Below are positions 1-64,000 of a DNA stretch of 64,000 nucleotides, in pieces. The notes beneath the pieces were generated by a model. It saw only the letters and a program-made list of their open reading frames with translations. It ran no database searches and was not told the origin of the DNA. The stretch comes from Haliotis rubra (Eukaryota): the NCBI RefSeq assembly GCF_003918875.1, contig NW_025766503.1:310001-374000 (forward strand), written 5' to 3'. A program made the translations under genes and the position numbers. How positions within the stretch are numbered: the stretch's first letter is position 1; each line of letters opens with the position of its first letter.

Positions 1-559
1 GTTACTGCTGTAACTTGAATCAACTGCATAGGAAGTCTTGTTCTGTAGGAAGACACATTCCTACATTATGTAGTTGGGATATATTAGGTAACACAGACAC
101 ATTCCTACTCTATGTAGTTGGGATATATTAGTTAACACAGACACATTCCTGCATCTTGTAAATGGAAATGGTTAGGAATTACTTGTCTCTGAATGGCTCC
201 TGAAAGTTAGTTGTGTATCAGCAGGTTTATGTTCATCCATCAAGTCATTACTAAGAGGTGATTTCAAGCAACGTATCTGGGTGTAACCACAATTGATTAG
301 ATTACATCTTCACACAACTAGAAGGTAGTGTTATATTTATGTCCATGAATCTACGTAAGGTATTCAGAATCTGATACCTGTCATGAGATTAAAATTGTTA
401 TTATACTGTTGAATGAATGTTGCATGCTGGGGTTTTACGCAATGCCCAAATGAGGAGAATGGACACAGAAACCCAAAAATACTATGTCCAAAGAGACGCA
501 CAAAAATATCTGCCTTGCTTCAGAGCTAGTTATCTGTGTCTGCAGTATCATCCATCAGT

Positions 560-660
560 CATGACCACTGTCTACATGACCACTGTCCACGTCACCACTG
601 TCTACATGACCACTGTCCACGTCACCACTGTCTACATGACCACTGTCCACATGACCACTG
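560..660. repeat. 15-bp tandem repeat (atgaccactgtctac), about 7 copies
   Basis: Units are directly visible and explain the repetitive ORF 417..683. Confidence 0.9.
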
Positions 661-1402
661 ATTCATTCCAGGCTCTGAAGTAATTATCTGAAAGTACACT
701 AGTGTTGGGAATTTGTTAAAATCTCATAATTGATGATTGCTTCATTACAACCAATCAATCATCGAAAATAATTGGTTAGTGTCACTTATGAAATTTGTTA
801 ATGCACAAAAAAAGGAATAGAACATGTATTTCTTTTGGGGGTTTTGGCAAAATTTCACATCTTTAAAGGATGGCTACTGGCTAGTATGTTCGGAACATAA
901 ATTTCTTGGAGTCTTTAAGATAAATTCAATCATGACTTGGAACAAGCTTGTAGTGCTTATGAAATGTAACAGACAAAACCAACCTTGTGAAAAAAATTGT
1001 TGATGAAAACAAGTGTTCCAGAATTGTTTGTGTTCGATTATGAGAAAAAATGATAGATTGCTTGGTCGTTTAGTCACTGCGACCAATCTTCGGTTATTTT
1101 AATTAATGGGACCACCACTAATGTACACTGCACTACAGCGTTGGAATACTTTACAGTACCCTCATATCACCAGCAAGGTCCTGTAACATTTATTGATGGG
1201 GGTTCCCCCTCCGGACCCACTTTTGTAAGTCAAGGAAAACCCTGGTTGCATGTCATCAACCTCATGGGTGCTCCAGGTTAGAAGTGGTCCTTAGTAGTCA
1301 CTGCTTCCCATATGTGCTGGTGGACAGCCTTGGGGATTGGTTGATTGTACCCTGATGTCATGTACAGTTGCCTATATTTTACACCACTTGTGTGCTACAT
1401 TG

Positions 1403-1474
1403 AATAGGTCTGCCGACATGCCAACCGGCGAAGGCGACCTCCAAAGCACCTAACACAACAACAACAACAACAAC
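1403..1474 (+). mobile_element. Short 5'-truncated retroposon end with (CAA)n tail
   Basis: Flanked by the 9-bp direct repeat gctacattg (1394-1402 and 1475-1483) and ends in (caa)n. Confidence 0.6.
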
Positions 1475-2042
1475 GCTACATTGCAGATTTACAGACAGCT
1501 TTGTGTGGCTGGAATCATGAACAATATGTTCTGTCATCATGCTTGATGCTCAGCATGGTCACGGACTCTGTCCTTCAGAACAAACTTCTGATAACAATCT
1601 TGGTTTGCATTAGGACAGAGAAGAATAATATAGTTCTGATCAATATCTTTGCTTAGCTGATTTCTGTGAAGAAGCAAAACTGCCACATGTCACTTAATAA
1701 CTAACAATAAAAGCATAACAGTTTTGTCATGTTTATCCATAGATTTGTCTCACATAAATACTTCTTTATTCCATTTGATTTTGATACATAGAGATTTTGC
1801 AAAGTTTAAGAAATGTTGCACATCTTATAATAGACATGATACTGTGCTGAATGGATTACCCCAAATACTTCAATGTTTCTTCTGCATGCCAAACTGTGGT
1901 TGTTGTGTCTATATCTGAACTAAAAGGTGTCGATTCATCAATATACAATTAAACCTTTGACAAGAATGGCCCATCATTTCTGTGCACTGCATGCATCACT
2001 CCCAGCACACCTGTCTACCATGTGTTTCTTTCTGTGATGCAG

Positions 2043-2219
2043 TATGCCTGAAGAGGATGAGGAGGACATTGATGAGGGCCAGGGTAGCGAGCTAGGCAGT
2101 ATGCGGAAGGAGTGGACCCCTATTCCTGTCAACACTCACCTGCTGAGGCAGACTCGGGGGACACCCACAGGGTCCATGGCTGATCTCAGACTCTCTGAGG
2201 CAGAGATAAAGAACAGAAG
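2043..2219 (+). CDS. PLEKHG4: RhoGEF (PLEKHG4/puratrophin-1-like) exon preceding the DH domain
   Basis: Pyrimidine tract plus CAG acceptor (AG 2041-2042) and GT donor at 2220. The phase-2 end (AG) joins G9529 to give ...AEIKNRR-TLSLITSEM. Confidence 0.8.
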
Positions 2220-2549
2220 GTACAGCTTCTTTTATCAGTAGGGCGAACTGCAGTTTTGTCACCTAGTGCTACCATTCTAGGGAGTTTGTTTCATGTTTTT
2301 TTCTAGGATTCACAACTTCGAGCCTTTGACATGCAATTTTGGAATAAATTAGTTTTTCCTAACTGTTCTTATTTTCTGAATTTGGAATTAAGAATAATAC
2401 CAACACCTCTTTATTGGTACTGTATTAAGTGAAATACAAGTATAGCTGACAGAGCCTTCTCATAAAAGAACTGTAATGACAAGGATTCAGAATTGTTGTA
2501 TTCTCATGGGAATTTTTACTGGCTGTTTGCTGCAGACTTGGGGTGATCG

Positions 2550-2824
2550 ACAAGTCTTGATTAAACCAAGCAGATGAACTGTACCTATTTAAATCAAGTC
2601 TTGATTAAACCAAGCATATGAACTGTACCTATTTAAATCAAGTCTTGATTAAACCAAGCAGATGAACTGTACCTATTTGAATCAAGTCTTGATTAAACCA
2701 AGCATATGAACTGTACCTATTTGAATCAAGTCTTGATTAAACCAAGCATATGAACTGTACCTATTTAAATCAAGTCTTGATTAAACCAAGCATATGAACT
2801 ATACCTATTTAAATCAAGTCTTGA
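2550..2824. repeat. 45-bp tandem repeat, about 6 copies
   Basis: Unit caagtcttgattaaaccaagcatatgaactgtacctatttaaat is visible. Confidence 0.9.
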
Positions 2825-2878
2825 GATGACAATTAAAACATGGTTCTCATTTGGGGAAGGTCTTCATAAAAATGTGTT

Positions 2879-3437
2879 TCATTATCCCCCGCAACGCTTT
2901 TATGGGTATAAAATGGGGTTATAAAATGGACTCATCGATGCACGTCCGAGCAGAACTCTAAAATCATTCAATATTTCTTCACCAAACTTGGCACATAGAT
3001 AGATCTGGTGGTGTACTGGTGCCTTTTGGTAGTTTTGGAATTCGAATAAAACATTTTGGCGCTTCCATGGCAACAAGTTCGACATTTGTCCGTGGTGTTT
3101 CCGAGTTTTGAATTCAGAACTCTAAAACAGAAAAAGTCATTCAATATTTCTTCACCAAACTTGGCACATAGATAGATCTGGTGGTGTACTGGTGCCTTTT
3201 GGTAGTTTTGGATTTCTGAATAAAATATTTTTGGCATTTCCTTGGCAACAAGTTTGACATAGACTGAAATTGGTGATAGTGTTCCTTTCTGGAGCAGAAC
3301 TTTAAAAACCTTTCAATACTGTCCTTCCACTTTTCTATATACACACCTAAATATTTGACATAATCATAACTCGTAGACATAATCATGAAGAGTATTTTGC
3401 CATTGCAGGGGATATTGATGACTTTGTCTTCTTGTTA
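2879..3437 (+). mobile_element. Non-autonomous HINE/Helentron-like element with internal duplication
   Basis: Subterminal inverted motifs tatccccc-gc and gc-aggggata, a short 3' hairpin followed by cttgtt, and an internal duplication of about 120 bp (about 2960-3085 and 3136-3260). The family call is inferred from architecture. Confidence 0.5.
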
Positions 3438-3934
3438 GATTTATTATAATGTCACATTTACCAGCAATAGATTGCATGTAATCTTTATTCCTCCTTTTTT
3501 TATATCATTTTTTTTGTATTATATCTTGATTGTATTTCAAAATGTGGATAGTTTCAGCATTTAGAAGCAATATAAATGCTTTCATTTCCCCTATACATCT
3601 GTAAATGATGTCAATCAGTGTATGTATTTGATTGCACCAACAGCACAGTGTATGTCCTCATAGAATATTCATTTAGATTGCTCATCACCTCATTGTGGGT
3701 GTGAAGGAAATGTCTGCACACCTTGTTGTGATCAACTTAAAGTATTTCAGTGTGTCTGACATGTAGAATTGTCACCCACAGACAGAGAGCTATACAGCAG
3801 TGATGTCCATGTTCACACCTACATGAGTGCAGGTGATCTTGACCTGTCCCAGATAATATGGTTAGAAGGAAGGTAACAACCAAAATTTATAATAGCACGT
3901 CAGTGGTTCAGAACTCACTTGATTGGAGGGATGG

Positions 3935-5650
3935 AGGTCAACTGTTTACTGGAGAATGTTGGAGGTCAGCTGTTTACAAGAGGAAGTAGGTCAGCTATTT
4001 ACTAGAGGATGTAGGAGGTCAGCTGTCTCCTAGAGGATATGGGCGATAAGCTGTTTACTAGAGGAAGTAGTAGGTCAGCCGTTTACAAGAAGTAGGTAAG
4101 CTGTTTACTAGAGGATGTAGGAGGTCAGCTGTCTCCTAGAGGATATGGGAGATGAGCTGTTTACTAGAGGAAGTAGGTCAGCTGTTTACAAGAGGAAGTA
4201 GGTCAGCTGTTTACTAGAGGATATGGGAGATAAGCTGTTTACAAGAGGAAGTAGGTCAGCTGTTTACTAGAGGATGTAGGAGGTCAGCTGTTTACAAGAG
4301 GAAGTAGGTCAGCTGTTTACTAGAGGATGTAGGAGGTCAGCTGTTTACGAGAGGATATGGGAAATAAGCGGTTTACTAGAGGATGTAGGAGGTCAGCTGT
4401 TTACTAGAGGATATGGAGATAAGCTGTTTACTAGAGGAAGTAGGTCAGCTGTTTACAAGAGGAAGTAGGAGGTCAGCTGTTTACAAGAGGATGTAGGAGG
4501 TCAGCTGTTTACTAGAGGATATGGGAGATGAGCTGTTTACTAGAGGAAGTAGGTCAGCTGTTTACAAGAAGTAGGTCAACTGTTTACTAGAGGATATGGA
4601 GATAAGCTGTTTACTAGAGGAATTAGGTCAGCTGTTTACAAGAGGAAGTAGGAGGTCAGCTGTTTACTAGAGGATGTAGGAGGTCAGCTGTTTACTAGAG
4701 GATATGGGAGATGAGCTGTTTACTAGAGGAAGTAGGTCAGCTGTTTACAAGAAGTAGGTCAACTGTTTACTAGAGGATGTAGGAGGTCAGCTGTTTACAA
4801 GAGGATATGGGAGATAAGCTGTTTACGAGAGGAAGTAGGTCAGCTGTTTACAAGAGGAAGTAGGAGATCAACTGTTTACTAGAGGATGTAGGAGATCAAC
4901 TGTTTACTAGAGGATATGGGAGATAAGCTGTTTACGAGAGGAAGTAGGTCAGCTGTTTACGAGAGGATGTAGGAGGTCAGCTGTTTACTAGAGGATGTAG
5001 GAGATCAACTGTTTACTAGAGGATGTAGGAGATCAACTGTTTACTAGAGGATGTAGGAGATCAACTGTTTATTAGAGGATATGGGAGATAAGCTGTTTAC
5101 TAGAGGAAGTAGGTCATCTGTTTACGAGAGGAGATGTAGGAGATCAACTGTTTACTAGAGGATATGGGAGATAAGCTGTTTACTAGAGGAAGTAGTAGGT
5201 CAGCTGTTTACTAGAGGATGTACGAGGTCAGCTGTTTACTAAAGGATATGGGAGATAAGCTGTTTACTAGAGGATGTAGTAGGTCAGCTGTTTACGAGAG
5301 GATGTAGGAGTTCAACTGTTTACTAGAGGATGTAGGAGATCAACTGTTTACTAGAGGATATGGGAAAAAAGCTGTTTACTAGAGGATGTAGGAGGTCTGC
5401 TGTTTACTAGAGGATATGGGAGATAAGCTGTTTACGAGAGGAAGTAGGTTAGCTGTTTACTTGAGGAAGTAGGAGGTCAGCTGTTTACTAGAGGATGTAG
5501 GAGATCAACTGTTTACTAGAGAATGTTAGAGGTCAACTGTTTACTAAGAGAATGTTGGAGGTCAACTGTTTACTAGAGAATGTTGGAGGTCAACTGTTTA
5601 CTAGAGAGGATGTTGGAGGTCAGCTGTTTACGTGAGGATGTCAGCTCAGC
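3935..5650. repeat. Complex minisatellite, about 24-28 bp units (agctgtttactagaggatgtaggaggtc and variants)
   Basis: Dozens of variant units are directly visible. Confidence 0.95.
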
Positions 5651-6930
5651 TGTTTTCCCAATGGTCACCTTCCCTTGTTTTTCCCATGGCCACCTTCCCT
5701 TGTGTTCCCCATGGCCACCTTCCCTTGTTTTCCCCATGGCCACCTTCCCTTGTTTTCCCCATGGCCACCTTCCCTTGTTTTCCCCATGGCCACCTTCCCT
5801 TGTGTTCCCCATGGCCACCTTCCTTGTTTTCCCCATGGCCTTCTCCCTTGTTTTCCCCATGGCCCCTTGTGTTCATATGGCCACCTTCCCTTCCTTGTTT
5901 TCCCCATGGCCACCTTCCCTTGTTTTCCCCATGGCCACCTTCCCTTGTTTTCCCCATGGCCACCTTCCCTTGTTTTTCCCATGGCCACCTTCCCTTGTTT
6001 TCCCCATGGCCACCTTCCCTTGTTTTCCCATGGCCACCTTCCCTTGTTTTCCCCATGGCCACCTTCCTTGTTTCCCCATGGCCACCTTTCCTTGTTTTCC
6101 CCATGGCCACCTTTTCCTTGTTTTCCCCATGGCCACCTTCCCCTTGTGTTCCCCATGGCCACCTTCCCTTTGTTTTCCCCATGGCCACCTTCTTTTTTTT
6201 TCCCATGGCCACCTTCCCTTGTTTTCCCATGGCCACCTTCCCTTGTTTTCCCCTTCCCTTGTTTTCCCCCCACCTTCCTTGTGTTCCCCATGGCCACCTT
6301 CCCTTGTTTTCCCCATGGCCACCTTCCCTTGTTTTCCCCATGGCCACCTTCCCTTGTTTTCCCCATGGCCACCTTCCCTTTTTTTTCCCATGGCCACCTT
6401 CCCTTTTTTTTCCCCATGGCCACCTTCCCTTTTTTTTCCCCATGGCCACCTTCCTTTTTTTTCCCCCCCACCCCCCCACTTTCCCTTGTTTTTCCCCATG
6501 GCCACCTTCCCTTTTTTTTCCCATGGCCACCTTCCCTTGTTTTCCCCACGGCCACCTTCCCTTTTTTTTCCCACGGCCACTTTCCCTTGTTTTCCCCATG
6601 GCCACCTTCCCTTTTTTTCCCCATGGCCACCTTCCCTTGTGTTCCCCATGGCCACCTGCCCTTGTTTTCCCCATGGCCACCTTCCCTTGTTTTCCCCTTG
6701 GCCACCTTCCCTTGTTTTTCCCACATACACCATTTCTTGTTTCCCCTCAGACACCTTCCCCATGTAGACCTTCTTCTTGCTTTCTCCATGGCCACCTTCC
6801 CTTCTTCTCCTCATGGCCACCTTCCCTTGTGTTCCACTTGGACACCTTCCCTTGTGTTCATCATGGACACCTTCCCTTATTTTTCTCATGGACACCTTCC
6901 CTTGTTTTCCTCATGGACACCTTCCTTGCC
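5651..6930. repeat. Pyrimidine-rich minisatellite, about 27 bp (ccatggccaccttcccttgttttccc)
   Basis: Directly visible. The unit has no stop codon in any frame, which explains the six overlapping long ORFs. Confidence 0.95.
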
Positions 6931-7970
6931 TCCTCTGTGCAGCCTAGCCTCTTGTCTTACACAGTAACAGTGTAATGGGCTTCTCTGGAAACATGAGCAT
7001 TGCACAATGTCAACATTTGTAAGTTGTCCTCGTCTGGGTAAGACGACAATGTCAGAAATATCGTCCAATGAGAGCGTGTTTGTATAAGCTTTGACCACAT
7101 TGTGGTCACTTGCAGTTCATTACCTCAACTCCCAACACGAAACCCTGTTTGTTAACGAGTCAGACGTCTAGATGGCTGTGACACGTGACAGTCCTGTCTT
7201 TGATCCTGGTTAAAAATACGAGAAATATTCATGAGTGGTGTCAACGTAACGTCTGACCCTATGATTGGATAAAGTTGCTGTAAGATTCGGCAAGGATTTA
7301 TTTGTTTGTGTTAGAAAAATATTAGATGACTGTCAGAAATGTCTATGAAGTCCTACAAAGGAGCACTTGCTATGTTTCAGAAATAGTATTTAAAGAAAAC
7401 AAAGACTAAGCTTATGATTTCTGAAAATATTTACCTAATAAAAAGCATCCTGTGGAAGATTTTCCCAGTTTGAAAAAAATATGGGCTGTTTGACAGTAAC
7501 AATATTCAGCCAATATTTCAGATCAGTAGTTGCCACCATTGAGACAACAGTTCAAACCATCTTTGAATTATTTCAAAATGAGATGAGAAACAAGACACAG
7601 AAAAATATTTTGTTCTCTTTTGTGTGTAACATAGCCTGACGTGAATCAGCTAATGGGTGAATACCTTGCCATTAAACTGCTGAGTTACTTTGGATCAACT
7701 TTTTACAAACAGCCATTGTCTTTCCTAAAACAAGATATTTCTACACTTAAATAAAGGATTAAATAAATTTGTTAAATTTAAGAAGAAATTAATTATTATG
7801 AAAGTTGTGAAATGTTTAATTTGCACAAATGTAATTTAGAGTTAGTTATTAATTGAACTGGTCTATTTTCCTGAACAGTTAAAAGGTGTGATTAATATAG
7901 CTAGATTAGTGGTGACTGAGGTTTCAACACCAATCATCTTCCTTCATTACAACATTACAGTTGCTGTGAT

Positions 7971-8553
7971 TAAGGCTGTAACGATGCATCGAACTATCGA
8001 TGGATTGCAATTGTTGAGTCTCTGATAGCAATTAATCGATGGTAGAAACGAAAAATTATTGATGCATCAATAGTATGTGTGACTATCGATAGCTTAGTAT
8101 TTGACTACCGTTGATAAATGTGCAGCACAAAATTCAGAATGTTTGGGTGCAGACTTGCAGCTTCATTGAGTTTATGTTTTAACTGTTTACTGTCACGAGA
8201 TGGCCGAAACATTGACGATGTGACTTAAAATCCTTAACTCACACGCTCACTTAACTGTTTACTTCATCTGGGTTTCAAGTTTCTTGTCAGTTATTAAAAG
8301 ATACTAAAACTAATTCAGCTTGTTTTTATTTCATATTTACTATACATTCATTTGGGAAATGACTTCAAATAAGACAATTCAAGGAGAGAAAAACTATTGC
8401 AATAGCATAACAATAGTTGGTCGCAATAGACTATCACTATCGCAGTAGTATGTTGCAGTAGACTATCGCTATCGCAGTAGTATGTTGCAGTAGTATGTTG
8501 CAGTAGACTATCGCTATCGCAATAGTTGTATCCCCCTCAATAGTCAGCCCCTA
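7971..8553. mobile_element. MITE-like element with short termini and internal tatcgat/tatcgc repeats
   Basis: Ends are taaggctg and cagccccta. Its first roughly 85 bp recur at about 36235-36318. Confidence 0.5.
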
Positions 8554-8569
8554 ACTGTGAAGATGCAGG

Positions 8570-9230
8570 ATTATTGCTGTGACATGGATGGATTATGGTG
8601 TGACACAGATGGATAATTGCTGACCTAGGTTTCAATCATATGTCTCAATTAGTTGCTGTGATATAGCTGGATTATTGCTGTGACATGGATGGATTATTGC
8701 TGACCTAGGTTTCAATCATTTGTCTCAATTAGTTGCTGTGATATAGCTGGATTATTGCTGTGACATAGATGGATTATTGCTGTGATATAGCTTGATTATT
8801 GCTGTGACATGGATAGATTATTGCTGACCTAGGTTTCAATCATATATCTCAATTAGTTGCTGTGATATAGCTGGATTATTGCTGTGACATGGATGGATTA
8901 TTACTGACCTAGGTTTCAATCATATGTCTCAATTAGTTGCTGTGATATAGCTGGATTATTGCTGGGATATAGATGGATTATTGCTGTGACATGGATGGAT
9001 TATTGCTGACCTAGGTTTCGATCATATGTCTCAATTAGTTGCTGTGATATAGCTGGATTATTGCTGTGATATAGCTGGATTATTGCTGTGACATGGATGG
9101 ATTATTGCTGACCTAGGTTTCAATCATATGTCTCAATTAGTTGCTGTGATATAGCTGGATTATTGCTGGGATATAGCTGGATTATTGCTGTGACATGGAT
9201 GGATTATTGCTGACATAGGTTTCAATCACA
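8570..9230. repeat. Composite minisatellite (ggattattgctgtgacat subunits in a higher-order unit of about 80 bp)
   Basis: Directly visible. Confidence 0.9.
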
Positions 9231-9528
9231 GGTCTTTATTAGTTCATGTGACATGAGGTACTTGGAGGTAGTTGTCAAATCAGTGTTCCATGGGAGTCAA
9301 AACTCAGACATGTAAGGATTCTGTGGAAGAATTTTCCTTCTTACATCATTTTGTATTGTAAGGAATGACAAAACTTAGATAAAGTGTTCAGACACTGTGG
9401 TTACTTCTGAGTGTGTGTCGTTGTACTAAGTACAATGTAACGGTAGAGTGTAACTTACTGCTGCATAAAACACCATTCACTTTATCAGTTGTATGGAAGT
9501 TACTGTTCATGTGATGTTTGTTGTTCAG

Positions 9529-9778
9529 GACCTTGTCGCTGATCACGAGTGAAATGATACAGACGGAAAGAGACTATGTGAGAGCGCTGCAGTTCATCAT
9601 CGACAACTATATCCCCGAGCTGGACCGAGAAGACGTCCCACAGGCGCTACGAGGGAAGAGGAATGTTATCTTTGGGAACATTGAGAATATCTACCAGTTC
9701 CATAGTCAGCATTTCCTAACTGAACTGGAGATGTGTGAAACAAACCCCTTCCTGATTGGGCAGTATTTTCTGCGGCAT
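9529..9778 (+). CDS. PLEKHG4: RhoGEF DH domain, N-terminal exon
   Basis: EMIQTERDYVRAL...LRGKRNVIFGNIENIYQFHSQHFLTELE is typical DH CR1/CR2 sequence. Bounded by ttcag and gtaaga. Confidence 0.95.
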
Positions 9779-9889
9779 GTAAGAATGGCTCGAATCACTT
9801 CTGTTGCTTGTATTATGATTTGCAGAATCAAAGTAATTATTTACCAACTTCATGTACTTATTTGGGGTTGGTTTCCTGCCCACTCCTGC

Positions 9890-10880
9890 ATGACAGCTTT
9901 AATGTTACCTGGGTGCTGTTGGGTGGCCAGATGGTAACAGCTGTACTGTTTGTTACCTGGGTGATGTGGGGTGGCCTCATGGTAACAGCTTTACTGTTAC
10001 CTGGGTGCTGTGGGGTGGCCAGATTGTAACAGCTTTACTGAAAAATGTGTGCTGTGGGGTGGTCAGATGGTAACAGCTTTACTGTTTGTATCCTGGGTGC
10101 TGTGGGGTGGCATCATGGTAACAGCTTTACTGTTACCTGGGTGCTGTGGGGTGGCCAGATTGTAACAGCTTTACTGAAAAATGTGTGCTGTGGGGTGGCC
10201 AGATGGTAACAGCTTTACTGTTACCTGGGTGCTGTTGGGTGGCCAGATGGTAACAGCTTTACTGTTACCTGGGTGCTGTGTGGGTGGCCAGATGGTAACT
10301 GTTGTACTGTTACCTGGGTGCTGTGGGGTGGCCAGATGGTAACAGCTTTACTGTCACCTGGGTGCTGTGGGGTGGCCAGATGGTAACAGCTTTACTGTTA
10401 CCTGGGTGCTGTTGGGTGGCCAGATGGTAACAGCTTTACTGTTACCTGGGTGCTGTTGGGTGGCCAGATGGTAACAGCTTTACTGTTACCTGGGTGCTGT
10501 TGGGTGGCCAGATGGTAACTGTTGTACTGTCACCTGGGTGCTGTGGGGTGGCCAGATGGTAACTGTTGTACTGTTACCTGGGTGCTGTGGGGTGGCCAGA
10601 TGGTAACTGTTGTACTGTTACCTGGGTGCTGTTGGGTGGCCAGATGGTAACAGCTTTACTGTTACCTGGGTGCTGTTGGGTGGCCAGATGGTAACTGTTG
10701 TACTGTTACCTGGGTGCTGTGGGGTGGCCAGATGGTAACAGCTTTACTGTCACCTGGGTGCTGTGGGGTGGCCAGATGGTTACAGCTTTACTTTTACCTG
10801 GGTGCTGTTGGGTGGCCAGGTGATAACGGCTTTACTGTCACCTGGGTGCTGTGGCATGGCCTGATGGTAACAGTATTTGC
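9890..10880. repeat. 44-bp minisatellite with an internal hairpin (gtaacag-cttta-ctgttac)
   Basis: About 22 units visible. Confidence 0.95.
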
Positions 10881-11068
10881 TCTTCACTTAGATGGTGCAG
10901 TGTAATTCCCCACTTGGTAACAAGATGGGAAGCCCATTCTATGTGTGCCCTTGTTGAAAAATGTGATACTGGTAATTATTACTTCCTGTCATCCTGCTAT
11001 TGAATATTGAGGACGATTATCCATGACTGCTGGTATCTGTGGTTTCTTAGTGCTGCTGTCTGTTTCAG

Positions 11069-11158
11069 GAGACCCAGTTCTACCTGTATGCACTTTACAA
11101 CAAGAACAAGCCCAAGTCAGACAACCTAATGGGAGAGTACGGCAAGCACTTCTTCAGG
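11069..11158 (+). CDS. PLEKHG4: RhoGEF DH domain exon (ETQFYLYALYNKNKPKSDNLMGEYGKHFFR), 3' boundary lacks a GT donor
   Basis: tttcag acceptor, phase 0 and the YxxYxxNKPKS DH motif. It runs directly into low-complexity sequence. Confidence 0.85.
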
Positions 11159-13650
11159 AACCTCACCCTTCACAGATCTTCACTCCTTTCACAACTCCTC
11201 ACCTTTGACTCTTCACCTTTCTTGACTTCACATCTTCAGATTTTCCTTTCCTTTCACCTTTTCAGATTTTCCTTTGCACCTTTCTCTTTGATTTTCCTTC
11301 ACCTTTTCAAGACTTTCGTTTTCACTTCCTTTCTACAGATCTTTGTCCTTTCACACCTTTCATAGACTTTTCTTTGTCCTTCATCACCTTTCATGACTTT
11401 TGTTCTTCTTTACACCTTTCTTATGACCTTTCCTTCCTTTATCCTTTACAGACCTTCTTCCTTTCAAAGACCTTTCACAGACCTTTCTTCCCTCACACCC
11501 TTTCACAACCTCACCTTCTTGTGACTTTATTCTCTTCCTCACCTCTTTGCCAGACTTATCTCTTCCTTTACACCCTTTCATTAAATTCCTCACCTTCTTT
11601 CAGACTTTATTCTTCCTTTACACCTTTACAGACCTATCTTCCACCTTCTCATAACCTCCTTCACCTTCTTTACAGACTTTTCTTTACACCCTTTCATAAC
11701 CTCACCGTTTCACAGGACCTTCCTTCACCTTTCACAACCTGCCACCCTCTTCACAGACCTTTTCCTTTCTCACACCTTTCATAACCTCACCCTTCTGTCA
11801 GACCTTCTTTCACACCCTTCATAACCTCACCCTTTCAGACCTCTTCACCCTTTCACAACCCTCACCTTCACGACCCTCCCTTCCCTTTCACACCCTCCTT
11901 CACACCCTCTCTCACAGACCTTTCTCCCTCCCTCACACCCTCCCCTCGCCAACCCTCACTTCACCCTTCACCCTTCACACCCTCTTATAATCTCCCTTTA
12001 AACACTGTCTCACACAATCCCCTCTATTCCACATCCTTCATACTTCTCCTGTAACTCATAACCTCTTATCACCTATAGCTTTAATCCATTCTCACATCCA
12101 CCGTCATATTCTCCCAGACCCATAACCTCGATTCCCCATCACTCCACTTCCCCAGCTTTGAGACCTTATTTCATCCTTCTATTTCCTCTCCTGACCCTTC
12201 ATTAACCTTTCGACTTCCCCATCACTTTACCTTTGCGAGACCTTATTCTACATCCTTTGTCATACTTTCCTACCTTTCATTAACCTTCTTTCGACAATTT
12301 CACTTTGCGGCGACCTTATTCTCCTTTGTAATCTTTCATTAACCTTCGACTTCGACACTCCACTTTGCGAGATCGATTTCACATCCTACTGTCATACTTC
12401 TCCCGTGACCAACCTTTATTCCCATCACTTCCACTTCCTTTATAGCTTAAGACCCATTCATCCTACTGTCTACTTTCCAACTCACTAACCTTTCGACCGA
12501 CACGACTTTATAGCGAGACCCATATCCTACTGTCAATTTCATTAACCTCTTTAATTTCCACTTCAGCGATGACCGATTCTTTGTTTCTCCCTTTGGTTCC
12601 TTAACCTTCGATTCCCCGACTTCCACTTCATTAGCGAGACCTATTCACATCCTACCATATTTCTCCTGTAGACTCATAACCTTCGACTCCTGATTACTCA
12701 CTTTGCGGACGACCTTATTCTCACATCCTACTGTTTGCATTTCTCCTGTGACCTCAATAACCTCGACCATCACCACTTCATAGCGGAAGACCTTCACATC
12801 CCATTGTTTATATCTTCCCAGACCTCATTAACCTCTATTCCCCATCACCACTTCATATTTTATTATTCCTTACATCCATCATTATACTTCTCGACCCTAT
12901 TAACCTTCGGATCAATTTTACTTCCTTTGCCGGAGACCGATTACTTTCCATCTTACACCTTCGACATCACTTCATGAAGCGAGACCGATTCATCTTTGTC
13001 ATACTTTCCGACTTCAATAACCTTCGATCTTCCACTTTAGCGGAGACCGACTTCATCCATTATACTTTCCAGACCTTCATAACTTTCGACACTACTTCAG
13101 CGGAGACCGATCCATTGTTTTACTTTCCTGTGACCTTTCATTAACCTTTCGACCTCGACATCACTTTAGCGGATCGATTTCTCCTGTGGGACCTTTAACC
13201 TTCGACACTTCACTTTGTGAAGCGGAGACCTATTTCACATCCTACCGTTTATGCATTTCTCCGACCCTTAACTTTCGACACTTTAATTTCCTTTAAGCGG
13301 GAGATTTCATATCCGACATTATATTTCTTCCACCTTTCATAACCTTTCGGATTTACTTTAGCGAGACCGATTCTTTGCATTTCTTCCAGACCCTTTACAA
13401 CTTTCGACTTTATCACTTTACTTCTTTAAGACCTTTATCTTTGCTTTGATCTCATTTGCATTTTCCAGACCTCATTAACTTCTTTCGACGGATGACCTTC
13501 ATTTGTCAATTTTCCAATCGCTAACCTCGATTTTATCATCATGATCTACTTCGTTATTTTCTCCTTGCACCTCATAACCTTTCCAATTTTAAGACCCATT
13601 CATCTTGTCACTTCTCCCAATTCATCCCATCTTAATCTATCTTCTGTCGC
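11159..13650. repeat. Degenerate C/T-rich tandem-repeat tract, probably a low-quality consensus
   Basis: Strong G depletion, with motifs such as taaccttcgac and agcggagaccga recurring at irregular spacing. Confidence 0.7.
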
Positions 13651-16636
13651 TTTCCTCTGTTTAGCGAGTGACGTGTAATTGGCAGTTTCTCACAACGAGA
13701 GCCACATATATTCGTCAACAGAAAGCACCTCTTATTCAGCGAGAGACGCACATATGTGTTGTACTTTTAAAAATCGCACTGTACCTATTATTTCAACCAA
13801 TTTAGTAGTACTGAGCAAATATTAGCTTTTCGTACGAGAGATGCTACCTTTAGTGTCAGTCAGAAGAAGTATTTAAAGTGTTTTGATAGCAATTGCTAGT
13901 CATTATCATAGACTTGTAAAGCGTTTGGCAAATGATTATGATGGTTTTACAGAGATAAGTGTCTGGTACTCTTCATTGGGAATGGATACAAAATACTTCG
14001 TATGCACATTGATTGAATTAGATGTAATGGTTTAGAGGTTACTGAAGATTATATTTTCTTCAACTTCCTAATAAATAGGAAACAATATACGAAATTTCAA
14101 GGACATACAAAGAATTCAAACACAATAGAATAGTTTGAATTTACTTTTTAGATATTATTACGTTGTCATGTTTCATATAATGAAACATAATGTATAAACA
14201 CAAATAATTATACATCCAACCTCAAATAGATTAGACATAATTTAACTTACTAATTTGATGCTTACTGAATTGTTACTAGTTATTTTCCGTAATCTAAAGT
14301 TGATAATGTTACCTTATCGAATATAAAGTGATAAGCCGCGCCTTTGCATCGAATATATATACATGTCAGTGTTATTACAACAATGAAATTTTTTACTACG
14401 TTTGTTACAAAACACAGTAAGTTGGTAATTTAAAAAGTTCTCACACATTGACAGAAGTAATATCATAAGTTATTGCATGTAAACCATACAAAAGTATTTC
14501 AAGCATTTTTGTTCAAGCTGTTGAAAGTTTCACGTTGATTTGAATTGTCAGTTTTCTATGCAGTTTACATGAGCATTGTGTAAATTATTTGTATTTGATC
14601 TCTGTAATTATCAAATCCGGTGTAATTATCATGTGTATCAATGAACTCAGTCTCTATTGATCCATCGTCAATATAAGTTGGATAGTATATCAGTTACGGT
14701 ATCGATACACATGCATATAATCATTCAATCAGATTACAGTAATGAGATAATTGAAGACCTCTTTCGAACAGCCTCCGGTAGAATGCATATGTAGTAACAT
14801 CCTTGTTGAAAGGTTTGTCCCGTGACAAGTGTAAAATAAACATGTTGTTATATCATTGGACAACTTGCTTTATGGAGCCCCTCTCTGTAATGTTTATGCA
14901 TGCACATCTTTAATTTTATGAACCTCGTTTGCATTCAGTATAAATATAGGCACGCCCACCTTCATAAATATCGGGGGGGGATTCAACTGCAAGTTTATAC
15001 ACTATAATGTTTCAGTATAGTGTCACTTCTCTACTTAATGGTTGGATTTCAATCGCTTTGTTTTTCTTATCGAAAAACACTAAAATGAGGACAAATAAAC
15101 TGGCCAAAGTGTCTATTTACTCCTATTTGTCTTATGTGTATATTTCATACATCGTTACCAGTGTGTATGTTTATAATACACAAACTGTTAGATGATAGCT
15201 TGAATTGATAAAGCCGAAACCCAGCATTTCGACTGGTCAAAGATATAGCCAATAATCAATCTCTATTCAAGCTGTTGAGTGACCAAATGTGCTCTTCAGA
15301 AATTTCGCCCACGCCCCATCACCTGTCCTTTCCTCTGTGACAGGTATCTCATGATACGATTGGTCACAGATAACATATGACCAGCCACTATATTGAACAG
15401 TTGAGATACCGAACGTTCTATTTGGGAAATTTGATGATGCCCTGTCACGTGACTCTTTGTTTTATGTCTATGCAAGGAATATGTAGTATACATTTTTATA
15501 TGTATGTTTGTATGGTCACTTATGTTTTCTGCATTAAATCTAGATGAAACAAAGTGCCAAGCTATGAATGTGCTCTATGTTAGTCACAGACTAGCGTAAT
15601 AGTACTTTCATTAAAGTAATTCATATACACTAGTAATGTATCGGCAAAAACGTTATTTCGTCTAGGATTAAAAGTATGTAAGTAAATTTTTCTTTACAGT
15701 ATATCATTGTCATAGGTGTTTTGTAAAATTAAACCTCACACAATGATATGAGAGAGAGAATTTGTTTATGTATGTTTCATCTCTTACATACAAAGAATAA
15801 ATGCAAATGGTGATAAAATATAAATGTACAAGCCGCCAAAGGTCTACAAGAGAAACTTGCAATAAATTTACATAAAACTTTGCAATACACGATATGTATT
15901 CACACCTGCTTTCTTTCAACATATATCTTTACGACACAATTAAACAATCAGGACTTGTTTGTACGACCAGACAGTTTCCTGTCATCCCCAAAACCTGCCA
16001 GGGAAATCAGGTGTGATTAGCACTAAATTAGTCTCGGCACAGCGAGTGGGCAATCAGCAAGGGCGTCCAGGTGTTGAGTAGTGAGCTGGCTCTCGGGCTT
16101 AATGAGTTTAGTCAGGATGTACTATCATCCATCAGTTCATGGTTGTTTTTGTCCCTTGAATCATGAAACTACGAGAATGAAGACAAACTGAAAAAAGAAA
16201 TTCATGAAATTTTTGCCTCTAACCTCTAACAACCATATCATTGTCTGGTCCAGGGCTGTGTAGTAAAACTTTAAAGTGGTTGATTTTTTGGAAGAGAAAA
16301 CAACTTCCAGAGTCCACTGATAAATGATTACGGTTCGGGATTAAGATGTGGTGTGTGTCAGAGCTGTTGACCTGTGCAGCTTGGTGAGCAAGAGTCTGGT
16401 GTTAACAGGGGGACCCACCATTTCTACCTGCTTCAGGGATCATGGGGTGATAAGCAGAGCTTGCTTTTCGTGTAAACCAAACAATTATACCTACACTGCC
16501 TGCCTATCTGCACTAAAGATAATTCTCCCTGCCATTACAATAAAATCAGTGACATGAGAGGTAAGAGACGTTTTGTAAAGTGGATATATATGTTAATGAC
16601 AGTTTTCACCCATGTTTCTTGATAACCATTCCACAG

Positions 16637-16714
16637 GCTGCTGAGGAAATGGTGAAGTTCCAGCTTCGCCATGGCAACGACCTACTTGCTATGGATTCAC
16701 TACGAGAATGTGAT
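16637..16714 (+). CDS. PLEKHG4: RhoGEF exon, end of DH domain (AAEEMVKFQLRHGNDLLAMDSLRECD)
   Basis: FQLRHGNDLLAMD is the PLEKHG4-family motif. Bounded by cag and gtaagt, 78 nt. Confidence 0.95.
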
Positions 16715-16840
16715 GTAAGTACTTCCATAAGCCATGCTCTTACAGATTACGTGAATAGAATAATAAGTATTGTCTTCCAGTCACAGAAATAATCATTAAT
16801 TGTGTTTATATGATTAGTATTGGCTAGTATTGGTACAAAT

Positions 16841-16988
16841 GAGTGAGTGGGCAACACCACTTTTAGCAATATTCCAGCAATATCACACCAGAAATGTGCT
16901 TCACATATTGTACCCATGTGGGGAATCGAACCCAGGTCTTCAGCATGATGAGCGAACACTTATGACTATTTGGCTTCCCCACCACCCT
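16841..16988 (-). mobile_element. tRNA-derived SINE (family A), diverged copy
   Basis: B box ggttcgattcc on the - strand, homologous to 29601-29771 and 59736-59904. Confidence 0.8.
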
Positions 16989-17300
16989 TTGTTACAAATA
17001 TAAGAATAAAGGCTCATATTATCACTGGTTGTACTTTTGATGATGCAAATTGTGATTTAGGAAAATAACTGCTGTAAATATGCTGACAAGATGGCTGGCT
17101 GTTGTGCATGGCTAGCATTTGGATATCCTGTTTGGAAGAGTTATTCACTGCAGAGACCAGCCAGTATCAGGACAGTCATTCATTTCTTAACATCAGGAGG
17201 TGTCTCAGTCCCCATTAATCCTTCTCCTCTGATATGAAACGGTTACTTCAGTATACAAGTGTGGTAGAAGTTCTGTCTATAAGTTGTGTATTTCACTCAG

Positions 17301-17474
17301 GTGAACCTGCAGGAGCAAGGGAGGCTACTCCGTCAGGATGAGTTCCTGGTGTGGCAGGGCAGAAAGAAGTCACTGCGGCGTGTGTTTCTGTTCGAGGACC
17401 TCATTTTGTTCAGCAAGACAAAGCGGGGTCGACAGGGCCACCATGACATCTATGTTTACAAGTACAGCTTTAAG
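17301..17474 (+). CDS. PLEKHG4: RhoGEF PH domain exon 1
   Basis: VNLQEQGRLLRQDEFLVW...RRVFLFEDLILFSK...YVYKYSFK. Bounded by cag and gtaggg, 174 nt. Confidence 0.95.
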
Positions 17475-17542
17475 GTAGGGACTTACCCTGCCATATGTGT
17501 CTGGTGGACATGTACTCTTAATATCAGTATCTAGCCCTTGGA

Positions 17543-17786
17543 GTGAGCGAGTGAATTTAGTTTTACGTCGCACTCAGCAATATTCCAGCTATATGGCGGC
17601 GGTCTGTAAATAATCAAGTCTGGACCAGACAGTCCAGTGATCATCAGCATGAGCATCTATCTACGCAATGGGGAACCGATGACACGTGTCAACTAAGTCA
17701 TCAAGCCAGACCACCCGATCCCGTTAGTCGCCTCTTACGACGAGCATGGGTTACTGATGATCAATTCTAACCCGGATCTTCACGGG
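17543..17786 (-). mobile_element. SINE-like retroposon (family B), full length, with a non-tRNA structured head
   Basis: 15-bp target-site duplication tatctagcccttgga (17528-17542 and 17787-17801), a (ctca)n-type tail, and homologues at 37265-37382, 49183-49663, about 51530-51685 and 56852-56899. Confidence 0.85.
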
Positions 17787-18258
17787 TATCTAGCCCTTGG
17801 AATGTCTAATTGAAGTTGAAATGGTGATTTCTGTTACTGCATGTTACTGACTGTACCTTTATTTACAAAGATGGCGTCTCACCATATTCTTATATAATTA
17901 ATGATGCAATTCAGGTTTCAGTTTTGAAATGTATTGTTTTACCTTGAATCCTCACATTTCACTCATTGCACTGAAGAACAATAACACTTATTTTGCAGTA
18001 TTGAACCACTGTATATCACAGCATCAAGTTAACTGTGGTGTAACCAGAGACCATTTGATCTTAAAGTGTTGGTTTGTTGTTGTTTAATGCCGCCGAGAAC
18101 AGTGTTCCAGCTTAAAGGGTCTCTGGGTATACAATTAACAGGTGCATGAAGATGCTGATAAATCATAAAATGGTTTGGTTTGGCTGTATTCTAGTATCTG
18201 ATCTGCAATTAAGGTAAGGAGGCCAAATTATAAGATCTTGTCTCTTTTCATCTTTCAG

Positions 18259-18436
18259 ACCTCTGATCTTGGTTTGACGGAGAACTATGGCGACAGTGGC
18301 TACAAGTTTGAGATTTGGTTTCGTCGGCGGTCTCTGGGAGAGAACTACATCCTTCAGGCTCAGAGCTCTGACGTGAAGCGGGCATGGGTACGGGACATTT
18401 CCAAGATGTTGTGGAAGCAGGCCATCAAGAACAGAG
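18259..18436 (+). CDS. PLEKHG4: RhoGEF PH domain exon 2
   Basis: TSDLGLTENYGDSGYKFEIWFRRR...YILQAQSSDVKRAWVRDISKMLWKQA. Bounded by cag and gtaaga. Confidence 0.95.
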
Positions 18437-20029
18437 GTAAGAAGGGGAGGTAACTCTAGCTCACTGAAGCTCTCTACCACCACCCTATCATTAGGGGAGG
18501 TTACTCCATGCGTTGGAGTGGGATGTACAGGTTTGCACCAGCCACCAGTGTTGAGTACTTGCTGAGGTACAGCTGAAACACTGCTGCATTGGCCAACGGG
18601 TTCCAGAAGAATGCTCTTTAAGGACTGAGATGCCTTCAGATTTCTTTGCATTTGAGAAAGTTTTGAAATTATTAAAACAATCTGCTCTAAGCCATAAGTT
18701 GAATGCCTTTTTTGTTTCACTGCAGAATATCGGTGAAGTTTGTCTTTGTGGTACTTGTCCAGATATTGTTGATATATTTTGAGAACTGATGGAACATTTA
18801 AAAGGATGTTGTTGCATATTTTTCATTATGTTCTCCACATAGTACAGGAGGCTACATGTTTGCATGTTTTATGGAATATCAATTTGTGTACTGATAGCTT
18901 GAAGAAGTTAACAGATATATGGGATTATATGTGCACTCTCCAGCATAAGCTTAATGACTAAGTTGTGGCACAATGCAATGGAAAACATTTTTTAAACTTG
19001 TCAAGAATCTTTATGGAGTCACACACTAATGGAACGTATTGACTGAAATTGATATTGTGGTCTAAACAATCTCTTTTCCATTATTGTTTTGCTTATGCTG
19101 GAGAGGCAACAAATAGTATTGTATATATTGATGGACAGAATATTAAGCCACATACTGCTACATATTTTATGTTAAATGATTTTTGCATAATGAATACAAA
19201 ATATGTCACTTCATTGAAAGAAACAGAGTTGAACATGAGCATCTGGTGTGTTCACAGCACTAGTAAACTGTCAACATTTTCTGGCGTACAACATGTTGTA
19301 GCACATGTTCTTCCACTTGTAGCTGTTCTTCCTTCCTTCCATCAGTGTGTGTATCTGTGTGTGTGTATAACTTAGTATTACTTCTTTGTGCCTAACTCTA
19401 ACATATTGTACTACATCTATATTCCCTTCCCTTCTCTTCCACTAATTATAATCCTTGGTGTCATCTGATTGGCTGGTCAAGTTGCCCCCAGTTCTAGATT
19501 AACCAATCAGATGCCATCATCACACTTGGCTCATTGGATGTTGTGAGGTTACATTGCTCATTTAACGACTTCCAACAGTTATATACCAGTATCAGAATAA
19601 TGGGGAAAATTTACTAACTTAAGAATTTCCAGTTAGTACATCATATTTGAAGCAGAGTTTGGTAATACACACAATGCTATAAGCTTACACTGAATAATTA
19701 AGGGGTTTAAGATCAACAATATTTTGATAATTATTATGAAGATCATCTCTTAGTGAACATGAATCACAAATATCAAGTTAACACAGCCATTTTGTGAACT
19801 GACAATATTGTTTTGATTAAGACCAAGAAGGATGAATAATAATTTCACAACTTGGAAAAGTACTAAATTACTATTTCTGAATTGCTACACTACTGCATAG
19901 AATATGTTTCTGCGATGATGTTTCGGACAGACGAGTGTACCTCACATCTCCAACACCCGAGCTGGCATGAGCATAGTGAAGTCTGTAGAGCTTTCCTCTC
20001 ACTGTCCCCCGTAATTTCTGTCCTAACAG

Positions 20030-20149
20030 AGGTGCGTCTTACAGAAATGGCCACGATGGGGGTTGGCAGTAAGCCTTGCCTGGATCTCAAACCCAGCGCT
20101 GACAACATACAGGATCGCTTCATCAACGTTGCTCTCGGCTCCAGGGGAT
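20030..20149 (+). CDS. PLEKHG4: RhoGEF post-PH exon (EVRLTEMATMGVGSKPCLDLKPSADNIQDR)
   Basis: Family-typical MGxGxKPxLDxKPS motif, phase 1-1, bounded by cag and gtaagt. Confidence 0.9.
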
Positions 20150-20269
20150 GTAAGTCATGGCAGACAGTTCAGATTGATTTTTCAAATATTATTTGATTGA
20201 GGCAATGAACAGTTGTAAGATAAAGGTGTTGTTTTATGTGGCAGCCTCTCTGGGTCAGCAGATATGACA

Positions 20270-21897
20270 TGTATGAGATACTGGGGACCTCTCCTACTTT
20301 GAGATCTAACCAGAATACTATTAAATGGAGTACTAGGGACTATCCTGCCCTGGGATTCCCACAGAGTACTGGGGACTATCCTGCCCTGAGATCCTAACAG
20401 AATACGAGGGACTATCCTGCCCTGGGATCCCCACAGAGTAAGAGGGACTATCATGCCCTGAGATCCTAACAGAATATGAGGGACTATCCTGCCCTGGGAT
20501 CCCCACAGAGTACTAGGGATTATCCTGCCATGAGATCCTAACAGAATATGAGGGACTATATCCTGCCCTGGGATTCCCACAGAGTAAGAGGGACTATCAT
20601 GCCCTGAGATCCTAACAGAATATGAGATGCCCTGGGATCCCCACAGAGTACTAGGGATTATCCTGCCATGAGATCCTAACAGAATATGAGGGACTATATC
20701 CTGCCCTGAGATTCCCACAGAGTAAGAGGGACTATCCTGCCCTGAGATCCTAACAGAATATGAGGGACTATCCTGCCCTGAGATTCCCACAGAGTACGAG
20801 GGACTATCCTGCCCTGAGATCCTAACATAATAATAGGGACTATCCTGCCCTGAGATCCCCACAGAGTACGAGGGACTATCATGCCCTGAGATCCCCACAG
20901 AGTACGAGGGACTATCATGCCCTGAGATCCTCACAGAGTACGAGGGACTATCATGCCTGGAGATCCCCACAGGGTAAGAGGGACTATACTGCCCTGAGAT
21001 CCTAACAGAATACTGAGGGACTATCATGCCCTGAGATCCCCACAGAGTACGAGGGACTATCTTGCCCTGAGATCCCCACAGAGTACTAGGGACTATCCTG
21101 CCCTGAGATCCTAACAGAATACTAGGGACTATCCTGCCATGAGTTTCCCACAGAGTACGAGGGACTATCCTGCCCAGAGATTCCCACAGAGTACGAGGGA
21201 CTATCCCCCTGAGATTCCCACAGAGTACGAGGGACTATCTTGCCCTGAGATCCTAACAGACTACTAGGGACTATCATGCCCTGAGTTTCCCACAGAGTAC
21301 TGGGGACTATCATGCCCTGAGATCCCCACAGCGTATGAGGGACTATCATGCCCTGAGATCCCCACAGCGTACGAGGGACTATCATGCCCTGAGATCCCCA
21401 CAGACTACGAGGGACTATCCTGCCCTGCGTTTCCCACAGAGTACGAGGGACTATCATGCCCTGAGATCCTAACAGACTACTAGGGACTGTCATGCCCTGA
21501 GATTCCCACAGAGTACTGGGGACTATCTTGCCCTGAGATCCTAACAGACTACGAGGGACTATCCTACCCTGAGATTCCCACAGAGTATGAGGGACTATCA
21601 TGCCCTGAGATCCTAACAGACTACTGGGGACTTTCCTGCCCTGAGATTCCCAGAGTACGAGGGACTATCCTGCCCTGAGATCCTAACAGAATACTTGGGA
21701 CTATCCTGGGAGTTTCCCACAGAGTACGAGGGACTATCATGCCCTTAAACCCCCACAGAGTACTGGGGACTATCTTGCCCTGAGATCCTAACAGACTACT
21801 AGGGACTATCCTGGCCTGAGATTCCCACAGAGTACGAGGGACTATCCTGCCCTGAGATTCCCACAGAGTAAGAGGGACTATCCTGCCCTGAGATCCC
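20270..21897. repeat. 36-bp minisatellite (gggactatcctgccctgagatccccacagagtacga) with two alternating variants
   Basis: About 45 units visible. Confidence 0.95.
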
Positions 21898-22005
21898 TGT
21901 CAGCCATTATGTATTGGTGTACTACATAACTTGCATTCTGTGACAGTACTCAAAACTCATTCCAAATTTTCATGTTAACAACCATAAATTCTCATAATAT
22001 TTCAG

Positions 22006-22212
22006 CTCGAACAAGGAACTCTATAGCAGTATCATCGTTCGAGCACCTGCGGAACGGCAACAAGCGCCCCCACTCCATCATCTCTGTGAGCAGCACCTCT
22101 TCCTCCAACTCCAGCCACTCCAGTTTCGGTCTGTTCGGGTCTCTCAACCTCGCCTTCGACCCTCTCGACAGTCCCCGGTATCAGAGGAGATCTGTCACCT
22201 TCCTGTCAAATG
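22006..22212 (+). CDS. PLEKHG4: RhoGEF Ser-rich C-terminal exon (SRTRNSIAVSSF...RPHSIIS)
   Basis: Phase 1-1, bounded by ttcag and gtgagt. The RxSIAVSSF and RPHS motifs occur in this family. Confidence 0.9.
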
Positions 22213-22868
22213 GTGAGTGGGGAATGTCTTACATAAGTTAATGTAGAACATGTTACTGTGCCGACTGGTATGGGGGACTATGTATTCAGCAGCGCCCGTA
22301 CGTCCCGATTCTTGTTAACACGATATCTCATGAACTGTTGTACCCAATGTCTTCAAATTTGGTGACAGCCTACATTGGGAGGATTACGCAGACACCAGTT
22401 GATTTGGGTGACCTTGACCTTATTTTCAAGGTCACCATGACACTTTGACACTAAAAACTACATCCCACAAAAGGTAATCTTCTATGTAACCAGAACATAA
22501 ACACTAGTAAATATGTTATATTTCATTCTTCTTTAGTGGCAGGGTACATTGCCATGTTAGTGGCAAACACTTGTTCCTTATGCAGTACCATTAGCACAGA
22601 TCAGTGTGTTAGTTTCATGGCCATCTGTGCAGTATATTCCATCACATGCCCAGGCAACTTTGTGGCCAAGATAGTATGTAGATGTGGCGATGTTCCCTTA
22701 TTATGTACGCAGATGTTGTATCACCAAACGTTGAAACACCAGACATTACGCAATGACAGAATGAAACCCCAAACATGGCCATAAGTCAGTAATCGTATTT
22801 TGATAAATGGTGAGATCAATTGCTCTTTCTTTGGCAGTGCTGAGTGTATTGGTATGTTTGTGTTCCAG

Positions 22869-23046
22869 AGAGCGGTATTGGTACAGACATTTCTAGTGGA
22901 GAGGCGGACCCTGGGGGAGGAGGGGGGACCGAAGGGGGGGGAAGCCAGGTCCAGAGGATCTAACTCCAGTGTCCTCAGCCAGGTCCTATATTGATTACAT
23001 GAAATCCAGGGTGTTCAAGCAGAATTATGAAACTGTTGTAACAGAT
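22869..23046 (+). CDS. PLEKHG4: RhoGEF penultimate exon with an apparent 1-nt frameshift in G runs
   Basis: ttccag acceptor gives ESGIGTDISSGEADP. After the G runs (22913-22941) another frame is open up to a gtgagt donor at 23047 (...KQNYETVVTD). As assembled, the first frame stops at 22961-22963. Confidence 0.65.
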
Positions 23047-23325
23047 GTGAGTACTTCCTCAGTACACTGCAATTATTTCATACGAAAAATGTTAACTGGA
23101 TAAATGAAATAAATGATTATCCCTGCTGGAAGATTTGTTTCAATTTCATCCATGTAAAGAACCAAAGAAAAATATGTAATAATTGTATTCAGAGTACACT
23201 TTTGTGGAATGAAAATGATCCAAGCATTGTTCAAAGAATACCAGTAACATGCTGTAGAAACTGACTCAGTTTTTCCGTTCATGCTAATCTTTTGCAGTCA
23301 CTCATGTGTCTCTTTACTCCAACAG

Positions 23326-23331
23326 GTATGA
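23326..23331 (+). CDS. PLEKHG4: RhoGEF terminal coding exon (V-stop), start of a 3' UTR of about 3.1 kb
   Basis: tctctttactccaacag acceptor followed by GTA TGA, giving a C-terminal -TDV. Confidence 0.6.
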   Translation, partial: V

Positions 23332-26300
23332 CACTGTGACATCAGTAAGATCTTGGTGCTTTCAAATTAACACCTCCCACCCTTTAGTGGACTCTTCCAC
23401 GCAAGACAAGGAAGGGTCCATGGTGTGAAGAAAAGGGTAAACAGGAGGAAAAAACAGACCAAAGACAGAAAGGGTTGATCCCATTACAGCTTTGCATGTA
23501 GTGTTCAACTTACGGATGTGATCAAAGTGCTGTGCAATGAACTGCTCGTCACAGCCTGAAGATTCACTCCCGATTGTGTAAACAAACGTAATAATTTCAA
23601 CCACAGTACCTATACAAGAGTTCACATTAATGAATGAGTCAGACATGTTTCTGAAATGAGCTCTCTTTTCTGACATACTAGTAATGAATCAAACTGGACC
23701 CGGCGTGTATAAACAACACACATTCACCTAGTGATATTGACTGGGTCTTCTCACCTTGCCATAGGTGGAACCTTCTTATATACTCTGAGTTGGAGGAAAT
23801 ATCCTCTGAAGCAGTTTTTTAGACTGTACTGAGTATGAACAAATGAGTGGTGGTGATACTGAAAGAGAACTGAGCAAAAGGCTCTGAATATACCTGAACT
23901 TAGCCTTCCTAAACAAGCAAAGTGACATCTAACTGGCGGCAATCTGGCATGTCTAATAATGTACTGATTGGTTGGTTGTAGTCAGGTGATGCGACAGCAG
24001 AAACCTGATTGGCTGAAGAACAAACATGTCCATGATGATGAACTGTGTATCTCTGTATATCATTATGTATACTGATTCTTCCATCATTTTATATTTGGTC
24101 TTCTATGACAGATCGTTTTATATCATTGTGTACAGTCAATGCAAGCTATATATCACACATATGTATCGTTTGTGATGCTGATGCAATATCTGGTAAATAT
24201 CTAAGAGTAAAAAAACACTGACATCATGTGTATATTTATGCCCAGTGTGAGCTGTGTTAGGGCCCCTCGCTACCTCAGTATATATGTATATCCTGTGAAT
24301 GTACCAGCTATATGTGTGCTTGGAATAGCCTTTTGTTTGTGCTTTTGTTTATTTCTTCTTGTTTGGTTGGTCCACTTCCTTCTTCTATATACAAATATGG
24401 TTTCAGGGATGACTTTGGTCTCCAGTTGGTACAGCTCTACACTATAACACATTATTTATCTTTTAGAATTGTATGAACAAACTGTTGAGCCAGTTCCAAG
24501 TGCTCAAAAATCTGTGTACAAGCTGATACAAGTGGGACCACGTTTGATCTGAGACAATGTATTTAGGATTATATTGAGGCCATGCACTATTTAGTTGTGA
24601 TAAGTGGTTTTACCTTCAGTATAACCATACATCTTACAGACTCAGTATACATGGTCCGTCTGTGTCTGTGTAGAATACGGAGTTCATGGTCTCAAATGTT
24701 AATGTTTCTAAGGCTATGTAAAAATGTTTTCTCATCAGTTTATTTTCAATCTTATGAGGACACCAAACTTTGGGTTTGTTACTAATTGGTAAAACCTTTA
24801 ATTATTTGAAACTTTGCTGGGCATTTTCTAAGATTTATTTTACAATATAGCAAGTAATCAAACTCTTCAAGCTGCTTAGGGGAAGAGTCAAAAGTGATGC
24901 AGGCTGTCACGTGACGAGGGGGGTTACTCCCTCCATTTAGTTTACACTTTGAATGATGAGAATTATTAGCACACTTTTGACAAACCTTTTGCTTTTAATG
25001 AGCTTCCAGTGTGTATCGTGGCATTTGTTTAAACCAAGGTGCCTTCCCTTAACTAGAACAAAATGTCACTTTGACTTTACATGGCTGCCAAAGCACATTG
25101 AACAACCAATAGCAAATATTTGTTTGGAACAAATTTGTGTTCCATAATTGTGTATAAAAAAAGCAGTGTATTTGTCATATATTTTAAGAAATCCTCATGT
25201 TCAAAATTTACAGAACAGCAGTGTTCATCTCTGCTGACATGGCACAACTATCTGAAACAACGTGTGGGAATGGGATTAATATTATATGTTCAGATGTTAA
25301 CTCTTTTTTGAGGGGACTATTTTGAAAGTAGTTAGCTCTTCTGCTTAATTAACAAAGGGTAGGATGGGTTGGAACTTTTCAATATTATACAAGCTTGTGA
25401 TATATGGAGAAACAATCACCAGTATTACAACTGAGCTTAGAGCAAGTCCTGTCGGCATTATGATTTGAGTGATAAGAACAAATCTGATAAACTTGAAACA
25501 TGGCAGACATAGTTTTTCATCGGGTTGTTCATTACTGTTGTGCAGTGTAGTTGAAGTATTCAAATAGTTACATCACCACAATTCTCTACTACTCTGAGAT
25601 GTAACTTATAGTCGTGATTATCAGCAGCAGAAGAAGGTGCTCAGGCTGATGGTTCCACCATATTCACATGGGCAGGAGTGGCTGTACGAGCTGTTCCTGT
25701 CATGATCTCTAATGGTTGACAGTATTCTTCCCCAACAATGGTACAAGTGGACTTGTTGCACTTCCTTCGTCTGGTTCAGGTCAATTAAAGCAAATATTTT
25801 TGTCAGGCCCATTGTTCACTGAAAATGACCTTTTCAAGAAAAGTATTTTTTAAATTCTGCAATGTCATGCTCTACCTTTAAACATCAGTTTCTTTAAGCT
25901 GTCATATTTTGCAGACCTCTGTGTTGTTGAGATGCCAGACAGCAATATGTTACATTGCTATTCACAAGGGCCCTGGTTTCATTGAGTGGTTACTGGGCAA
26001 ATGTAATGAGGGTCTGGACGAGGGGGCTCAGTTATCATCTAAGTCATGCTTTTGAAAATTGCACTCATCCACATAATGTTATTTATTGATTGTTAACTGC
26101 TTTTCATATGACATCAGTGTTGTTGGTTTTATGAAATTCCTGCCATTGCACTCGTCTCATCCAGGCCCTCAACCCATGGGTATTTCCTATGCATGAAATA
26201 ATGGCATTGTTGTTACAAGATTCTAAATCTCTAATACTCACCTGTTAGCATGGACACCTGTATATTTGGAAATGGAGTTTTATGAACATTGCATATGTAT

Positions 26301-26427
26301 AAAGTGGTATTTTTCTAGCGCCAAGGACCGTTACCATGGATATTAGAAATGAGTTAAAATTGCAAACAAGATGAGATTTATATAGCTACACTAGGGTGAA
26401 TGTAGTTTTCAGCAGTAGGATGATCTC

Positions 26428-26433
26428 AATAAA
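26428..26433 (+). terminator. Candidate poly(A) signal of the RhoGEF gene
   Basis: AATAAA followed about 20 nt later by a GT/T-rich stretch. Confidence 0.4.
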
Positions 26434-26885
26434 TACCATTGTACAAATAGTCAGTGTGTTTCTTATTCTTCATAAAATAGATTCAGACAATTTGGATGTG
26501 GAAATATATATGTATTTTCTGTGAGAATTCCTGCCCAGTGGTCACAGTGCATTTTCTTCTTTACAAACAAATAAGGTTCTGTCAGTTTTATGGCTGATGG
26601 ATAATAGAAAATAAGTCCCACAGTTCATCAAATGCAACAAAATCAACCAAAATAAAACCAGATAAAACTACCAACACACATGGTGGGTAAGAATGGCTTC
26701 ACTGTAGCACATACTTGATGCTCCAACTGGACCAGGCATCATAGTTGCTGCACATCCACAGATGAAGCTGAGTCTTTCAAAGTTACTTTATGCATAGGAT
26801 ACTTTCAGTGTTGAACACATGTAAAGTATGAAATCTTTGAGAATTAGGCCTTTGAAAATACTGTTAATCTGATTTAGTATATGGT

Positions 26886-28091
26886 GATCAATGTACAGGC
26901 ACATCTTCACAATGGGTATAGATCGATGTACAGGCACATCCTCACAATGGGTATAGATCGATGTACAGGCACATCCTCACAATGGGTATAGATCAATGTA
27001 CAGGCACATCCCCACAATGGGTATAGATCGATGTACAGGCACATCCTCACAATGGGTATAGATCAATGTACAGGCACATCCCCACAATGGGTATAGATCA
27101 ATGTACAGGCACATCCCCACAATGGGTATAGATCAATGTACAGGCACATCCCCACAATGGGTATAGATCGATGTACAGGCACATCCCCACAATGGGTATA
27201 GATCGATGTACAGGCACATCCCCACAATGGGTATAGATCGATGTACAGGCACATCCCCACAATGGGTATAGATCGATGTACAGGCACATCCCCACAATGG
27301 GTATAGATCGATGTACAGGCACATCCCCACAATGGGTATAGATCAATGTACAGGCACATCCCCACAATGGGTATAGATCGATGTACAGGCACATCCTCAC
27401 AATGGGTATAGATCAATGTACAGGCACATCCCCACAATGGGTATAGATCAATGTACAGGCACATCCTCACAATGGGTATAGATCGATGTACAGGCACATC
27501 CTAACAATGGGTATAGATTCATGTACAGGCACATCCCCACAATGGATATAGATCAATGTACAGGCACATCCTCACAATGGGTATAGATCGATGTACAGGC
27601 ACATCCCCACAATGGGTATAGATCAATGTACAGGCACATCCCCACAATGGGTATAGATCAATGTACAGGCACATCCTCACAATGGGTATAGATCAATGTA
27701 CAGGCACATCCTAACAATGGGTATAGATCAATGTACAGGCACATCCTCACAATGGGTATAGATCAATGTACAGGCACATCCTAACAATGGGTATAGATCA
27801 ATGTACAGGCACATCCTCACAATGGGTATAGATCAATGTACAGGCACATCCTCACAATGGGTATAGATCAATGTACAGGCACATCCTCACAATGGGTATA
27901 GATCAATGTACAGGCACATCCTAACAATGGGTATAGATCAATGTACAGGCACATCCCCACAATGGGTATAGATCAATGTACAGGCACATCCTAACAATGG
28001 GTATAGATCGATGTACAGGCACATCCTAACAATGGGTATAGATCAATGTACAGGCACATCCCCACAATGGATATAGATCAATGTACAGGCA
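26886..28091. repeat. Homogeneous 35-bp minisatellite, about 34 copies, in the ALPK1 3' region
   Basis: Unit gatcaatgtacaggcacatccccacaatgggtata. It starts 30 bp past the ALPK1 stop codon. Confidence 0.97.
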
Positions 28092-28121
28092 TGTTGTGAC
28101 ACAGTGACCAGAGCAGGCCAT

Positions 28122-28526
28122 CTACTGCTGTGGTCTGGTCAGCCCAAGAGTTGAGCAGATACTGTTACACTGTGGGTGCACCTTGGACCAAAACAGTTTC
28201 ATTCCTTCCTCCTGCCTGTCTGCAGGGCTAAACCTGCGGAACCCCTTTGTGTGGAACTGGGGGTCAGTGAGATAGATGATGCCGTTTCCTTCCCTTGGGA
28301 TCCAGCCCTGGATGTCCACGATCATCAGCATTCCTTGGGACTCACAGAATGAGAAGTGTGTCAAGGCTGTGGCCAGCTCCTCTCCATGATGCTCCTTCTT
28401 GCAGAAGTCCAGGTTGTTGGTGAGCTTGATGAAATCTCCGTAGAGGTATGGCTCCACGTTTACCCAGTCTTCTAAGTGATCGTCTGGCGTCAGGAGCTGA
28501 AGATGGGCTGCCGGTAGGAACTGCAC
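28122..28526 (-). CDS. ALPK1: ALPK1 coding exon 9, alpha-kinase C-lobe and stop
   Basis: VEPYLYGDFIKLTNN, ALTHFSF, IVDIQGW, YLTDPQFH and HPQCNSIC (zinc ligands) are alpha-kinase motifs. atacag acceptor. Confidence 0.95.
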   Translation of the reverse strand: MQFLPAAHLQLLTPDDHLEDWVNVEPYLYGDFIKLTNNLDFCKKEHHGEELATALTHFSFCESQGMLMIVDIQGWIPREGNGIIYLTDPQFHTKGFRRFSPADRQEEGMKLFWSKVHPQCNSICSTLGLTRPQQ

Positions 28527-28859
28527 CTGTATCCATAACAACTTCAATGTTTCACATCAGTCCAAACTGTTCTTGACTTAGGTGCCATTTAACAGAAAAT
28601 TAGCATGCAAAGATTTTTCAGGTCATTATCCAGAAGTGATTCATACAGATGTCTATTTTTATCACTCAACTTTTATTTATTTACAAACCACTTGAAGTCA
28701 TTCCTGATTGAAAATGAACAGAAATAAGTAGAACTTGCACATGGTGCATTTAGGATAATTGTAAATGAAGTACATAGATCATGCACACAGTTAAACTGGG
28801 CCGAGGGTGCCACAAGTCTTGTTACAAATATCATGTTGTGCTTAATGACTGAAGCTCAC

Positions 28860-28992
28860 CTGGATGTTGCTGTGGTAGTTGTGGAGGGCTTGATTGAACC
28901 TGGTCACATAGTAGCCAGCCATCATCTGACACACCACATCCTGCTGGTAGTACCGTGCTGGGCGCTGCTGTCGGTACCGCTTGCAGACATAC
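28860..28992 (-). CDS. ALPK1: ALPK1 coding exon 8 (RYVCKRY...DVVCQMMAGYYVTRFNQAL)
   Basis: Contains the catalytic Lys motif YVxK. Bounded by tacag and gtgagc, phases 2-0 consistent. Not in the ORF track. Confidence 0.93.
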
Positions 28993-29520
28993 CTGTAGCC
29001 AGAGATATGCACATACCTGCATCAAGACACACAGACAAGTAGCTAGGTGCACAGAGGTTACCTGTAGCCAGACCAGTAGCTAGGTGCACAGAGGCTACCT
29101 GTAGCCAGAGATATGCACATGCCTGCATCAAGACCCACAGACCAGTATCTAGGCACACAGAGGTTACCTGCAGCCAGACCAGTAGCTAGGCACACAGAGG
29201 TTACCTGTAGCCAGACCAGTAGCTAGGTGCACAGAGGTTACCTGTAGCCAGAGATATACACATACCTGCATCAAGACCCACAGACCAGTAGCTAGGCACA
29301 CAGAGGTTACCTGTAGCCAGACCAATAGCTACGTGCACAGAGGTTACCTGTATCCGGACCAGTAGCTAGATGCACAGAGGTTACCTGTAGCCAGACCAAT
29401 AGCTACATGCACAGAGGTTACCTGTAGCCAGACCAATAGCTACGTGCACAGAGGTTACCTGTAGCCAGACCAGTAGCTAGGTGCACAGAGGTTACCTGTA
29501 GCCAGACCAATAGCTAGGTG
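28993..29520. repeat. Minisatellite of about 37 bp containing copies of the exon 8 acceptor
   Basis: acctgtagccaga (ctggctacag|gt on the - strand) is repeated more than 10 times. Confidence 0.9.
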
Positions 29521-29600
29521 AAGGGAGGTTGATGGAAGAAGTAGACTTCAAACACCACCTGACAGTTGCCCTACCTGCCCAGAGGTTCCTCATGATGGAG

Positions 29601-29771
29601 TGAGTGAGTGAGTATGGTTTTACGCCGCTTTTAGCAATGTTCCAGCAATATCACGGCGGGGGACACCAGACATGGGCTTCACACATTTGTGCCCATGTGG
29701 GGATTCGAACCCGGTTCTTCGGCGTGACGAGCGGGCGCTCTAACCACTAGACTACCCCACCACCCCCCCTT
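29601..29771 (-). mobile_element. tRNA-derived SINE (family A)
   Basis: A box tagtctagtgg, B box ggttcgaatcc, (ctca)n tail and 9-bp TSD atgatggag (29592-29600 and 29772-29780). Confidence 0.9.
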
Positions 29772-29817
29772 ATGATGGAGAAAGTAGACCTCAAACACCT
29801 CCTGACAGTTGCCCTAC

Positions 29818-29977
29818 CTGCCCAGAGGTTCCTCCTGATGGAGAAAGTAGACCTCAAACACCTCCCGACAGTTGCCCTTTCTGTTGCCTCCCAGGTCCAG
29901 CTCCTGTCCCGTGTGGACCAGTGTATTCTGAGACTGCCAGTCTCCTGTCACAGGGTTGTATGTCAGCAGCAGGGCCC
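29818..29977 (-). CDS. ALPK1: ALPK1 coding exon 7, alpha-kinase N-lobe (RALLLTYNPVTGDW...LHQEEPLGR)
   Basis: Matches vertebrate ALPK1 ALLLKY...LHQEEILGRYV. Bounded by tacag and gtaggg, 160 nt. Not in the ORF track. Confidence 0.93.
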
Positions 29978-30579
29978 CTGTAGTGGAACATTAGCATGGG
30001 GGTGTTACACCACAAAACAAAAGTAGGTAATCACATTCTGCAGTAAAAGGGATAATCAGCAACATTATGTGTCAATAATCCACAGGCAATTTGAAACTAA
30101 TTATGTGTAAACTAAGGTATTGCTCTACTGCTGTATTACCCTAACTGGGAGTTGTATTGGACTATCTGGCTATCTGGTCATCAAAATGTGGTTGGCCTTT
30201 CCTAAATGGGAAGTTTTGAGAAAAAGCAAAATACCTTTGTGTTTAAGTGTATATATTGTTTCAGCAGAATCAAACTACTCTCTAAGTGTACATGCAGATG
30301 ATGGATGATTCCATGTACATGAGAGGGGAGAATGTGTATGGTGCTTGTAGCCCATATGCTGTAAATAGGTAAGAGGCATTAGAATAAACTCTTAAGGAGG
30401 TCACTAACATTCACATAAAGGATTATGAGTTAATGGCATAACCTTGACAAGGTCCCAATGCAAAGAGAAAACTCAGTATTGGCAATGAAAAGCAAAACTA
30501 CTTTGCCAACAGTTATAAGTAAGGTTTAAGATTTAAATACTTCTAATCTGACAATAGAAGCATGTTTGATTGAACTCAC

Positions 30580-31843
30580 TATTTACTTTAATAGTCTCAT
30601 CCACTGTTGGCGGCATCCAGTGCTCCAGGTACTCCTCAGCACTCCTGGTTTCAACACTGTGACCAAACTGAAGGCTCTCCAGGGAGCTGTTTACTGTGGA
30701 GGAACGCAGATCCACCAGGGGAGATAACTCACCGATCTCAGACAGATTATGCCACTCCTCTGTGGGGGCAGACAGGTCCACATAAGAGGAGGAAGATCCA
30801 TTGGAGCTTTGCTGTGAGGGAGATGGGGAGAAACTATACCCAGACTCCCCAGATACTTTAGCAGAAGAGGAGGAAGCAGAGGACAGGCTTACTGATCCTG
30901 AACTAGATGAAGTGGACTTCCTTGAGGCTGAGCTGTCTGTCACTGATTTATCTGAGGAAGCAGAGGTGGAAGTCTGACTGGTAGATTGGGTAGTAGGTGC
31001 AATATTCTTGTCATCAAATACTCTCGAAATGTCTGGGTCTGAATTGAGATCAAGGTTGCTAAATTTCTCTGCAGTTGCACTTATGGAAACAACCGATAGA
31101 TTTACAAGTTCTGGATCCTCTGTGTGTTCATCTTGGCTGGAAGAGACCCCTGATTCAGATTGACTAGAAGAACCTGATGTTGTTGAGAATGAAGATGCAT
31201 CTACCGTTAGTCCTATATACTTCCTTGAGTACAAATCTGTAGCTTTGGGGTTCTGACTCTTTACAGCTCCTGGAAATGTGCCAGGATTCTGTCTGGAAGC
31301 AGGTGTCAAAGGATTCACCACAGCAGGAACTGTACCTGCTTTGTCTGACATGTGTTCTGCTTTTGATGACTCTTTAGAACAATCAGCTTTCCTTGCTGCT
31401 TTGTCCAAGGAGTCTTCTGATGATGATGCTGACAGTTCCACATTCATTGAGACATCATCAGTGCCTTGTAGTGAGGGTAATCCCAGAATGCCTAGTGATG
31501 CATTCATGAATGATACAGAGTTACTGGTATGTTCCAAGTTTGTCACAAGTTGACGTCTGCTCTGACAGGAACAAAGATGGCGGTACAGCTCAATACTGAT
31601 CTGCTCCAGGTACTTGGATAATGAACGGTCTTGTGGAAAGGGAGAAAAATATAAGGTCAAATGAATCAGGAAAATGGCTCTCACAAACTCAAAGTATGTT
31701 TCCAGACTTTTGAGATTGCTGACAGTTTCATGGGTAGTCAGAGTTTTCTTAATGTCTGCAACAATGGTCTGGAACCACTGGAACTCTCTCAAAGATGGTG
31801 GCTGTTGCAGAGCAAACATCAGCAAGGATTCCTCAGCAACAAG
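30580..31843 (-). CDS. ALPK1: ALPK1 coding exon 6, end of N-terminal domain plus long Ser-rich linker
   Basis: 1264 nt inside ORF 30533..31921. tttcag acceptor (phase 0) and gtgagt donor (phase 1) fit both neighbouring exons. Confidence 0.88.
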
Positions 31844-32406
31844 CTGAAACAATACAACCTGGGTTATGTTTGGCAGAAACGTAAACAGTACTATAGTACT
31901 TATAGTACTGTAACCCATCAAACAATATTTGGAATCATGCTTCCAGTTTACCTACATTGTCTTCCTGCATCATTCACTTCCTGCATCATTCACATTCTTC
32001 CTCTAAACTAGAATATACTTTATGGCAGTTTGCCATCACATATAACTATTGGAAACTTTGGAAGATCTCTCAATTACATGTCAGTAAGATGTAATCAATG
32101 GTGCCTTCTCAAAAACTAAAAGGCACACAGAGAGAGGATCAAACCTTGCTACATGCTACAAGTCAACAAATATGTCAAAGTGAAAATACATATGGACTTT
32201 GAATAAAGTCTGACAGAATATCACTAACCTGCCATGTCCAGAATAAGCAAACCTTTAGGTTTACTATGAAAACGTAATTGAATTTGTCCCCTAAAATCTG
32301 CAATCACTTGATTCTGTTGGCCCCACAGAACCTATTCTATCAGAGTGCTGAGACATTAAGTCCTTGGATTAAATATCTAGCTTCAGCTCATGTCTTCATC
32401 ACTCAC

Positions 32407-32672
32407 TTGATGTTTGGCAATGTAGAGAGTCTGTCCCAGATCTTTAATGTATTTGACAGCATCCATTCCCTTTAAATATGCCTCGTAGCAGGGATGAGAC
32501 TGGGAGAAGAGTGCAGGGTACTTTTGTTTCATTTCGTTGTAGTCAGCCACAGTAAGCCTTTTCAGGCATTTGGTGAGAAGTCCAAGGGAGGAGGATGTTC
32601 CCTTGTCATCATGGATCTTGTTGAAGGAATCAACCGATTCTACCAAAGGCTCAATAGCATCTTTCCACATTC
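32407..32672 (-). CDS. ALPK1: ALPK1 coding exon 5 (GMWKDAIE...DDKGTSSSLGLL)
   Basis: Aligns with human GMWYEAAE...PDKKGLSTSLGIL. Bounded by tttag and gtgagt. Confidence 0.92.
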
Positions 32673-33274
32673 CTAAACACAGTAAAAACAAACTAGGGAC
32701 CTCAAGGTATATCTATTATCATGCATGTTATTTTTAAGAACAATTCTTCCATTTTTTACGTTACTAATATTTCAAAAACAATTCATGTGTGTTACTTGTT
32801 TATCAAACAAAAACTTGATCTGAATTGAAATGTTGTGCCAAATTGTATATGTCATGTGAATTACGGTTTTGAATTGGTCCCCAGTAACTCCAGCTTGTTG
32901 TAAGAGGCTTAGTGACATGGCACCACATCCTCTCAATGACAGACAGGCTCCCAACTCATAGCTGTAATACTGGCTGTAGTGTTAAACATCAAACAGATCA
33001 TGTTACCACAAGTTACCAATCTGCCTGTTTCCCAGCCATTGCTGTAGATTCCCCTTACTATATCGCACTACTTGTGCATGGACTGCAGTAAATCAAACAC
33101 TTTAACACAGACATTCTACTGAGACAAGATAAAACAGGATCCCTATCAGATGCCCAAATCCTGGTCAAGAATACTGCCTTGCATGCACACCAGTCAGAAT
33201 TGAAGAACCTTTCTTATCATCTGTATCAGACAGTTTCAGTGGACCATTGATCAAAGAATAAAATACAAACATAC

Positions 33275-33364
33275 CTAGATTGTGAAGTATATGACCCTTA
33301 ATCTGGACACAAACAGCCTTGACATTGTTGTATTGGTCATCATCTTTGTAGTCCCACACACTTT
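33275..33364 (-). CDS. ALPK1: ALPK1 coding exon 4 (ESVWDYKDDDQYNNVKAVCVQIKGHILHNLG)
   Basis: Aligns with human W-Y...VQSVCIQIRGQILQKLG. Bounded by cttccag and gtatgt, 90 nt. Confidence 0.9.
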   Translation of the reverse strand, partial: KVCGTTKMMTNTTMSRLFVSRLRVIYFTI

Positions 33365-34807
33365 CTGGAAGACAAGAAACCAATTCATCACCTTTGTAGT
33401 CCCACACACTTTCTGGAAGACAAGTCCCAAACCAATTCATCACCTTTGTAGAAACCAATTCATCATCTTTAGTCCCACACTTTGAAGACAAGAACCACCA
33501 TCCCACACTTTCTGGAAGACAAGAAACAATTCATCTTTAGTGGTCCCACAAGACAAGAAACCAATTCATCATCTTTGTAGTCCCACACACTTTCTGGAAG
33601 ACAAGAAACCAATTCATCATCTTTGTAGTCCCACACTTTCTGGAAGACAAGAAACCAATTCATCATCTTTGTAGTCCCACACTTTCTGGAAGACAAGAAA
33701 CCAATTCATCATCTTTGTAGTCCCACACACTTTCTGGAAGACAAGAAACCAATTCATCATCTTTGTAGTCCCACACTTTCTGGAAGACAAGAAACCAATT
33801 CATCATCTTTGTAGTCCCACACACTTTCTGGAAGACAAGAAACCAATTCATCATCTTTAAAGTCCCACACACTTTCTGGAAGACAAGAAACCAATTCATC
33901 ATCTTTGTAGTCCCACACACTTTCTGGAAGAAAAGAAACCAATACATCATCTTTGTAGTCCCACACTTTCTGGAAGACAAGAAACCAATACATCATCTTT
34001 GTAGTCCCACACTTTCTGGAAGACAAGAAACCAATACATCATCTTTGTAGTCCCACACTTTCTGGAAGACAAGAAACCAATTCATCATCTTTGTAGACCC
34101 ACACACTTTCTGGAAGACAAGAAACCATTTCATCATCTTTAAAGTCCCACACTTTCTGGAAGACAAGAAACCATTTCATCATCTTTGTAGTCCCACACTT
34201 TCTGGAAGACAAGAAACCATTTCATCATCTTTAAAGTCCCACACTTTCTGGAAGACAAGAAACCATTTCATCATCTTTGTAGTCCCACACTTTCTGGAAG
34301 ACAAGAAACCAATTCATCATCTTTAAAGTCCCACACTTTCTGGAAGACAAGAAACCATTTCATCATCACTTTTGGAAATTTCATCTAAGAAACCATTTCA
34401 TCATCTTTAAAGTCCCACACTTTCTGGAAGACAAGAAACCATTTCATCATCTTTAAAGTAGACACCTGGAAGACACACTTTCTAAAGGACAGACAGACAG
34501 AAACCATTTCATCATCTTTAAAGTCCCACACTTTCTGGAAGACAAGAAACCATTTCATCATCTTTAAAGTCCCACACTTTCTGGAAGACAAGAAACCATT
34601 TCATCATCTTTAAAGTCCCACACTTTCTGGAAGACAAGAAACCATTTCATCATCTTTGTAGTCCCACACTTTCTGGAAGACAAGAAACCATATCATCATC
34701 TTTAAAGTCCCACACTTTCTGGAAGACAAGAAACCATTTCATCATCTTTGTAGTCCCACACTTTCTGGAAGACAAGAAACCAATACATCATCTTTGTAGT
34801 CCCACAT
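33337..34807. repeat. 46/48-bp minisatellite made of the exon 4 acceptor plus exon start, about 30 copies
   Basis: The - strand unit is attggtttcttgtcttccag|aaagtgtg(tg)ggactacaaagatgatga. Confidence 0.95.
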
Positions 34808-35393
34808 AGTATACTACTGATCACAATTTGCTAAGGATCACAAAAATCCACAACTTTACTTAAATGTAGATTCATAATTTGAAATTGTATCCATATAAAA
34901 CTGTTTAAATAATAACATGGTAAGCCCTCTCTAGGCAAACAGTCACTTTAATCTAACCTTATGCACTTGATACATGAGTAACCATAAAAATGGTTTTCAT
35001 GGCACCAATCAACCATTTCGCAAATCATGGAAAGAGTCATTGACAAGTACACAACACCTGTCAATAGCAGGTATTGGATCCACAAGATGAAAAGACACAC
35101 CGAAACCTAGGATCCATGCTTACAATAAGCTTAGATATTTAAATCCAATTTGAACCCACATCATAGTTTTCTGTTGAATCCATGATTTGATCCTTAGCAA
35201 AGTGTGAATAGCATATTTGGAAACGAGAGACCATTACATCATGTTTACAGTTTTACAGATTTTAGAAAACAACAACAGGAGAGACTAGTATATCATCTTG
35301 AAGGTCACAAATGCTCACTAAAAAAACAAGAGAGCTTTAATATAATGATGTCAGATGAATCATGAAGTATGTACACGAGTGAATCCACTTTAC

Positions 35394-35640
35394 CCCTTGT
35401 TATGACAGCATCCAGGACACGGACAGCTCCGTGAAGGTCACCATCATCTTTCATGACCCGAGCCTTCCTGATGATGACTTGTGGCGCCACTGGCGTGTGG
35501 GGCCCTCCGTCCAGGAGGATGTCCAACACTCGCAGCAGGGCCCTGGAGGCCCCAAACCTGTATGCAGCTCTGTCTACCACATAGATGAGTGCTGCCATGG
35601 TCACCAAGTCATCTGCTCCTGCTGCCTTTGCTATGCATCT
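35394..35640 (-). CDS. ALPK1: ALPK1 coding exon 3 (VVDRAAY...PVAPQVIIRKARV)
   Basis: Aligns with human LVDRFLY...PIAPQVVIRQARI. Bounded by tttag and gtaaag. Confidence 0.93.
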
Positions 35641-36522
35641 CTAAACAAACACATATTCAATATGGATTCTGTAGTTACCATGTTCAAGACAAATGTATGT
35701 ATGGGATTTTATTACCCTTAAGATAAATTTGTTGAATTCTGATTGGTCAATAACCATTGCATACAAAATCATGTAGGCAGATTAGCCAGGGTGTACGAAC
35801 TGTACGAATCTGTCACTTGACACACTACATTGGGTGTACAAACGACCTTGACCTTAGACAGAATGTGGCCGCCAAACAGCTTATCGCTTCAGAATTTTAG
35901 AGTTGGCATATACAATTATGAGTATAAACAAAGTAATAAAATTGTTGCCATAATTTCTTATTTGTTTGCTTCAATAAAAATATAAAAAAAGGAAAATGTT
36001 TCTGTATTTCAGTTATTGTTTAACAAAAAAAAGGAGAATTCGATCATTTTATCATAAACTAAGCCATCATGAGCTATCTCCCTTTATGTGACTGTTGACT
36101 GTTTGATTAAACATACAATATAAAGTTTGTCGTTTTTGTTATTTTCTATTGAATGTTGTTTTTTTAAGATAAGCTAAATAAAGAGATCATAAGAGTAATA
36201 CATTTGTTACACAGTGTTTTGAAAGGGTGGGCGGTAGGACTGTAACGATACATCGAACTATCAATGGATTGCAATTGTTGAGTCTCCGATAGCAATTAAT
36301 CAATGGTAGAAATGAAAGTGGGTGGGACTGTAAGGCCCTTTAACTAATAATGTACTGGGATTATCCAGTTTCATCATCATTTGCCTCTTAGTTACAGAGG
36401 ACAGTTTTAAAATCTATGACAGAATATAACATAACATATTCTGTTCGTGTCAAATAGACGTAAGGATGTTTGAATAAAAAATGAATTGGAGAAACTTTTT
36501 GAAAAGAAATCCAATTTCTTAC

Positions 36523-36737
36523 ATAGAGAATCTCAATATGGTTCATGCGTGGTAGAGTGTCATTGGTTTCAGCCATCATTTCAGGGGTGACATCTGGTGG
36601 AAGAAATGGTCGCTCCTGATGTAGTGCTAACTGGATCATATCAGAGATATTGCTAGGCAACAGTGACAGCCAAGTTTGAAGATTCCTGTCTTGAGATGTG
36701 CCTTCACTAGCCTCCCCATAGACCTGCCGGAGAAGCT
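36523..36737 (-). CDS. ALPK1: ALPK1 coding exon 2 (...LLPSNISDMIQLALHQERPFLP...)
   Basis: Resembles human [22 protein letters not shown]. Bounded by ttccag and gtaaga, phases 1-0. Confidence 0.85.
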
Positions 36738-37264
36738 CTGGAAATTCCAAAATTCAGTTTCAGGTGACAAGCAAATATTAGTTTCAGTGATTCTGCTCAT
36801 CTTCTCAACCAGATGGAGATACAATCTCAGGATGCCAAACATAAACATTTAATCATGAGACATATAGAATATCACCTGTCTCTCAGGATATCGACAATAT
36901 CACTTCCATCTTTAGACAGACAGACATACAGAATCTCACCTGTATTTGGGGATATCAAATATAACACTTCCATCATCACACAGACATACTACACTGGCTA
37001 CATTGGACAGTGGGAGACACTACTGGCAGGTTACCGTACGTCTGCATCATTTGGGCTTACCTCCCACATTCAACTTACATACCATTGGTTAACTGGACTA
37101 CTGTAAAAAGCAGTATTGATCCCAACTCACTCACTCATAATGATACTGTACTGTATCGAAAATCAGTTACAAGAACTAAAGTAATACCTCTGTTTGATGA
37201 GAGTACATGTATAATTTGATGTTCAACCTCCAGATAGACTAGAGGAAAGAACTGACAAGTCACT

Positions 37265-37382
37265 TTGGGATATGATGACATGTGTCAACCAAGTCAATGA
37301 GCCTGACCACCCGATCCCGTTAGTTGCCTCTTATAACAAGCATTGGTTAGTGAAGATCAATTCTAACCCGGATCTTCACGGG
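37265..37382 (-). mobile_element. Family B SINE, 5' part
   Basis: Same 5' end (cccgtgaagatccgggttagaa) as the copy ending at 17786. Confidence 0.8.
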
Positions 37383-37459
37383 TATCAAGGCAGAAGAAAA
37401 TACTCCTTAAATGTAAACTGGCATGTTCTATAGATAATAACATTAACTGTTGCACTCAC

Positions 37460-37514
37460 CACCATCTTGAATTGTTTCTAGCTTGAAGATGTCCAGAATT
37501 TCTTTTTCTGCCAT
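37460..37514 (-). CDS. ALPK1: ALPK1 coding exon 1 (MAEKEILDIFKLETIQDG)
   Basis: aacATGG Kozak context, open frame to a gtgagt donor, and phase 1 matching exon 2. The coding exons sum to 2835 nt (944 aa plus stop). Confidence 0.7.
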
Positions 37515-37724
37515 GTTGTTTTTTTTATCTTGATCTGACCTTGAAAAATAAGAGTTACTTCACAATCAACTGGAGCCAGGATATTTGAGTACATGTATTA
37601 GATTTGTAGGTTTGTAATCTTCATTAAGATTGTGAGTACATATGTTTGGAAACTGCTTTGAAGAAGTTTTGCCAACAGTGTTTAGGCTATGTTGACTCCA
37701 CATAGCTGAAGAATAATGACAATT

Positions 37725-38846
37725 ATTATGGATATACAACTTCTTTTATTCTGTGGAGGCAACGTTTCGACATACGTTCTAATGTCGTCGTCAAGCAAGT
37801 GATACATGAGTAACAAATTGAGAGAATATATAGAGAGTTGTTGTTACAGTAGATAGGGAATGAGTTGTTTATACAATAGATGAGGTTGATGTACAACGTT
37901 TGTGTGAGAGATTGAGTAAATTGATAGGAAACCAGTAGGGTGACATACAAGGACTGAATTAGAGCTTATACAACTGATAGGAAGCCAGGTGGATGTTTAT
38001 ACCATGGATGGGGTTGATGTACATAGTTGGAATGAAACATGTAATGTACACAAGAAGTATTGTTGATTACTTTATCAAGTGATGGTAGGCATTGGGAATG
38101 TAGTATCCTTCATCTCTGTTGAGGGCGGGTCCTATCTTCTTGATGTATACTGCTTCCAAAAGTTTACAAATTTTGTAGTCTGACTGGTCTTTTATGGTTT
38201 TGGTCTTGTCCCATTTGATGGTGTGGTTAGGATGGGCTTTGATGTGGTCGGCAATGGCTGATTTAGAATCATTTTTCCTAACTGAAGCCTGGTGTTCCTT
38301 GATCCTGAGGGTGAGTGGCCTTGATGTTTCTCCAACATTGGAGTCAGTTGGCTAGTTGATCAGTGTGGGTTGGCTTGCGGTACACGCTGGTGTTGAGCCT
38401 GTTTCCTTCTCTCTGGACCAGGACATCTAGGAAGGGGAGTTTGTTGTCAGCTTCTGATTCCATGGTGAACTGCATAAGGGGATGTCGGGCATTCAGGTGT
38501 TGGAGAAGGACGTTCTATTATGCTGTCAGGGGAAAGGTGGGTGTCAAGAGTGGAGTGCACTTCTTCAACTCTGGATTTGATGATGGTAAGAGCTACTTCA
38601 CGAGGGACATTAGTGAATAAATCTACAACGGCATAGCTAAGCAGCTTGCCCGGGTTCCTGGATGTTGCTTATCTGAAAGACTTGGCTGTCTTCCCTAGGG
38701 GGGCGAGGAGTCGGGACAGGTGCTGGGCAGTGTTATAGTGGACTGTGTTCCTGGAGAAGAAGAGGAGGCGTGCTTTGATGGGGTCTTTGTGAACCTTTAT
38801 GGTGGCTCGTGCGTAGGGCGGCTGCGGGTGCTGGACGAAGAGTTTC
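37725..38846 (-). mobile_element. Penelope-like retroelement remnant (RT fragments, GIY-YIG endonuclease end, 3' LTR-like segment)
   Basis: The - strand translates to IKVHKDPIKAR, SYAVVDLFTNVP, QFTMESEADNKLPFLDVLV, VYRKPTHT and VGETSRPLTLRIKEH...SAIADH...LEAVYIKK...LNRDEG (stop 38067-38069). Internal deletions and frameshifts are present. Confidence 0.9.
37755..37800 (-). ncRNA. Degenerate minimal hammerhead ribozyme motif of the Penelope-like element
   Basis: UUGACGA-C-GACAU(loop)AUGUC-GAAACGUU, followed by AATAAA (37750-37745). Stem I is weak. Confidence 0.45.
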
Positions 38847-38847
38847 A

Positions 38848-40148
38848 TAGTATGACCAGAAATTATTGAGAATTTTAGGAATATGTTTAATTGGATTTCT
38901 AGTATAAACAACCGTGACCAGCTATCAAGTGCTTGGTTTAATTCAAGAGAGACAACTCCGTTAATCCTTTTTCATTAGTTTGTGAAGAGTTATCCCCCCT
39001 TTGTTTACTTGCTAGCAGACGACGTTTTCAATGATCCTCAGTATGGATGATTTAGAGAAGAGGAAGTTGATTTCAGAGTATTATAACAAGGACATCAGAT
39101 CAGCTAAAGTGATTTCAAGTAAAACAGGCATCCCTTTGTCCACTGTTTATCGTGTTTTGAAAAATATTGCAAATGGATATGGCATTGAGCACCAGGGAGG
39201 CGCAGGTAGGCCCAGAAAATTGACTGTCGATGACAGGAGGCGGCTTGGTATTCTTGTTTCTAAAAACAAACGATGGAGTTTAGAAAACTTAAGGCTGGAT
39301 ATGATTGATAGAGGAACTGTGGCTGTCTGTAAGGAGACAATTAGAACTGAGCTGCAATGGGTTGGCAGAAAAGTCGAGGAATTCCATCACCGATCATGAA
39401 ACCTGAACAAAAGGAGCGAAGGTTGAACTGGTGCTTAAAGCATAGAAATTGTAACTGGGACAATGTGTTTTCAATTCTCAGATGAAAGTTCTGTGTGGCT
39501 GTTTCCTAATATACTGAAATTCTGGACCAAACAAACTGAAAAACCTTTGTATCAGCGCCCAATATACAGTCCGAAATTTAATGTGTGGGGTGGCATATCT
39601 GTGTTAGGGGCAATGCCCCTCTGTGTATTTGAAGGAAATATGAACAGTGAGCGGTACACAGATATTCTCGAGGGACATTTACTTCCATCTGATCACGTGT
39701 TCTATGGAAATGTTTGGATTTTCCAGCAGGATAACGACCCAAAACATCGTTCAAAGCATTCACAGGCCTGGTTTCGGACCCAAAATATGACATTATTAGA
39801 TTGGCCAAGCTATAGCCCTGACCTAAATCCAATAGAAAATGTTTGGGGACTTATGAAGGAAAGTGTCAATAAGAAAATACTGACAAATATTGCTGAAATG
39901 AAAGAAGAGGTGGTCCAATATTGGGACAGCATGGACCACGACTTTCTAACTTCTTTGATCAGTAGTATGCCCCGCCGCATTGAAGCCTGCATTGCTGCCC
40001 ATGGTGACTTGACAAAATACCAACTGTTCACCTGTCTTTGAATCTGGAGTTATGTTCTACTAATATTCACATTTAATACGCGAGTAATGAGTGAAAAAAA
40101 AAAAAAAAATTACAATCTTTAAATTCTCAATAATTTCTGGTTGTACTG
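38848..40148 (+). mobile_element. Tc1-family DNA transposon, full length (1301 bp)
   Basis: 28-bp TIRs with 3 mismatches (tagtatgaccagaaattattgagaattt and aaattctcaataatttctggttgtactg). TA is present on the right flank only. Confidence 0.93.
39043..40041 (+). pseudogene. Frameshifted Tc1 DD34E transposase
   Basis: HTH plus GRPRK, FSDES, VWGGIS and QQDNDPKH...SPDLNPIENVW with 34 residues between D and E. Split over ORFs 39031..39399 and 39463..40041. Confidence 0.92.
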
Positions 40149-40149
40149 T

Positions 40150-40525
40150 ACATTAGTGAATTATATCAGCATGCATACATCGGCAAATTATATATGTACG
40201 CATTCATCAGTGAATTATATAAGCATGCATACATTGGCAAATTGTATATGTACACATACATTAGTGAATCATATAAGCATGCATGCATACCTCGGCAAAT
40301 TATATATATATGCATTCATCAGTGAATTATATAAGCATGCATGCATACATTAGCAAATTATATATGTATGCATTCATTAGTGAATTATATAAGCATGCAT
40401 ACATTGGCAAACTGTATATGTACGCATTCATCAGTGAATTATATAAGCATGCATACATCGGCAAAATATATATATGCATGAATTAGTGAACTATTTGAGC
40501 ATGCATACATTGGCAAATTGAATAT
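40150..40525. repeat. AT-rich tandem repeat of about 58 bp, 6-7 copies
   Basis: agtgaattatataagcatgcatacat units. Confidence 0.85.
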
Positions 40526-40737
40526 GGGTTTACTCCCATTGGAACTACATCCAATTTGAACTACAGGGATTAATTAGGGATTAATTATCTGAGTAGAGGC
40601 ACCCCCATGGCATGTAATGAGCACAGCCCATCAGCTCTCCCAGAAGAACTACATGCTTAAAATCACAAGTGTAGAGTAGCTTGATACAGTCTAACTGACC
40701 AGTAGTTAGTGAATGTTCTTGTATTCATATGATAGAA

Positions 40738-40807
40738 CTGACTGACTGAGTTTGGTTTTACGCCGCTTTTAGCAATATTCCAGCAATATCACGGCGGGGG
40801 GCACCAG
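40738..40807 (-). mobile_element. 5'-truncated family A SINE (tail only)
   Basis: 11-bp TSD atatgatagaa (40727-40737 and 40808-40818). Confidence 0.8.
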
Positions 40808-42042
40808 ATATGATAGAAGAAAAACAAGCCAAGTTTAGTATATTTGAGTTAAGGTGAAATATAAACGAATGAGTTATTAAGTTAAACAAGTATTGTTTTA
40901 TTCTTATATGTTTGACATAATGCAGTGGTCAAATTTAATTCTCTCTTAGTTCTTTTTATCAACTTCATCTTTTAACCTTTTATATGTTCATCATTATTCA
41001 CTTAATGAATATGTTTTTAAACAATAACAATAACATAAACCATTTATTATACTACATCTATATTAAATTCCAAATCTCTATTACTCTTTACCTATTTCAT
41101 ATTTTTTACCTCTTTAATTCGACCTCCCATTTAAAATTCCCTTAATACTCAGTTTTTGGTGTGTTTGTTTCGTAGTAACACCACTCTTACTAAATTTCTA
41201 TTTTATGTTCCCCCTCATTTCTTAATAAGTGTACTACCCCGTCGCTGAAACACCCTAGTTGCGTGTGCGACGCTAAACATAGCAAATAACTAACTCAAAT
41301 TTAATACCGTCATGGCTGAGCTTAGGAAAGCTGACTTTGTCTTTAGTCAGAAGGGTAAACCTCAGGTGCTTCTTGACGGTTGCCCAGATCAGCCTAGGAG
41401 CTGCACCCCCTACACAGAAGCGTTTCTACTGAGAATCAGAGGGGACAGAAGACTGCAATCAAGTAGCTCGATGCAGTTGGCTACTTATTGAAGCTGGGCT
41501 AAACTAGTTCTACATGAATCAGATTGAACACTGAGGATGAAAGTGATGCTAAGCTATCACACTAAATATTTAAGCCTATCTATAGATGAACTATCAATAT
41601 ATCTATATCTCTATTATCTACATAATTTTGTGTTTGGATTTTTAATGTGGGTGTGAAAGATGGGTGTAAATGAGTGGCAAATGAATGAATGAATGAATGA
41701 TATATAATTTGTTTGTTTTCTGTTGGGCAAATCCATTAAGCAGATGCAGGTGATGGTATGTAGTTATTCTGTGCCCCTTCGACTCTGACTACAACTCGGA
41801 TTAATGGACTGTTGTAAATAGACTGTTGACGGTAAATACATGCCTTAGGTTCATTGAATTATTCATTGTAACTAAAATTTGAGTTATTTTCTTGGATTGT
41901 CTGGTCTGGTTAAATCCACTTTGGGCTGGTAACATTTTGAAACTACCATGCACCCCTGATGCTTATTTCATACACTGAAGACCATACATCTAAAACTGGA
42001 TTTTAAAACTCTTAGGGGCCACCAATTTTAGTTCAGCATGAC

Positions 42043-42233
42043 NNNNNNNNNNNNNNNNNNNNNNNNNNNNNNNNNNNNNNNNNNNNNNNNNNNNNNNNNN
42101 NNNNNNNNNNNNNNNNNNNNNNNNNNNNNNNNNNNNNNNNNNNNNNNNNNNNNNNNNNNNNNNNNNNNNNNNNNNNNNNNNNNNNNNNNNNNNNNNNNNN
42201 NNNNNNNNNNNNNNNNNNNNNNNNNNNNNNNNN
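42043..42233. other. Assembly gap (N run)
   Basis: Run of Ns. Confidence 1.
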
Positions 42234-42354
42234 ATGCACCATGTATACACTGGTGAGTTATAGTTGTTACCCTGTTATGTGAAACTTGCCCCAAACTTGT
42301 AAAAATGGACTCCTCTATTAATCTGTGTAAAAATACAGACGCATACATACTCAC

Positions 42355-42520
42355 CTCTGCTGTCTCCACGGATCTCCTGAATATTACGCTTAGATGAAGT
42401 GTTCCTTGAAATTGTCTTCTCCGAAAAGCAACATTTCCGCATAAATGTTGCTATAAATAGATGACAGGAAACCCCACCACATCCTGTTGGCTGACAGCTT
42501 GATCACGTGTGACAGGTTGG
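42355..42520 (-). promoter_or_regulatory. Candidate non-coding first exon and promoter of ALPK1
   Basis: Strong GAG|gtgagt donor at 42354, ETS-like cggaaa and E-box cacgtg upstream, and an acceptor just before the ATG exon (about 37540). It lies across the gap, so linkage is inferred. Confidence 0.35.
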
Positions 42521-42565
42521 ACACGATAAACAGGCCGTTATCATATACCTTGGTGCAGCGATAAT

Positions 42566-43878
42566 GGGTAAGAGTTCCGCCCGTAACCCCCGCTTAAAAA
42601 GTATTTATATAAAATCTATTTATTATGATTATTTCAAGGGGTTAGGGTTTAGGTTTAGGGTTTAGATTCGGCATTATGTTAGCTAGGTTTTGGGTTAGGG
42701 TTAGGATAGGCTTTCTATAAAAAACATCTATTCTTACTATAAATCTTAGCAGAGACCATATAATAGATATAATATATATAATATATATATAATATATTAT
42801 ATGGCCCCTTTTAAGCAATAAATATACAATTTCAAAACCCATTAGCCATGTTATATTGTAAAACTACATATTTTAATATACATGTACATTAAATGTACGT
42901 TAAGCTTGCATAATTTATGTTTTGTATATTCAGATTACTATGAACGTACAACATTTCAAGGTAAAACAAGAAAACAAAATTTACAATTTTTGCCTACATG
43001 AAATATGCAGAAATTTAAAATATATATATTTTAGATTTATTAAATAACTGCTCCCGTCTCTACTACAATCTCTACTCTGCTAAGTCAGGTGAAGTATCAT
43101 TATCTGTTGTTTCAGTCCAGTGCTCTTCCTGGGCTATCCTATTACCTAAAAAGGGGTGATTAGGAGTTGTTGTTTTAACAATGTGTGGTAGTATTGGGAT
43201 GTGAAAGTTTTTGGATGTGAAAGTTTAATATAGTCCGTCATGAGCTATCGATGATGATGACATGTCAATGATGATGCCATTGTTTAGTAGCACATCTCAG
43301 GTAATGAAAACCTGCATGCAACGTCTACAGTGGTGTTTTGCTCGACGAAAGCAGGTTCCTGCCTCATGTTTTGGATGGTCGTCTGAGAGCTGTGTGTCGT
43401 ACATTCAACCTGCTGTTCCCTTTCATGGAGGCTCGATTATGGTGTGGGGCTGTGTCTCCCACCCATGACTGCAAATTGACATTGGTGATTGGGAAATCGT
43501 AATTGCCAGTGCTACGTCACTGACGTTCATGATCACGTTGTTGTGCGTCAGTTTGATAACCACCCACCATTGGCTACCCGCCCAATATTCTTGGACATTA
43601 ATGCCTTCCACATCGCCCCGTGCTGTGGGAGAGATTTGCGGGATATATACTCTTAAAAAAGCAACAACTTGACATGAGAACAATTAAATTTTAGAAAAAT
43701 ATTTGACACAAACCAATCCATGAATCCCAAAATGCGGAGGAATGGTTGCCGACGACATAATGTTTAAAAAAAGCAACGTGGAACAAAAACGTAACGTTTA
43801 TATATAATATATTATATGGTCTCTGATCTTAGGAATAGAACGATAATAAAACGGGGGTTACGGGCGGAAATCTTTCCC
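42566..43878. mobile_element. MITE with 27-bp TIRs and 6-bp TSD, containing a captured 1-kb segment
   Basis: TIR gggtaagagttccgcccgtaacccccg (25/27 match), gataat on both flanks (42560-42565 and 43879-43884), and an internal (ttaggg)-like tract. Confidence 0.8.
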
Positions 43879-45638
43879 GATAATGTATTTAGCGTGCGTG
43901 TTGTGTGTGTGCGTGCGTGCGTGTGTTGTGCTCTTAACCTACAATGGTCTTAAGTGCAACCATTGTAAGTTTAAGGGCACGGCATATGTTAGATGCACTC
44001 CGGCTGATGCAATACTGTCCCCAATTCACCCACATTTTGTACAGGAGGGACCCTTGCCTGCAAACCACGACCAAGAATGGGCTCGATGGGGTTCAGATCA
44101 GTTGCAGGCCAAGGGAGAGTCTCAATATATGCTCTTCAAAAAAGGAAACTTGTCATTCTGTTTTGGAGTTTATATACAGAGTGCATATAACTGATTCAAA
44201 CATGGCATCATTGCTCAATTACAGTAAAATCATCACTTTACAAATTTCCAAAACATGATTATCTAGAAGTGTTCAGTAAAACCACAGAGGGCTATATCCA
44301 CTTGGTCAGAGTAAAATGTCAGTATCTGGTGTGACCACCATGAGCATCGATAACAGCTTGGCGGCGACGACCCATAGCAGAAAGGAGATGCCGAATGTTG
44401 TCTTGAGAAATGTTTTGCTACTCTTGAAGTGCTGCGTGCAGTTCCTGTAGTGTCTGAGGTGGCGGATTACGTGAACGAAGATGTCTGAACCGGGTGTAGC
44501 GATTCTAGGCGGCGGTGGTAACTCTAGGTCGACCTGACCTGGCTCTGTCATCAACACTCCCAGGATTGTTGTATCGGGTACACAATTTCATCATGCACTT
44601 GCGTTCCATGTAGGGTGCGGCGTAGCGATTGACTACAAACGTGAGTGTAACGTTACGTTTTTGTTCCACGTTGCTTTTTTTAAACATTATGTCGTCGGCA
44701 ACCATTCCTCCGCATTTTGGGATTCATGGATTGGTTTGTGTCAAATATTTTTCTAAAATTTAATTGTTCTCATGTCAAGTTGTTGCTTTTTTAAGAGTAT
44801 ATATCCCGCAAATCTCTCCCACAGCACGGGGCGATGTGGAAGGCATTAATGTCCAAGAATATTGGGCGGGTAGCCAATGGTGGGTGGTTATCAAACTGAC
44901 GCACAACAACGTGATCATGAACGTCAGTGACGTAGCACTGGCAATTACGATTTCCCAATCACCAATGTCAATTTGCAGTCATGGGTGGGAGACACAGCCC
45001 CACACCATAACCGAGCCTCCATGAAAGGGAACAGCAGGTTGAATGTACGACACACAGCTCTCAGACGACCATCCAAAACATGAGGCAGGAACCTGCTTTC
45101 GTCGAGCAAAACACCACTGTAGACGTTGCATGCAGGTTTTCATTACCTGAGATGTGCTACTAAACAATGGCATCATCATTGACATGTCATCATCATCGAT
45201 AGCTCATGACGGACTATATTAAACTTTCACATCCAAAAACTTTCACATCCCAATACTACCACACATTGTTAAAACAACAACTCCTAATCACCCCTTTTTA
45301 GGTAATAGGATAGCCCAGGAAGAGCACTGGACTGAAACAACAGATAATGATACTTCACCTGACTTAGCAGAGTAGAGATTGTAGTAGAGACGGGAGCAGT
45401 TATTTAATAAATCTAAAATATATATATTTTAAATTTCTGCATATTTCATGTAGGCAAAAATTGTAAATTTTGTTTTCTTGTTTTACCTTGAAATGTTGTA
45501 GAGAATCTGAATATACAAAACATAAATTATGCAAGCTTAACGTACATTTAATGTACATGTATATTAAAATATGTAGTTTTACAATATAACATGGCTAATG
45601 GGTTTTGAAATTGTATATTTATTGCTTAAAAGGGGCCA
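42802..45638. repeat. Near-identical inverted repeat of about 1 kb (arms 42802-43798 and 44649-45638)
   Basis: The arms are reverse complements. I saw one small indel and one substitution, and the ORF pairs 43262/44979 and 43423/44764 mirror each other. Confidence 0.95.
44300..45185 (-). pseudogene. Decayed Tc1/mariner transposase fragments
   Basis: GSVDDRARSGRPRVTT and PFHGGSVMVWGCVS motifs, with many stops and frameshifts. Confidence 0.7.
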
Positions 45639-48600
45639 ACAAGCAAAACAATTCCTTTCAATTCTGATTTGCAAATATACAGTTATATGTATCAAAAAGT
45701 TAAAAATGAGAATATGAATTGTATTATGCTTACTTGAAGCTCTACTACCAAACATACTTGCACTACAAATTCCAGACATGAACACATAAATCAATTTTAA
45801 TTAAATAAGGAAATTGATAATGCTATGGTAATCTATGGACATTGGCATTAATTGTTATGGTAGTGACACAATAACGGTATTGACATTTTAAATAATTGCC
45901 AGTTTTATATGTTTACTTTAAAAGATAAGCTTTAATGAAATTTGTCAGTCAGATGTTTCAGAATGTTTGAAGAATATGTAATAGGCAAAGCATTTACTTA
46001 TGGGTGTGCCTGTCATGTAATACACAGGTAAAGACTGCATGTCACGGCAGTGACATTGTGACGGTATTCCCTGAGTTGCCTCAGCACATGACAGAGTGAC
46101 AGGGTTATGACTGTCAAATGTGCGGGTGAAATCTTAAGACACTATACGACACAAATTCTATATAAATGTTGTACATAAACTGTTATATCTAACCAGAAAA
46201 GATATGTATTTGTGCTAATATATTACTAAGTGATTGTTTGTATTCATTACTGATTAATGGATAAACCATTACAGACTGAGGTAATAAGTATGCTAAAGTG
46301 TGTGCAGTCAACCAGAAATGTTTTAAGCTGTGGAAGTTTTGGGAGGATACCGATCCTAATATAGACCGATCCAGTCTCGGCCGATAAGCCCCGCCCACTT
46401 CGTTTTGACGTTAGGGGACAACCACTGGCAAATCACAATGGCGTCACCGCCGGCGAAACGTTACGTGATTGCGAACGTTGTTGATGAATTCTGCTTGTGA
46501 TACTTTGGTATCCGTCGTTTGTGAATGTTATTTAAAGAGGCAAGTTATACGTATGTGATCTTTAATATATTTTAGCTGGCAGATTACAACTGGCGAGTAT
46601 GAGTTACATGCCCGCTGAAAAGCGTCTCGACTAGCTGCTGAGACTGTAGGAAGCGTAATTTCTTTCGACTCAATTAATCTATCTGGCAATTCACCTCCGT
46701 CACAGATATTAGCAGGGAAAGGATAACTGAATTTTGTTGTTTGGGTTTATAATTTTTTAAAACTCGTGAACACAACCACATGGTCATCTAGCACATCTTT
46801 TCGGTATCTATAAATAGATTATCAACACTGCGCGTGGCGCCTTTACTTATCCGTTTGTGTTTTTCAAGTTTAGTTCAATAATCTGAAAACATGGGTTTCT
46901 ATCTTTTAATGAATTAAGAGAATGGTAAATAAAAGCAGAAAAATATTTCCCGTCTACTACTTCATGCACCTTATATTTGTCTGTACAATTAATGTTAACA
47001 AATCAATCACAGCATAACCTTTTTTGATCTTATTTGGAAATCTGAAAAGGTAATTGGGCTTGTAAACAATATGTTTCCATGGACGTATCTGGACATACCC
47101 AGAAGCAACTATTCAACAGCTGATCTGCAGCAACTCTCAGTAGAGTTTTCTCTCTGTACACCATGATAAAATGACACTGAATATAAGGAAATCATTTTTA
47201 ATCATCATTTCCATTTAATTTTTCTATATGTACATTGTTGTGGAATTCTAATTTACATACAAACTTCCACAATACTGGACTTCATGAACTGCCAGCGTTT
47301 ATGTACAGGTATGTCACAGCACCAGAACACAAAAGAAGATCCAAGATACAGTCTGCACCTGTACACTAGCTGACCCATCTTCCAGAAATAGGAAACATGT
47401 GGAACAGAGAATCCACAGTTATTGGAACAATTAACTAGCATTGAAATAGAATGTTACACAAAATACAAATGTAGATCTATTGTTTTTTCATCAGAGATGT
47501 TTAACTGCTAACTACTAGTGTAAATAAGGTGCAAAGAATATATCCTGTGTTCAAAGCCTTCTGTCAATACAATTATTGCTTCTTAATTAAACAATGATAA
47601 TCTTTGTTTTATTAGATCTGAGACCATATCCCTAGAGGACATAACACTGATTTTGATCTATTTCCTTTCTGAGATACTTACTGGTGTCATAAAAATATAG
47701 TAAAGTTGATTCAAAATTTGGTAATCCGTTTGAATAAAAAATATTACTCATTATGTTCCATGTGTATACTTGTTACGCTGGCAACAAAATAGGTGTTATG
47801 CGACAGTGTTATAGGATGTTCCACAATGTTTCAACTGTTGTACATTGTACCTGTAGATTCAGTAAGGGTGTGTGTTATCTTTAGACTTGTACTTGATTTA
47901 GTCAGAATGATCTGGAAAATATACTACAAAGAGCCTAAACCAGAATCAACTCAGAGAGTATTGTAGAATATTCCAGCATCTTGCACTTGCCTATATAAAG
48001 GAGGCTTGCTGTTGCCCGTCCTCCCACATTACACACATATGCCATAAGAAGACCGCCGTTGTAGTGGACATTACTTCAAGTTGGATTTCCCGCATTTAGG
48101 CCCACGCGAAATTTAGCCCATGATCTAAAATATGGGATTTTTTCCCGTATTTAAGCCCATGGGCTTAAATTTGGATTTGATTCTTGGGTGTTTAGAGTGA
48201 TGTCCCTTTCCAGACGCATGGCGAATCTCGACGTTTTTAACATTAGTAGTGTCTCTGCCTGGTTATCACGTTTACAGAACTTTTTGGACACCTTACAGGT
48301 AAGTTATTAGAGACAGAAATTGATCATGTTAACCCCTATTGATGTGCATGCAGTTGCAGTTAAATTGAACCGTGTGGTCATTCAATTTTGAATTTATAGA
48401 CCGGTTTCCTGATAAAAGAGGTTTTTTTTAAAAACAGTTCTTTTTATTTTATCAACATATTGCGCATTTTCGAATTCAAGTCCCGGGCTTAAATGTGGGT
48501 AAAATATGTCATCACTAGAACAGAGATTGTCCGTATTTAAGCCCGGGTACGAGAATTCCTGGTATATCTCGGACACTCTCTGCCCTTTCTAGTAAGTTTG

Positions 48601-49182
48601 ATTACTGTTGCTGGGAGGTGAATTGTACCATCATTGTCTTCATCGCTAAAACACAGGTGTTGTATTATCTTAGCCTTGACCTTGTACTGCCACTCTACAT
48701 TGTACTGCCATAGTAATACACTCTAAGTGATTTGTATTGATTTGTCAACTTAGGAAATTTTAGAATACAATTGTTAATAACAGAACATTTGTGTTGTTTG
48801 TTGGAATCTCACCGAGTTTTGTAACGGGCTGATTCACGGTTAAGGTTTTAGTCGCAGCTTGGTAATCAACACGTACCAACAAACAGACGTGCGCCAACAT
48901 CAAGGACCACACACATGGGCTTACTGTCTGGGGAACCAAAGGGGCTGTAGCACCAGGTTGGAACCAATCGCGGCCATTCTGGACAGGTCGTAATGTAGTG
49001 AATTGAGCTTCTGCTCTGAGATTGGAATGTCGCTGGTGATACTTTGTCGGCTGCATGTCGCGTGGCACTAAGCTTATAATCCAAACCTCAATATAAAGTA
49101 TTTGCTCAATAACACACTTCATAGGCTATATTATGTTAACCCAAAGCCGTTGTGATAGCCCTGGAATGTTGTGAAATACTAT

Positions 49183-49663
49183 GAGTGAGTTTAGTTTTAA
49201 GCAATATTACAGCTATATATTACAGCAATGTTACAGCTATATATTACAGCAATGTTACAGCTATATATTACAGCAATGTTACATCTATGTATTACAGCTA
49301 TATATTACAGCAATGTTACAGCTATATATTACAGCAATATTACAGCTATATATTACAGCAATGTTACAGCTATATATTACAGCAATGTTACAGCTATATA
49401 TTACAGCAATGTTACAGCTATATATTACAGCAATGTTACAGCTATATATTACAGCAATGTTACAGCTATATGGCGGCAGTCGGTAAATAATAGAGTCTGG
49501 ACCAGACGATCAAGTGATCAACAACATAAGCATCGATCTACACAACTGGGATACGATGACATTTTTCAACTAAGTCAGCAAGCCTGACCACCCGATCCCG
49601 TTAGTCGCCTCTTACCACAAGCATGGGTTACTCAAGATCAATTCTAACCCAGATCTCCACGGG
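49183..49663 (-). mobile_element. Family B SINE with an internal 24-bp minisatellite (49201-49470)
   Basis: The SINE tail motif gcaatattccagctatat is expanded into about 11 units of gcaatgttacagctatatattaca. The rest is collinear with 17543-17786. Confidence 0.88.
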
Positions 49664-50639
49664 TCGAATTGCTATGAACAACAAACAATATCTACAACAT
49701 GAGAATATGACAAGATTGTTGATTCGAATCCCTTGTCCACTCACATTATGTTTGACAGCATTATCTGTTAACTGTGATGCGTCTGTCAAGCAGCGTGAGG
49801 TGTATACTCCCCAGGGAGCAGAGAAAGAAAATCTAATGCACACTGATCCCTTGAAGGGGGTTATAAAGATGTTACCGCTTTTGAAATGCGTCAGTGGAGC
49901 ATCTTTAATGCAGTACAATAGCGATGTATTCTTACATCTGTTCTGTTGGGGACAAGTGCCTTCAATTCATTTGGTTTTCAGAAACTTACTTCGGTCTACG
50001 CAAGTTAGGCAGACAGCCTTAAATTAATATGTTGTCTGTTGACTTGTATTATTGTTTTTTGTGTTTCATTTCGTGACAATACTTGGCAACATTTTGAACA
50101 CATTTAAATGTGAATGTGACTCACCCAAAATCCAGTGTTCTATACTATACACACTACTGTTTTCCCAGGAGGTAGTTTTTGATTGTTGTTAACTCCACAT
50201 TCGGCATTATTCCGGCTACTGACAGCAGTATGTAAGCAATCAAGTCTGGACCAGACAATCCAGTGATTGATATCATGATCATTGATTCCATAACACAGCA
50301 TCAACCATGAAAGTGAATCTTAATATTAATTTTACGGCTAATTTTCTTCATTGTAATGCAGGCTCTCTTGTGTGTGTCTTTGTATGTCTGTGTGTGTGTG
50401 TGTGTGTGTCCAACGCATTCACACAATTTAACACATCTGGAAAAAAGTATGGAAAGACTGCCGCACAGAATATTGAGAATATATGCATAATTGTTTGTTA
50501 TATAGGTCTACTTTGTATGTAGCATTTTAAAATAATCTTTTTTTAACAGAACATAATGACTGTTTCCAAGGTCAACACTGGACTTCCACAATGGTTAATT
50601 CTTGAAGTTTAGATTATAGGAAGTGGTGAGCTCAGGAGG

Positions 50640-50986
50640 CATAAAGCTCAGGTCACAATCAGTTGGAAGTTAAGCAACAATGGGCAGTCCTTGGATGGGT
50701 GACCCTGTTTGGCAGCTTGTCTCCTGAGAGTTTCTAGGACTTCAGTCCTGCCTCACAACGAAGCACCACATGTTATCAGTGTAGTCTCACCTTAGGCAAG
50801 TGAGTTTGTTCAAAATTGCATCTACCCAACCAGCAGAAAATTGGTACCCAGAAGGATGTCATGTGACTATAACCTTCTAGCACCTAACAGGCAGCTTGGG
50901 TTATCAGGGTAATAAGGTGTTAGCGCTTTGAGCATGCACAAGTGTGTGGAAACAGGTGCCTTATAAATTTCTTCATTATTATTATT
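50640..50986 (+). mobile_element. Probable decayed 5S-rRNA-headed SINE with a CORE-like domain
   Basis: gaagttaagca...cttggatgggtgacc resembles 5S boxes A and C, followed by the CORE-like ccttaggcaag...attggtacc and an (att)n tail. Confidence 0.45.
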
Positions 50987-51339
50987 GCAGTGCCCTTGGT
51001 GTTGTATATGTATATATATATATATATATATATGTATGGTTCATGAATAATATCCCGACATTGTACAAAAGTCCTTTCAAACTATTATCGGCTGAATATT
51101 TCCATACATTTCCATGTGTGTTTCACAGGACTATGTTGTCCAAAGTAAAAAAATGATTGTTTTCACAAAACGTAAAAGTTTAGGTACCCAAATACTGCAG
51201 TCTACCCCTGACCTTGGTACTTCTGTAATGTCATAACTTTGTTATGAGCCGAAATATCTTATTTGAAATAGCAATGATGAGTAATTGGGAATAAAGGCAC
51301 TTCCTCATTGTTAAACGTGACCAGGCGCCTGATCTATAC

Positions 51340-52025
51340 AGGAGGTGAGTTGGCAGCACTGGGCACTGGACCCTGCAGCTACACACATATCCAGTACACA
51401 GGTGACCAGTTGGCAGTGTTAGACACCGGACCCTGCTTCTTCACAGGAGACCAGTAGGCAGTGCTAGACACTGGACTGTGAATCTACACAGTTGATGAGT
51501 TCACAGCACTAGGCACTGGACACCGTAACCTATGCTTGTTGTATGAAGGAACTACAACGGCCTGACTGTAATGGGATTGTGTGGTCAGGCTCGCTGACTT
51601 GGTTGACACACATCATATCCAAATTGTGTATATTGATGCTCATGCTGTCGATCACTGGATTGTCTGGTCCAGACTTGATTATTTGCATCTACACAGGTGA
51701 CCAGTATGTAGTAGGCAGTACTAGGCACTGGACCGTGAATCTACACAGGTGACCAGTAGGCAGTGCTAGACACTGGACCCTGCTTCTTCACAGGTGACCA
51801 GTAGGCAGTGCTAGACCCTGCTTCTTCACAGGTGACCAGTAGGCAGTGCTAGACACTGGACCCTGATTCTTCACAGGTGACCAGTAGGCAGTGCTAGACA
51901 CTGGACCCTGAATCTACACAGGTGACCAGTATGTAGTACTTGGCACTGGACCCAGAATCTACACAGGTGACCAGTAGGCAGTGCTAGACACTGGACCCAG
52001 AATCTACACAGGTGACTAGTAGGCA
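51340..52025. repeat. Minisatellite of about 44 bp interrupted by a + strand family B SINE fragment (about 51530-51685)
   Basis: acacaggtgaccagtaggcagtgctagacactggaccc units on both sides of the SINE fragment. Confidence 0.85.
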
Positions 52026-52839
52026 AATAGCAGGAACACATTTGTTTTTTAATAGAGGGTGATTGAGTTGGCATGACTTTAGCTGGAGATGGACATAGTC
52101 GATCAATGCACTTATTATTAGGAGCACTTTAAGCCCAACTTACCATTGTTTGCATTTGTACACCCAAGTTATCTCTTCTGTGACACTGTTGCCATTATCA
52201 CCACGAAATTTCCTTTGCAGTTTAAAAAAAAAAAGGAGCCCTCAACATGTCATTTATTTGATGTTCTTGAAAAATGATGAGCAGAGCTACAGTCCATGCA
52301 AACAACTGCGACATATGTAATGATGATTGTACTTTTGCTGACAGCTCATCAAACAGTGTCCTGTATCCATTATCTGTACAACTGAGGAACAGTATACAAG
52401 TTGGAAACTGGAACATTAGAATTGTTAAAACAGATGATTAAAATGAACTGCCAATAACGACATTACAATCTACAATCCTGAGAGCCTTCCTGTCTTCATT
52501 ATGTTTATATCAATTTCATAAAGATATTTATACAATATGCTATACATTTTGTGTTACTCCACATTCACTGGTACCTGGTCACAGGTGATTGTCCATGCAA
52601 GTTACAATTAGTGGTGGAGATGTGTATGGCATCAACAACAGTGATTCTGAACTATTTCAGAATTTACCATGATAAAAAATTATTACAAATAGAATAATTT
52701 ACAAATATATAAATATGGTTTAATGTGTCTGTATAAGAACAACAGAAATAACCAACCCCTAAACAATATCAGGTTTATGATGACGATTTTTGGAACTGGG
52801 TTGCTGGTGTCTCTCGCCTGTACATTGTCACTATGGCTC

Positions 52840-53370
52840 CTGGTGTTTATCAGCCGCACATTGTCACCTGTCATCTGTACATTGGCACCTGGTGTCTATC
52901 AGTTGTACATTGGCACCTGGTGTCTATCAGTCGTACATTGGCACCTGGTGTCTATCAGTTGTACATTGGCACCTGGTGTCTATCAGCTGTACATTGGCAC
53001 CTGGTGTCTATCAGTTGTACATTGGCACCTGGTGTCTATCAGTCGTACATTGGCACCTGGTGTCTATCAGCTGTACATTGACACCTAGTGTCTATCAGTT
53101 GTACATTGGCACCTGGTGTCTATCAGTTGTACATTGACACCTGGTGTCTATCAGCTGTACATTGACACCTTGGCACTGGTGTCTATCAGCTGTACATTGA
53201 CACCTTGGCACTGGTGTCTATCAGCTGTACACTGTCACCTTGGCACTGGTGTCTATCAGCTGTAAATTGTCACCCTGGCATCTGTTAGCTGTACACTGTC
53301 ACCTTGGCACTGGTGTCTATCAGCTGTAAATTGTCACCCTGGCATCTGTTAGCTGTACATTGTCACCTTG
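52840..53370. repeat. Minisatellite of 28-33 bp (tgtacattggcacctggtgtctatcag)
   Basis: Directly visible. It begins at the 3' edge of the candidate exon 53367-53396. Confidence 0.92.
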
Positions 53371-53396
53371 TCTCCATGCTGAGTAACATCCATGCA
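53367..53396 (-). CDS. Candidate micro-exon of unidentified gene 3 (CMDVTQHGDK)
   Basis: Good tatatttcag acceptor in phase 0. It either uses a weak gtgaca donor or reads through to TAA at 53351-53349. Confidence 0.35.
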
Positions 53397-53419
53397 CTGA
53401 AATATAAATGCAATGATCA

Positions 53420-54830
53420 GTTTCATGACATCCTTCCCATTACCCGGGCACACACTGTATCCTAGTGTACAGTACATACCTTGTCCCTGTACAGTTTCTT
53501 GACATCCTTCCCATCACCCTGGCACACACTGTTCCCTAGTGTACAGTACATACCTTGTCCCTGTACAGTTTCTTGACATCCTTCCCATTACCCTGGCACA
53601 CACTGTTCCCTAGTGTACAGTACATACCTTGTCCCTGTACAGTTTAATGGCAGCCTTCCGATCACCCTGGCACATGCTGTTCCCTAGTGTACAGTACATA
53701 CCTTGTCCCTGTACAGTTTCTTGACATCCTTCCCATCACCCTGGCACAGACTGTTCCCTAGTGTACAGTACATACCTTGTCCCTGTACAGTTTCTTGACA
53801 TCCTTCCCATCACCCTGGCACAAACTGTTCCCTAGTGTACAGTACATACCTTGTCCCTGTACAGTTTCTTGACATCCTTCCCATCACCCTGGCACACACT
53901 GTACCCTAGTGTACAGTACATACCTTGTCCCTGTACAGTTTCTTGACATCCTTCCCATTACCTTGTCACACACTGTACCCTAGTGTACAGTACATACCTT
54001 GTCCCTGTACAGTTTCTTGACATCCTTCCCATTACCTTGTCACACACTGTTCCCTAGTGTACAGTACATACCTTGTCCCTGTACAGTTTCTTGACATCCT
54101 TCCCATTACCCTGGCACACACTGTTCACTAGTGTACAGTACATACCTTGTCCCTGTACAGTTTCTTGACATCCTTCCCATTACCTTGTCACACACTGTAC
54201 CCTAGTGTACAGTACATACCTTGTCCCTGTACAGTTTCTTGACATCCTTCCCATTACCCTGGCACACACTGTTCCCTAGTGTACAGTACATACCTTGTCC
54301 CTGTACAGTCTCTTGACATCCTTCCCATCACCCTGGCACACACTGTTCCCTAGTGTACAGTACATACCTTGTCCCTGTACAGTTTCTTGACATCCTTCCC
54401 ATCACCCTGGCACATGCTGTTCCCTAGTGTACAGTACATACCTTGTCCCTGTACAGTTTAATGGCAGCCTTCCGATCACCCTGGCACATGCTGTTCCCTA
54501 GTGTACAGTACATACCTTGTCCCTGTACAGTCTCTTGACATCCTTCCCATCACCCTGGCACACACTGTTCCCTAGTGTACAGTACATACCTTGTCCCTGT
54601 ACAGTTTCTTGACATCCTTCCCATCACCCTGGCACATGCTGTTCCCTAGTGTACAGTACATACCTTGTCCCTGTACAGTTTAATGGCAGCCTTCCGATCA
54701 CCCTGGCACATGCTGTTCCCTAGTGTACAGTACATACCTTGTCCCTGTACAGTTTAATGGCAGCCTTCCGATCACCCTGGCACACACTGTTCCCTAGTGT
54801 ACAGTACATACCTTGTCCCTGTACAGTTTC
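53420..54830. repeat. 74-bp minisatellite made of an exon 3' end plus donor site, 19 donor copies
   Basis: The - strand ctgtacagggacaag|gtatgt recurs from 54811 to 53479, a span of 1332 bp (18 x 74). Confidence 0.95.
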
Positions 54831-54910
54831 ACCACGCACAGCTTGACACTACTGTTCTTCTGATATTGACCGAGACTTGGGTAGGACACTGCTGACAACC
54901 ATCTCAGTGC
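54812..54910 (-). CDS. Exon of unidentified gene 3 (ALRWLSAVSYPSLGQYQKNSSVKLCVVKLYRDK)
   Basis: 99-nt unique open island between two satellites, bounded by ctgcag and gtatgt, phase 0-0. Confidence 0.6.
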
Positions 54911-55029
54911 CTGCAGACATACAACCAGTTAATGATACCAGTGTAGTTACAGGTAAACATGATGGTTGTTAGACTATTATCAATGAACGAATGTGAACCA
55001 ATAGAGGTAAAAATCTCAGCATTTGTGCT

Positions 55030-56470
55030 ACCCTGAAGTGTTAACCTAGTGCTATGTTGGAACACCCCTTGGGCTACTCTGAATTTGTTAACCTTGTACT
55101 ATGCTGGAACACCCTTGGGCTACCCTGAATTTTTTTACCTTGTGCTATGCTGGAACACCAATTGGGCTACCCTGAATGTGATATCCTTGTGCTAAGTTGG
55201 AACCCCCTTGGATACCTGGAATGTGATAACCTTGTGCTATGGTGGAACATCCCTTGGATACCCTGAATGTGATAACCTTGTGCTAAGGTGGAACACCCCT
55301 TGGATACCCTGGAATGTGATAACATTGTGCTATGGTGGAACACCCCTTGGATACCCAGAATGTGATAACCTTGTGCTACAGTAGAACACCTCTTGGATAC
55401 CAGGAATGTGATAACATTGTGCTATGGTAGAACACCCCTTGGATACCCAGAATGTGATAACCTTGTGCTAAGGTAGAACACCCCTTGGATACCCAGAATG
55501 TGATAACCTTGTGCTGTGGTAGAACACCCCTGGATACCCAGGAATGTGATAACCTTGTGCTCAGGTAGAACACCCCTTGGATACCCAGAATGTGATAACC
55601 TTGTGCTACGGTGGAACACCCCTTGGATACCCAGAATGTGATAACCTTGTGCTCAGGTAGAACACCCCTTGGATACCCAGAATGTGATAACCTTGTGCTA
55701 CGGTGGAACACCCCTTGGATACCCTGAATGTGATAACCTAATGCCATGGTGGAACACCCTTAGGCTACTGTGAACATAACCTTGTGCTACGGTGGAACAC
55801 CCCTTGGATACCCTGAATGTGATAACCTTGTGCTCAGGTGGAACACCCCTTGGATACCCAGAATGTGATAACCTTGTGCTGTGGTAGAACACCCCTTGGA
55901 TACCCAGAATGTGATAACCTTGTGCTAAGTTGGAACACCCCTTGGATACCCGGAATGTGATAACCTTGTGCTACAGTTGGAACACCCCTTGGATACCCTG
56001 AATGTGATAACCTTGTGCTCAGGTGGAACACCCCTTGGATACCCTGAATGTGATAACCTTGTGCTCATGGTGGAACACCCTTAGGCTACTGTGATGATAA
56101 CCTTGTGCTATGGTGGAACACCCCTTGGATACCCTGAATGTGATAACCTTGTGCTACGGTGGAACACCCCTTGGATACCCTGAATGTGATAACCTTGTGC
56201 TACGGTGGAACACCCCTTGGATACCCTGAATGTGATAACCTTGTGCTACGGTGGAACACCCATTGGATACCCTGAATGTGATAACCTTGTGATAGGGTGG
56301 AACACCCCTTGGATACCCTGAATGTGTTAGCCTTGTATGTGGAACACCCTGTGGATACCTTGAATGAATCAGCATGGAGCTCGTGGTGAAGACCCTGTCG
56401 ATACCCTAAATAGTTCAGGCTTGTACAAATGGAAGAACACCACTGTGCTACCCTGAATGTGTGAGCCACT
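55030..56470. repeat. Minisatellite of about 46 bp (ccttggataccctgaatgtgataaccttgtgctacggtggaacacc)
   Basis: About 30 units, degenerating at both edges. Confidence 0.95.
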
Positions 56471-56637
56471 AGGTAATGGTGGACAGTAACTAAAGTGCAT
56501 GTTTGAACGCTGTGTTAATGGTTGAACACTTTTTGAATATCCTGAACGTAGCCTGTGGATATGTTGGAATACACTGTCACTAATCACTGAATACCATAAG
56601 GCCTACCTGAATGTGTGAGATGTAATGTACGACCTAC

Positions 56638-56768
56638 CTCTAGTTCTTCAGTATTAGAAGATGGGATCATTTCACTGGCACAGATGTCTGACAAACTCGA
56701 GTCAGCATTGACTGATTCCTCCAATGAATCGTCTGTCCATAGTTGAATGTCAGAGTCACTGTCTGGTC
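56638..56768 (-). CDS. Acidic exon of unidentified gene 3 (PDSDSDIQLWTDDSLEES...EELE)
   Basis: cttccttcttggtacccag acceptor and GAG|gtaggt donor. The phase-0 end fits exon 54910. Confidence 0.55.
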
Positions 56769-56851
56769 CTGGGTACCAAGAAGGAAGTTGAGAGAAACTT
56801 TGGCAGTTTGTACGTGTACAATGACAAAGCAAAGGATGTTCTATGGTAAGA

Positions 56852-56899
56852 GTGAGTTTAGTTTTACGCCGCACTCAGCAATATTCCAGCTATATGGTT
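56852..56899 (-). mobile_element. 5'-truncated family B SINE (tail only)
   Basis: 10-bp TSD tatggtaaga (56842-56851 and 56900-56909). Confidence 0.75.
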
Positions 56900-57231
56900 T
56901 ATGGTAAGAACATATGCAGTACTGATTACTGCAGGACAATATAGATTTGTGGGTTTTAACAACAATTATTTAACAAGACTCTCAGGAACATTCTAGCTTT
57001 GGCTGGGACAATATAGTGATTGACATCATGAGCACTTGATCCATGCATCTGGGATATCATGAGATGCAAGTCATCTTGATCCTTCTCATGACACACATAG
57101 GGTGCTGGGGACCTACCTTCTTACCCAGCACCTCTACAGGTTGAAGGCAACATGAATAAAACAATGGTAGACATATTTAAGCAGAACATAAAGAGTAAAC
57201 AACATATCTGTCAGCATACTGGGAAACAGAC

Positions 57232-57280
57232 CTCTCACAATGTGACCGGCAGGGGCAGACGTTGATGTTTTACACACACC
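57232..57280 (-). CDS. Candidate exon of gene 3 (GVCKTSTSAPAGHIVR)
   Basis: ttatttacag acceptor. The weak gtctgt donor was chosen because it gives the required phase 1. Confidence 0.3.
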
Positions 57281-57766
57281 CTGTAAATAAACAACAGACA
57301 ATGTAGCAGGGAAGGACAAGGAAAGGGCTTTAGTGGGATACATATAATGAAGGCTATGCAGCACAGTAGTTTATATGGAGCCAAGTGAATGAGTGAATGT
57401 TGTTTTGCTCCTGATAGTTTGGTGAATATCAAGACATAGAGCCATGACCTGAGTGATGGGTATAACACGCTTTATGATTATAGTTAGTCACAAAACTATC
57501 ACCATTCAAATACAGCAGCACCAATCTCACCTCAGATCTTAATGCTCACTGTCACTACACATCGATCGCAGGACATCAATAGGATTTGATTTTCACTGAC
57601 TAATTTATGTGTGGCGTTACCTCTCTTAATCCATCATTAATATGTGATAACATGCACATGGCTGACCAAGCACAGACACACTGATATACTGATGCCTTAT
57701 GCTGATTAGTATCAGATTTTATTCATATACAACAGAGAAAAAAAACCATCTCTGAGACAGTTTCTC

Positions 57767-58438
57767 AACAAGCATCGTCACTAAGGTGACATAATCCCCC
57801 ACCGCACATTATCAAATTAAAAAAGTAATGAAAGTGAAGGTGAATGTCAAATGTCAACAAAAACATAACCAGGTAGCTTGCTCTGTAGTTGTTCAAACAC
57901 ACAAATATTTTCAAGACTCAGTTTGACCCTGACATAAATGTCATGGTGTATGAAATATGCAAAAACAGTAATAAAGACATTGCTTATCAAAAACATTTAA
58001 GAGAAGCCTTGAAAGTCTATGAAGAAAATCCAGTGAACCGTTCTTGTGATATCTCGCTGACAAGCTTAACATGCAGGTTAACATGCTGAAATCTTCAAAG
58101 TGTCGCTGTGACTTTGAAAATTATGGTCACCAAATCAACTGGGCTCTGCGCCTTCCCTAGATGAAGCTTGGCGTAGACTATGAAGAAAATCCAGTAAACA
58201 GTTCTTGAGATATCTCGCTGACAAGGGTAAAACGTTAAAGTCCCCTTGTGACCTTGAAATGAAGGTCAAGGTCTCCAAACCTGACTGGCATCTTTCGCAT
58301 ACTGTGATGAACCTAGGTACCAAATACGAAAAGAATCTAGTCAACGGTTCTTAAGATATTCCAATTTGTACGTACAAATGGACGGAGCCTAATACTATAT
58401 CCCCCACTTCGCACTAAACGCGTGTCAGGGGATAATAA
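57767..58438 (-). mobile_element. HINE/Helentron-like non-autonomous element
   Basis: aacaag end, hairpin gtcactaaggtgac, subterminal atcccc/ggggat inverted motifs and internal degenerate repeats. Confidence 0.45.
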
Positions 58439-58661
58439 ACAGAAAAAATGGTGAGGGTGGTTGCGACTGAGGTCCAGAAATCAAAGAGCAATTTCTCAGC
58501 TGTGAGACAAATAGCTTCCAACAGGGGAGATCTGGGTGTGGCATAAATGGCAATACAAACATGACAGAATGACAATATTGTCTTGTGACATTAATTGCAC
58601 TACAAGGGGATTGGAATCTGCTCCTATTATCAATACCTAACTCTGTAACATTTATGGCTAG

Positions 58662-58708
<47 letters not shown>
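58662..58708. repeat. (GT)n(GA)n compound microsatellite
   Basis: Directly visible. Confidence 0.95.
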
Positions 58709-58709
<1 letters not shown>

Positions 58710-59735
58710 TGAGTTTTGTGGAGAAGCATGTACAATATGAATGAACCCCCCTAAAATTTATGTAGAAAATAAGTAACCCCCCTGCATGTCATGTACAAAA
58801 TCAATGACCCCCCTCCCCTTCCCATAACTTCTAAGCATAATTTTAAACATATTTTTATGTACAAAATTGATGACCCCCTTAGTATGTGTGTACAAAATTG
58901 ATGACCCCCCAGAACAAAATGGGTGACACCCCCCTTAAAATCATCATCACCCCCCTAGCCATAAATTATGAACGGTCCCTAAGCAACAATTCTTGGTATA
59001 GGGCTTGCATCATTCATCATTCATCCACGTGCTTTAACTATAATAGTTCAGGGCGAAAGTGTGCTTTATTACACTATACATGGTGGTAGAGCGAACAGTA
59101 TTTCTTTTCTAAGATGCCAAATTTAATACTTTCTAAGGATAATTACGATTAATCCAAGGCAGAAAACAAACGACGGTGTGGGTGACCTAAATTAAGAATC
59201 CTCGCACAGGGCTAACTGGCATTCTGTTCTATTGATGTGTCTGCCTCCTTACGTTAAGACGAACGTTACCAGAAAAACAAATGATAAACAGTTTGATGAC
59301 GGTTTACGTTCGGATAAAATATCTTCTTGAAATAATTTTAATTACATCTGTGATTAACTTAAACCAAATAGGGCAATATGAATGTCGCATTTCTACTACC
59401 AACATAAGTTTAGATCAGTACATCCAGATGAAGCTGAGTGGTGAAGCGACATTCCACGATTACATTGTGGGAATGCAAACACTGCAAATGTTACCGTGTC
59501 GCTGAAAACTTGTGAGTAGAATTGAGACATTTTAACTGCAAACCAAGAAACAGGATGCAACGGATTAGTTTACTGTAGGAGGCTGTACAAGGCGATGACA
59601 ACTAACATGCAAAATAGTTTGATTACGAGGGGTCAGACTAGAATGGTGCAGTGACGCCAATATTGTGACATAAAGCAAAAAATGCACATTATCGTCTGAT
59701 AAAGTACAGTTGGCGCCTTTGATCTTTCACCGAAG

Positions 59736-59904
59736 GGGCGGTGGGGTAGCCTAGTCGTTAAAGCGTTGGCTCGTCACGCCGAAGGCCAGGGTTCGATTCC
59801 CCACATGGGCACAATGTGTTAAGCCCATTACTGGTGTCCCCCGCCGTGATATTGCTGGAATATTGCTAAAAGCGGCGTAAAACTAAACTCAGTCAGTCAG
59901 TCAG
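59736..59904 (+). mobile_element. tRNA-derived SINE (family A), full length
   Basis: A box tagcctagtcg, B box ggttcgattcc and 12-bp TSD ctttcaccgaag (59724-59735 and 59905-59916). Confidence 0.92.
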
Positions 59905-60432
59905 CTTTCACCGAAGCATCTTAGAATTTGACAGATTTACTGACATTCTACTTCCCACATCATGTCACAGATTCCCTTGCTTGTTGATACTGATCAGTCA
60001 TGTTGAAAACTGACAAAGCCACTATAATGGTAACCACAGTGGCTGAAGTATCCAAACATTACCTTAGCATTCTGTCATTCAACTTAATTTCTGGGTATCA
60101 GATGTAATAATGATACATGCAGCAATGGCTTAGCAATGATAAAAGTATTAATGTCATGAATATTGCAGCCATGTTTGTTGTCGGGTAAGAATGCTGTTGT
60201 AGAGCATATCGTAAATAGAACAATCACAACAAGTCAAAAGAGGTAGTTCAATCAAAAATCAAAATTTGCAAGCAAAATGCAAAATATTCTAAATTGCCTA
60301 CCACACTGATTTGATGCATATTGACAAAAGAAATGACACATCATAGAGCAAAACTCTTCTTTACAATATGGCTGTTATAGTGGTTCTCTTATTATATGTT
60401 TCATCTTGTAAACATGCAAATGGCTGGCATAC

Positions 60433-60556
60433 CATGACTTGCCCTGTGACCTGTGACCCCTGTGTGGTTCTGTCACTGCTGCTGGAGATAATGCAGACCT
60501 GAGATGGGTTCAGGTCAGCAGGAGGGTCGGCAGAGAGGTCAGCTGTCATGCAGGCC
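60433..60556 (-). CDS. Candidate exon of gene 3 (ACMTADLSADPPADLNPSQ...GQVM)
   Basis: GC-richer open island bounded by tatgtag and gtatgc. Confidence 0.35.
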
Positions 60557-61398
60557 CTACATAGAGCAACAACATCCAAACATCAACACAACAAATTCTA
60601 CTCCATCATGTGTGTACTGTCAACTGTACACCTACATACTAAGGCCAAATTTATTTTTTTTAAATGTCCATTTCCGGTTACCCGACAACCCTATTCTAAC
60701 CCCAACCATCATGACTGGAGTGCATATTTCAACTCATCATTTTTATCCAAATCAAGTGGGATATTTTCATGTTTTCCAGTGTGCGTAGGGCTAAAATGGA
60801 TTGCATTGAATTGGCATAATGGGCTCTCACTGACAAAACCTGCAAATAAATAACATGAATAATGATTTCATACAGATATCTTTCAATGTTTCATCACAAG
60901 GCATGGTCAAGCATGACATGGTATCCTTGAAGACATTCTCAGGTGCCCACCTGGTGCTACTAAACAATAAAAAAGTAAAAAAAGAAGAAGATAAAATCAA
61001 CCCACCTACCCTATATTTAAAAAGCATGTAATAGGAAACTGACATACTGGGTTTTTTTTAGCCTAATGGCTTTAGTCTGCTTTGTCTCTGAACATACATA
61101 ATTCTGACACAAACAAATTACTCCATTCAAAAGGAGCCCCAGTGAGCTCTGAGATTCTGAACCTGAGGAATCTAGTCTTGCTTCATCTAGTGCTTTAGCA
61201 TTGCAGGAAGGGTTGGACGGAAGGGAAAATAATGTGGTTCTGGGACTGTGAGACAGACTACGTTGTTTGATGAATCTGAGAGAGTGAATCAAGTTGCACA
61301 AGCTCTGAATTGCAATATATTTCAGAGGAAAACTTGGCGCACAAGATTGATTATTTGGAGAATGTATGTTAAAATTCGGTAACATCAACATAGCTTAA

Positions 61399-62474
61399 AG
61401 GTCACATGCAACGTAAAACACAACTTTGCAGATTCTGATACCTTTCGGTATGGACTTACCGAAACAAATCATCAAAAATGCAAATTCAACTTATAAAGTT
61501 GAAAAATAACGCGATGAAAAAACCGCGCGAAATCGGAGTTCAAACGATCACTAATTTTCCCCAGACTTTTCGGGGGAAAACTGGTTTCAACAGCTGGGCT
61601 GCGCTCATAGCACATGCGCAGTGAAATAGGATTGCGCAACTTGGAAGCGGGCTGTCTGGTGAATACTCGGTGAAGGCTTTGGTGTGAGCTATTTTCCTAA
61701 TGTTTTGTTGATATCTCACAGGCGCGAGCTTTTTATATGTTATGACAGTAAATAAACTGTTTATATAATTTCATGTGTCTATTTCACCACACGTTCTTCT
61801 TACCGAGTCACTTTCTCAGTTCGATACTTAAAAGCAATGTCATTATTTAGCGTTGACAGAATTTCTAACTGTGATATAGATATGTCGTTGTCACAGACAA
61901 AACTCAATGTCTTGTTTTATTGACACCTGTGTGTCTGCCTGCCTGCCTGTCTGCTAATGACAATATTCAATACACAGCTGCGATCACTGACCACATGCAA
62001 TTTGAACTTAACACCAATCAGGCTATACACCATAAACAAAACGCATTGATTTATGGCCCGAGTTTGGTCTCTGTCACATTATGTAATTACACGGACATGC
62101 AGGTGTGATACTTGAACACAAGACATGTTATGATGTCTGTTGATTGCAAAATGTTATACACAAAAAAATGAGCATGTATTTACAAAACCCAACAGCTCTA
62201 TATATACACACACAATGAGCCGTGAGGGAATCTGCAAATGAACCAGCCGTTACACTTAAGTGCACACCCACCCGCTCTGACTGGGTTCGGTATCCCGGCT
62301 GCTTCGTTTCTTGGTAAGTAAACCCAAGTACACAATATTGCACTTTTGATTTGCGATTGTACGCTGATAATTTTGTTTATATGTTTTTTTCATAACCAGC
62401 AATGTATATTATATGTCATGAATAAGTGATAATTGTGTTTTAATTATGTTTGATTTTTTGGTTGCATGTGACCT
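61399..62474. mobile_element. Non-autonomous DNA transposon, Kolobok-like
   Basis: Perfect 14-bp TIRs aggtcacatgcaac/gttgcatgtgacct flanked by TTAA on both sides. AG termini with TTAA fit Kolobok better than piggyBac. Confidence 0.8.
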
Positions 62475-63371
62475 TTAAGTTTTGCTGCTTGTCTGCCACC
62501 TACTGTGCTGCCTACAGGGTAACATAGACCTCAAACTGTCAAACACTGAAGTGTACTCGACAACAAGACAGTACAAAGGTCACTTAATTTTCTCTCGAGA
62601 TGTTTGCACGGGACAGCTGACTACATAATTTTGTGTCTCAGTGAAGTGGTTGAAGTATAAGACTACACTGAATTGTTAGATTGTGATCTCTGCCCCATTT
62701 CACCAGAAAATGTACTGCCTCAGTAAACGTTTTTGCCACTTTTTCCATCCTAATTAAAATCAATATCTGCCCAAATGTTACAATGTCTGTGATATCAGCA
62801 TTAAAAAGCTCCAAATGATGAAACATGACTTCATCCATGTTTAACAGACATTGTTTAAATGTTTTCTTTGGCAGGGTGCAAAAAGCTGCCAAGGTCATGT
62901 AACAGAGCTACAGGTTCCAAATCATTAACTTGTGATTTATGACAACCATCGTAGAAGTTGTAAAGTTGTAATGTAGGTGATACAAGTGAATTCTGTTTTA
63001 CTGTTTTAGATTGAGGGTCATCATCCTTCGAAAAACAAAATGCCCTCTTTCTCACTTTTTAAAAAGTCAAATCGATGAAAACCTTATGCTGTATTTATTA
63101 AAGTATGGTTTGGACTTTTATTTTGGGTACATAAAAAATGTGGATATGCAGACCAAAACAGATCTCTGCTGAGTTCTGAACCTGCCGTTTCAATATATAC
63201 AAATGTTAGGCTTTAAATCATTTCAGCTATAGCCAATGAGATTTAGTTAGTTTTGTCATGTGGCATTGTAGAATAGAGATAAATAATCTGTGCTTTAAAA
63301 TAAAAGTTTTGAGCTTCATTTTGGTAGCTGAATATACTTAAATTCAAAATGTCTTGCATTTACTGGTGATC

Positions 63372-63755
63372 AATATGAAATTTTTAGAGTAAAATTAATA
63401 TTTTTATACTTATCCTGACTCATGCTTATTTGCTTGTCTTCTTCTTCTGGCGAACCTAGTGGAACACTTGTATCTCCCAATTGAAGTTCCCTTCAATAAA
63501 AAATCACTCATTAGTACTCACCACAAGTGACCTCCCTTCTGCAAGCGCAGGAACGAGGGCGCCACCCAAGCCCATGTGCCTCACTCTCTCCTTTTTTGTT
63601 TTGAGCCCAACACTTTATTTTTCCCGAGAAATCCAAAGTGTTAAATGGGGAGGACGGGAGGGCTTACCTCATGAGTCAGGATAAGTATAAAAATATTAAT
63701 TTTACTCTAAAAATTTCATATTTTTTCTTATCCTGACTCATGCTTATTTGCTTGT
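63372..63755. repeat. Insertion flanked by a 29-bp direct duplication and a 53-bp inverted copy of the flank
   Basis: Direct: 63409-63437 equals 63727-63755. Inverted: 63372-63424 versus 63670-63722. Confidence 0.85.
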
Positions 63756-64000
63756 AGAATCCTACGGATTAGGAGGTGGGATTATATATACTTTGGATTT
63801 TACTAATTAGTGATTTAAACTGAGATGATTGTAAAACCCTATGGGAACTTCATGAAGGCACTGAACTGAATTCCTGCTGTTAATTTAACAGCTGCCTTTT
63901 AAAGAAGGTTATTACAATTTACTGAATATAATAAAAGTATATAGAACATTAATTAAGCTAAAGCCATTAATGTGATAGTATAAACTGTTGATAGTTTATA

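What the first reader, a model, noticed from the sequence alone, without database searches (positions are those of the whole stretch)
28122..37514. Complete invertebrate ALPK1 with the ADP-heptose pocket residues largely conserved
Seen: nine phase-consistent exons give an N-terminal helical domain, a Ser-rich linker and an alpha-kinase domain. Established: human ALPK1 senses bacterial ADP-heptose through its N-terminal domain (including R116, R150, R153, D231, K233, S236/T237) and phosphorylates TIFA to activate NF-kB. By-eye alignment finds VVDR (R116), IIRKAR (R150/R153), DDKGTSS (D231, K233, S236, with T237 as S), PF (F61) and Y for F295, while the Q67 region has diverged. Inference: this apparently molluscan animal may have cytosolic nucleotide-sugar sensing, possibly with altered sugar specificity. 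The pathway is mostly studied in vertebrates.
Basis: partly seen in the sequence, partly recalled or inferred. Interest (0 to 1): 0.72.

Follow-up and report, generated by a model that had tools for sequence, protein, structure and literature searches.

The report
Abalone ALPK1 sugar-sensor kinase gene
This abalone gene is an intact, expressed relative of human ALPK1, the kinase that detects the bacterial sugar ADP-heptose, and it keeps nearly all ligand-contacting residues although recent papers say ALPK1 exists only in vertebrates.

Summary
A nine-exon, all GT-AG gene on the minus strand (37514 to 28122) encodes a 944-aa protein. It is 92.7% identical to RefSeq 'alpha-protein kinase 1-like' of Haliotis asinina. 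Spliced public contigs join exons 9-8, 7-6-5 and 5-4 at the predicted borders.

The N-terminal 420 residues match the human ALPK1 ligand-binding domain by sequence and by predicted fold (TM 0.70-0.76). The kinase domain scores 174 bits against human ALPK1, against 64 for eEF2K.

Equivalents of F61, R116, R150, R153, D231 and K233 are invariant in 25 family members, from molluscs, an annelid, a nemertean and amphioxus to mammals. T237 is Ser, F295 is Tyr, and the Q67 loop is deleted in molluscs. A sister clade of mollusc paralogues has lost R116, R153 and K233. Pocket retention here is therefore specific, not a by-product of general similarity. dN/dS is 0.11 (sensor domain) and 0.08 (kinase).

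The gene is most likely a cytosolic NDP-heptose receptor kinase. Ligand and substrate are untested.

Automated annotation already names it in congeners, so it is a new member of a known kind. It contradicts three papers that restrict ALPK1 to vertebrates. This scan earlier noted a TIFA-like gene elsewhere in this genome.

The parts
37460..37514 (-). Exon 1 with the start codon (aa 1-18), ending in phase 1
   Evidence: The ATG is at 37514 and the donor is GTGAGT. tblastn of P0001 aligns residues 1-19 here.
36523..36737 (-). Exon 2 (aa 19-90). Holds the F61 equivalent (F63, codon starting at 36606) and the site of the Q67-loop deletion
35394..35640 (-). Exon 3 (aa 91-172). Holds the equivalents of R116 (R114, codon at 35571), R150 (R148, 35469) and R153 (R151, 35460)
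   Evidence: phmmer against 5z2c_A gives E 1.6e-9 over human residues 101-196.
33275..33364 (-). Exon 4 (aa 173-202)
   Evidence: AG acceptor and GTATGT donor. A spliced contig, X1 record 5, joins it to exon 5.
32407..32672 (-). Exon 5 (aa 203-291). Holds the equivalents of D231 (D224, codon at 32610), K233 (K226, 32604), S236 (S229, 32595), T237 (S230, 32592) and F295 (Y286, 32424)
   Evidence: Spliced contigs join it to exons 4 and 6.
30580..31843 (-). Exon 6 (aa 292-712): the rest of the helical sensor domain plus the Ser-rich linker
   Evidence: Spliced contigs X18 record 17 and X3 record 22 cover it whole and join it to exons 5 and 7.
29818..29977 (-). Exon 7 (aa 713-765): N-terminal part of the kinase domain
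   Evidence: tblastn of P0001 residues 713-765 gives 94% identity. It is joined to exon 6 in RNA contigs.
28860..28992 (-). Exon 8 (aa 766-810). Holds the ATP-binding Lys (K770, equivalent to human K1067, codon at 28982) and the V1092 equivalent (V795)
   Evidence: Pfam Alpha_kinase, alignment to the human kinase domain, and K1067 and V1092 identified from published primers.
28122..28526 (-). Exon 9 (aa 811-944 plus TAG stop). Holds the DIQG catalytic motif (D881), TDPQ (D898) and the zinc ligands H867, H927, C930 and C934
   Evidence: Pfam Alpha_kinase E 4.5e-26.. It is joined to exon 8 in RNA contigs.

Best explanation
This is a functional, transcribed abalone (Haliotis) member of the ALPK1 family. 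It is a co-orthologue of vertebrate ALPK1. Shown: the gene is intact, it is spliced as modelled at four of its eight introns (4, 5, 6 and 8), and it is under purifying selection. It has the ALPK1-specific N-terminal helical domain followed by a disordered Ser-rich linker and an ALPK1-type alpha-kinase domain. All catalytic and zinc-binding residues are present. The phosphate- and heptose-contacting pocket residues are conserved. Inferred: the N-terminal domain binds a cytosolic nucleotide-diphosphate-heptose, either ADP-heptose or a CDP/UDP analogue, released by bacteria. Binding would relieve or reorganise the contact between the N-terminal and kinase domains and switch on the kinase. The kinase would then phosphorylate an FHA-domain adaptor of the TIFA type, which oligomerises and engages TRAF6 and NF-kB. 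Because the Q67 loop near the nucleotide base is deleted and T237, L235 and F295 are substituted, base preference or fine sugar selectivity may differ from the human receptor.
For: Gene model: nine GT-AG exons and 944 aa. Spliced contigs in three runs join exons 9-8, 7-6-5 and 5-4 at the predicted borders, while a DNA run covers the introns. The protein is 92.7% identical to RefSeq ALPK1-like of H. asinina and has the same convergent RhoGEF neighbour. dN/dS against H. asinina is 0.11 for the N-terminal domain, 0.08 for the kinase domain and 0.35 for the linker, at dS 0.21. N-terminal domain: phmmer to 5Z2C gives E 3.4e-26 and the family profile gives E 1.9e-146 over human residues 1-437. The AF2 model has pLDDT 89.4, and its top 11 Foldseek hits are all ALPK1 N-terminal domains at TM 0.70-0.76; the next hit has E 3e-3. 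Kinase domain: 174 bits to human ALPK1, against 64 for eEF2K, 36 for MHCK and 26 for TRPM7. K1067, V1092, DxQG, TDPQ and the H/H/C/C zinc ligands are conserved. Pocket: the F61, R116, R150, R153, D231 and K233 equivalents are invariant in 25 sequences across five phyla. R150A, R153A and K233A abolish ADP-heptose activation in human ALPK1, and the T237 hydroxyl acts as a gatekeeper; Ser keeps that hydroxyl. Natural control: a sister clade of mollusc paralogues with a homologous N-terminal domain (31% identity, E 7e-55) has replaced R116, R153, K233, S236 and T237.
Against: No binding or activity data exist for any invertebrate ALPK1. The Q67 loop is missing in all mollusc members, and the role of Q67 rests on my recollection of Zhou et al. 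2018. No residue-level 3D superposition on the ligand was possible, because the tools do not release model coordinates. No TIFA-like gene lies in the window, and I could not retrieve the abalone TIFA candidate that another scan note reports. Abalone carries at least three paralogues, so this copy need not be the main sensor. No non-ALPK1 outgroup could be fetched for the trees.
Confidence: 0.68

Rival explanations
1. It is a genuine ALPK1-family receptor kinase tuned to a different small ligand. That ligand could be another nucleotide sugar, possibly one made by the animal or its symbionts, rather than bacterial ADP-heptose.
For: The Q67 loop is deleted in all molluscs, by about 13-15 alignment columns. 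L235 is Thr, T237 is Ser and F295 is Tyr. In human ALPK1, single changes at T237 or S277 open the pocket to UDP-mannose, ADP-ribose and GDP-mannose; the S277 position appears to be Glu in abalone by my hand reading of the profile alignment. Published work reports heptose biosynthetic enzymes in some protostomes. The family has diversified in molluscs, including pocket-divergent paralogues.
Against: The diphosphate clamps (R116, R150, R153, K233) and the sugar contact D231 are invariant, and Ser keeps the gatekeeping hydroxyl. Human ALPK1 already accepts ADP-, CDP- and UDP-heptose in a common binding mode, so base contacts appear permissive. Lamprey and Polypterus ALPK1 also have Ser at position 237.
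Confidence: 0.2
2. It is an ALPK1-like kinase with a non-immune, ligand-independent cellular role. On this reading the N-terminal domain is conserved for structural or autoinhibitory reasons only.
For: No immune or ligand data exist for invertebrates, and no TIFA gene is adjacent in abalone.
Against: Residues that matter only for ligand contact are invariant over more than 500 million years, yet they are freely replaced in the sister paralogue clade, which keeps the same fold. In the annelid Owenia an FHA-domain gene sits 4.6 kb upstream in divergent orientation.
Confidence: 0.09
3. It is a decaying gene copy or an annotation artefact.
For: Three introns carry tandem copies of exon ends, which could disturb splicing.
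Against: The ORF is intact, all splice sites are canonical, spliced transcripts are present in three runs, and dN/dS is 0.16 overall.
Confidence: 0.03

Closest known systems
Human ALPK1 (PDB 5Z2C, 8ZD3, 9J4P)
   Same: It has the same three-part architecture. The N-terminal domain aligns over human residues 1-437 through the family profile, and the predicted fold matches at TM 0.70-0.76. The kinase domain matches at E 3e-50. F61, R116, R150, R153, D231, K233, S236, K1067, V1092 and the catalytic and zinc residues are conserved.
   Different: It is 944 aa rather than 1244 aa, with a shorter linker. N-terminal domain identity is only about 22-24%. The Q67 loop is deleted. T237 is Ser, L235 is Thr, K232 is Asp and F295 is Tyr; S277 appears to be Glu by my hand reading of the profile alignment. 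Ligand and substrate are unproven.
RefSeq 'alpha-protein kinase 1-like' of Haliotis asinina (P0001) and H. rufescens (P0083)
   Same: These are direct orthologues, at 92.7% and about 85-90% identity. Exon order is the same, as is the convergent RhoGEF neighbour. Pocket residues are identical except at position 232.
   Different: They come from different species (dS 0.21 to H. asinina). Intron 4 is 0.6 kb here against 16 kb in H. asinina. They are named only by an automated pipeline, and no paper in the searched library discusses them.
Mollusc pocket-divergent ALPK1-like paralogues (e.g. H. rufescens P0133, Littorina P0134, Nucella P0135)
   Same: They have a homologous N-terminal domain (31% identity) and a kinase domain 54-59% identical. 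They form the sister clade in both the kinase-domain and N-terminal-domain trees.
   Different: They have replaced R116, R153, K233, S236 and T237, so they are unlikely to bind NDP-heptose in the same way. The window gene keeps them all.
eEF2K, MHCK A and the TRPM7 kinase domain (other alpha-kinases)
   Same: They share the alpha-kinase catalytic fold and the Pfam PF02816 match.
   Different: Kinase-domain similarity is much lower (64, 36 and 26 bits against 174). None has the ALPK1 N-terminal sensor domain.

Membership tests
ALPK1 (alpha-protein kinase 1) | C-terminal alpha-kinase catalytic domain (Pfam PF02816) | tested here: met
   Exons 8 and 9 hit PF02816 at E 3e-5 and 4.5e-26. The orthologue P0001 hits it at E 3.7e-38 over profile positions 2-185.
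ALPK1 (alpha-protein kinase 1) | Kinase domain closer to ALPK1 than to any other alpha-kinase | tested here: met
   The PDB search gives 174 bits for the ALPK1 kinase domain, 64 for eEF2K, 49 for 4kuj, 36 for MHCK and 26 for TRPM7. There is no outgroup-rooted tree, because no outgroup sequences could be fetched.
ALPK1 (alpha-protein kinase 1) | N-terminal all-helical ligand-binding domain homologous to 5Z2C | tested here: met
   phmmer gives E 3.4e-26 and the profile gives E 1.9e-146. The AF2 model with Foldseek gives TM 0.70-0.76 to ALPK1 N-terminal domains only.
ALPK1 (alpha-protein kinase 1) | Pocket residues that contact the diphosphate and heptose (R116, R150, R153, D231, K233, S236, T237 hydroxyl, F61, aromatic at 295) | tested here: met
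   All are present. T237 is Ser and F295 is Tyr.
ALPK1 (alpha-protein kinase 1) | Q67-bearing 'WQY' loop next to the pocket | tested here: not met
   The loop is deleted in every mollusc sequence. It is present in the annelid, nemertean, amphioxus and vertebrate sequences. Its weight as a defining feature rests on recollection of Zhou et al. 2018.
ALPK1 (alpha-protein kinase 1) | Catalytic competence: ATP-binding Lys (K1067), DxQG, TDPQ and zinc ligands | tested here: met
   K770, D881, D898, H867, H927, C930 and C934 are present.
ALPK1 (alpha-protein kinase 1) | Kinase activation by ADP-heptose or another NDP-heptose | not testable with these tools
   This needs binding and kinase assays.
ALPK1-TIFA pathway | A TIFA-type FHA adaptor in the same genome | tested here: inconclusive
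   None lies in the 64-kb window. An earlier scan note reports one elsewhere in this genome, which I did not verify. In Owenia an FHA gene lies 4.6 kb from the ALPK1-like gene, but it has no phmmer hit to TIFA in the PDB.

The most novel reading that the evidence does not exclude
NDP-heptose sensing by ALPK1 is an ancient bilaterian pathway rather than a vertebrate invention. In molluscs it has expanded into a small family of cytosolic metabolite receptors. Pocket-intact copies, such as this gene and paralogue B, would sense heptose nucleotides. Because they lack the Q67 loop, they may have a shifted base or sugar preference. A sister clade with a rebuilt pocket would sense something else or act as regulators. 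This would overturn the published scenario in which ALPK1 arose in vertebrates after deuterostomes lost heptose synthesis.
Probability: 0.35. Interest if true: 0.8.

Novelty: new member of a known kind. Interest (0 to 1): 0.6.

Why it matters
Three recent papers say that ALPK1, and with it TIFA, occurs only in vertebrates. One builds an evolutionary story on that claim. This gene and its relatives in gastropods, a chiton, cephalopods, an annelid, a nemertean and amphioxus show otherwise. The two-domain receptor, with an invariant ligand pocket, predates vertebrates. That makes heptose sensing directly testable in invertebrate immunity, including in farmed abalone exposed to Vibrio. The pocket-intact and pocket-divergent paralogues also form a natural mutational series for studying ligand specificity. 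That question is medically relevant, because human ROSAH mutations act by loosening specificity. Pfam has no model of the sensor domain, which may explain why domain-based surveys missed these genes.

Tried and rejected
1. I first read exon 3 through to 35308, because HMMER aligned the read-through peptide weakly to human 178-196. I rejected this. The GT donor at 35393 joined to exon 4 gives a better match (W-Y motif and VCVQIKG) and agrees with P0001.

2. I looked for the N-terminal kinase exon among long ORFs. It was found only with the orthologue as a guide.

3. Hunt for TIFA:
- tblastn of the Owenia FHA protein against the window found nothing.
- A word search with the same protein found nothing.
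- The neighbours of amphioxus, electric eel, Danio and lamprey ALPK1 showed no FHA gene, or no DNA was served.
- The Atlas search gave only a lead, with a TIFA cluster as second hit at 0.95, tied with a bacterial FHA cluster.

4. I sought outgroup alpha-kinases for a rooted tree through a kinase-region search. It returned only ALPK1-family proteins.

5. The AU test of mollusc monophyly without the octocoral sequence is confounded by the weak placement of cephalopods. I do not use it.

6. Zhou et al. 2018 is not held in the library. The full pocket list is therefore partly from memory. R150, R153, K233 and T237 are documented.

7. Residue-level superposition on the ligand was not possible, because model coordinates are not exposed.

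8. The window protein itself could not be handed to the tools, because it is spliced and has no reference. The 92.7%-identical P0001 served as proxy for the fold and the PDB searches.
Full report
**Observation.** The minus strand between 37514 and 28122 carries nine exons. Their coordinates are 37514-37460, 36737-36523, 35640-35394, 33364-33275, 32672-32407, 31843-30580, 29977-29818, 28992-28860 and 28526-28122. All eight introns are GT-AG and the phases agree. Translation gives 944 residues ending in TAG. A search of 1.84 billion protein representatives with exon 3 returned a 943-aa protein, P0001, that aligns exon by exon to the window. It is 92.7% identical over its full length. The source names P0001 'alpha-protein kinase 1-like [Haliotis asinina]', and a 946-aa H. 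rufescens protein is about 85% identical. The window therefore comes from another abalone species.

**Expression.** Logan contigs of three runs (X1, X3, X18) contain spliced pieces. They join 28100-28523 to 28857-28989, join 29835-29976 to 30579-31843 to 32407-32671, and join 32477-32671 to 33274-33365. These are exons 9-8, 7-6-5 and 5-4, matching the predicted borders to within 1-3 bases. Run X15 covers introns as well and is genomic. Exons 7 and 8 were not bridged, because contigs break near a very abundant tRNA-type SINE at 29598-29745.

**Selection.** I rebuilt the H. asinina coding sequence from its locus. It translates exactly to P0001. Nei-Gojobori dN/dS is 0.11 for the N-terminal domain, 0.35 for the linker and 0.08 for the kinase domain, at dS 0.21. 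The convergent RhoGEF neighbour is shared with H. asinina.

**Identity of the two domains.**
- Exons 8 and 9 match Pfam Alpha_kinase.
- The kinase region of P0001 hits the solved human ALPK1 kinase domain at E 3e-50 (174 bits). eEF2K scores 64 bits, MHCK A 36 and TRPM7 26.
- The alignment conserves the ATP-binding lysine. I identified this residue independently as K1067 from the published mutagenesis primer, which encodes LGRYVGRDYKE.
- It also conserves V1092, the DxQG and TDPQ motifs and the His/His/Cys/Cys zinc ligands.
- Exon 3 alone hits the human ALPK1 N-terminal domain (5Z2C) at E 1.6e-9.
- Residues 1-420 of P0001 hit it at E 3.4e-26 over human residues 29-260.
- A profile of 25 family members aligns to human residues 1-437 at E 1.9e-146.
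- An AlphaFold2 model of P0001:1-430 has mean pLDDT 89.4 and pTM 0.84.
- Its only strong Foldseek matches in the PDB are eleven ALPK1 N-terminal chains (5Z2C, 8ZD3, 9J4P; TM 0.70-0.76, E about 1e-14). Next come generic TPR-like repeats at E 3e-3.
- Pfam has no model for this domain, even in a mammalian ALPK1.

**The pocket.** In the HMMER alignments the equivalents of human F61, R116, R150, R153, D231, K233 and S236 are identical. T237 is Ser, L235 is Thr and K232 is Asp. By the 25-sequence alignment and its profile match, F295 is Tyr. The six residues WQYKQA that contain Q67 have no counterpart.

Across 25 sequences, F61, R116, R150, R153, D231 and K233 are invariant columns. Those sequences cover gastropods, a chiton, an octopus, the annelid Owenia, the nemertean Lineus, amphioxus, lamprey, fishes, coelacanth and mammals. 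Published work shows that R150A, R153A and K233A abolish activation by ADP-heptose. It also shows that the T237 hydroxyl is a gatekeeper whose loss admits human nucleotide sugars. Ser keeps that hydroxyl and is also found in lamprey and Polypterus.

The WQY/WQF loop is present in vertebrates, amphioxus, Owenia and Lineus. It is deleted in all mollusc sequences. Human ALPK1 binds ADP-, CDP- and UDP-heptose in a common mode. Base recognition therefore appears permissive, but the deletion could still shift preference.

**A natural control.** A kinase-region search revealed that molluscs carry several ALPK1-like genes. Haliotis has at least three: A (this gene, P0001, P0083), B (P0129, P0128, P0024) and C (P0133). 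Maximum-likelihood trees were built separately for the kinase domain and the N-terminal domain.
- Both group the window gene with the A genes (100/99 in the kinase tree, 100 in the N-terminal tree).
- Both place A and B in a 'canonical' gastropod clade (99/97; 98).
- Both recover a sister clade (100/98; 100) that includes Haliotis C, second copies from Littorina, Nucella, Babylonia and Batillaria and, in the kinase tree only, bivalve genes.

In that sister clade the pocket is rebuilt. A pairwise BLASTP of P0133 against P0001 (31% identity over 352 residues, E 7e-55) shows several changes: F61 to Cys, R116 to Gln, R153 to Glu, K233 to Asp, S236 to Ile and T237 to Val. Pocket conservation in the window gene is therefore not a side effect of fold conservation.

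**Mechanism.** Shown: an intact, expressed, constrained ALPK1-type protein with a complete catalytic site and a near-complete heptose-nucleotide pocket. Inferred from the vertebrate pathway: ligand binding in the N-terminal domain activates the kinase, which phosphorylates a TIFA-type FHA adaptor that signals through TRAF6 to NF-kB.

The substrate step is the weakest.
- No FHA gene lies in the window.
- In Owenia a 445-aa gene sits 4.6 kb upstream of the ALPK1-like gene in divergent orientation. It has a Pfam FHA domain (E 9e-7) and a C-terminal PEESDE, which fits my recollection of the TRAF6-binding consensus.
- That Owenia gene has no phmmer match to TIFA in the PDB and yielded no relatives by word search.
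I could not retrieve it and treat it as a lead only.

**Comparison with what is known.** Automated annotation already calls these genes 'alpha-protein kinase 1(-like)' in many invertebrates. The gene is thus not new to databases. In the searched literature the only mention of an invertebrate ALPK1-like gene is incidental, in an Acropora genome-duplication paper. No paper discusses sensor function or pocket conservation.

Three papers state the opposite of what is seen here.
[quoted passage not shown] - A commentary says that ALPK1 appeared in vertebrates after deuterostomes lost heptose synthesis (PMC11461863).

The evidence here contradicts those statements for protostomes and amphioxus.

**Caveat on range.** The octocoral Dendronephthya sequence nests inside gastropods as sister of Haliotis B in both trees. 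It may be contamination or gene transfer, so I do not claim a cnidarian origin.

**Verdict.** The gene is a new member of a known kind. Interest is moderate to high, because it contradicts a published distribution and opens a testable invertebrate heptose-sensing pathway.

Noticed in passing
window 33550-34806 (intron 3): A 46-bp tandem array of about 27 units. Each unit copies the exon 4 acceptor (TTGTCTTCCAG) and the first codons of exon 4 (ESVWDYKDD). It is already logged by the scan as s1-329632.
   Followed up: partly
window 29032-29520 (intron 7), reaching 28990: A tandem array (periods 37, 106 and 143 bp) whose units repeat the exon 8 acceptor context (CTGGCTACAG|GTATG). This is the second intron of the gene with a minisatellite built from an exon border.
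   Followed up: no
window 29517-29817 (intron 7): Two extra partial copies of the 3' end of exon 7 (peptide GNC.EVFEVYF.H) lie just downstream of the real donor. The second copy is interrupted by a tRNA-type SINE at about 29598-29745. That SINE is enormously abundant in the runs, with summed contig depth up to 1.5e7.
   Followed up: partly
window 26886-28091: A 35-bp minisatellite with 34.5 copies at 96% match starts 31 bp after the stop codon. RNA contig X1 record 1 extends 331 nt beyond position 28100, so part of the array is probably 3' UTR.
   Followed up: no
window about 9500-22000, plus strand: A DH-PH RhoGEF gene convergent with ALPK1. DH-like peptide lies at 9515-9934 and PH-like peptides at 17283-17531 and 18202-18450. 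H. asinina has the same neighbour, annotated with KIAA1755_N, RhoGEF and PH domains.
   Followed up: partly
window 39016-40038 and 43244-45203: A mariner/Tc1-like transposase ORF lies at 39016-40038. Between 43244 and 45203 there is a pair of near-identical ORF-bearing segments in inverted orientation (43244-43683 and 44764-45203). An assembly gap of N lies at 42043-42233 and was left untouched.
   Followed up: no
P0087 (Dendronephthya gigantea ALPK1-like; scaffold of 37.9 kb): This octocoral protein nests inside gastropod ALPK1 as sister of Haliotis paralogue B in both the kinase-domain and N-terminal-domain trees. It also shares the mollusc-type loop deletion. Contamination of the coral assembly by a mollusc, or gene transfer, is suspected.
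   Followed up: partly
L002:4033-5370 (Owenia fusiformis): A single-exon 445-aa FHA-domain gene lies 4.6 kb upstream of the annelid ALPK1-like gene in divergent orientation. It ends in PEESDE, which fits the TRAF6-binding consensus as I recall it. It is a candidate invertebrate TIFA analogue.
   Followed up: partly
P0062 (Sorex fumeus ALPK1), alignment A1 column of human T237: The shrew sequence shows Met at the position of human T237, the commonest ROSAH substitution. Octopus and Patella vulgata show Tyr there. This was not checked against other shrew sequences.
   Followed up: no
L005 (H. asinina locus) against window intron 4: Intron 4 is about 16 kb in H. asinina but 0.6 kb in the window species.
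   Followed up: no
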